DNA from: a virus
Lineage: Duplodnaviria; Caudoviricetes
DNA: 37,635 bases
Direction: 5' to 3' (one strand)
Virus record (IMG/VR): IMGVR_UViG_3300026266_000007
Location: 1 to 37,635 of that record
Made by a program: the position numbers and the translations under genes. The notes beneath the pieces were generated by a model. It was not told where the DNA came from. It made no database searches and was given only the letters and a program-made list of their open reading frames with translations. The first letter of the stretch is position 1, and every line of letters starts with the position of its first letter. This document shows positions 1 to 37,635 of the stretch, piece by piece.

Positions 1-230
1 TTAAGACCAAAAGTTTCACGGACGCTTTTGATGCCGCAACGCTCAAGAGCTTCACGCACTTCCCAATCGTAAGAGCCTTTGACTGACTTACGGCCACCAA
101 CGTGACGGATCATCCGTGCAGCTTCACCGGTAGTCATGCCGGTGATGCAACTGATTGCTGACGGGCCACAGTAGCGGTTACGGTCACCCCGTGGGCCTTG
201 GTTAACTGATTTGATTTTAAGATTTGCCAT
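1..230 (-). CDS. Partial hypothetical protein, possible papain-fold/C39-like peptidase (runs off window start)
   Basis: Read by eye, not in the ORF track: MANLKIKSVNQGPRGDRNRYCGPSAISCITGMTTGEAARMIRHVGGRKSVKGSYDWEVREALERCG...; RBS GAGGGAG; CGPSA resembles the C39 catalytic-Cys motif. Confidence 0.7.
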   Translation of the reverse strand, partial: MANLKIKSVNQGPRGDRNRYCGPSAISCITGMTTGEAARMIRHVGGRKSVKGSYDWEVREALERCGIKSVRETFGL

Positions 231-231
231 C

Positions 232-612
232 TTATTTCTCCCTCACAAGGAACCCGTCCGAAGTCATGGCTCCTGATTTTTTTAAACCCAACGCTTGTTC
301 TTTAAGACCAAGTTTGAGCATTTCCTCAGCTTCTGATTTTTGACCAGATACTAATTTATTTAAAGCCCAACTGACCCAGCTATATGCATCAGTTGTTAGT
401 AGCCCAGAAGTAACCTCCGGCTCTACTGTCGTAGTTACTTCCGGCGCAGTTACTTGTGGGCCAGCGGAACCGACTTTATTGGCGCACAGCCAGTTAATCA
501 GATCCTGCTTAGATGTAGGAACCTCAACCTCTACCCAGTTTCTTGGAGCGCCCCGTTGGGCGTCCCTCTGTGTTCCAAACCACTGACCGTTGCTGCTTTT
601 GTATAAACGCAT
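232..612 (-). CDS. Hypothetical protein (126 aa)
   Basis: GGAGG RBS; TAATG coupling to the upstream ORF; abuts the next gene. Confidence 0.8.
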   Translation of the reverse strand: MRLYKSSNGQWFGTQRDAQRGAPRNWVEVEVPTSKQDLINWLCANKVGSAGPQVTAPEVTTTVEPEVTSGLLTTDAYSWVSWALNKLVSGQKSEAEEMLKLGLKEQALGLKKSGAMTSDGFLVREK

Positions 613-782
613 TACACCTCCTCCGCTTCAGTCACTGTTAGGTGAATAGTGTTAGGCCAGTTGTCTTCTCCATCTCTGTTACCACCATCGAAGCCCAAGT
701 CAGCGCAAATTTCTTGCCATAGAAACGGATGCAAAGGATTGTTAATATCTTCCCTCGCTAATGTTATACTTTTTACTTGCAT
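612..782 (-). CDS. Small hypothetical protein (56 aa, MQVKSITLAREDINNPLHPFLWQEIC...EAEEV)
   Basis: Read by eye; AAGGA RBS; stop overlaps next start (TAATG); first gene after a predicted promoter. Confidence 0.75.
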   Translation of the reverse strand: MQVKSITLAREDINNPLHPFLWQEICADLGFDGGNRDGEDNWPNTIHLTVTEAEEV

Positions 783-816
783 TTCAAAATCCTTAAAAAA
801 ATTAACTTATACTATT

Positions 817-844
817 AATATAGTTATTATTTTGTTAACGTCAA
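817..844 (-). promoter_or_regulatory. Sigma70-like promoter TTGACG-N16-TATATT overlapped by a GTTAAC-N5-AATAAC box (823-839)
   Basis: Consensus match in an AT-rich intergenic region upstream of the leftward operon. Confidence 0.6.
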
Positions 845-926
845 GTGAACAGGTTAAAATAATGCATTAAATTGCAAAAAAAGTTTTTAATAAAATCAAT
901 AACTTACAATTTTTTTGAAATTTTTT

Positions 927-1274
927 TTAATCTTTTTTCATTTTTTCTTCGTAATGTAAGATACGGTGACAGTTTGCACACAGTTTCTGGCACTTTTCAG
1001 CCTCCTCATACGCACGCTTCCATTGCTTATGAGAAACGTAGTGGCTGACTTTTGTATCGCCTTTTGATTTTGGGTGATGGAAGTCGATAGCAGCCGGATG
1101 AGAAAAGCCACATTTTTCACATTTTAGTGTTGACTTAAATTCCCACCATTTTTCTCTATGTCGTTGAACATTTTTTTTAGTGCTCTCTATGACCTTCTCC
1201 CTGTTTTTGAGATACCAGTTCATGCCGTAAGACTTGTTATATGACTTACGCCGTTCTTTACTTTTATACGGCAT
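927..1274 (-). CDS. HNH endonuclease
   Basis: CEKC...IDFHH...LCANCHRILH zinc-binding HNH signature; AGGAG RBS. Confidence 0.9.
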   Translation of the reverse strand: MPYKSKERRKSYNKSYGMNWYLKNREKVIESTKKNVQRHREKWWEFKSTLKCEKCGFSHPAAIDFHHPKSKGDTKVSHYVSHKQWKRAYEEAEKCQKLCANCHRILHYEEKMKKD

Positions 1275-1319
1275 TTTTATCTCCTGCTCGTTTTGTACTG
1301 TAACTTACAAAATCTAAAA

Positions 1320-1348
1320 TTGAAAACTTGCGCCAAAAATGAGACAAT
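1320..1348 (+). promoter_or_regulatory. Putative sigma70-like promoter TTGAAA-N17-GACAAT
   Basis: Predicted start (~1355) coincides with the first base of a hairpin series. Confidence 0.5.
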
Positions 1349-1354
1349 AGGTTA

Positions 1355-1436
1355 GCGGTTTTTTTACTTTTACCGCGAGAGCTTTTTCCTCAGCTCCCCC
1401 GTGCGTAGCCCTCCCCTCACGCACGGGGTTCCTTTT
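1355..1436 (+). ncRNA. Candidate small RNA 1: three tandem hairpins with pyrimidine-rich loops, the last terminator-like
   Basis: GCGGT/ACCGC (1355-1376), GAGCT/AGCTC (1379-1396), CCCCGTGCGT/ACGCACGGGG (1397-1428), then TTCCTTTT. Confidence 0.55.
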
Positions 1437-1482
1437 ATATTAAAATACTGTATTATGGGGCAAACTTATTTGGAGGATCATT

Positions 1483-1593
1483 ATGCCTAAAGTCGGCGGT
1501 AAGCATTACTCTTATTCTAAAAAAGGCATGGCAGCGGCAAAGAAAGCTGCTAAGAAAAAAGGTAAGAAAATGACTTACAAGAAGAGGCGTTAA
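1483..1593 (+). CDS. Small Lys-rich basic protein (36 aa, MPKVGGKHYSYSKKGMAAAKKAAKKKGKKMTYKKRR)
   Basis: Read by eye; GGAGG RBS; stop abuts the next ATG. Confidence 0.85.
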   Translation: MPKVGGKHYSYSKKGMAAAKKAAKKKGKKMTYKKRR

Positions 1594-2724
1594 ATGGTTA
1601 GTCTTTTAGACGATATAATACGTTTTACTATGAAGGGCTCTAACTATTTTAAAAAGCCCAGATTAGACACTAGCAGATTAAAAGACCCAGCTCTTTATTC
1701 TGGGTTTTCTATAAATAAGCATAGGACTGCTCCGTTTAATTATAATGTTGAAGGCGAATTACTTGGTAATTTAATAAAACCTAAAAATGTTAGCCCTTCT
1801 GACTTACAGGGTAAAACAATGTATTTTGCCACTGGAGATAGAACTTCTAACGATAGATTAATAAAAGAAATAAATGATAGTTTATTAGAAAATCCTGTAA
1901 GAACTTACGGCGGCCCTGAATATATGGATCAAATAAAAAGAGGTTCTTGGGCCTCTGAGCCTACAGCAATGAGATCTAAAGCGAATGCATTTAAAGAAGC
2001 CGCTGCTAGAGGCGAAGACGTTGTATTAAGTTATATGCCTATGGGTGAAAGATCAGGAGATTTTTCTAAACATATGGCAGAAGTTTATGGAGAAATGTTA
2101 AAGTCTAGTCCTGTAGGATCTAACAGCTTTCCATTAATAGACGAAGCTATTGCTAATAAATTTCCTAAAATAAAAGATATACCAAGTTTTAAAAATAAAA
2201 CAAAATTTGCTGAATGGTTGTCTAATCAAAAAGGCGGCAGACGTGCAGCTTTTATAAAATTTTTTGATAGCAGCCTAATGCAAGATTTAGGTTTACCTGA
2301 TGTTGGCGCCGCACGCTTTGCAGTTACTAACCCAGATCTAGTAAACTCAAAAGCTCTTAGTGTTGGTTACAGGATGAGCCAGCCAGATCTTTTGTCAGGT
2401 ATGATTAAAAGTTCTGACCACCCATCCTACGGTGCTTTTGTTCCTAAAAGAGAAGGCACTGGTAGTATGACTTTTGAAGGTCAATTACCATTTATTATAG
2501 GTGCAAGAGATACAGCTTTACCTAAAATTGCAGCCGGCAAAATGGATGCTTTACCAAAAGATATAAAATCTTATATGGGTAACCCAAGGTTAAACCAGAA
2601 TATAGATCAACAATTTGTAGACGAAGCATCTACCTATTTTGATAAATTAAAGAACGAAGGTGCAGATCGAGCTGAAGCTTATACGTTTGATTTGTTAGAA
2701 AGTTACCTTAGAGGTCTTCAATAG
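1594..2724 (+). CDS. Hypothetical protein (376 aa), possibly virion-associated
   Basis: Long ORF upstream of the portal; no motif confidently recognised. Confidence 0.75.
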   Translation: MVSLLDDIIRFTMKGSNYFKKPRLDTSRLKDPALYSGFSINKHRTAPFNYNVEGELLGNLIKPKNVSPSDLQGKTMYFATGDRTSNDRLIKEINDSLLENPVRTYGGPEYMDQIKRGSWASEPTAMRSKANAFKEAAARGEDVVLSYMPMGERSGDFSKHMAEVYGEMLKSSPVGSNSFPLIDEAIANKFPKIKDIPSFKNKTKFAEWLSNQKGGRRAAFIKFFDSSLMQDLGLPDVGAARFAVTNPDLVNSKALSVGYRMSQPDLLSGMIKSSDHPSYGAFVPKREGTGSMTFEGQLPFIIGARDTALPKIAAGKMDALPKDIKSYMGNPRLNQNIDQQFVDEASTYFDKLKNEGADRAEAYTFDLLESYLRGLQ

Positions 2725-2851
2725 TGTCTTTTATTAATTCCATAATATCGTTTATTGCTTCCTCAGCTTCTTTGGGTAAGTCTTCTTTATTAGGCCAAGT
2801 CAAATATGCTAAAGCAGTAATTTCGTTTCTTATTGTTTCTAGTTCTTCCAT
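2708..2851 (-). CDS. Small acidic hypothetical protein (47 aa, MEELETIRNEITALAYLTWP...)
   Basis: AAGGAGAGAG RBS just before the ATG at 2851; own upstream box; convergent with 1594-2724. Confidence 0.65.
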   Translation of the reverse strand: MEELETIRNEITALAYLTWPNKEDLPKEAEEAINDIMELIKDTIEDL

Positions 2852-2864
2852 TTTTCTCTCTCCT

Positions 2865-2881
2865 TTTAACAAGGTGTTAAC
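2865..2881. promoter_or_regulatory. TTTAAC-N5-GTTAAC box (TTAA-N7-TTAAC, CtrA-like)
   Basis: Perfect TTAA-N7-TTAAC between divergent genes 2851(-) and 2908(+). Confidence 0.6.
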
Positions 2882-2907
2882 ATATAAATTTAGCAAGGTA
2901 AAGTATA

Positions 2908-4104
2908 ATGGCTAAATTACCTCAAAACAAACCTATGTTCGGACCATCTTATGCAAATATTTTAGAAGCTGCAAAAGAGGATGATTTACAGGCTAAATCT
3001 TTATTAGATGAAGTGATAGAATCTTCTCATAGAGCACGAGAAATATCTTCTGGCTCAGCTATAAGACCTAGAGATACTACTTTTGCAGAAAATATGACTG
3101 ATCTACTTACGCCTTACATTGGTAAAGATATATCAAAAAGATTATTTGGTAATGCAAGGACGGGAAGTGGAACCGGTGCTTTTGGGGGACCTAAGTCGGG
3201 CATTTTAAATTATCTTGATAACGCCGGATTAGCTAACATCCTACCCGTAAGCGCTGGCATAATGTCAGGCGGTCAGGCCGTCAAAGATTTTATAGCTGGC
3301 AACTATAGAGGCGCAGCATTAAATACAGCCTTTGCTGGTTTAGATCTTGGATTAAGTGGGCTTGGATTAAAACAAGCTTTAAAAACGTCTGCAAGACCTG
3401 CTAAGTCATTGAAATCCCAGGGAAAAATACCCAATTATGAGGATGCAGCTCATTACATGAGGGTAAATGAAATGAAGGGTAATATGCTCAGGCCGCCATC
3501 AGCAACAAATCCAGAATATATACCAAGTCGCTTTGATCGTTTAGGAGTTCACGTAGGAACGCCTCAACAGGCATCAGATAGGTATAGATTTGGCGGTAAT
3601 GAAGGTCAGGGTCAGACATTTCCTTTAAAAATTAGAACTGAAAAACCATTTGAAATTAAAGATTTTGAAGAGTTTGGAATTAAACCAGATATAAGACCTC
3701 ATATGGTAGAAACTATAGATGGAAAAAAAGTTTTAAATGAAGACGGCGTTAGAGAGGCTATGAACGCATACGCTGATGCAAAAAATGTAAGTTTAGAAGA
3801 TGGTGTAGATTTATTTAGAAAAGAATTAACCGATAAAGGTTATACCAATATCCCCTATATTAATCTTATAGAGGGTAATGTTAATAAAAGACCGGTCAAC
3901 GTAGATGGACATTTTAAATTCTTGGCTGACGATGAATATTCTTTTACAAAAGAAAACATAAGCAACATTATGTTAGTTGACAGAACTGCTAACGATCCGG
4001 CGGTAATTAAAAGCCGATTTGCAAAATTAAAAAATATATATGACCCAAATATAATGGCTGGCATTGCCGGCATGGGTTTGTTATCCCAGTTGGAAGGTGA
4101 GTAG
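2908..4104 (+). CDS. Putative virion protein with C-terminal ART-PolyVal-like ADP-ribosyltransferase domain
   Basis: GVHVGTPQQASDR...TFPLKIRTEKPF...KGYTNIPYINLIEG...VIKSRFAK follows the ART-PolyVal motif order; Gly/Ala/Leu-rich N-terminal half. Confidence 0.6.
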   Translation: MAKLPQNKPMFGPSYANILEAAKEDDLQAKSLLDEVIESSHRAREISSGSAIRPRDTTFAENMTDLLTPYIGKDISKRLFGNARTGSGTGAFGGPKSGILNYLDNAGLANILPVSAGIMSGGQAVKDFIAGNYRGAALNTAFAGLDLGLSGLGLKQALKTSARPAKSLKSQGKIPNYEDAAHYMRVNEMKGNMLRPPSATNPEYIPSRFDRLGVHVGTPQQASDRYRFGGNEGQGQTFPLKIRTEKPFEIKDFEEFGIKPDIRPHMVETIDGKKVLNEDGVREAMNAYADAKNVSLEDGVDLFRKELTDKGYTNIPYINLIEGNVNKRPVNVDGHFKFLADDEYSFTKENISNIMLVDRTANDPAVIKSRFAKLKNIYDPNIMAGIAGMGLLSQLEGE

Positions 4105-4105
4105 C

Positions 4106-6232
4106 ATGGAAAACGAAATAAACGAATTAGCCCAAAGCCTCGAAGCTGAATTAAATCCTGAGGTAATGGACGACGACGAGCTCCAAGGCATTCTTGGTAA
4201 AGAGATAGACGACGCAATCGATTACTCAGATAACTGGGTATCTCCAATCAGAGCGTCTGCCACCGAGTATTATCAGGGTAAACCTTTTGGCAACGAAGAA
4301 GACGGGCGCAGCCAAGTTGTAAGTATGGATGTGAGGGATACCGTTCAGGCTATAATCCCATCCCTGATGCGTATTTTTAATTCTACTGAGAGGACAGTGG
4401 AGTACGCCCCTCAGGGCCCAGAAGACGTGGAGGCCGCAAAGCAGGCGACAGAGTACGCAAATTTTATTATTAACAGAGACAATAATGGCTTTGTGGAGCT
4501 ACACGCAGCTTTCAAAGATGCGTTAATACGTAAAGTCGGTGTTCTAAAATGCTATTGGGACGACAGGACAAAATACGAGACACATGATTTAAGTGGCTTA
4601 GATGATAACGCGCTAAACGCTCTTATGTCTGACCCAGCCGCTGATGTAGAAATAGTTGCATCTGAGCCTATGGGTGATCCCATAATGGACCAGATGACAG
4701 GCGAAATGATGCCGCCTCCCATGATGCACGCTGTTAGAGTTACTTACACGCACCCAGACGGACGTGTGAAATTAGAAGCTGTGCCATGTGAAGAGTTTCT
4801 CATTTCTCGTGAGGCAAAGTCTATTGAGCAAAGTGACTATGTGGCACACCGGCGTATCGTCACAGTTTCTGAGCTTGTGTCTATGGGTTATGACTTCGAC
4901 GAGGTTTCATCATTAGCGTCAGCTCACGACGACATGAATACAAACGTCGAGAGAACCACACGTAACCCAGCCTTAGCTAATGAAATGAATGAGCGTGACG
5001 ACGACGCAATGAAAAAAGTTCTATATGTCGAAAATTACATAAAAGTAGATTACGACATGGACGGCATTGCAGAGCTTAGAAAGATATGCACAGCCGGCGA
5101 CGGCAATAAAATTTTAGCTAACGAGCCTTGCGGCATGGCCCCGTTTGCGTCGTTTTGCCCAGATCCAGAAGCCCACGACTTTTACGGTATGTCAATAGCC
5201 GACGCCGTCGCCGACGTCCAGCGCATTAAATCTAACATCATGCGTAACACGTTAGATAGCTTAGCTATGTCTATTCACCCACGGGTTGCCGTGACTGAAG
5301 GTATGGTAAATTTAGACGACGTCTTATCAACTGAGGTGGGCGCCATAATCAGGCAGAGAAGCGCCGGTCAGGTTCAACCGCTTTCTATGCCGTTTGTCGG
5401 CCAGCAAGCATTTCCAGTTTTACAATATATGGATGAAGTCAAAGAAGCTCGTACAGGCATATCTAAGGCATCTGCCGGATTAGATGCGTCAGCTCTACAG
5501 TCTTCTACGGCGGCAGCGGTAAATGCTACCGTTACGGCGGCGCAGCAACACATAGAAATGATTGCTAGAATTTTTGCCGAGACAGGTATGAAGCGCCTGT
5601 ACCAAATTGTTTTATACTTAATAACCACGCACCAAGACGCCCCTAGGATGGTTCGCCTTACAAACGAATTTGTGCCAATCGATCCTCGTGTATGGAACTC
5701 CAATATGGACGTATCTATAAACGTGGCTCTTGGGCGTGGCTCAGATAGTGAGCGCATGATGATGCTACGCCAGATTGGAGAAATGCAGAAGGAGGCAATG
5801 CAAACTATGGGCGCCGTCAACCCACTAACTGACATTAATAAACTATCTAACACTTTAAAATCTATGACTGAGTTAGCTGGTTTTAAAGATACGTCACAGT
5901 TCTGGAGTGACCCAGCCCAGTTTCAGCCACCGCCGCAAGAGGATAAGCCAGATATTAATGAGCAACTTATCGCGGTACAGATACAGCAAATACAGGCCGA
6001 CATACAAAAGAAAGTTGCTGAGCTACAATTAGAACGCGAGAAAATGATTATGGAAGATGATCGTAAACGCGACGAACTAGACGCAGAGCTGTTTGTAAAA
6101 GCTGAAGAAATGCAAGCTAAACACGGTACACAACTTAACGTCGAAAAGATTAGATCTGATTTAGCTATTAACAGAGAAGTTATGAAAGCTCAGGCCGACA
6201 TAGTTAAAGGTTCTATAGATGACGAAGAGTAA
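4106..6232 (+). CDS. Portal protein (P22/SU10-like, 708 aa)
   Basis: EYYQGKPFGNEEDGRSQVVSMDVRD, FKDALIRKVG, EARTGISK motifs; Gln-rich C-terminal barrel; start reassigned to ATG 4106. Confidence 0.95.
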   Translation: MENEINELAQSLEAELNPEVMDDDELQGILGKEIDDAIDYSDNWVSPIRASATEYYQGKPFGNEEDGRSQVVSMDVRDTVQAIIPSLMRIFNSTERTVEYAPQGPEDVEAAKQATEYANFIINRDNNGFVELHAAFKDALIRKVGVLKCYWDDRTKYETHDLSGLDDNALNALMSDPAADVEIVASEPMGDPIMDQMTGEMMPPPMMHAVRVTYTHPDGRVKLEAVPCEEFLISREAKSIEQSDYVAHRRIVTVSELVSMGYDFDEVSSLASAHDDMNTNVERTTRNPALANEMNERDDDAMKKVLYVENYIKVDYDMDGIAELRKICTAGDGNKILANEPCGMAPFASFCPDPEAHDFYGMSIADAVADVQRIKSNIMRNTLDSLAMSIHPRVAVTEGMVNLDDVLSTEVGAIIRQRSAGQVQPLSMPFVGQQAFPVLQYMDEVKEARTGISKASAGLDASALQSSTAAAVNATVTAAQQHIEMIARIFAETGMKRLYQIVLYLITTHQDAPRMVRLTNEFVPIDPRVWNSNMDVSINVALGRGSDSERMMMLRQIGEMQKEAMQTMGAVNPLTDINKLSNTLKSMTELAGFKDTSQFWSDPAQFQPPPQEDKPDINEQLIAVQIQQIQADIQKKVAELQLEREKMIMEDDRKRDELDAELFVKAEEMQAKHGTQLNVEKIRSDLAINREVMKAQADIVKGSIDDEE

Positions 6233-6464
6233 GCAACAAGTCATCGACGACGGCCGGTATGCTGAGCGTTTAATGGGCGACGTCGATTTTAATAGAATGC
6301 TAGACGAAATAAAAGGGGATTGCCACTTACAGTTTGAGTTAACTGACATTGGCGATAAGGATGGCCGCGAGGCTATTTATATGAAATTGCGTGGTGTTGA
6401 AGCCGTCAGGCAGGCACTGCGTGCAATGATTGATAACGCGAGTATTGAAATAAAATCAAAATAG
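6219..6464 (+). CDS. Small protein between portal and scaffold
   Basis: Overlaps portal end; REAIYMKLRGV helix typical of this gene position. Confidence 0.8.
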   Translation: MTKSKQQVIDDGRYAERLMGDVDFNRMLDEIKGDCHLQFELTDIGDKDGREAIYMKLRGVEAVRQALRAMIDNASIEIKSK

Positions 6465-6486
6465 TCGCATAATAGGAGATAATTTG

Positions 6487-7503
6487 ATGTCAGAAGTCAA
6501 CAACCCACAAGGGAATGATCTGCAATCAGCACAAAATGCAATTAGGCAACTACTTACGCCCGAAGAGGATAACGTAACGGAGCCGAACGCGCTTGAGGCC
6601 GAAGAGACACAAGAAGAAGTTGTCGAAGAAGCCGAAATGCCTGAAGAGGAAGTTTCTCTAGAAGAAGCTGAACCGGAGGGCGAACTTGAAGTCGAAGAGG
6701 AAGCTGAAGAACTCGAAGACCAATCTTTTGACATACTTGCACATACTGTGGAGGTAGACGGTGAAGAGATTACAGTTGAAGAGCTCCGACGTGGAAACCT
6801 GAGACAGAAAGATTACACACGTAAGACGCAAGAGTTAGCTGACGCAAAACGTAGTATGCAAGCTCAATTCGAAGAAGTCGAACGTGAACGTGCTCAGTAT
6901 GCTCAACTACTTCCAGCTTTGGAAGAACGGTTGAACCTACCAGCGGAACAGGAGCCGGATTGGGATAAACTGTACGACACAGACCCCGTGATGGCAGCGA
7001 AAGCAGAGCGTCAATGGAATAAGCAGAAGGAAGAACGTAAAGGTCAACTGGATGCTGTACGCCAAGAGCAAGAGAGAATGGGTAAAATTAACGAAGAGAG
7101 GAACGCGCAAATGCACGCTCGATACGTTGATGAACAAAGACAGATCTTGCCTGACCTCATACCTGAATGGCGCGATACTAAAGTCGCCAAGAAGGAAGCT
7201 ACAGAGTTACGTGATTTTCTCATAAACGAAGGTTTTACTGAGGAAGACGTAAGTGGACTAGCAAATGCTTCGCTCGTGAAGTTGGCTCGAAAAGCCATGT
7301 TATATGATCGAGGACAAACTCGTGCAACTAAGGCAAAGACTAAGCCTAAGCCGAAGTCCAAGACACTAAAAACTGGATCTCGAAACTCACAGCCAAAACC
7401 GAAAGCGGCACACACACAAGCGCTTCAGCGCGTAAAACAAACTGGCCGTGTGCAAGACGCAGCGGCTGCAATTAACACGTTACTAAGTAATAGGAGGCCA
7501 TAA
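6487..7503 (+). CDS. Capsid scaffolding protein
   Basis: Acidic N-terminus, VDGEEITVEELRRG..QKDYTRKTQELA, coiled coil, C-terminal TGRVQDAAAAI; AGGAG RBS. Confidence 0.9.
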   Translation: MSEVNNPQGNDLQSAQNAIRQLLTPEEDNVTEPNALEAEETQEEVVEEAEMPEEEVSLEEAEPEGELEVEEEAEELEDQSFDILAHTVEVDGEEITVEELRRGNLRQKDYTRKTQELADAKRSMQAQFEEVERERAQYAQLLPALEERLNLPAEQEPDWDKLYDTDPVMAAKAERQWNKQKEERKGQLDAVRQEQERMGKINEERNAQMHARYVDEQRQILPDLIPEWRDTKVAKKEATELRDFLINEGFTEEDVSGLANASLVKLARKAMLYDRGQTRATKAKTKPKPKSKTLKTGSRNSQPKPKAAHTQALQRVKQTGRVQDAAAAINTLLSNRRP

Positions 7504-8462
7504 TGGCTATTGTAGCAAACACATTTACGGGCTATTCGGCTGTAGGTATTCGTGAAGAATTATCTAATATAATTCAGAATATTTCGCCAGAAACTACGCC
7601 CTTCATTTCTAACGTTGGTTCAGAAAATGTGACCAACACCTACTTCGAGTGGCAGGAAGACTCGCTTGCCGCTGTTTCGACTACGGCGCAGATTGACGGT
7701 GATGATGTAGCATCATTTGCCGCTACAGCCGCGACTACTAGAAAAGGTAACTATACCCAAATTCTACGTAGAACCACAATCATTGCAGACAACCTTGCAG
7801 ACCAAGATACTGCTGGCCGCACCAATGAATTAAGTTACCAATTAGCTAAGCGGGGCAAGGAAATTCGTAGGGATTTAGAGGCAACAATGCTTCTAAATAA
7901 TGCCGCAGTTGCAGGGAACGCATCTACTGCCAGAGAAACTGGTGGCTTAGGCGCTTGGATTGCAACTAACGAGAATAAGGGCACAGGTGGCGGTTTAACA
8001 ACCGGTGACGGTACAACAGCTCGTACAGATGCAAGTGCCGGTAATATGAGGGCATTCACAGAAACCATTTTGAAGGATGCCATGCAGCAAGCATTCGTAT
8101 CCGGTGGTGAGCCTTCAATGCTAATGGTTGGTCCGGTTAATAAGCAAAAAGTATCAGCTTTTGCCGGTGTTGCAGCGCAACGTTACCAAGCTCCATCTGA
8201 TAGCCCAACCACCATTATAGGGGCCGCTGACGTCTATTTATCCGATTTCGGAACTTTGTCTGTGATCCCTAACAGGTTCCAGCGTGAGCGTGACGGATGG
8301 TTACTAGACCCAGAATATGCGTCAGTAGCTTACCTACGTCCGATCCAACAGGTTGAGCTTGCGAAAACTGGTGACGCTGAGAAGTCAATGATCTTGGTGG
8401 AAGCTGGTTTGAAAGTTTCAAACGAAGCTGCACACGCAATCTGTGCAGACTTAACTTCATAA
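7503..8462 (+). CDS. Major capsid protein (SU10/DUF5309-like)
   Basis: REELSNIIQNISPETTPF, FEWQEDSL, YLSDFG, LAKTGDAEK motifs; AGGAGG RBS. Confidence 0.95.
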   Translation: MAIVANTFTGYSAVGIREELSNIIQNISPETTPFISNVGSENVTNTYFEWQEDSLAAVSTTAQIDGDDVASFAATAATTRKGNYTQILRRTTIIADNLADQDTAGRTNELSYQLAKRGKEIRRDLEATMLLNNAAVAGNASTARETGGLGAWIATNENKGTGGGLTTGDGTTARTDASAGNMRAFTETILKDAMQQAFVSGGEPSMLMVGPVNKQKVSAFAGVAAQRYQAPSDSPTTIIGAADVYLSDFGTLSVIPNRFQRERDGWLLDPEYASVAYLRPIQQVELAKTGDAEKSMILVEAGLKVSNEAAHAICADLTS

Positions 8463-8470
8463 TAATAGTC

Positions 8471-8495
8471 AGGGCGGCGCAAGTCGCCCTACTTT
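8471..8495 (+). terminator. GC hairpin after the capsid gene (weak terminator or mRNA stabiliser)
   Basis: AGGGCGGC-GCAA-GTCGCCCT with GNRA loop, followed by ACTTT. Confidence 0.65.
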
Positions 8496-8511
8496 AACTC
8501 AGGGGAAACCA

Positions 8512-8817
8512 ATGGGTCAGAAACGTTTATTTGATAAAGATCCTATGATGGGAACGTCTACCTACTGGCACGTTACAGATAAGGGCGAATATATGCTGGA
8601 AACGGTTCAAGACGTTACGGCAATAGCTGATAGAAATAAAAAAGAATACAACCAATCACCTAATAAATATGGGGATGTAAATAAGGTAGCATCTATTCCA
8701 CTTTCCGTGTATTATGAATTAAAGCGTCAGGGCATCGTCGATGATCCTAAGGCTTTACGTAAGTGGTTAAATGATGGCGATAATAGAGTTTTTAGAACAA
8801 GGGCAGGCACACTGTGA
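8512..8817 (+). CDS. Hypothetical head-associated protein
   Basis: VASIP...KWLND.DNRVFRT pattern typical of the post-capsid gene. Confidence 0.8.
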   Translation: MGQKRLFDKDPMMGTSTYWHVTDKGEYMLETVQDVTAIADRNKKEYNQSPNKYGDVNKVASIPLSVYYELKRQGIVDDPKALRKWLNDGDNRVFRTRAGTL

Positions 8818-9434
8818 GTATAGCGAATTACACTGATCTAAAAAATACAATCGCTGATTTTTTAAACAGAAGTGATTTAACAGCGGTTATTCCAACATTT
8901 ATAAGTTTAGCTGAAGCAGATATTAACAGAAATTTGCGGCACAGACTTATGGAGAATAGAGCCACAGCTACAGTTAATTCTAGATACAGTGTATTGCCCA
9001 CAGATTTTTTAGAGCCCATTAGATTACATTTAGAAGGAACTAACCATAATCCTCTGGAGCTCGTAAGCTTATTTGAAATGCAAAAGAAAAGAGCTGCTTC
9101 TCAGGATGTGGCTAACAAACCATTATTTTATGCCTTAACTCAAAGTGAAATAGAATTATTCCCGACGCCTAATGTTAATTACGACTTGGAGATGTATTAC
9201 TATGGAAAAGTTCCGGCTTTAAGTTCGAGTACGGCTACTAATAATATTTTGACTAGCCATCCAGATATATACTTATACGGCAGCCTTAGCCACAGCGCAC
9301 CTTACCTAGCAGAAGATCCAAGAATACAGGTATGGGCAGGGTTGTATAAAAATGCTATAGACGGCGCGAACCAAGAAAGTCAAAGATCTAAAACTAGTGG
9401 ATCTGGTATGAGTATGAAAATAGAGGCGTACTAA
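8814..9434 (+). CDS. Head-tail adaptor protein
   Basis: YTDLKNTIADFLNRSDL..IPTFISLAE, LPTDFLE, HPDIYLYGSL motifs. Confidence 0.85.
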   Translation: MSIANYTDLKNTIADFLNRSDLTAVIPTFISLAEADINRNLRHRLMENRATATVNSRYSVLPTDFLEPIRLHLEGTNHNPLELVSLFEMQKKRAASQDVANKPLFYALTQSEIELFPTPNVNYDLEMYYYGKVPALSSSTATNNILTSHPDIYLYGSLSHSAPYLAEDPRIQVWAGLYKNAIDGANQESQRSKTSGSGMSMKIEAY

Positions 9435-10348
9435 TGGCGACTATTGTAAAACGTGCAACTAAAGGCGCTCCGCTTACGCATGATGAAGTTGACGCTAACT
9501 TTGAAAATCTAAATACAGATTTAACAGGTAAGATTGGCGCTACTGGCGGCACAGTAAACGATGATGCTATTGTAAACTTTGGTAATGACACTGATTTACA
9601 GATTTATCACAACACAACTGGCAACGATGGTTACATTAAAAACAACACTGGTGAACTTTATATTCGTGGCGATAATATTACTCTTGGCGCAGTAGACCCG
9701 ACTAGCCCAACATTTATTACAATGGACGAAAATGGCGCTGTCGAGTTATTTTTTAACAACAGCAAGAAATTAGAAACAACAACAGATGGTGTGACGGTAA
9801 ACGGTGCATTAACTGTTACTGGCGGTTTTACTACAGCAAGTCTTACCGTTTCTGGTGCGCTGAGTGCTGACAGTTTAACAGCTACAAATGCGCTTACATC
9901 TGGTTCGGTTGTAACAGGATTAATTACAGCTAGTGGGGCGGTGACAAGCGCAGGGCTTACGTCAACTGGCGATGTAACTGTAACAGGTAATGTAACAGCA
10001 AGCGGAGATATGTCTGCAAGCGGTGTTACGGCAACATCTGTTACTTCAGAAAATATTAGTGGTTCGGCTATATCGGCTACTACAGTGACAACAACAGGCG
10101 ATATCACGTCTGGAAGTAATGTTATTGCTACTGGAAGCGTGACTTCTGATAGCATAGCAGCAAATGGTTCCATCTCTGGTGGGGCTATCAGTTCAACAGG
10201 TGCGATAACGTCTAATGGCGGCATTAATTCTGTTGGCAATGTTACTGTAACTGGAGCGTTAAGCGTGACAGATGCAGAAACAACTAGGTCAAACCTCGAT
10301 GTCGATAGGGCAGGCGAGGCATTGGCATTCAGTATAGCCTTGGGTTGA
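9434..10348 (+). CDS. Tail fibre/structural protein with short Gly/Thr/Ser repeats
   Basis: N-terminal KGAPLTHDEVDANF anchor; ~6-aa G-x-[VI]-T-[AS] repeats; C-terminal AFSIALG. Confidence 0.75.
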   Translation: MATIVKRATKGAPLTHDEVDANFENLNTDLTGKIGATGGTVNDDAIVNFGNDTDLQIYHNTTGNDGYIKNNTGELYIRGDNITLGAVDPTSPTFITMDENGAVELFFNNSKKLETTTDGVTVNGALTVTGGFTTASLTVSGALSADSLTATNALTSGSVVTGLITASGAVTSAGLTSTGDVTVTGNVTASGDMSASGVTATSVTSENISGSAISATTVTTTGDITSGSNVIATGSVTSDSIAANGSISGGAISSTGAITSNGGINSVGNVTVTGALSVTDAETTRSNLDVDRAGEALAFSIALG

Positions 10349-10366
10349 TTAGAAAAGGAGAAAATC

Positions 10367-10816
10367 ATGGCTGATGCGGCGAAAGCTACAATGGAAGTTA
10401 CAGTCCTTCCAGATGAGATTGCAAAAACATTCTCAGCAACAATGACTGTCACACCTGAAGATGCAAACGACAAATGGTATTACAAGCTTTCTTCGGTAAA
10501 TAACACAAGTTCAGACCTTATTGCAGGGTCTTTTGTGGACTACACCGCAGTAGATAGTTCTACAGCGCCAACAGCCGTTGCAGGCACAGATAAAGTTAAG
10601 TTTCTATACATTAAGAATGTTGATGGAAACGGCGGCTCTATTTATGTTATTTTTGATGGTGCGGCAGTAACTTCTGCTTCGACTGATGCTATTGTTTTGG
10701 GGCCAAATGAAGCTTTTGCTGCTCGTTTGCCAAATACAACTGTGGCAGATGTTCATGCAATTTCGTCAGCATCTACTGTTGAGTGTGTTGTTTGCGCTTT
10801 GCTTGACGACATCTAA
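10367..10816 (+). CDS. Putative structural protein
   Basis: AAGGAG RBS; beta-rich; within the tail module. Confidence 0.75.
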   Translation: MADAAKATMEVTVLPDEIAKTFSATMTVTPEDANDKWYYKLSSVNNTSSDLIAGSFVDYTAVDSSTAPTAVAGTDKVKFLYIKNVDGNGGSIYVIFDGAAVTSASTDAIVLGPNEAFAARLPNTTVADVHAISSASTVECVVCALLDDI

Positions 10817-10833
10817 GTAAGAGGTAAGCACAT

Positions 10834-11142
10834 ATGGCTAATACGTTTAAAAACTACACAGCGGCTTCAGTCGGTAAGTCTGAGGAAACTGTATATCAAG
10901 TTCCACAAGGAACAACGGCAGTGGTTATTGGATGTAATTTAGCCAATGTGCATACCGCTCAAGTAAAAATATCTGTCAAGGCGGCATATGTTCATTTGGT
11001 TAAAGATGTACCTTTGCCAAGTGGTTCTGCCTTGTCAGTTCTTGATGGAAAAGTTATTCTACAAGAAGGAAATACGGTCACGATAGAAAGTGACACAGAT
11101 AAATCGGTTGATGTTATTTTGAGTGTTCTGGAGCAAACATGA
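10834..11142 (+). CDS. Small tail-associated structural protein (MANTFKN type)
   Basis: GAGG RBS; MANTFKN...VILSVLEQT pattern. Confidence 0.8.
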   Translation: MANTFKNYTAASVGKSEETVYQVPQGTTAVVIGCNLANVHTAQVKISVKAAYVHLVKDVPLPSGSALSVLDGKVILQEGNTVTIESDTDKSVDVILSVLEQT

Positions 11143-12161
11143 GTAAGCAGAACGAATTAGTTCAATTTTCTAGGCGTGCGTCAGGTGGTGGCCCAAAGAA
11201 CGTCATAATTAATGGTGGTATGACTATTGCACAAAGAAGCACCCAAAGCACTAATGCAGGAAGCGGTTACATAACTGTAGATAGATTTTATCACGAACTA
11301 AAAAACGCTACTGATAATCTTACATATACTACAGAGCAAGTTACTGATGCTCCCTCTGGCTTCAGTAAATCTTTAAAACTTACGGTTACAACAGCAGAGT
11401 CAGCATTAGCGGCTGATGAATTTGGCAGAATGTATTACGTTGTAGAGGGGCAAGATTTACAACGTATCGGATATGGAACGTCTGCTTGTAAAGAAGTCAC
11501 ACTGTCTTTTTATGTGAAGTCTAGTATTACTGGTAACTTTTCAGCAAGTATATACTTATCAGCTTCTGGCGGTGTTATCGCTAGTCAAGCGTATACTATT
11601 AATTCAGCAGATACTTGGGAAAGAAAAACACTTACATTTCCAACTTACACTACAGCTAATGTGCCAAATACTAATGCGGCAGGAATGTATATTAACTTTG
11701 GGTTATTTGCTGGTAGTAATTATAATACTTTATCACCTACTTTTATTGCTCACACTGGGGCGCATCTTTTAGGTGGTCAGGCTGCAAACTTTGCGGCTGT
11801 GAACGGCACGACATGGCAACTAACTGGCGTTCAATTAGAAGTTAACGATACCGCTACGGATTTCGAACACGAAAATTATGGAACGACTTTAGCCAAGTGC
11901 CAGAGGTATTTTTGGAAAGATGCTTACTCAGCAGGAACAGGTATTTATGCTACTCAGTATATAACGAGCCATAAGTTTGCACAGGTTTTTCACCCAGTAC
12001 AAATGAGAGCAGTTCCTACTTCAACTGCTACTTATGGCGGTGGTACTAATCTTACTGAATATCAATCATCTGCAACACATTTTAAAGCTTATTTAGCATC
12101 GGCACATGATGCAAATACCCAACATTATTTAACGTCTTATCAGGCAGACGCGGAGTTATAA
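11139..12161 (+). CDS. Tail fibre/receptor-binding protein with carbohydrate-binding-like domain (paralog A1)
   Basis: NVIINGGMTIAQR, VEGQDLQR, TLSFYVKS, TGVQLE, ATDFEH, terminal ADAEL. Confidence 0.75.
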   Translation: MSKQNELVQFSRRASGGGPKNVIINGGMTIAQRSTQSTNAGSGYITVDRFYHELKNATDNLTYTTEQVTDAPSGFSKSLKLTVTTAESALAADEFGRMYYVVEGQDLQRIGYGTSACKEVTLSFYVKSSITGNFSASIYLSASGGVIASQAYTINSADTWERKTLTFPTYTTANVPNTNAAGMYINFGLFAGSNYNTLSPTFIAHTGAHLLGGQAANFAAVNGTTWQLTGVQLEVNDTATDFEHENYGTTLAKCQRYFWKDAYSAGTGIYATQYITSHKFAQVFHPVQMRAVPTSTATYGGGTNLTEYQSSATHFKAYLASAHDANTQHYLTSYQADAEL

Positions 12162-12332
12162 ATGATAGTTACAAGAGCGCAACATAATGAGTTTCAGGGT
12201 CAAGACACTGGTTGTGTAACAGCAATAATAGATGGTGTTGAAATGAGTATACCAAAAGATACAGCCAATCGACACTGGGTAGCCATTCAAGAATGGGTTG
12301 CAGACGGAAATACAATAGAGGAAGCTGACTGA
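12162..12332 (+). CDS. Small putative fibre chaperone (56 aa, paralog B1; ...NRHWVAIQEWVADGNTIEEAD)
   Basis: Read by eye; fills the gap exactly; GGAG RBS; TGATG coupling; paralog at 16891. Confidence 0.85.
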   Translation: MIVTRAQHNEFQGQDTGCVTAIIDGVEMSIPKDTANRHWVAIQEWVADGNTIEEAD

Positions 12333-13171
12333 TGGCAGGGTATATAGGCGCAAATACTAGCTCAGTAACCAACAACCAAAATGCGGCTGAACGTAGGAAG
12401 AAATTTACGTTTACAGCTAATACAACTGCGCTTACTGGTTTAAGTTTTTTACCTAACAAAATACATATTTTCCACAACGGAATACGCCTCGTAAAAGATA
12501 CGGATTTCCTCGAAGCCGCTGATGGACAGAGCGTAACCCTTATAAATGCCGCACAAGCAGGCGATGAAGTAGTAGCAGTTACGTTTGAACAAAACCCTGC
12601 TGTTGGCAGTAGTTATACTGACGCTGATGTTGATGCACGTTTATTAAAGACAGGGAATATTTTACCAGACGCAGACAATGCAAGTGATTTAGGTTCAGCA
12701 ACTAAAAGATTTAATGAGCTTTACGTTGGGGGCGGTATAGTTTTCGGCGATGCAAGTGCGGCAAGTATTTCGAGTGAAACTTTGGATTCGTACGAAGAAG
12801 GCACATTTAATTTTGAAATGGTTGGTTACTATGGCTCTCCATCACCTAAAATACAGATACCAGCTCACTATACTAAAATTGGAAATACAGTTCATTTTTG
12901 GGCGCTTAAGACAGCTATAAATAATACTGGTTACGCAGGCAATATGTGGTTTACTGGATTACCTTTTTCTGCACCATCACCATACTCTATTGGCAATATT
13001 TCTTTATATTTTATAGGAACCTATACTGGTTACGGACCACACTTGTTAATTTCTGGTGGTACTGCTTATGCAGTATTGCATCAAAGTAATGCTTCTTCAT
13101 GGAGTGCAGTCATGCACAACGTAGTTAGTTCGGGTGGTGAAGTATATATGGCTGGAACATATAAAGTTTAA
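12332..13171 (+). CDS. Tail fibre protein (MAGYIG N-domain, LDSYEEGTF C-domain)
   Basis: N-domain shared with 13470-13925; ILPDADNASDLGSATKRF linker. Confidence 0.75.
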   Translation: MAGYIGANTSSVTNNQNAAERRKKFTFTANTTALTGLSFLPNKIHIFHNGIRLVKDTDFLEAADGQSVTLINAAQAGDEVVAVTFEQNPAVGSSYTDADVDARLLKTGNILPDADNASDLGSATKRFNELYVGGGIVFGDASAASISSETLDSYEEGTFNFEMVGYYGSPSPKIQIPAHYTKIGNTVHFWALKTAINNTGYAGNMWFTGLPFSAPSPYSIGNISLYFIGTYTGYGPHLLISGGTAYAVLHQSNASSWSAVMHNVVSSGGEVYMAGTYKV

Positions 13172-13187
13172 ATAAAAGGAACTTAAA

Positions 13188-13457
13188 ATGGCACTAACAG
13201 AAGAAAAAATTGAAGATAAAGTTGAAATTGTTAGTAACAATGATTGGAAAGTAATCCAAGTAAGGGATGCAACGATTGTAAAGCGAGACGGTGTGGAAAT
13301 AAGCCGTTCATTCCATAGGCACATTGTTATGCCAGATATAAGCGCAGATGATTTAGCGAATGAAAGCGCAGACGTTCAAGCCTTTGCTGCACAAATATTT
13401 ACTGATGAAGTTAAGGCAGCTTATGACGCGCACTTGCAGTCAATGATTAGAGAATAG
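13188..13457 (+). CDS. Putative fibre-associated chaperone
   Basis: IQVRDATIVKRDGVEISRSFHRH pattern; follows the YEEGT-type fibre. Confidence 0.75.
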   Translation: MALTEEKIEDKVEIVSNNDWKVIQVRDATIVKRDGVEISRSFHRHIVMPDISADDLANESADVQAFAAQIFTDEVKAAYDAHLQSMIRE

Positions 13458-13469
13458 GTAAATTTTTTA

Positions 13470-13925
13470 ATGGCAGGCTATATTGGAAGTACAGGCGCAA
13501 CGCCCCAAGCCACTCAAACGAGAGATACCTTTACTTGCGTTGGCGGTGAAACCAGTTTTGCGACAGGTGGGTATTCGGTCAACTATGTTGATATCTGGCT
13601 CAATGGCATAAAGATGCAAGTGGGTACGGATGTACAAGCCACGAACGGTTCTGATGTAATTTTTGCAAGTGCTTGTTCAGCTTCGGACATTGTAGAAGTC
13701 ATAGCATACAAAACCTTTGAAGTGGCAGGCGCATCAGGTGGTGGGTATTTTCTTGGAGAAAATGGGCAAACAGGAACAAGCGCAGGCGATATATTTAGAG
13801 CAAATGAGCAAGAGTTAAACACAGATGTAACCATAGCATCTACTTTGAATTGTTCTGCGACAGGCCCACTTACCATTGCCTCTGGCACAACCCTTACAGT
13901 TAGCGGAAATTTGGTGATTATATGA
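13470..13925 (+). CDS. Tail fibre adaptor-like protein (MAGYIG N-domain)
   Basis: Paralogous N-domain; C-terminal SATGPLTIASGTTLTVSGNLVII. Confidence 0.75.
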   Translation: MAGYIGSTGATPQATQTRDTFTCVGGETSFATGGYSVNYVDIWLNGIKMQVGTDVQATNGSDVIFASACSASDIVEVIAYKTFEVAGASGGGYFLGENGQTGTSAGDIFRANEQELNTDVTIASTLNCSATGPLTIASGTTLTVSGNLVII

Positions 13926-14422
13926 GTACGTTACACGTTGAAAATCTAAAAGGTCCAACAAGCGGAGCTAATGCAAATAAGATTATCGTACCTAGCGGTC
14001 AGGAGCTTCATGCGGCTGGTCATGTTATTCAAGTGGTAACATCTACTAAAAATGACCAAACTCAAATAACTTCAACTTCGGCTGTTGATACTGGCCTTTC
14101 TGTAAGCATAACGCCAAAGTTTAATACAAGTAAAATATTTATTTCTTTAGGTACTTTGGGTATTTGTTATCAAACTAATTATGTATATCATAATTTGCTT
14201 AGAGGTAGTACAGTAATTCATGGTAATAATGCTTATAATAATAATACCACTTGGATGCCTATAAATTTTGCCATAAGCCACTTGGACAGCCCTGCCACAA
14301 CATCAGCAATTACCTATAAAACTCAGGCTTATATATCAAACGTAGGGGATTTAAGGTTTAATTATAACGCATCTGGTACTACTCATACTGCCTCAATAAC
14401 TGCTATGGAGATAGCCCAATGA
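13922..14422 (+). CDS. Short fibre/receptor-binding subunit, paralog C1
   Basis: MSTLHVENL...AGHVIQVV...ITPKF...DSPATTSAITY...MEIAQ. Confidence 0.75.
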   Translation: MSTLHVENLKGPTSGANANKIIVPSGQELHAAGHVIQVVTSTKNDQTQITSTSAVDTGLSVSITPKFNTSKIFISLGTLGICYQTNYVYHNLLRGSTVIHGNNAYNNNTTWMPINFAISHLDSPATTSAITYKTQAYISNVGDLRFNYNASGTTHTASITAMEIAQ

Positions 14423-14922
14423 GCATTCTCAAAGTAGATACAATAAACGAAAAGACGAGTGGCAATGGTGTGCATATTGCAGGCCATGTTGTTCAAGCTG
14501 TAACTGCAACTTTTGGTGGTTCCTCTTCTAGTACAGCAAGCCTAGTAGCTATGGCAACTTGTGGTTCGATAACAACAAAGTTTGCTAATTCTAAGTTATT
14601 AGTTACAGCGGCGGCTCAACTACAAACAGGAAACTCAACATCGGCTGATACTAAGGCACAGTATGCTTTACGTTCTTCTGTCGATAGCTATGCTTCAAAC
14701 CTTCATACTCAAGCTGTTGTTAACTACAGAGATAGTTCAAATGGATGGCAACAAGCCGCCATGCCTTTTCATACATTACATAGTCCTAGCGCATCTGCAG
14801 GAACAACTATTACATATAAAATATATGGAAATAGAGTTAGTAGTCCACAAGGTATATACGTTATTGACGCTTGGGGTTTAGGTGCTGAAGGTAAACTTAC
14901 AATACTGGAGATAGCCCCATGA
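14419..14922 (+). CDS. Short fibre/receptor-binding subunit, paralog C2
   Basis: MSILKVDTI...AGHVVQAV...ITTKF...HSPS...LEIAP. Confidence 0.75.
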   Translation: MSILKVDTINEKTSGNGVHIAGHVVQAVTATFGGSSSSTASLVAMATCGSITTKFANSKLLVTAAAQLQTGNSTSADTKAQYALRSSVDSYASNLHTQAVVNYRDSSNGWQQAAMPFHTLHSPSASAGTTITYKIYGNRVSSPQGIYVIDAWGLGAEGKLTILEIAP

Positions 14923-15458
14923 GTAGCATCTTAAAAGTTGATACGATACAAACGACAGCAGGGGCGGCTCCTACAACTAAGGACTTAGGTTTTGCGGCAG
15001 GGTCAGTTATTCAGATGGTTAATACATCTTGGAATACTAAAACAACTATTTCATCGCAAAGTGCTACAGCAATAACTGGAGCTTCTTTAGCAATAACTCC
15101 AAAGTTCAGCACCAGTAAAATAGTTGTTATGGTTAATCTTAGTATGAAAGTAAACGATACAAATACTACTTATTATAACACTGGTTTTGAAATTTTAAGA
15201 GGCTCAACTCAATTACAGACACTTGCTGGAGATAATGCAGGACCTTTTGAAATAGGTCATTACGATGGCGGTCATAGCGGTGGAGAACTTTGTGTTAGAT
15301 ACTCAAATAATATTGTAGATAGCCCTAGTACAACTTCAGCAACAACATACAGCGTCAAAGGTAAAGCCTATGGTACTGCTGGTTCAATTCTAACTGTAAA
15401 TCATGGGGATACTACATTTGGACAGTCGTCGATTATATTAATGGAGATAGCACAATGA
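14919..15458 (+). CDS. Short fibre/receptor-binding subunit, paralog C3
   Basis: MSSILKVDTI...AGSVIQMV...ITPKF...DSPSTTSATTY...MEIAQ. Confidence 0.75.
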   Translation: MSSILKVDTIQTTAGAAPTTKDLGFAAGSVIQMVNTSWNTKTTISSQSATAITGASLAITPKFSTSKIVVMVNLSMKVNDTNTTYYNTGFEILRGSTQLQTLAGDNAGPFEIGHYDGGHSGGELCVRYSNNIVDSPSTTSATTYSVKGKAYGTAGSILTVNHGDTTFGQSSIILMEIAQ

Positions 15459-15841
15459 CAGATATAGCAACAGCACTAAACGAACTAGGCGTAACTGAAT
15501 GGGTGTTACGAGGTGATCCAACTTCTGAAGCAGAATTTAACGAAATGTTTCGTAAGGTCACAGGCGCAGACAGCAACGGCTCTGCCATAGAAAGTGACAA
15601 TCCTGATGACTTTGGCACAACTTGGTCGGCAGTCTCAGCTAAGAAAACTGAGCTAGTTAACGCAAAGCCAATGGCTGACCTTCGTGAAGAGCGTAACAGG
15701 CGCTTGGCTGAAACAGATTGGATGGGTAACTCTGATGTTGCCATGTCTGACGCTTGGAAAACCTATCGTCAAAATTTACGAGATATTACAAACAGCGCAA
15801 CTAGCTTAGACGATGTAACGTGGCCTACTAAACCATCTTGA
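15455..15841 (+). CDS. Tail fibre assembly chaperone
   Basis: LREERNRRLAETDW...WKTYRQNLRDIT...WPTKP signature. Confidence 0.85.
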   Translation: MTDIATALNELGVTEWVLRGDPTSEAEFNEMFRKVTGADSNGSAIESDNPDDFGTTWSAVSAKKTELVNAKPMADLREERNRRLAETDWMGNSDVAMSDAWKTYRQNLRDITNSATSLDDVTWPTKPS

Positions 15842-15849
15842 GGTAACTA

Positions 15850-16890
15850 ATGACTAAAGCCAGAGACATAGCAGATAACGCAGGGAAAGCAGGCGGTGGC
15901 GGTGGCGTCAATGTCATAGTCAACGGTGCAATGAATTTAAGTCAACGTGGAACCTCGTTTGCTTCTGTTGGCAACGTTTATACTTTGGATAGATTTGAAT
16001 TTTATAAGCAAAACTCTGGTGCGGCTTTTACTGTTTCACAATCAAGCGTCACAGACTTAGCAGGGTTTGGTAACGCACTAAAAGTAGATTGCACAACGGC
16101 AGATACTTCGCTTGCTTCGAATGAGCAAGGATATGTTTCTCACAAACTAGAAGGTCAAGACTTACAAAGGTTCCAAAAAGGACACGCTACAGCATTAGGT
16201 TTTACATTATCTTTCTATGTGAAAACAAATAAAACTGGTCTTTATACTGTATCAATGTTTGACAGAGATAACACTAGAAAAGTAAATGGTTCGTATACTG
16301 TAGCTGATACAAATTGGAACAGATATACTATTAATTTTCCTGCCGACACCACAGGCAAATTTGATGATGACAATGCAAGTTCATTAGAAATATTTTTTAA
16401 TTTATATGCTGGTGCAGATACAAATACTGGCACTTTAAAAACAACATGGGCGGCTTCCACTGATGCAGGAAGTACAACTGGTCAAGTAAACTTTGCAGAT
16501 AGTACAAGTAACGATTGGGAAATTACTGGCATACAATTACAAACTGGAGATGAAGCAACGGATTTTGAACACGAAATAATTTCTGTTACTCAAAAAAAAT
16601 GCTATCGTTATTATTACAAATCTGCTGGCTATACTTTGGCTTTAGCCAATAGTAATGCGACAGGGTATTCATATAGAGAACATAGAACCCAAAATCATAG
16701 CTTTCCTGCTGGTCAAATGAGAACAGCACCAACATTGACAGCCGTTGCAGGCATACAATCTTTAAATAGTGGAAGTGTAATGGTTTACGGTCATATAGAC
16801 CATGTTGTTTCGTATTCAGACACTTACGGTGGCGAGTTGCCAGTCGGTAACTACTGGTATGGCGGTTATACAGCAGATGCGGAGTTATAA
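15850..16890 (+). CDS. Tail fibre/receptor-binding protein with carbohydrate-binding-like domain (paralog A2)
   Basis: MTKARDIA start; NVIVNGAM, LEGQDLQR, TLSFYVKT, ATDFEH, terminal ADAEL. Confidence 0.75.
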   Translation: MTKARDIADNAGKAGGGGGVNVIVNGAMNLSQRGTSFASVGNVYTLDRFEFYKQNSGAAFTVSQSSVTDLAGFGNALKVDCTTADTSLASNEQGYVSHKLEGQDLQRFQKGHATALGFTLSFYVKTNKTGLYTVSMFDRDNTRKVNGSYTVADTNWNRYTINFPADTTGKFDDDNASSLEIFFNLYAGADTNTGTLKTTWAASTDAGSTTGQVNFADSTSNDWEITGIQLQTGDEATDFEHEIISVTQKKCYRYYYKSAGYTLALANSNATGYSYREHRTQNHSFPAGQMRTAPTLTAVAGIQSLNSGSVMVYGHIDHVVSYSDTYGGELPVGNYWYGGYTADAEL

Positions 16891-17061
16891 ATGAATATTA
16901 CATCAGCCCAATATACAGCCCCAGAAGATAATCCTATGAGGCAAATAAAAGCAACAATAGATGACATTGTAATGTTTGTTCCAATAAATAGTGAAAATAG
17001 ACATTATATAGCTATTCAAGAATGGGTTGCAGACGGAAACTCTATCGAGGAAGCTGAATGA
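16891..17061 (+). CDS. Small putative fibre chaperone (56 aa, paralog B2; ...NRHYIAIQEWVADGNSIEEAE)
   Basis: Read by eye; paralog of 12162-12332; ATGA coupling to the next gene. Confidence 0.85.
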   Translation: MNITSAQYTAPEDNPMRQIKATIDDIVMFVPINSENRHYIAIQEWVADGNSIEEAE

Positions 17062-17273
17062 CTGCATTAAACCCATATGTCGAGCGAGATAATAATGCTT
17101 CTGGGGCAAATGTTGTATTTGCAGGAAAGCGTTACTGGCTAGTGGGATATTGCGAAGGTGATGGCATTTGGAGCGATGACGCACAAGGTCAAGCAACATG
17201 GGCTAATGATAGTGCGGCAAGTGGTAGTTGGGTTAACGATAGCGGAGCGTCAGGAACGTGGACGGACGCTTAG
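17058..17273 (+). CDS. Small protein with 10-aa Trp-spaced repeats
   Basis: WSDDAQGQAT-WANDSAASGS-WVNDSGASGT-WTDA. Confidence 0.75.
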   Translation: MTALNPYVERDNNASGANVVFAGKRYWLVGYCEGDGIWSDDAQGQATWANDSAASGSWVNDSGASGTWTDA

Positions 17274-17310
17274 AAAAATGATACGTTGGGTTTAAGAAAA
17301 GGATTTTATT

Positions 17311-17967
17311 ATGTCTACGACAACAAATTTAGGTTTAACTAAGCCAACGGTAGGTGGAAGTGATAGTACGTGGGGTAATACACTTAACGCCAATTTTGAT
17401 TTACTTGACACAGCCGTTAACAAGGCAATGCCTACTGGCGGTATTATTATGTGGTCAGGTGCGGTATCTGCTATTCCGACAGGTTGGGCTTTATGCGATG
17501 GTACAAACGGCACACCAAATTTAACAGGTAAGTTTGTTGTTCACGCTGACGCTGATAGTAGTGGAACTTACAATGTGGGCGCAAGTGGCGGTGCAAATAC
17601 AGTTACACTAGCAACTGGTGATATTCCTGCTCACAGCCACACAGGTACAGCGGCAAGCGGTGGGGCGCATACTCATACAGGTTCAACTAATTCGGCAGGC
17701 GCACACACGCATACTTATACAGATAAATATGTTGAACAAACATCTCTAATTCCAGGAATTGACATTGATTTTAACGCTACAACTTGGGACCCAAATGGGC
17801 AATTAACTGGCACTACAAGTTCAAGCGGAGCGCATACTCATACAGTAACTATAACAAGTGGTGGCGCACACACTCACACCTTAACGGTTGATAATGCAGG
17901 GGGCGGTGGCGCTCACGAAAACAGACCACCTTACTATGCTTTGGCGTATATAATGAAATTGGCTTAA
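17311..17967 (+). CDS. Tail collar-domain fibre with HxH repeats
   Basis: PTGGIIMWSG..IPTGWALCDGTNGTPNL collar domain; multiple AHTH motifs; HENRPPYYALAYIMK end. Confidence 0.9.
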   Translation: MSTTTNLGLTKPTVGGSDSTWGNTLNANFDLLDTAVNKAMPTGGIIMWSGAVSAIPTGWALCDGTNGTPNLTGKFVVHADADSSGTYNVGASGGANTVTLATGDIPAHSHTGTAASGGAHTHTGSTNSAGAHTHTYTDKYVEQTSLIPGIDIDFNATTWDPNGQLTGTTSSSGAHTHTVTITSGGAHTHTLTVDNAGGGGAHENRPPYYALAYIMKLA

Positions 17968-17968
17968 T

Positions 17969-19858
17969 ATGACTTTAGTACCTTTAGATATACCATCTGG
18001 ATTTTACAGAATAGGCACAGACTATGAGCAATCTGGCAGATGGCGTGAAGGTAGTTTAGTTAGATGGTTAGACGGTTCGTTGCGTCCTATTGGTGGTTGG
18101 CAAGATAGAAAGCAAGATTTTGCCTTACAGCCAATAAGAGGTATGCACGCTTGGGAAGCTCTTAACCAAAGTACATGGCTTGCCGGAGGCTCTCACAATG
18201 CTTTAATTGCCATGACGGGTGGCGGTTTATGTTACGACATTACTCCACAAAACTTGGCAACTGGACGTAAAGATGCGGCTGTATCGGCAGGGTATGGTAA
18301 AGGATCTTATGGCGTAGGTTTCTGGGGAACGCCAAGACAACAACTTTCCAATGCTATTCCTGATCCTGCTACATTTTGGACTTTAGATAATTTTGGCGAA
18401 TTAATGGTGGGTTGCCATTATGACGACGGTAGACTTGTTGAGTGGGGTCTAGGTATTTCTAGCGGTGCTGAACTAATAACAAATAATAGTTTTGCTGTTG
18501 GCACTGGCTGGACCCTTGGCACTGGCTGGGCAATTAGTGCTGGCGATGCTAAATGGACAGGCACAACGGCTGCAAATTTAGAGCAAAATATAACCGGTTT
18601 AACAAACGGTGCTAAATATCATTTTACAATAAATGTAACGGACCCTGACGCTGATGGCGATGCGTCAACAATACCGTCATTAAAAATTAAAGTTTTAGGC
18701 ACAACCACAACGACAGTCTTACTCGATGAAACTTTACCCATTGGAAATAGTTTCTATAGGTTCGACACAGATGATACTGGCATTACGATACAAATTTACC
18801 CTGCAAGTAATGCAGAGCAAAATGTAAATGTAACTGAAACATCTCTTAAACTAGCCACAGTAGCCACACCAATAACTAACGCACCGACTAGTAATTTAGG
18901 TTTAGTTGTAACAGAAGAACGGTTTATATTTGCTCTGGGGGCTGGCGGTAATTCTCGTAAAGTTCAATGGTGCTCATTTGAAGATAGAAATCTGTGGACG
19001 CCGGCAAGCACTAACCAAGCTGGAGACACGGAGCTGCAAACATCTGGGCAAATTATGCAAGGCATAAGAACCAGAGGCCAAGTTTTTATCATTACTGACG
19101 TAGACGCCTTTAGAGCCGTATATTCGGGCCCACCCGATATTTACCGGTTTGAAAGGGTTGGCACATCTTGCGGAACTGTAACCAGCCGTGGAGCTGTAGA
19201 CACAGACCGTGGCGTTTTCTTTATTGGGCAAGAAAATTTCTTTTTATTCGACGGTAACAGTGTCAACACAATTAAGTGTGACGTTCACGATTATATATTT
19301 GGCGATATTAACACTTCTCAGCAATCCAAAATTTGGGGCATGGGAGTGCCTCAGTACGGTGAGATATGGTGGTTTTATCCTTCAGCTAATAGCACAGATA
19401 TAGATCGTTACGTAGCTTACGACTACAACGAAAACCATTGGATGATTGGTGAGCTTTCAAGAACTTCAGGCGTGCAACGTGGCGTATTTAGATACCCATT
19501 TATGGCAGATTATGACGGCACACACGCAAACATAAAAGAACACGAAGTCGGATACAACGTGGATAACGGTGCTATTTTTGCGGAAACGGGCCCAATATCT
19601 ATTGGTAATGGTGACCAGATAGCTAAAGTTTCATCTGTTATTCCTGACGAAGTCACGCAGGGCGACGTAAATATGACGTTTAAAACACGTTTTCACCCTA
19701 ACGACACGGAAACATCACACGGGCCCTTTACGCCAGCCAACCCTACAGACGCTAGGTTCAGTGGCAGACAGTTACGCATGAGGGTGCAAGGTGTAAAGCC
19801 AGCTAATTGGCGTGTAGGAGTTATGAGATTACAAACAACAGCCGGAGGAAATAGATAA
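17969..19858 (+). CDS. Tail hub/DNA stabilisation protein (P22 gp10-like beta-propeller) with an apparent inserted domain
   Basis: LVRW..GSLRPIGGW, WTLDNFGE, VQWCSFED..WTPASTNQAG, GEIWWFYPS, RFSGRQLRMR. Confidence 0.8.
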   Translation: MTLVPLDIPSGFYRIGTDYEQSGRWREGSLVRWLDGSLRPIGGWQDRKQDFALQPIRGMHAWEALNQSTWLAGGSHNALIAMTGGGLCYDITPQNLATGRKDAAVSAGYGKGSYGVGFWGTPRQQLSNAIPDPATFWTLDNFGELMVGCHYDDGRLVEWGLGISSGAELITNNSFAVGTGWTLGTGWAISAGDAKWTGTTAANLEQNITGLTNGAKYHFTINVTDPDADGDASTIPSLKIKVLGTTTTTVLLDETLPIGNSFYRFDTDDTGITIQIYPASNAEQNVNVTETSLKLATVATPITNAPTSNLGLVVTEERFIFALGAGGNSRKVQWCSFEDRNLWTPASTNQAGDTELQTSGQIMQGIRTRGQVFIITDVDAFRAVYSGPPDIYRFERVGTSCGTVTSRGAVDTDRGVFFIGQENFFLFDGNSVNTIKCDVHDYIFGDINTSQQSKIWGMGVPQYGEIWWFYPSANSTDIDRYVAYDYNENHWMIGELSRTSGVQRGVFRYPFMADYDGTHANIKEHEVGYNVDNGAIFAETGPISIGNGDQIAKVSSVIPDEVTQGDVNMTFKTRFHPNDTETSHGPFTPANPTDARFSGRQLRMRVQGVKPANWRVGVMRLQTTAGGNR

Positions 19859-20208
19859 TGCCGGTTCCTATTCTTCCTATTATTGGCCCAGATATTACGC
19901 AATGGGGTAGGCAGATAAATAATTATTTGCAAAGAAATTTAGGTAAGTTGTATTTTAAAACGCCTGAAGATAACCCGTCCGAAGATGGAGTTGTCCTCTG
20001 GGATAAGACTAAAAAATATGCTGTTGTGTCCAGCGGTAATGCATTTAGACAGTTGGCAACTAAACAAGCTGTGCCCAGCGCCAATACTGGGGCCGCTGGG
20101 GATGTAGCTGGCATGATAAGCTGGGATACTAATTACATATATATATGCACTGCCGATCACGACGGATCGACTGCAATTTGGAAAAGAGTAGCATTAGCTA
20201 CATGGTAG
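19858..20208 (+). CDS. Small tail-associated protein
   Basis: C-terminal G..GMISWDTNYIYIC...WKRVALATW motif. Confidence 0.75.
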   Translation: MPVPILPIIGPDITQWGRQINNYLQRNLGKLYFKTPEDNPSEDGVVLWDKTKKYAVVSSGNAFRQLATKQAVPSANTGAAGDVAGMISWDTNYIYICTADHDGSTAIWKRVALATW

Positions 20209-20217
20209 GCTCGACGA

Positions 20218-20664
20218 ATGATTGATAATGTTGTAGAATTTGTATCAAAGCCAAAGATTAGGGTTGAGCCGGTAGTTGATAATATCGATGATATTTTGCC
20301 TAAGGTTATAAATATCTTGAAGCCGGCTATAGATAATAACAATCGTAACGCATCACTAGATGATGTTGTGGGCGACATAATAAGCAATCAGTCTCTTATG
20401 TGGGCTGTATACATCGAGGACACGTTAGCGGCGGCATTTACAACCAGCGTCGTGAAGCACCCTCAAAGACGCACACTTTTTATAGAGTTTATGGGTGGAG
20501 TAGAAATGAACGTTTGGATGAGGGCAGCTTTAAATGTGCTAAAACTTTTAGCAAAGGAAGCTGAATTATCCGGTATTGAGGCTGACGGACGTATCGGCTT
20601 CTCAAAATTTGCAGAAAGTGTGGGCTTTAAAGAAACCTACAGACACTATGAGATGGAGATTTAG
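20218..20664 (+). CDS. GNAT-fold-like protein preceding the ejection genes
   Basis: FMGG...W...LAKE...IEADGRIGF pattern; gene position. Confidence 0.6.
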   Translation: MIDNVVEFVSKPKIRVEPVVDNIDDILPKVINILKPAIDNNNRNASLDDVVGDIISNQSLMWAVYIEDTLAAAFTTSVVKHPQRRTLFIEFMGGVEMNVWMRAALNVLKLLAKEAELSGIEADGRIGFSKFAESVGFKETYRHYEMEI

Positions 20665-20666
20665 TC

Positions 20667-21548
20667 GTGGGCAAGAAGACAACAACGAAGGAAATGCCTC
20701 AGTTCCAAGAGGATTTATTTGTAAATACAATTATTCCTTTTGCAGATAAAATAAAAAATACTGAATTTGAAACTTACTCTGGTGATAGAGTTGCAGGGTT
20801 GTCTGGGTTAGAAAGGCAAGCAATGGGGGGCTACGGAGCCCTAACGCTTCCTTCTGAGATACAACAAGCCTCTGACATATTTGGAGACATGGCTAACAGG
20901 ACGCCGGCCCAAAGAGCCGCTGACATACAAGAATACACAAATCAGTTTACAGATAATGTCGTAGACCCAACTATAAATCGTATGCTTAGAGAAAGGGATC
21001 AGGCTCGTGTAGGTGAAGACGCTGACATGATTAGACGTAAAAGTTTTGGTGGAGCTAGACGCGATCTTTATGAAGGTGAGCGTCAGGGCGCTTTTGAAGC
21101 TAACATGGGGCAAACTATCGGCGATTTACAATCACAAGGTTACTTAGGGGCTGTGCAACGAGCAAACGCTGAAGATATGTCAAGAATGAACGCTGCCAAG
21201 TCTATGCTTGGCGCTGGCATAACAGGCTTAGGGGCTCAGACGGATATACTTGGCAAACAACTTGCGGCTGGAGGTCTTGATAGGGGAATAGCACAAGCCG
21301 GTTTAGACGCAGAATACCAAGAGTTTTTACGTCAATACGCAGACCCACTAAGAAAATTTGGAGTGCTTACAGGCGCTGCCGGCGTCATACCGGCTGGTTA
21401 CGGCACTACAACTGAAAAAGATCCTATGGCTACGGTTGGAGCTGTGCTGGGTGCAGCCGGTGGTTTAGGCATGGGCGGCATTGGCCCGTTAAGCGGTTTT
21501 GCTGGAATTAAAGGGCTAACGTCAAACCCACTGGCATTTAATAATTAG
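20667..21548 (+). CDS. DNA ejection/pilot protein (gp7-like)
   Basis: GTG start with GGAG RBS; SFGGARR motif; Gly-rich hydrophobic C-terminus. Confidence 0.7.
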   Translation: MGKKTTTKEMPQFQEDLFVNTIIPFADKIKNTEFETYSGDRVAGLSGLERQAMGGYGALTLPSEIQQASDIFGDMANRTPAQRAADIQEYTNQFTDNVVDPTINRMLRERDQARVGEDADMIRRKSFGGARRDLYEGERQGAFEANMGQTIGDLQSQGYLGAVQRANAEDMSRMNAAKSMLGAGITGLGAQTDILGKQLAAGGLDRGIAQAGLDAEYQEFLRQYADPLRKFGVLTGAAGVIPAGYGTTTEKDPMATVGAVLGAAGGLGMGGIGPLSGFAGIKGLTSNPLAFNN

Positions 21549-21557
21549 GACATAGAC

Positions 21558-22787
21558 ATGGAAGAAGCTTACAAACTAACTCAAGCAGATCTAGACGCAC
21601 TTGCGGCACAAGGAATAAATATTAATGGTATACCTGTTGGTGCTGAAGCCACATCTGAAGAGTTAGCGCTTTTAAATATAGTTCCACCTTTATCTATATC
21701 AAATAATAATGGCGGCGGTGGCGGTGGTTCTAGTGTTCCTCCTGAAGTGGTTAATGTAGAGCCTAACGTTGAGCCGCCAGCTTCATTGCAAAACACTTTT
21801 GACGCTACAGCTATGCAAAAGATTTTAAGTGATTTTCAAAAAAATCAGGCGCCGGCACAGCAAACTCTATCTAAAGACCAAAAACGTATGCTTGCATTTG
21901 CTGGTGTTAGGGACGCTGGCATGGCGTTACAGGGTAAAGAAGGAAACGCAGTAACTAGCTTAATGGGAACTTTTGAAAAGATAGCTGACCAAAATAGAAA
22001 AGCCACGGCTGCAAAGGCAAGAAATACAATGATGCAGCAAATGTTAGGTGGAGCAGGCAGTATGCTTGCTGGTTTAACAACGGCTGATGATTATAGGAAA
22101 GCTGCTCAAGAAATAATGATACAAGCTTCAGTGATGGGGGGGGAAGCTGCAACAGGGTTATATCAGACTGCGGCAATGTTTGTAACTGAAGCTAACAGGC
22201 TGCAAGGTTTAGAAAATACAGAAAGTGAACTTGGTTCAAATGTTGTAAACAGAATTGAGACTATAGACCAGTTAATTAGTAAAGTTCAAAATAATCCTAG
22301 TGTATCCGGTTGGTGGGGTATGGTTACAGGGGTTGCTCCATTTACAGACGCTGGTGAAGCTAGAATAGACTTAGACACAATTAGATCTAATATGGCATTA
22401 GACGCGCTTAAAGCTCTTAAAGCAACTGGAGCTACATTAGGTGCGGTATCAGAAAAAGAATTAATTCTTTTAGAAGCTGATATTCAAAGATTAAATTTAA
22501 ATCAATCTCAAGGAAAAAATATTAAAGATTTAGAAAAAATAAGGGAAAGATATCAAAATATGATACGAAGAGCTTTTGAGAAAACAAATAACCCACAAAA
22601 ATTAATAGAAGCTCTGGGCGGCCAAGAAAAAGTTGACTCATTTGATTGGCTTCAAGAGCCTGACCAGTATTATATCAATTTTAATGACGCACAAGTTGGC
22701 GATATTATTAGAGATGATAATGGTAAATATTTTGAATATACAGGCGGTCAAAAAAATAAAACATCTAGCTGGAAAGAAGTATTATGA
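21558..22787 (+). CDS. DNA ejection/internal virion protein
   Basis: Helical; ALKATGATLGAVSEKELILL motif; gene position. Confidence 0.7.
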   Translation: MEEAYKLTQADLDALAAQGININGIPVGAEATSEELALLNIVPPLSISNNNGGGGGGSSVPPEVVNVEPNVEPPASLQNTFDATAMQKILSDFQKNQAPAQQTLSKDQKRMLAFAGVRDAGMALQGKEGNAVTSLMGTFEKIADQNRKATAAKARNTMMQQMLGGAGSMLAGLTTADDYRKAAQEIMIQASVMGGEAATGLYQTAAMFVTEANRLQGLENTESELGSNVVNRIETIDQLISKVQNNPSVSGWWGMVTGVAPFTDAGEARIDLDTIRSNMALDALKALKATGATLGAVSEKELILLEADIQRLNLNQSQGKNIKDLEKIRERYQNMIRRAFEKTNNPQKLIEALGGQEKVDSFDWLQEPDQYYINFNDAQVGDIIRDDNGKYFEYTGGQKNKTSSWKEVL

Positions 22788-24964
22788 GTGGACCCTCTTG
22801 GACAACAGATGGCGGTTCTGGCGGTTCAGGTTCTGGACCGTCTTGGACACAACAAGAAACAGCGGAAGTTCAGGTTCCTGAGGGTTACAAACTTGTGGAA
22901 CAATATGACGATGGAAGTTACGTAGCTAGTAGTGAAGCTGATGGTGGCCTTGTATTTGTAGACCAAAAAGGTGGATATAGTACAACCGATTTAGCAACAA
23001 TTTCAGAAATTATGAAATCTGGAGAAGGAGCTAAAAGAGCTGGAGATATATCAAGAGGTGAAATATCTCAGGAAATTGCTGGAGAGTTACCTACTAGGGC
23101 AGCGTCTGCTTTTGAATATTTTCCATTTTTAAGAGAATACGTCAAAAGAGGTGGGGCGCTGGCAAGAAGTTATAATACAGGCATTCCATACGAAACAACT
23201 TTAGACACTATGCAAACCGCCATAGACAGAAGAACCCAAGAAGCCCCAATAGCTTCAAGGCTTTCCAGACTTGGGTTTGCTCTTGGCGGTGGAGCTGCAT
23301 TTGCGCCAGCTCTTACATCTACCAGTTTACTCGGACAAATGGGCCAAGGCGCTGCTATTGGAGGAATACTAGGAGGAGCTGAAAGCGCTGTTTCAGGATT
23401 ACCTAAACTAGTAAATACAGGAGACTTTAGAGATTACACCACCGGCGTAAAAGTTGGCACTGGTACGGGCGCTCTGTTTGGCGGTGGCGGTGTGCCGGTT
23501 TCAAAAGGTGTTGGGTATTTATACGGTAAATACTTACAACAACCAATCTCTGACATAATAGAAAAAATTGGTTTTAAAAAAGACGCTGGAAAAGTTGTAG
23601 AAGATTTTCTCGCAATGGATGCAGCCGACGCCGTAGAAAGCGCCAGATCGTCTGGACCATATGGATCTATATCAACACTTGGACCCAATACAGCGGCTCT
23701 GCTAGACGTTGTTGTGAACTCACCAAGTATGGGAGCTAGAATAGCTAAAGAAAATATTACAGATACATCTATAAGGGCAGCAAATGATTTAGATGATGTT
23801 TTAACTCAATTACTAGGGCCAATAAGTAGAGGTATAAAAACTCAAAAAGGTCAAATAATGTCAGACACTGCTAAAGCTAGAAGGGAGCTTTATGGAGATG
23901 CATACGATTTTTCTATTAACAACGCTGACGAAGGTGGTCAGGCTGTTATAGATTTATTTAATAGAGTTGACCCAACAGATTTAAGTGGTGCTAGAACTTT
24001 ACTTAGAGAAGCTGGTGAAGCTGTAGATTTTGAAAACCCGTCAGTTGCAACTATAGATTATGTAACAAGGCAGCTCTACAGTAAAGGTGAGGCACTACGT
24101 AGAGCTGGCGAAGACGCAGCATCACAATCTAAATTTAACTTGGCTAGACTGTTAAGAAACTCTTTAGATGAAATAAATCCTTCTTATAAAGCTGCCAGAG
24201 CCGCTGGTAAGGACGCTATAGACCAGAAACTAGCAGCTCAGTTAGGTAACGACATATTAAGCCCTAGAATAACCAGAGAAGACGTTGCTATAGCTCTTGA
24301 GACAGTTGACGAAGTAGGCTTGAAGCAACTAAGGCAAGCATTAAGAAACAGAATAGATGAAATATCTGCCAACGCCAGAATAAACCCACGGGGTGATAAC
24401 GAGCAAATAGTTATAGAAAACTTAGCAGTTTTAAAATCTCTTAACACGAGAGCTGTTAAAGAAAAGATGGCTATGGTGCTAGGCGACAGAGCTATGGAAA
24501 CTCTTTCTGGACAAATTAACAATACATCATCTGCACTTTTACAGGGCGCAATGGTTAACGCTAATTCTAAAACTGCTATTCGCGGCTTAGTAATGGAAAG
24601 AATGAAACAGATAGTAGGTCAAAATTTAAGCGAAACTATTGGTCAACAAGGCGTAACATCAACTGCCGCATCTAGCTTGTTAGATAGTGTATCTGGACCT
24701 AATCAAGCCACAAGAATACAGGAAGTGTCTTCTGAAATTGCACCTATACTGACGCAACGCATGGCCCCTGAACAATTAAGAAAGCAAGCAGAGTTAATGG
24801 AAGCACTGGTCCCAGCTATTGAAAGAGCGCGACAAGGATCTAGAGCTGCAACGTCTGGCACGCAGAAACTTGCTACTTCTATGGGTTTAAACCCAGAAAA
24901 TAAAGATAGAGATGCCAGAACCCAAATGCTATTAAATCAATTTGGGCTCGGCGCTTTTAGATAA
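22784..24964 (+). CDS. Large DNA ejection/internal virion protein (gp16-like)
   Basis: 726 aa, helical, with a Gly/Ala-rich hydrophobic segment; last gene of the structural operon. Confidence 0.7.
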   Translation: MSGPSWTTDGGSGGSGSGPSWTQQETAEVQVPEGYKLVEQYDDGSYVASSEADGGLVFVDQKGGYSTTDLATISEIMKSGEGAKRAGDISRGEISQEIAGELPTRAASAFEYFPFLREYVKRGGALARSYNTGIPYETTLDTMQTAIDRRTQEAPIASRLSRLGFALGGGAAFAPALTSTSLLGQMGQGAAIGGILGGAESAVSGLPKLVNTGDFRDYTTGVKVGTGTGALFGGGGVPVSKGVGYLYGKYLQQPISDIIEKIGFKKDAGKVVEDFLAMDAADAVESARSSGPYGSISTLGPNTAALLDVVVNSPSMGARIAKENITDTSIRAANDLDDVLTQLLGPISRGIKTQKGQIMSDTAKARRELYGDAYDFSINNADEGGQAVIDLFNRVDPTDLSGARTLLREAGEAVDFENPSVATIDYVTRQLYSKGEALRRAGEDAASQSKFNLARLLRNSLDEINPSYKAARAAGKDAIDQKLAAQLGNDILSPRITREDVAIALETVDEVGLKQLRQALRNRIDEISANARINPRGDNEQIVIENLAVLKSLNTRAVKEKMAMVLGDRAMETLSGQINNTSSALLQGAMVNANSKTAIRGLVMERMKQIVGQNLSETIGQQGVTSTAASSLLDSVSGPNQATRIQEVSSEIAPILTQRMAPEQLRKQAELMEALVPAIERARQGSRAATSGTQKLATSMGLNPENKDRDARTQMLLNQFGLGAFR

Positions 24965-25204
24965 CTAGTCCCAAGCCTCATTTACTTCCGGAGTAGAAGG
25001 GTCATCAGCTTTGAGCCGCCCGTTTTCGTCACGAGCTCTCTTTTTTTTTGTATCTTTTTTAGGCGCTTCTTCTTTTGCGCCAGACATTAAACTTTCTATC
25101 AATACAGCCGCATCTACACACTTTTGGTGAAGTGCAAATTTATTTGATATTCTATGTGGACGCTTCATAGCGTCTAAAATTTCATCTATTTGATCTTGGT
25201 TCAT
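24965..25204 (-). CDS. Hypothetical protein with C-terminal RARDENGRLKADDPSTPEVNEAW motif
   Basis: AAGGGG RBS; own promoter; stop abuts the stop of 22784-24964. Confidence 0.8.
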   Translation of the reverse strand: MNQDQIDEILDAMKRPHRISNKFALHQKCVDAAVLIESLMSGAKEEAPKKDTKKKRARDENGRLKADDPSTPEVNEAWD

Positions 25205-25231
25205 AAAGATCCCCTTTACTAAAATACCGCA

Positions 25232-25273
25232 AGTTTACGACGTATTGTGTTTAAATGCAAATACAACTACAAT
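25232..25273. promoter_or_regulatory. Overlapping divergent sigma70-like promoters: leftward TTGCAT-N17-TAAACT (25260-25232) and rightward TTGTGT-N17-TACAAT (25245-25273)
   Basis: Both have exact 17-bp spacers and TAnnnT -10 elements. Confidence 0.65.
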
Positions 25274-25279
25274 GCGTTG

Positions 25280-25355
25280 CATACAGTAGAGCGCTCTCTC
25301 CCTGTCTCTACACACTGCTCGAACTGCCCCACTTAAACGGTGGGGCATTTTTTTT
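25280..25355 (+). ncRNA. Candidate small RNA 2: hairpin with CUCUCUCCC loop plus intrinsic terminator
   Basis: Promoter immediately upstream; GTAGAG/CTCTAC stem (25286-25311); no ORF; strong terminator. Confidence 0.6.
25325..25355 (+). terminator. Rho-independent terminator
   Basis: TGCCCCAC-TTAAACG-GTGGGGCA followed by T8. Confidence 0.9.
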
Positions 25356-25356
25356 C

Positions 25357-25388
25357 TTGTGTTTATTTTAAGCTAACACTAAGTTAAC
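25357..25388 (+). promoter_or_regulatory. Promoter TTGTGT-N17-TAAGTT overlapped by a GCTAAC-N5-GTTAAC box (25372-25388)
   Basis: Same architecture and same -10 as the 28492-28523 promoter. Confidence 0.65.
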
Positions 25389-25413
25389 CACATAAACAAA
25401 TCAGGAGAGAGAT

Positions 25414-25569
25414 ATGAATGAAGAAATAGAAATAATTCTTAAAAGGCTAGAGCGTAAAATAGAAATTGTCAGGGACGATCAAAAACGCACCGGCAGTCCT
25501 AACGTACACCATAGCAGTGAAATGCTAACATTAGTGGCAATGCTGAGGAGAAAACTAGATGGCAAATAG
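25414..25569 (+). CDS. Small hypothetical protein (51 aa, MNEEIEIILKRLERKIEIV...LRRKLDGK)
   Basis: Read by eye; AGGAGAGAG RBS; overlaps the next gene. Confidence 0.8.
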   Translation: MNEEIEIILKRLERKIEIVRDDQKRTGSPNVHHSSEMLTLVAMLRRKLDGK

Positions 25570-25855
25570 GTTAACAACTGAGCAATTTGAATATGCTTAT
25601 CGCAGGGCTTGGGAAGACTTACGTAAAAAAGAACGCAAAGATAAAAGAGAAAAGCGTAACTCGTACCAGCCAAACAAAGCTCTCAAAGATTTAAATGTAG
25701 AAGAACCAGAAGTAATATTAGAGCTTTCAGAAAAAGCCGAAAAAGTTAATCTACTTTTAAAAAAGGGCCTCACACCAAAAGAGTGTGGTCAGGTGCTAGG
25801 TTGTTCTAGGCAGGCAGTAGTACAAGTAAAAAACAGATACGGGTTACCTCGGTAA
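25559..25855 (+). CDS. Helix-turn-helix DNA-binding protein
   Basis: GLTPKECGQVLGCSRQAVVQVKNRYGL C-terminal HTH; GAGGAG RBS. Confidence 0.75.
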   Translation: MANRLTTEQFEYAYRRAWEDLRKKERKDKREKRNSYQPNKALKDLNVEEPEVILELSEKAEKVNLLLKKGLTPKECGQVLGCSRQAVVQVKNRYGLPR

Positions 25856-25860
25856 TTCGT

Positions 25861-25915
25861 GCGGCGGCGCTTTATGTGTTACAATACACCCAGAGTATTA
25901 CAACGGCGCCGCCGC
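25861..25915. repeat. 10-bp GC-rich inverted repeat enclosing a 35-nt AT-rich segment
   Basis: GCGGCGGCGC (25861-25870) / GCGCCGCCGC (25906-25915). Confidence 0.8.
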
Positions 25916-25949
25916 GAACTTCTATCTAACAGAAAGAGTAGTTGAAACA

Positions 25950-26168
25950 ATGGAATATATTACTGGACTTTTTATTTATTACGTCGTGGCAAATACAAAT
26001 GTTTTTACTATTATTTGGTACGAAAGCGAAAAGAAATGTTTGGAGGCAATGATAGATCAAGCGCCTCTGTACATAAGTTTAGAGGCAGAGGCGATGCTCT
26101 GCAAAAAATCGGACAAAGTAAGTAAGGGAATACCTAGGCCGAAGATACGGCCTGAGGCAGATACCTAG
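25950..26168 (+). CDS. Hypothetical protein (72 aa)
   Basis: Hydrophobic N-terminus, two Cys, PRPKIRP tail; stop overlaps the endolysin stop (CTAG). Confidence 0.7.
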   Translation: MEYITGLFIYYVVANTNVFTIIWYESEKKCLEAMIDQAPLYISLEAEAMLCKKSDKVSKGIPRPKIRPEADT

Positions 26169-26638
26169 TCTATTTTCTCAAAATGAGGGCCGTCTAAAAA
26201 TGGGCGTCTTGAGGCGCTTCTTCTTAGGTCTATGTATGCATTCATAGCCTCTTCCATTGTGCCTTCCCATTTACGAATATCCATTGGGTATTTGGCCTGA
26301 GGAGTACCCCATGCAGCTCCCCAGCAAATAGGAACGCCTATCTGTATGGCCGCATCTCGCATGGCGTCAGCTATGTCGTCATAGACATTTAGCTCCCAGC
26401 AAGCGCGTCCGTTGACGTATGCCATAAGATCGACGGCCTTACCCTCTAAGTGTTTAGATTTTAGAGTTTGGCTTGCGCCGGAGGCTACCAGTTCTTTTTG
26501 CTGTTCAAGAGTTCTCATACCTTGGATAACTCCAAAATCTACTTTTGATAATGTGATAGCCATTTTAACGACGGCCTGTAGATCCTCATCTACACCTTCC
26601 AGCCTGTCTAGGCTGCGTCTGCTTAGTTTAAATGTCAT
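26165..26638 (-). CDS. Endolysin, M15-family L-Ala-D-Glu peptidase
   Basis: GMRTLEQQ, SKHLEGKAVD, WGAAW, DGPHFE zinc-peptidase motifs. Confidence 0.92.
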   Translation of the reverse strand: MTFKLSRRSLDRLEGVDEDLQAVVKMAITLSKVDFGVIQGMRTLEQQKELVASGASQTLKSKHLEGKAVDLMAYVNGRACWELNVYDDIADAMRDAAIQIGVPICWGAAWGTPQAKYPMDIRKWEGTMEEAMNAYIDLRRSASRRPFLDGPHFEKID

Positions 26639-26976
26639 TTCTTAAATCCTTTCATTGTACGTATTCCAAAACTCGCGGCGATTGAGGCATACATGGCCCA
26701 ACTAAACCACTGGGGTGCAGCCTGTAAATTTTCAAAGCCCTGCTTCATATATGGCTGTAGCCAAGGCACGAAGCTTCCTAGCACAATTGCGATAAAACAA
26801 AGCGTCCAAGCTTCGTCCTTCCAACTGTCAGCGCTGGCCTCTATTGCAGCTTGCTCCCAAGAGATCTCGCCGGTAGCGATTTTCATTTTTGTCTCAGCTT
26901 CAGCAGCTTTGACCTTTGCTTTACTGTCAATAAATGTTGTAGCTAAGTTTGCTACGCTGGATAGTATTCCTATCAT
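26635..26976 (-). CDS. Putative holin (3TM type)
   Basis: SWKDEAW motif, hydrophobic segments, ASFGIR and basic C-terminus; adjacent to endolysin. Confidence 0.75.
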   Translation of the reverse strand: MIGILSSVANLATTFIDSKAKVKAAEAETKMKIATGEISWEQAAIEASADSWKDEAWTLCFIAIVLGSFVPWLQPYMKQGFENLQAAPQWFSWAMYASIAASFGIRTMKGFKK

Positions 26977-27287
26977 TTTCTATTCCCCATGTTTGTGAAG
27001 CCAAAATAAGCCCCGACTAGAGCTGATACACTTACAATATATATGTTTGCAATGTCAGCAATCAATTCAGCGGCTGTATCGTAGCCAGCTATGGACGCTG
27101 CAACGATGCCAAGCGGATAGAAAATGAGGCCACTGATAGCCACCCACGTCATTTTTAACTGCGCGTTGCGCTTGTGGTCCATGTCTTCAATTTCTCTTTT
27201 TTTGTTGTCTAACAACAATTCTCGCTCGTCGGGGTCAATTTTTCCGTTGCCATTGAGGTCCCAAGCTTCCATTTCTTCCTTGTTCAT
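26973..27287 (-). CDS. Membrane protein with EF-hand-like N-terminus and two TM segments (holin/antiholin-like)
   Basis: DLNGNGKIDPDE loop; TM segments; VGAYFG. Confidence 0.7.
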   Translation of the reverse strand: MNKEEMEAWDLNGNGKIDPDERELLLDNKKREIEDMDHKRNAQLKMTWVAISGLIFYPLGIVAASIAGYDTAAELIADIANIYIVSVSALVGAYFGFTNMGNRK

Positions 27288-27405
27288 AAAGATACCCTTT
27301 CACTACTCTGGAACTGTGGCTAAGTATTATCAGTTTACCTTTTTTGTCATAAGCTGAAAACTTGCCATTTCGTTTCTCTACTGTTGCGGATTTACGTTTA
27401 GGCAC
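27235..27405 (-). CDS. Small basic hypothetical protein (~56 aa, ...VEKRNGKFSAYDKKGKLIILSH...)
   Basis: Read by eye; fills the gap in the lysis cluster; GTG start uncertain. Confidence 0.5.
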   Translation of the reverse strand: MPKRKSATVEKRNGKFSAYDKKGKLIILSHSSRVVKGYLYEQGRNGSLGPQWQRKN

Positions 27406-27551
27406 GTCAAGGCCATGCTTGAATGAGTTACCATAATCTTTGCTTTTTCTTTTTCAATATTACAACTTTCCAAATCCCCATAAGAACCAATTTGGTAATA
27501 CCTGAGGTTGTCAGTATTTACAAAGTGCAAAAAAATCAAAACGTAAATCAT
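27378..27551 (-). CDS. Small protein with hydrophobic N-terminus and two Cys
   Basis: MIYVLIFLHF...; ATGA coupling at 27548-27551. Confidence 0.7.
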   Translation of the reverse strand: MIYVLIFLHFVNTDNLRYYQIGSYGDLESCNIEKEKAKIMVTHSSMALTCLNVNPQQ

Positions 27552-28015
27552 GGAAGAAAATCCCTTAAATTTATCCAATTCATATAGTGAAGATACGCAC
27601 TGGCTCCAACAAACGTAAAAATCAATAACACAATTATTCCTACTATTGTAATCATTAACTCTTGCTGAGCTATCTGGTCCCTTCTTGCCTGAGCCTCGGC
27701 CTCACGTTTTTCCTGAAGAACTTCCCTGCGTATTTTAAGAAGTGTCTGCCAGTGTGATGGGCCCAGCCCCGATTGCCTAGGGTCACAAATAAAAGCTTTT
27801 AGTTGCTCCTCAGCGTCGGCAGCGGCGCGTAATTTCGCAAATCGTTCCATACTAATTTTATTCACGTCAGAGCTGGTAATGCCCTTCTTTTGTAATTTTT
27901 TTTTAGCATTGTCGGTAGCATCAAAAAATTGCCCAAGCTGTTTGCTTAGGCCATGCAATGATTTGCCGGCGCTAATGCCTAATTTAATTGAGCTAAGAAG
28001 GCTAATAGGATCGAT
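27548..28015 (-). CDS. Coiled-coil protein with C-terminal TM helix; probable ATC start
   Basis: Frame extends 19 codons upstream of the called TTG to ATC-GAT-CCT-ATT, 7 nt after GGGAG. Confidence 0.7.
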   Translation of the reverse strand: MDPISLLSSIKLGISAGKSLHGLSKQLGQFFDATDNAKKKLQKKGITSSDVNKISMERFAKLRAAADAEEQLKAFICDPRQSGLGPSHWQTLLKIRREVLQEKREAEAQARRDQIAQQELMITIVGIIVLLIFTFVGASAYLHYMNWINLRDFLP

Positions 28016-28018
28016 TTT

Positions 28019-28423
28019 TTATCTCCCATCCGACATTGTTGGACGTCTTGCTAGGAAATCTAAAGAGTTTTCTAAAGTCTTAACTCTAGATTGTAGCTTA
28101 ACAATAGCCATCATATGACTTGCCATCCCACCTACGTCCTCATGTATTTGGTCTATTTCTTCCCAAATTTCATTATCGGCGCTTTCCATATCCTCATAAT
28201 GTTCTGAAAGTATGTCGATCATTTCTTCAATATTTTCACTATTTTGCTCTACATCTCTGATCAAATTTGTCCTGTCAGCGGCGCTGTTAGACGCCGTGAG
28301 GACAGCAATATCCTCCGTGAGTGCTTCAATGGTGGCAGCCTGTTGGCTCACCCACCACACGCCTCCGGCGAGCTGCATGGCTAATACACCCACTAGGGCG
28401 ATGGGCAGACGCATATTTTCCAT
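28019..28423 (-). CDS. N-terminally anchored coiled-coil protein (lysis cluster, possibly spanin-like)
   Basis: LPIALVGVLAMQLAGGVWWVS TM segment followed by heptads; GGAG RBS. Confidence 0.7.
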   Translation of the reverse strand: MENMRLPIALVGVLAMQLAGGVWWVSQQAATIEALTEDIAVLTASNSAADRTNLIRDVEQNSENIEEMIDILSEHYEDMESADNEIWEEIDQIHEDVGGMASHMMAIVKLQSRVKTLENSLDFLARRPTMSDGR

Positions 28424-28491
28424 AAATAAACTCCATTTTTTTATCTTTTTAACATATTTTAAAAATAATTAAAATAAATGCTTTGTAGGGG

Positions 28492-28523
28492 TTGATATTT
28501 ATAGGTGTTAACATTAAGTTAAC
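28492..28523 (+). promoter_or_regulatory. Early promoter TTGATA-N17-TAAGTT overlapped by a perfect GTTAAC-N5-GTTAAC box (28507-28523)
   Basis: Upstream of the first early gene; box equals TTAA-N7-TTAAC. Confidence 0.7.
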
Positions 28524-28549
28524 AGTATAGAGTTTTAAAGGAGAAAAAA

Positions 28550-28768
28550 ATGGAACATGATCAAGTACCTGTCAAAGTAGGAAAGTGGATGGAAAACTTT
28601 GTAGTTAATGATTGCATCTTGCCAGCAAACACTGAGTTAAAATTGATCGTTTCAGAGGGAACAAAAATTTATAAAATAAAAGATCAAGTAATTTTTACTC
28701 ATTACATAGACGAAGATGGTGAGTGGTCACACGTATCTTTTAAAGAGGGAATGTTTACCAAAGGGTAA
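28550..28768 (+). CDS. Early hypothetical protein
   Basis: AAGGAG RBS. Confidence 0.8.
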   Translation: MEHDQVPVKVGKWMENFVVNDCILPANTELKLIVSEGTKIYKIKDQVIFTHYIDEDGEWSHVSFKEGMFTKG

Positions 28769-28770
28769 TA

Positions 28771-28790
28771 AACGGGGGCTACGGCCCCCA
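28771..28790 (+). repeat. Intergenic hairpin repeat 1 (AACGGGGGCTACGGCCCCCA)
   Basis: Identical to 29615-29634; cUACGg tetraloop. Confidence 0.9.
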
Positions 28791-28803
28791 GAAAGGAAAA
28801 AAA

Positions 28804-28992
28804 ATGTCAGATAAATCTTTAGAATCTCGTGTAGATAGCGCAATCAATCACTTACTATCAGTTATTGATCGTCGTGGGTTAGATAATGTTTCAGAAGAAA
28901 CACAAGAAGCATATTGGTCATTATATGCATTGAGCGAGGGTCTAAATGGCTCACCAGAAGACGGTTCAATGATTGTTTTTTATACACCTTAA
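28804..28992 (+). CDS. Early hypothetical protein
   Basis: AAGGA RBS after the hairpin. Confidence 0.8.
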   Translation: MSDKSLESRVDSAINHLLSVIDRRGLDNVSEETQEAYWSLYALSEGLNGSPEDGSMIVFYTP

Positions 28993-29006
28993 TAGGAGAG
29001 AAGATA

Positions 29007-29372
29007 ATGTCAGGTATTCAATTAAAAGCAGTTAGAGTAGCAAAAGGTGTCCCAGCTTGGGACATCATGCTATCCGACGGAAACGGCGAAGAGCGCAATG
29101 TCGGAATGATGTCAGATTTTCCAATGGAAAAATCATATGTCTGCACGCTACGAGCTGACAACGTAAATGCAGAGATAGAGCTACGTCATAAAGCGCTTTC
29201 AGATATGCTTGCAGCTATACGCAAAGCAGTCGAAGAGCGACAAGAGCGTTTAGAAGAATGGTACGAAAATGAACGTAGCTATGAAGCGGAATTTGCCGCT
29301 GAACGCGCAGCCGAAGTCTGGTGGGAGAGCCGCTACGATCATTTTGACGAAGATCACGGAGAAGCGTGGTAA
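29007..29372 (+). CDS. Early hypothetical protein with acidic C-terminus
   Basis: AGGAGAG RBS places the start at ATG 29007. Confidence 0.8.
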   Translation: MSGIQLKAVRVAKGVPAWDIMLSDGNGEERNVGMMSDFPMEKSYVCTLRADNVNAEIELRHKALSDMLAAIRKAVEERQERLEEWYENERSYEAEFAAERAAEVWWESRYDHFDEDHGEAW

Positions 29373-29380
29373 TTTCAACA

Positions 29381-29397
29381 GGGGGCGTAAAGCCCCC
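29381..29397 (+). repeat. Intergenic hairpin repeat 2 (GGGGGC-GTAAA-GCCCCC)
   Basis: Same stem with a different loop; precedes an RBS. Confidence 0.85.
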
Positions 29398-29419
29398 ACA
29401 ACCTAAAGGAGAAGTAAAA

Positions 29420-29602
29420 ATGGGACATGATACAGGAAGATGGGGGAGTTGTGTAGGATGCAGATGTAGCGCACCATTTCGCCCAGACGTTAATTGGGTT
29501 CTTTGTGAAGAGTGCTATCAAATGACTTTGGAGACTAATGCAGAGTCAGAGGCTGAGTATCTCGAAGAGGAACGTCTGAGAAGAGAAAGGGAGGAGGCAT
29601 AA
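29420..29602 (+). CDS. Small putative zinc-finger protein
   Basis: CVGC...CEEC; AAGGAG RBS places the start at 29420. Confidence 0.75.
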   Translation: MGHDTGRWGSCVGCRCSAPFRPDVNWVLCEECYQMTLETNAESEAEYLEEERLRREREEA

Positions 29603-29614
29603 GCCCTCCTCTTC

Positions 29615-29634
29615 AACGGGGGCTACGGCCCCCA
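29615..29634 (+). repeat. Intergenic hairpin repeat 3 (AACGGGGGCTACGGCCCCCA)
   Basis: Identical to repeat 1; preceded by a GAGGAGG/CCTCCTC hairpin (29591-29611). Confidence 0.9.
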
Positions 29635-29651
29635 CTTTTAAGGAGATAAAA

Positions 29652-30056
29652 ATGACATACGCAGTTATCGAAGAAAGATCATCTTGGTTATCAACAGAGT
29701 TTGGTGAGACATTAGCTCGTAAATATTTTGGTGACGAAGTTGTTGACGATATGCCGCGCTATGTTCGCGGTAAGCGTAAAGGCCAAATCAAAGGTAAAAT
29801 GACTTGGTTAAAAGTTGATAGTGGTGGATGGGTTCGAGGTGTTTACTCAGATGTTTTTGGTGACATTAAAGGTTGGGGCGTAGAAAGACGCAGAGGTAAA
29901 ATTATCAGAGCTGCAATAACTATTCCTCAGTGGGGCGCTCCAGACGAAAATATTGCTCTTTATGTAACAAATACTCCTGAGCTTGACGGTTTAGATAGGT
30001 ATCACCTCAAGGAAAAAGGAATAAAAATTTTTGAAGATAACTTGCAAGGGTTGTGA
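29652..30056 (+). CDS. Early hypothetical protein
   Basis: AAGGAG RBS. Confidence 0.8.
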   Translation: MTYAVIEERSSWLSTEFGETLARKYFGDEVVDDMPRYVRGKRKGQIKGKMTWLKVDSGGWVRGVYSDVFGDIKGWGVERRRGKIIRAAITIPQWGAPDENIALYVTNTPELDGLDRYHLKEKGIKIFEDNLQGL

Positions 30057-30060
30057 AACT

Positions 30061-30088
30061 AATAACTAGGTGTTAACAAGTTGCTGAC
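30061..30088. promoter_or_regulatory. Triple box AATAAC-N5-GTTAAC-N5-GCTGAC upstream of the RHH gene
   Basis: Three half-sites at 11-bp periodicity. Confidence 0.55.
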
Positions 30089-30104
30089 AAATACGGAGAT
30101 AAAT

Positions 30105-30311
30105 ATGCAAGTACAACTTACTAAAGATGGCGGCAAGTGGAACAAGCGCAAGAAAAAGCAGATTGGCCCTCGCATGGAGGAAGAGCTTGTTGACCATATC
30201 AAAGAGGAAGCAGCTAGAGTTGGCGTGTCAGAAAATGAGTACGTCAAGATGCTAGTTGTCAAAGACGCTAAAGCTAAAGGGAAGAGCTTACAGTATGATT
30301 ATTGGCATTGA
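30105..30311 (+). CDS. Ribbon-helix-helix (Arc/CopG-like) regulator
   Basis: KQIGPRMEEELVDHIKEEAARVGVSENEYVKMLV; GGAG RBS. Confidence 0.75.
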   Translation: MQVQLTKDGGKWNKRKKKQIGPRMEEELVDHIKEEAARVGVSENEYVKMLVVKDAKAKGKSLQYDYWH

Positions 30312-30771
30312 TTGCGGCTACAAGACGGGCGGCGTTGCCCTCTTATCACCCAGAGACAACTGGGCTGAGGTTCACGACTTACCCGTGTACGACGAGGGCG
30401 GCGTGGACGTAGCTGCATTAATGGACCTGATTACCAGCGGAGACAAAGTCGATCACATTTACGTGGAGCGTCAGCACGCCATGCCTAAGCAGGGCGTCGT
30501 ATCTACATTTAAAATCGGTTTTGCATTCGGACAGATAACAAGCACTTGTGCACTATCTAAATCGCCTTACACTATCGTAAGCGCCAACACTTGGAAACGA
30601 GCTTTAGGCTTGGCAAAAGATAAAGACGCGAGTAGACGTCTAGCACAGCAGTGGTATCCTGACTTAACGTCAGAGTTAAAAAGAAAAAAAGATGAACACA
30701 GAGCCGAGGCTCTACTCATTGGAAATTATGGGAGTAAACAACATGAGTATCAAACTAAACCTCGACAATGA
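30295..30771 (+). CDS. RuvC-like Holliday junction resolvase
   Basis: MIIGIDCG..GG, YVERQHAMPKQGVVSTF, WKRALGL, DEHRAEALLI. Confidence 0.9.
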   Translation: MIIGIDCGYKTGGVALLSPRDNWAEVHDLPVYDEGGVDVAALMDLITSGDKVDHIYVERQHAMPKQGVVSTFKIGFAFGQITSTCALSKSPYTIVSANTWKRALGLAKDKDASRRLAQQWYPDLTSELKRKKDEHRAEALLIGNYGSKQHEYQTKPRQ

Positions 30772-31540
30772 GGAGTATCACCTATCGCCAGCATTAAGCG
30801 CGTCAGGTGCAAAAATTATAGCGCAGAAGTCATTAGCGCATTACAAGTACGGCGAATTTAAAAGCTCGGCAGCTTTTGACTTAGGCACAGCTACTCACAC
30901 TCTCTGTTTAGAGCCTCATAGATCCAACACTGTCTGGTGTGGGCCAGAGACTAGACGAGGCAAGGCGTGGACTGAGCATAAGGATGAAGCTGAAGCCGCC
31001 GGCGCAATCCTACTGACAGAGGCAGAGTATAAAATTGCACACGACATGGCTAAGGCTGTGTGGGCAAATGAGGAAGCGGCAAAACTATTAACTGGTGACA
31101 TTTTAATAGAGCCCAGTTTGTTCGTAAAAGATCATGTCAGGAATGCTGACCTAAGATGTAGGCCGGATGCGTGGCGAAAAGATATTGCCGTAATAATTGA
31201 TTTAAAGACAACGATAGATCCTTCGCCTGCCGGCTTCGCGTCGCAGGCTGGCAAGCTAGGCTATCACATACAGGACCAGTTTTACCGTATGTGTATGGCA
31301 CTCGAAGGTCACGAGATAGACCGGTTTGTATTTATCGCTGTAGGAAAAGACGCGCCCTACACTGTGGGCGTCTATGAGCTCGACGAGCGGTCACTGCAAG
31401 AGGGCAGGGCAGCCGTTGAATATGCGCTGGACAGATTTGTGTTGGCGCAGGAAACCGGTGTGTGGGGGTATGATTATGGGGAGTTGCAAACGATCCAGAT
31501 ACCGCCGTACACTTTTAAATTCACCAATGAGCAAACGTAG
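30743..31540 (+). CDS. RecE/exonuclease VIII-like PD-(D/E)XK nuclease (DUF3799-like)
   Basis: YH...LSASG, GTATHTLCLEP, RCRPD...IIDLKTT, GYHIQ..FY, FVFIAVGK. Confidence 0.9.
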   Translation: MSIKLNLDNEEYHLSPALSASGAKIIAQKSLAHYKYGEFKSSAAFDLGTATHTLCLEPHRSNTVWCGPETRRGKAWTEHKDEAEAAGAILLTEAEYKIAHDMAKAVWANEEAAKLLTGDILIEPSLFVKDHVRNADLRCRPDAWRKDIAVIIDLKTTIDPSPAGFASQAGKLGYHIQDQFYRMCMALEGHEIDRFVFIAVGKDAPYTVGVYELDERSLQEGRAAVEYALDRFVLAQETGVWGYDYGELQTIQIPPYTFKFTNEQT

Positions 31541-31554
31541 TCAGGAGACACATT

Positions 31555-32163
31555 ATGCCAATTTCTTTTCAAGATGATACACAAACTTCCGATATGTCAT
31601 ATGTCAGGGTTAACTTGCCACAGAATAAGTGGACTATTAAAACTCCGTCAGGTGACTTAGAGGATATTGATATGAATAAGGGGATAGCCATTGACGTTAA
31701 AAACGTCGTCTTTGGCTGGCTTCACATTGACGTCGGCGTGCGCGAATTTTTAGCGTGGCCGTCGCCTGCACAGCCGTTAGTTAAGCCTGAGGGGAGCCCA
31801 CACAAAAAAGGGTTCGAGGTAGATTGCTGGGCTAATGGGCGTGAAGCTCAATTCAGTAACAACAGTTATGGAGCTGGTCAGTTTATAGCTAAGCTTTATA
31901 ACCAAGTTGAGGAAGATCCAAATTTCGCAACAAAAATACCGGTGGTGCAAGTTACAACCAGTACACCTGTTGTGATAGGTAAGGGAACTTCTTACGATGT
32001 GGGCTTCAACATTGCCAAGTGGATTGATCGTCCAACTGGCAGTGAGCAACCCGTTGCAATGGCCGCGACGACTTATGAGGCAACGCCTGCCGCGACAGAA
32101 ACGCAACCTCCCAGTGTTCAACCGGCAGGGGACAGTGGTCAAGGTAATAACTTCGGGTTCTAA
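31555..32163 (+). CDS. Putative single-stranded DNA-binding protein
   Basis: Position between nuclease and primase; beta-rich core, KWIDRP, flexible tail ending FGF. Confidence 0.55.
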   Translation: MPISFQDDTQTSDMSYVRVNLPQNKWTIKTPSGDLEDIDMNKGIAIDVKNVVFGWLHIDVGVREFLAWPSPAQPLVKPEGSPHKKGFEVDCWANGREAQFSNNSYGAGQFIAKLYNQVEEDPNFATKIPVVQVTTSTPVVIGKGTSYDVGFNIAKWIDRPTGSEQPVAMAATTYEATPAATETQPPSVQPAGDSGQGNNFGF

Positions 32164-32170
32164 GAAGACG

Positions 32171-32198
32171 CGCCCTGCCTGAGTGATTGGGCAGGGCG
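32171..32198. other. Intergenic hairpin
   Basis: CGCCCTGCC / GGCAGGGCG; no U-tract. Confidence 0.7.
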
Positions 32199-32219
32199 TA
32201 TGTAATTTGGGAGATAAAA

Positions 32220-34421
32220 ATGTCAGAAGTTTATTTTGAAAAAGTAAAAGAAAGTGCCGTCGGCGACGTCGTAATGACGTTAAAAGGTGGACGTAATGAA
32301 ACATTAAACAAGGCTGCATATTTGTTGGGTAGGCACGCGCACCTAGCGCCGGCCAATGTTGACCTAGCCATTATGGAGCTGCACACGGCTGCAAAGTCAG
32401 TCGGGCTAACTGAGCCAGAGATAAAAGCCACGATTGGATCAGGTTTTAAACGTGGCGGCGAAAATCCAAAAATTTTAGAAAACTCCGATGCAATGCCTTA
32501 CACAGTGTCAGAGTTCGATAGGTTAATCAGCCGGCTGGCTAATAAGGAAATGCTGGTACGGGATCAGGAAACACGTAAAGACAAAATTAAAAAGGCTAAG
32601 GAAGCGTGGGACAGGGCCGTACCTATCAGTCGTGATAACAAGGACGCAATACGTCCGGCGTTGCTTTACCTTAACTCACGGGGCCTCAGAGCGTCTACAG
32701 CAACGAATGTAGCGCGATTTAGCCCTAACGTGTACGACGGGCCAGCAATCGTATTTCCGGCCATTAATTCGGAGGCTGAAGTGCAGGGCATACAGGCCGT
32801 GCTACTAACGCCTGAGGGTAAGAAGCGTGAGCACAATGGTATCAGTAAATACAGCCGTGGCGTTATAGCTGGTAACGTAATGCGTATTGGCGACGAGCAC
32901 GACGGCGGCGCAATCATAATGGTGGAAGGGCCTGAAGACGCATTGTCAGTACACCAAGCGACAAGCGGTAATGTCGAGGCGACTATCGTGTGCACATTTG
33001 GTAAGGCTGGAATGCAGTCATATAACGTACCTAGAGCCTCAGACGTGACGATATGTGCAGATCCTGACTTAGACGTAGACAAATGCGCTGACGTGCTCAG
33101 CGGCGACGGTAGCACGTCTGTGCACGTCGTCAGGTTTAACGAGCTGGGCGTCGAGAACGTCGTGGACGCAAACGACTACTTAAAGGAAGTGGGTGAGGAT
33201 AAGCTGCGTGAGGCATTGGCGCTGGCAAAGCCGGTAGAGCAAGTGAAACAGGAAACTATTGAGGCTGAGAGGCAGTGGCCGACGCCATATGATCCGATAG
33301 ATCCGGCAACAATACCGGCGAGGCGCTGGATATATGGCCGTCACTACATACGTTCTAACGTGAGCGTACTGGCATCGGCTGGCGGCATTGGTAAGACCTC
33401 AATGCAAACAGTTGAGGCGCTGGCTATTGCTACGGGCAAGGCGTTGCTGGAGGATATGGTTCACGAGCAATGTAACGTGTGGCTCATTAACCTAGAAGAT
33501 CCGTTGGAGGAAATGCAGCGGCGTGTGGCTGCCGCCATGATGCACTACAACATAAAAGCTGACGACGTCAGGGGCCGGCTATTTCTGGACGCTGGGCGCG
33601 ATTTAAAAATTATATTTGCTAAGCAGTCACGCGACGGGCTCGACGTAGACGAGGAGCTCAGGGAATACATGGCCGATAAGATAGAGCAAAACAATATTGG
33701 CATGGTATTCGTTGACCCGTGGGTTGGAGCTAATCAGATTAACGAGAATGATAACGTGGCAATGAATGCGGCGATAGCCAGTGTCAGATCAATAGCTGAC
33801 AAGACAGATTGCGCTTTTGTGTTGACGCATCACATACGTAAGATGCACGGCGACGACGCGACGGTGGATAGCGTGCGTGGAGCTGGGTCACTTATCGGAG
33901 CTGCTAGGGCTGCCAGAGTTATTAACAAAGTAAGTCAGGACGACGCGCTGAAGCTGGGTGTTAACGAGCAACAAAGTCTGGGCATATTCAGAGTTGACGA
34001 CGGCAAGGCTAACTTGGCGCCGCCGGCAGAGAAGGCGGTGTACAGGCGAATGGAAGGCGTGCAGCTACCTAATGGTGAATACGTGGGCGTCGCGGTTACA
34101 TTTAAAATGCCTGACCTGTTTGACGGCGTGACAACACGCGACGCTATGAAGGTGCAAAGGATAGTTGGGCAGGCGCTGGAAGATGGTGAGCCGTATAGAC
34201 AAAGTGTGCAGGCTAAGATGTGGGTAGGACTAGCCGTGGCAGAGGCGTTAGATCTGGACGTGGAAAAGAAACACGAAAAAGCTAAAATCCGTGCTATAGT
34301 AAAACAATGGCTGGAGACTGACGTGCTACGTGTTGAACAATTTTACGCGAAGAGACAGGCAAGGGAAGTCCAAGTCGTATCGGTTGGAACTTGGATAACT
34401 GGAGAAGAGGCTGGGTTATGA
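32220..34421 (+). CDS. Primase-helicase (PriCT-like + TOPRIM + RecA-type AAA_25 helicase)
   Basis: GGRNETLN; VEGPEDALS, ICADPD, DANDYL; Walker A SAGGIGKTS, Walker B VFVDP, LTHHIRK, VRGAGSL. Confidence 0.92.
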   Translation: MSEVYFEKVKESAVGDVVMTLKGGRNETLNKAAYLLGRHAHLAPANVDLAIMELHTAAKSVGLTEPEIKATIGSGFKRGGENPKILENSDAMPYTVSEFDRLISRLANKEMLVRDQETRKDKIKKAKEAWDRAVPISRDNKDAIRPALLYLNSRGLRASTATNVARFSPNVYDGPAIVFPAINSEAEVQGIQAVLLTPEGKKREHNGISKYSRGVIAGNVMRIGDEHDGGAIIMVEGPEDALSVHQATSGNVEATIVCTFGKAGMQSYNVPRASDVTICADPDLDVDKCADVLSGDGSTSVHVVRFNELGVENVVDANDYLKEVGEDKLREALALAKPVEQVKQETIEAERQWPTPYDPIDPATIPARRWIYGRHYIRSNVSVLASAGGIGKTSMQTVEALAIATGKALLEDMVHEQCNVWLINLEDPLEEMQRRVAAAMMHYNIKADDVRGRLFLDAGRDLKIIFAKQSRDGLDVDEELREYMADKIEQNNIGMVFVDPWVGANQINENDNVAMNAAIASVRSIADKTDCAFVLTHHIRKMHGDDATVDSVRGAGSLIGAARAARVINKVSQDDALKLGVNEQQSLGIFRVDDGKANLAPPAEKAVYRRMEGVQLPNGEYVGVAVTFKMPDLFDGVTTRDAMKVQRIVGQALEDGEPYRQSVQAKMWVGLAVAEALDLDVEKKHEKAKIRAIVKQWLETDVLRVEQFYAKRQAREVQVVSVGTWITGEEAGL

Positions 34422-34654
34422 GTGACAGGAGTGAAAACGAAGAAGTGATTGCACGGCTTGTGTGGAGCGAAGAAGAGAAAAACTATGAGGTGGAGTGGAA
34501 CCATACAAACAAAAGAACCAAAGACATATTTAAGGAAGGCCATAGGCGTGAGGCTCTTAGGGCTTGTGACGACGGGATAGCTGACCTGACGTTTTTTCGT
34601 ATGCTGTTAATAGAAATGAGCGAAATTAGTAGTCATGGGCATACTCTTCATTAA
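34418..34654 (+). CDS. Hypothetical protein
   Basis: ATGA coupling to primase-helicase. Confidence 0.7.
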   Translation: MSDRSENEEVIARLVWSEEEKNYEVEWNHTNKRTKDIFKEGHRREALRACDDGIADLTFFRMLLIEMSEISSHGHTLH

Positions 34655-34655
34655 G

Positions 34656-34792
34656 TTTCCCACCTTCCCATGTCTAGGTGGGGAAAGGTGGGAAAGTGGG
34701 GTAAATTAGCCTGAAAAACCATTCCCCCCACCTTAACGTATGTATATACGTAAGTGGGGGGAGGTGGGATAATGTTAAAAAATAAAGTGGGA
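34656..34792. repeat. GTGGG-repeat/inverted-repeat cluster, putative replication origin
   Basis: TTTCCCACCTT/AAGGTGGGAAA and TCCCCCCAC/GTGGGGGGA stems; six GTGGG copies; downstream of primase-helicase. Confidence 0.55.
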
Positions 34793-34810
34793 AAAATTAG
34801 GGAGAATAGC

Positions 34811-35422
34811 ATGGTAATGAAAAAGAAAAAGAAACGTGTTACATTAGCTGAAGCACAGAGAAAGGGACGTGATGTACTTGGTAGACCTGAAGGTGGCGCT
34901 CCACTTATTAAAGCAGAAGTGTGGGGACAACTTAAACCGTTGGATCGTATTGCCCGTGAGAAAGTTGATAACTGGGGTGATACGTTGCCTACGTTTGTTC
35001 CTCCAGAAATGGCTGGACGTTTTGAAGCTGCTTACGAGGCGTTAGGTTACGCCGTCGAAGCTAACGACGTAATGGCAACTAATCAGATTGCAGCTCAACT
35101 TATGAGGGCGTGGGAGCTGTTGGAGAAGACAGCTCTTGAAGCTGGTCACAAGCCACCGGCTGAGGATTGCTATTGCGTCGAGCTCGAAGGTGGTAGAATT
35201 GTTTGCGTTGCATCACGCAATGCTCACATACTACGTGAGAAGTATAAGCATTGGATAGTTTACAGCTTCGAAGATGTTGCTAGAATATTATCTAATGATT
35301 TTACGGCTAAGTTTTTGGAAGAAGCTTACGATAGTTTCCCGAAAGCTGAGATAACAACTGTCATTCGTGACGGCATAGATAAGTCAATAGATTGGTCAAT
35401 AGGGGATGAAATACCGTGGTAA
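34811..35422 (+). CDS. Hypothetical protein (203 aa)
   Basis: AGGGAG RBS places the start at 34811; ends GDEIPW. Confidence 0.8.
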   Translation: MVMKKKKKRVTLAEAQRKGRDVLGRPEGGAPLIKAEVWGQLKPLDRIAREKVDNWGDTLPTFVPPEMAGRFEAAYEALGYAVEANDVMATNQIAAQLMRAWELLEKTALEAGHKPPAEDCYCVELEGGRIVCVASRNAHILREKYKHWIVYSFEDVARILSNDFTAKFLEEAYDSFPKAEITTVIRDGIDKSIDWSIGDEIPW

Positions 35423-35688
35423 TGGATAGAGATGACATATTAAAAGAAGCAATGAAGGTCATTAACAATGATCGTAATGCTGACTATGGAGATGCTAGAG
35501 AAAACTTTGAGAATACGGCTGCGCTCTGGTCAGCTTATCTTGGCTATGAAATAGGGCCTGTTGATGTAGCTGTAATGATGGTGTTGCTTAAAATATCTAG
35601 GATAAGAGTATCGCCTGACAAAGCAGATCACTGGGTAGATATTTGTGGCTACTCAGCTCTATCAGGAGAAATAGCAAATGGTAGGTAA
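35422..35688 (+). CDS. DUF6378-like protein
   Basis: DRNADYGDARENF...LWSAYL...MMVLLKISR...DHWVDICGY. Confidence 0.85.
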   Translation: MDRDDILKEAMKVINNDRNADYGDARENFENTAALWSAYLGYEIGPVDVAVMMVLLKISRIRVSPDKADHWVDICGYSALSGEIANGR

Positions 35689-36112
35689 GATAGGTAAAGC
35701 TAAGATTGCAGCCATAGAACAGATTGGCGAAGATGAAGTGTTGGAGCGTATTTCTACCGGCACTTCAGTTCGCACGTTAATGAGGGAGTTTAACATTGGT
35801 TATAAACTATTTGCTATGTGGTTAGATGCTGCCGGTGGAAGACGTGGCAGATATGAACAGGCGTTAAATGAAGCTGGTCATTATTATGCTGAGCGTGCAG
35901 TTGATACAGCGCAAACAGCTCAGCCTGAAGATGTTAATGTGTCGAGGTTAAAGGTTGATACTGATAAGTGGATAGCAAGTAAGCTTAACTCTAAGTATGA
36001 TACTCGACAACGTGACGTGGCTATAAACATAAGTGTCAATGACTTACACGCGCAAGCAGCGGAGCTATTAGATAGCGTTATCGAAGGTGAAGCGGAAGAG
36101 ATTGAACGGTGA
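35678..36112 (+). CDS. terS: Terminase small subunit (Sf6 gp1-like)
   Basis: ERISTGTSVRTL HTH, YEQA, RLKVDTDKWIASKLN.KY; upstream of TerL. Confidence 0.85.
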   Translation: MVGKIGKAKIAAIEQIGEDEVLERISTGTSVRTLMREFNIGYKLFAMWLDAAGGRRGRYEQALNEAGHYYAERAVDTAQTAQPEDVNVSRLKVDTDKWIASKLNSKYDTRQRDVAINISVNDLHAQAAELLDSVIEGEAEEIER

Positions 36113-36151
36113 TTTCGCACACTAAATCACACTCGCGCAGGCGCGTGCGCG

Positions 36152-36281
36152 TGCCGCAATGCGGCATAAATGTCAACTTTCAGCCCATTTTTAGCCATTT
36201 TATGCTGCAACTGCGAAGAAATAGGCCCAGAATTAACATAATACATATTATGCGAAAACATATTTTCTGCGGTGCAGCATA
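36152..36281. promoter_or_regulatory. Three TATGCYGCA-N2/3-GCR boxes (PhaR-like) around the dif site
   Basis: 36152-36168 (-), 36201-36215 (+), 36268-36281 (-). Confidence 0.45.
36231..36258 (-). other. dif: XerC/XerD dif-like recombination site
   Basis: TTTTCGCATAA-TATGTA-TTATGTTAATT; 22/28 identical to E. coli dif (XerD arm 10/11, XerC arm 8/11, 6-bp spacer); intergenic. Confidence 0.88.
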
Positions 36282-36373
36282 TATGATTTTGACCCCCCCC
36301 TTTTTCAGCGCCGGTCGGCGCAAATGCACAGGTCCTCCCCACACATCCCATAAAAAAATTTTAGGATAATCAC

Positions 36374-37635
36374 ATGGAACAAAATGTTAACAATAACCCC
36401 TTCGTAGAGCTGATGAAGCGCTACCGAAATGACCCCGTTAAGTTCGCCATCGAAGTGATAGGCATTGAGCCCGACGATTGGCAAAAGGAATTGCTACGGG
36501 AAGTCGCCAACCCAAAGACTAGGCGCGTCAGTTGTCGCTCTGGGCACGGGGTAGGTAAGTCAACGGCTGTTGCTATGGCTGCCGTGTGGCACGTTTTAAT
36601 GCGCGTACCTTCGAAGACAGTTGTGACAGCCCCCACGTCGGCCCAGCTTTTTGACGCCTGCTTCGCAGAAATGAAAAATGTAGCCAAGCGCCTGAAAAAG
36701 CCTTTTAACGATTTACTGGAAATCAAGAGTGACCGTATTGAGCTCAAGAGCCAGCCACAGAGCACGTTTATATCGTGCCGGACGTCTAGGCAGGAACAGC
36801 CGGAGGCGCTGGCAGGAGTTCACTCAGAAAATGTGCTATTATTAGCCGACGAAGCCAGCGGCATACCGGCCAGCGTTTTCGAAGCAGCCAGCGGTAGTAT
36901 GTCGGGACACAACGCGACGACTGTTTTGACCGGCAACCCCACACGTAACACTGGCTTTTTTTACGACACACACAACCGCCTGAAGGAAGATTGGCACACG
37001 ATGCACGTTAGCTGCGTTGATAGCCCTCGCGTCGCCGACGACTTTGTCAGCGACATGGAGAAGCGCTACGGGCAGGATAGTCCGGCGTTCCATGTGCGCG
37101 TGCTTGGAAATTTTCCACCGTCAGAAGAGGACACAGTTATTCCCGTGGCCTTGATTGACCACGCCATGAACAACGACATAAAGATCCACGAGGATACCGT
37201 GGCCGTGTGGGGCCTCGACGTAGCACGTCAGGGCATGGATAGCTCCGTTTTGTGCAAGCGTCAGGGCCCCGTTATTCATCCGTTAACTGTCTGGCGTAAC
37301 CTCGACTTGATGCAGTTGACCGGCGCCGTAAAGGCTGAGTACGACGCCATGCAGCCTTCGAAGAAGCCGGCTGAGATTATTGTCGATAGCAACGGGTTCG
37401 GCGCCGGCGTTTTAGACCGGTTGCGTGAGCTGGGTCTGCCAGCGCGTGGTTTAAACGTGTCCGAGCGTGCCCTACAGAAAGACACGTATTTAAATTTACG
37501 CGCTGAGCTGTGGTTTAAGGTGAAGGCTTGGCTAGAAGGTATGGACGTCAAGCTGCCCCGTGACGACGCTCTGTGGGCTGAGCTGGCAGCTCCACGCTAT
37601 CACTTTACCAGCGCCGGCAAGCTGCAAGTCGAAAG
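36374..37635 (+). CDS. terL: Terminase large subunit, partial (runs off window end)
   Basis: Read by eye, not in the ORF track: MEQNVNNNPF...DDWQ...RSGHGVGKS (Walker A), VTAPT, LLLADEASG (Walker B), LTGNPTR, WGLDVAR nuclease motif. Confidence 0.96.
   Translation, partial: MEQNVNNNPFVELMKRYRNDPVKFAIEVIGIEPDDWQKELLREVANPKTRRVSCRSGHGVGKSTAVAMAAVWHVLMRVPSKTVVTAPTSAQLFDACFAEMKNVAKRLKKPFNDLLEIKSDRIELKSQPQSTFISCRTSRQEQPEALAGVHSENVLLLADEASGIPASVFEAASGSMSGHNATTVLTGNPTRNTGFFYDTHNRLKEDWHTMHVSCVDSPRVADDFVSDMEKRYGQDSPAFHVRVLGNFPPSEEDTVIPVALIDHAMNNDIKIHEDTVAVWGLDVARQGMDSSVLCKRQGPVIHPLTVWRNLDLMQLTGAVKAEYDAMQPSKKPAEIIVDSNGFGAGVLDRLRELGLPARGLNVSERALQKDTYLNLRAELWFKVKAWLEGMDVKLPRDDALWAELAAPRYHFTSAGKLQVE

What the first reader, a model, noticed from the sequence alone, without database searches (positions are those of the whole stretch)
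36231..36258. Near-canonical XerCD dif site between terS and terL in a podovirus with no recognisable integrase
Seen: the minus strand reads TTTTCGCATAA-TATGTA-TTATGTTAATT, versus E. coli dif GGTGCGCATAA-TGTATA-TTATGTTAAAT, in the ~260-bp terS-terL gap. I recognise no tyrosine or serine recombinase in the window. Known: host XerCD acts on such sites and is exploited by filamentous phages (CTXphi, VGJphi) and plasmids (cer, psi, pdif). P22/Sf6-type pac sites lie in terS, and P1 uses loxP near pac to circularise. Inference, three options: (a) the site falls in the terminal redundancy of the first headful, so host XerCD circularises the genome, a recombinase-free analogue of P1 lox; (b) it resolves dimers of a plasmid-like prophage; (c) it integrates at the host dif, which would split terS from terL and silence packaging. 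I cannot confirm novelty without a literature or database search.
Basis: partly seen in the sequence, partly recalled or inferred. Interest (0 to 1): 0.9.

Follow-up and report, generated by a model that had tools for sequence, protein, structure and literature searches.

The report
Host dif site at phage ends
An abundant group of integrase-free marine phages keeps a copy of the bacterial chromosome-untangling site (dif) between its two DNA-packaging genes, in a stretch that is likely repeated at both ends of the virus DNA, so host XerC/XerD enzymes probably join the ends, a use not found in the papers searched and testable in E. coli phages with the same layout.

Summary
The site is real and selected. 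It lies between terS and terL; a 99.45%-identical contig closes the 1.9-kb genome gap with no recombinase. 73 of 80 relatives carry it in the same place and strand. The arms are conserved and the spacer drifts like flanking DNA.

Integration is unlikely: 71 of those 73 have terS intact beside it, and no host junction was found.

Two lines put it in a short terminal repeat. PhiM5's annotated 357-bp repeat projects to 35,828-36,335. One of seven runs shows a threefold depth plateau there, one a weak rise, three none, two are uninformative. In 4 of 4 cultured rV5-like phages with mapped repeats, a site with near-host arms and non-host spacer lies inside the repeat.

Best reading (0.5): XerCD recombines the two identical end copies to circularise or concatemerise the genome. 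No recombination was shown; no activator was found. The scan noted terminase-linked and rV5-repeat dif sites before on other DNA. Ten paper searches listed no report.

The parts
36231..36258 (-). dif-type XerC/XerD target: XerD arm 36231-36241, 6-bp spacer 36242-36247, XerC arm 36248-36258
   Evidence: 26 of 28 identical to a chromosomal site in G047
35828..36335 (.). Predicted direct terminal repeat, about 500 bp, boundaries approximate and inferred; holds the 3' part of terS and the dif site
   Evidence: phiM5 repeat projected by TerS alignment and C-run; depth plateau in run X6 starts between 35,779 and 35,879 and ends near 36,350
35678..36112 (+). Small terminase, Sf6-like
36374..37635 (+). 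Large terminase, cut by the contig end; 472 aa in L001
36141..36154 (.). Alternating purine-pyrimidine box just after terS, conserved in relatives; function unknown
   Evidence: 54 of 62 contexts, 19.6 in shuffles
36265..36279 (.). Palindromic box matching the published PhaR consensus, on the XerC side; binding untested
   Evidence: 30 of 62 contexts, 10.3 in shuffles; consensus from PMC6201568 passages
36293..36300 (+). C-run followed by GC-rich DNA, likely an end-processing signal; phiM5 has the same run 34-42 bp inside its repeat end
   Evidence: (six or more C within 10-107 nt of the XerC arm in 62 of 62 contexts)
30256..30771 (+). RuvC-like Holliday junction resolvase; possible helper for a XerC-made junction (inference only)
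   Evidence: phrog_1770, phrog_159
30692..31540 (+). RecE-like exonuclease; a possible Xer-independent route for end joining

Best explanation
This phage carries a conserved dif-type site between terS and terL, likely inside a short repeat present at both ends of the virion DNA, and host XerC/XerD would recombine the two identical copies after injection to close the genome into a circle or join genomes head to tail. Shown: the site, its conservation pattern, the lack of a phage recombinase, and the same layout inside mapped repeats of cultured rV5-like phages. Inferred: that this phage has a fixed repeat of about 500 bp (about 0.7), that XerCD binds (about 0.9), and that end joining is the selected function. 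Both partners are copies of one site, so the spacer only has to match itself. That explains conserved arms with a drifting spacer, and a mismatch to the host spacer would hinder integration. With no activator found, the likeliest route is a XerC-first Holliday junction finished by replication or by the phage's RuvC-like resolvase (inference).
For: (1) Position. 73 of 80 IMG/VR terL relatives have the site 105-264 bp upstream of terL on the same strand; 4 lacked upstream DNA and 3 lack the site. In metagenome contigs with TerL at 69% or more, 44 of 47 with enough DNA have it. The scans overlap and are not summed. (2) Selection pattern. Among 122 pairs with similar flanks, divergence was 0.006 in the XerD arm, 0.10 in the inner XerC arm, 0.16 in the spacer centre and 0.14 in flanks. 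There are 18 spacers among 35 distinct sites, and phages 98-100% identical in TerL differ in spacer. (3) No tyrosine or serine recombinase in complete relatives (0 of 5 in each). (4) phiM5 (TerL 51%) has an annotated 357-bp repeat that starts inside terS and ends 36 bp before terL; it projects to 35,828-36,335. Run X6 has contig depth about 590 left of that interval, 1,738 within, and 518 then 316 right of it; X5 has 173, 247, 150. (5) Gotham, EdH4, Hena1 and KPP-1, 4 of 4 Vequintavirinae with mapped 459-519 bp repeats, hold the site inside the repeat. In the first three both arms equal E. coli dif, and in all four the spacer differs. (6) In a motif-first IMG/VR sample, 20 of 58 loci tested had terS or terL as a flanking gene, across at least three TerL families.
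Against: No binding or recombination was tested. The depth plateau is clear in 1 of 7 runs, weak in 1, absent in 3 (X1, X2, X8) and unreadable in 2 (X3, X4). All were contigs, whose depth the tool says is not copy number. An Sf6-like TerS usually means headful packaging with an imprecise second end (recalled). No FtsK-gamma or DUF3653 domain was found in 5 of 5 genomes, and KOPS-like words are few and not polarised. XerCD is inactive by default without FtsK or accessory proteins (PMC6744903 passages). The site is dispensable: L030, L033, L036, L361 and L415 lack it, as do 21 of 21 metagenome loci with TerL at 57-64%, phiM5 and 9g. The phage has its own exonuclease and resolvase for homologous end joining. 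Sites in Seurat, phiPMW and H101 lie in intergenic gaps whose relation to the ends was not established.
Confidence: 0.5

Rival explanations
1. XerCD resolves dimers or unlinks catenanes of replicating phage circles, as at chromosomal dif or plasmid cer/psi; the position near the terminase only reflects available non-coding space.
For: Also predicts conserved arms and a free spacer. One strong site per genome. An IHF-like box (consensus recalled) lies at a fixed offset from the XerD arm in 18 of 62 contexts and could be accessory DNA. Sites in Seurat, phiPMW and H101 are not shown to be at ends.
Against: Does not explain 4 of 4 placements inside repeats of about 0.5 kb in 136-149 kb genomes, or the tie to the C-run in 62 of 62 contexts. 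No ParA-type ATPase in 5 of 5. No KOPS polarity.
Confidence: 0.22
2. The site is bound but not recombined: XerCD acts as a roadblock that shields the DNA end from exonucleases or translocases, or as an architectural factor for the terminase alongside IHF.
For: The XerD arm is the most conserved part. The site lies about 80 bp from the predicted right end. It sits among other protein-binding-like boxes. No activator was found.
Against: Both arms, the 6-bp spacing and the spacer's last base are kept in all 35 distinct sites (partly circular, since the arms were the search criterion). The whole site is inverted in L388, so its polarity towards the end can change.
Confidence: 0.15
3. The site is an attP: host XerCD integrates the phage at chromosomal dif, as in CTXphi, TLCphi or gokushoviruses, splitting terS from terL.
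For: No phage integrase. A chromosomal site in G047 matches 26 of 28 bases with the same spacer. Spacers vary among the 4 species of that genus. Read by eye, 4 of the 18 phage spacers also occur in the host list.
Against: 71 of 73 loci with the site have terS beside it, and the other 2 are too short. Four metagenome loci without a terS hit carry the same phage insert seen between terS and the site in L358 (L411 and L416 were checked). Only 2 close-clade hits were found among 185,579 species genomes, both on short MAG contigs, one showing terS-site-terL intact. TerS was found in 1 of 401 family genomes, on a 4-kb phage contig with the site beside it. No joints or loose ends at the site in 7 runs. 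Near-identical phages differ in spacer. In rV5-like phages the spacer mismatches the known host.
Confidence: 0.08
4. A chance AT-rich palindrome or promoter that resembles dif.
For: The arms contain minus-10-like words; the phiPMW record labels its site a putative promoter.
Against: 0 of 100 shuffles; conserved while neighbouring intergenic DNA is not; no promoter match at the site; arm variants mirror chromosomal sites; inverted in L388.
Confidence: 0.03

Closest known systems
Chromosomal dif / XerCD / FtsK dimer resolution
   Same: 11-6-11 layout; 22 of 28 identical to E. coli dif and 26 of 28 to a site in G047; one strong site per genome
   Different: On a tailed-phage genome beside the terminase; no KOPS polarity; spacer drifts between near-identical genomes
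Plasmid Xer sites (cer, psi, pdif)
   Same: Host XerCD target on a mobile replicon; conserved XerD arm, variable XerC arm and spacer (pdif pattern recalled); candidate accessory boxes nearby
   Different: No partition ATPase found; the candidate accessory box is IHF-like and is absent in this window; tied to the packaging end
IMEXs (CTXphi, TLCphi, VGJphi, gokushoviruses)
   Same: Integrase-free phage with a dif-like site (PMC6744903 passages; PMC7062461 search listing only)
   Different: Those are non-tailed and integrate at dif; here no integrated copy or hybrid site was found and no DUF3653 domain
P1 Cre-loxP circularisation
   Same: A tyrosine-recombinase site duplicated at the virion DNA ends would close the genome (recalled)
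   Different: P1 encodes its own Cre; here the recombinase would be the host's and the repeat appears short and fixed
Sinorhizobium phage phiM5
   Same: TerL 51% identical; terS, C-run, terL layout; annotated 357-bp repeat from inside terS to just before terL
   Different: phiM5 has an integrase and no dif-like site
Vequintavirinae (rV5-like) terminal repeats
   Same: dif with host or near-host arms and non-host spacer inside a repeat of about 0.5 kb, 4 of 4 tested
   Different: Unrelated 136-149 kb myoviruses with no terminase gene annotated within 2.5 kb of the site in rV5; the three papers read do not contain 'Xer'

Membership tests
XerCD core site (dif type) | 11-bp XerC arm, 6-8 bp overlap, 11-bp XerD arm | tested here: met
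   definition in PMC6744903 passage
XerCD core site (dif type) | Arms under stronger constraint than flanking DNA | tested here: met
   XerD arm 0.006 against flank 0.136; inner XerC arm 0.10, only slightly lower
XerCD core site (dif type) | XerC/XerD bind and recombine it | not testable with these tools
   needs gel shift and recombination assay
Chromosome-type (FtsK-activated) dif | KOPS polarised towards the site | tested here: not met
   1-4 words per genome, no consistent polarity in 6 genomes (motif recalled; genomes are small)
IMEX attP | Integrated copies at host dif with hybrid attL/attR | tested here: not met
   the host is unknown and MAGs often break at prophages
IMEX attP | Spacer homology with the host dif | tested here: inconclusive
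   G047 matches, but the host is unknown and close relatives differ
IMEX attP (TLC type) | XafT-like activator | tested here: not met
   DUF3653 in 0 of 5 genomes (link of this domain to XafT recalled)
Plasmid resolution site (cer/psi) | About 200 bp of accessory DNA bound by host proteins | tested here: inconclusive
   IHF-like box in 37 of 62 and PhaR-like box in 30 of 62 contexts; not universal; binding untested
Plasmid-like prophage | Partition ATPase | tested here: not met
   PF13614 in 0 of 5 genomes
P1 lox-like end-joining site | Site present twice in the virion DNA | tested here: inconclusive
   met for 4 of 4 Vequintavirinae; for this phage only the depth plateau and the phiM5 projection
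P1 lox-like end-joining site | Phage-encoded recombinase | tested here: not met
   so it is not a member, though it may work like one

The most novel reading that the evidence does not exclude
Unrelated tailed phages, from this abundant marine podophage clade to lytic rV5-like coliphages, have converged on placing a host dif site inside their terminal repeats so that host XerCD joins their genome ends. This would be a third use of Xer, after resolution and integration, and the first host-recombinase route of end joining for tailed phages.
Probability: 0.45. Interest if true: 0.88.

Novelty: new variant of a known kind. Interest (0 to 1): 0.74.

Why it matters
How phages with short terminal repeats close or concatemerise their DNA is settled for few models (own knowledge). 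A host-enzyme route would make XerC/XerD unrecognised host factors for an abundant marine clade (5,354 TerL clusters at E of 1e-80 or better) and for rV5-like phages studied for therapy. It would also explain integrase-free genomes with a recombination site without invoking lysogeny. The question can be tested now in E. coli K-12 with cultured phages.

Tried and rejected
KOPS polarity: none. FtsK-gamma, DUF3653, ParA and serine recombinase domains: 0 of 5 each. Diversifying selection on the spacer: suggested (0.32 against 0.096 at third codon positions, 28 non-independent pairs) but rejected by the flank control (0.16 against 0.14). Strain collapse as the cause of the depth plateau: none of the 40 closest loci listed is a mosaic matching only the plateau, and the intergenic part is the least conserved; an unsampled mosaic is not excluded. 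Contig-end clustering: 4 of 80 contigs start within 60 bp of terL against 0.6 expected, but three look like one virus and one starts exactly at the ATG, so this is not counted as evidence. Second sites in G030, G136, G142 and G163 had no terminase neighbours. Phage 9g has a mapped end but no site. The Grass hit lies inside an ORF with a poor XerC arm. The weak match at window 3951 lies inside an ORF, score 15 against 33.5. No paper on phiM5's ends or on C72C1 was listed. The host was not identified. Host and phage spacers were not tallied by script, so that comparison is by eye only. No folds or complex predictions were run. Supplements were not read; that of PMC9862379 holds the PhageTerm figure.

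Full report
OBSERVATION. The quoted 28 bases are at 36231-36258 on the minus strand. The exact arm pattern matches once, and in 0 of 100 shuffles. The site is 22 of 28 identical to an E. coli chromosomal dif fetched here. It lies in the 261-bp gap between an Sf6-like terS and terL. The window is a whole virus record, 95% complete. Contig L001, 99.45% identical, closes the circle across 1,886 bases that encode no recombinase. Five complete relatives have no PF00589 or PF00239 match, and PF07508 is absent from the window and four of them. The matching public runs are marine or seawater metagenomes.

CONSERVATION. Of 80 IMG/VR loci with TerL 83-100% identical, 73 have the site 105-264 bp upstream of terL, all on the same strand. 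Four had under 40 bp of upstream DNA. Three (L030, L033, L036, apparently one virus) lack it, although their close relative L043 has it. With terS as query, 66 of 80 loci have it within 700 bp, 4 have it about 2.1-2.3 kb away just before terL, 3 have none and 7 end too soon. In metagenome contigs, 44 of 47 readable loci with TerL at 69% or more have it, 43 on the usual strand and L388 inverted; 0 of 21 with TerL at 57-64% pass the threshold. These scans share contigs and are not additive. Phage C72C1 (TerL 44%) has it at the same place and strand. Among 35 distinct sites, 13 columns are invariant and there are 18 spacers (arm conservation is partly built into the search). In pairs with similar flanks the XerD arm diverges 0.006, the inner XerC arm 0.10, the spacer centre 0.16 and the flanks 0.14. 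That is the pattern of a protein-bound site whose middle has to match only itself.

SURROUNDINGS. In 62 non-redundant contexts a run of six or more C follows the XerC arm within 10-107 nt in all 62. An IHF-like box (consensus recalled) lies on the XerD side in 37 (4.3 in shuffles), 18 of them at one offset plus or minus a base. A PhaR-like box (PMC6201568, passages) occurs in 30 (10.3 in shuffles). The window has the C-run and the PhaR-like box but no IHF-like box there. In L180 the whole module sits upstream of terS, so it follows the packaging region rather than gene order. Similar sites occur in 67 of 151 genomes of the family around G011, whose record title says Rhodobacteraceae; 62 have one copy. 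One, in G047, is 26 of 28 identical with the same spacer, among cellular genes. An alphaproteobacterial host is therefore plausible but not shown.

INTEGRATION TEST. 71 of 73 loci with the site have terS on its other side and 2 are too short. A scan of 185,579 species genomes gave two hits at 79% or more, both on short MAG contigs; L086 is intact across the site and L087 is too short to tell. TerS was found in 1 of 401 family genomes, on a 4-kb phage contig. No joint or loose end fell at the site in seven runs. These are negative results with an unknown host.

TERMINAL REPEAT. Sinorhizobium phage phiM5 has TerL 51% identical. Its record annotates a 357-bp direct terminal repeat that starts in terS codon 23 and ends 36 bp before terL; the paper behind it was not available. 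Projected by TerS alignment and the C-run, the repeat maps to 35,828-36,335. In run X6, contig depth is 584-595 up to 35,778, 1,738 at 35,879-36,250, and 518 then 316 from 36,351. X5 gives 173, 247 and 150. X1, X2 and X8 are flat, and X3 and X4 span the region in one contig. The edges agree with the projection to within about 50 bp. The tool warns that contig depth is not copy number, and only 1 of 7 runs is clear.

CULTURED PARALLEL. A BLAST of the site against cultured phages hit rV5-like myoviruses. Gotham's annotated 459-bp repeat (PMC7471380 passages) and EdH4's exact 459-bp end repeat (458 bp in PMC6563267 passages) hold the site at 170-197. I then tested two more. Hena1 has it at 289-316 of a 519-bp repeat. 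KPP-1 has it at 116,529, inside the 116,316-116,829 repeat (PMC9862379 passages). Hena1 was noticed through its repeat label, so KPP-1 is the one blind test, and all four belong to one subfamily. Arms equal E. coli dif in three; spacers differ in all four. Since 5,419 of 5,426 E. coli genomes match the Gotham site, nearly all at one place, the arms track the host while the spacer does not. Against generality: 9g has a mapped end and no site (PMC4276943 section 16), and the sites of Seurat, phiPMW and H101 could not be tied to ends (PMC5587285 passages).

BREADTH. About 3,200 IMG/VR stretches hold the exact motif. Of 80 loci with flanks, 22 were left out (site inside a long ORF, low score or duplicate). 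Of the 58 tested, 20 had terS or terL as a flanking gene, from at least three TerL families, with the site before terS, between the genes or after terL, in either orientation. No background rate was computed.

MECHANISM. After injection, two identical sites in direct repeat would flank the genome. XerCD recombination within one molecule gives a circle with one repeat; between molecules it gives a head-to-tail concatemer. XerD needs FtsK or another activator, while XerC alone makes Holliday junctions that replication can finish (PMC6744903 passages). No FtsK-gamma domain, DUF3653 domain or KOPS polarity was found, so a XerC-first route, helped by replication or the phage's RuvC-like resolvase, is the likeliest. 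This step is inference. Confidence is 0.5; the rivals are multimer resolution (0.22), binding without recombination (0.15), integration (0.08) and chance (0.03).

NOVELTY. Xer use by plasmids and by non-tailed integrating phages is known. Ten searches were run; five asked for Xer or dif with phage terms, and their listings showed no paper on dif at tailed-phage ends. One listed preprint concerns an inovirus (10.1101/633727 passages). The library lacks most subscription journals, so this is not proof. The scan's own earlier notes report terminase-linked sites and the rV5 repeat site on other DNA; they are not counted as support. What this window adds is the conservation statistics, the closed genome, and the first hint that the terminase-linked site also lies in a terminal repeat, which would unite the two observations. 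Verdict: real feature, new variant of a known kind, interest 0.74.

Noticed in passing
L388:3826-3853: The whole 28-bp site is inverted relative to close relatives L385, L387 and L389, while the upstream IHF-like box stays on the terS side.
   Followed up: partly
L030, about 9,100-9,200: The site is replaced by short repeats and a hairpin; close relative L043 keeps it. No integrase was found in the partial records.
   Followed up: partly
L180:1841-2650: The same cis-module lies upstream of terS in a phage whose TerL is only 55% identical, with a site identical to that of the L326 group; suggests module exchange.
   Followed up: partly
window 760-930: Very AT-rich gap with an IHF-like box at about 896.
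   Followed up: no
window 1594-2724 and 2908-4104: Two large ORFs before the portal with no PHROGs or Pfam hit; this region varies among close relatives.
   Followed up: no
window 9434-17967: About ten tail-fibre-like ORFs, two of them (11139-12161 and 15850-16890) hitting the same phrog_4492 stretch.
   Followed up: no
L487:3001, L488:2502, L489:2502: Cultured phages Seurat, phiPMW and Pseudoalteromonas H101 carry strong dif-like sites in intergenic gaps; phiPMW's is annotated as a promoter.
   Followed up: partly
L203:2501: dif-like site between terL and portal in an unrelated phage.
   Followed up: no
L358:1999-2700, L411:1976-2689, L416:1308-2009: A reverse-strand phrog_2554 gene is inserted upstream of the site, between it and terS in L358; L411 also has an HNH gene between the site and terL.
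   Followed up: partly
L391, L413, L359, L412: An extra XerD-arm-like word lies within 65 bases of the main site.
   Followed up: no
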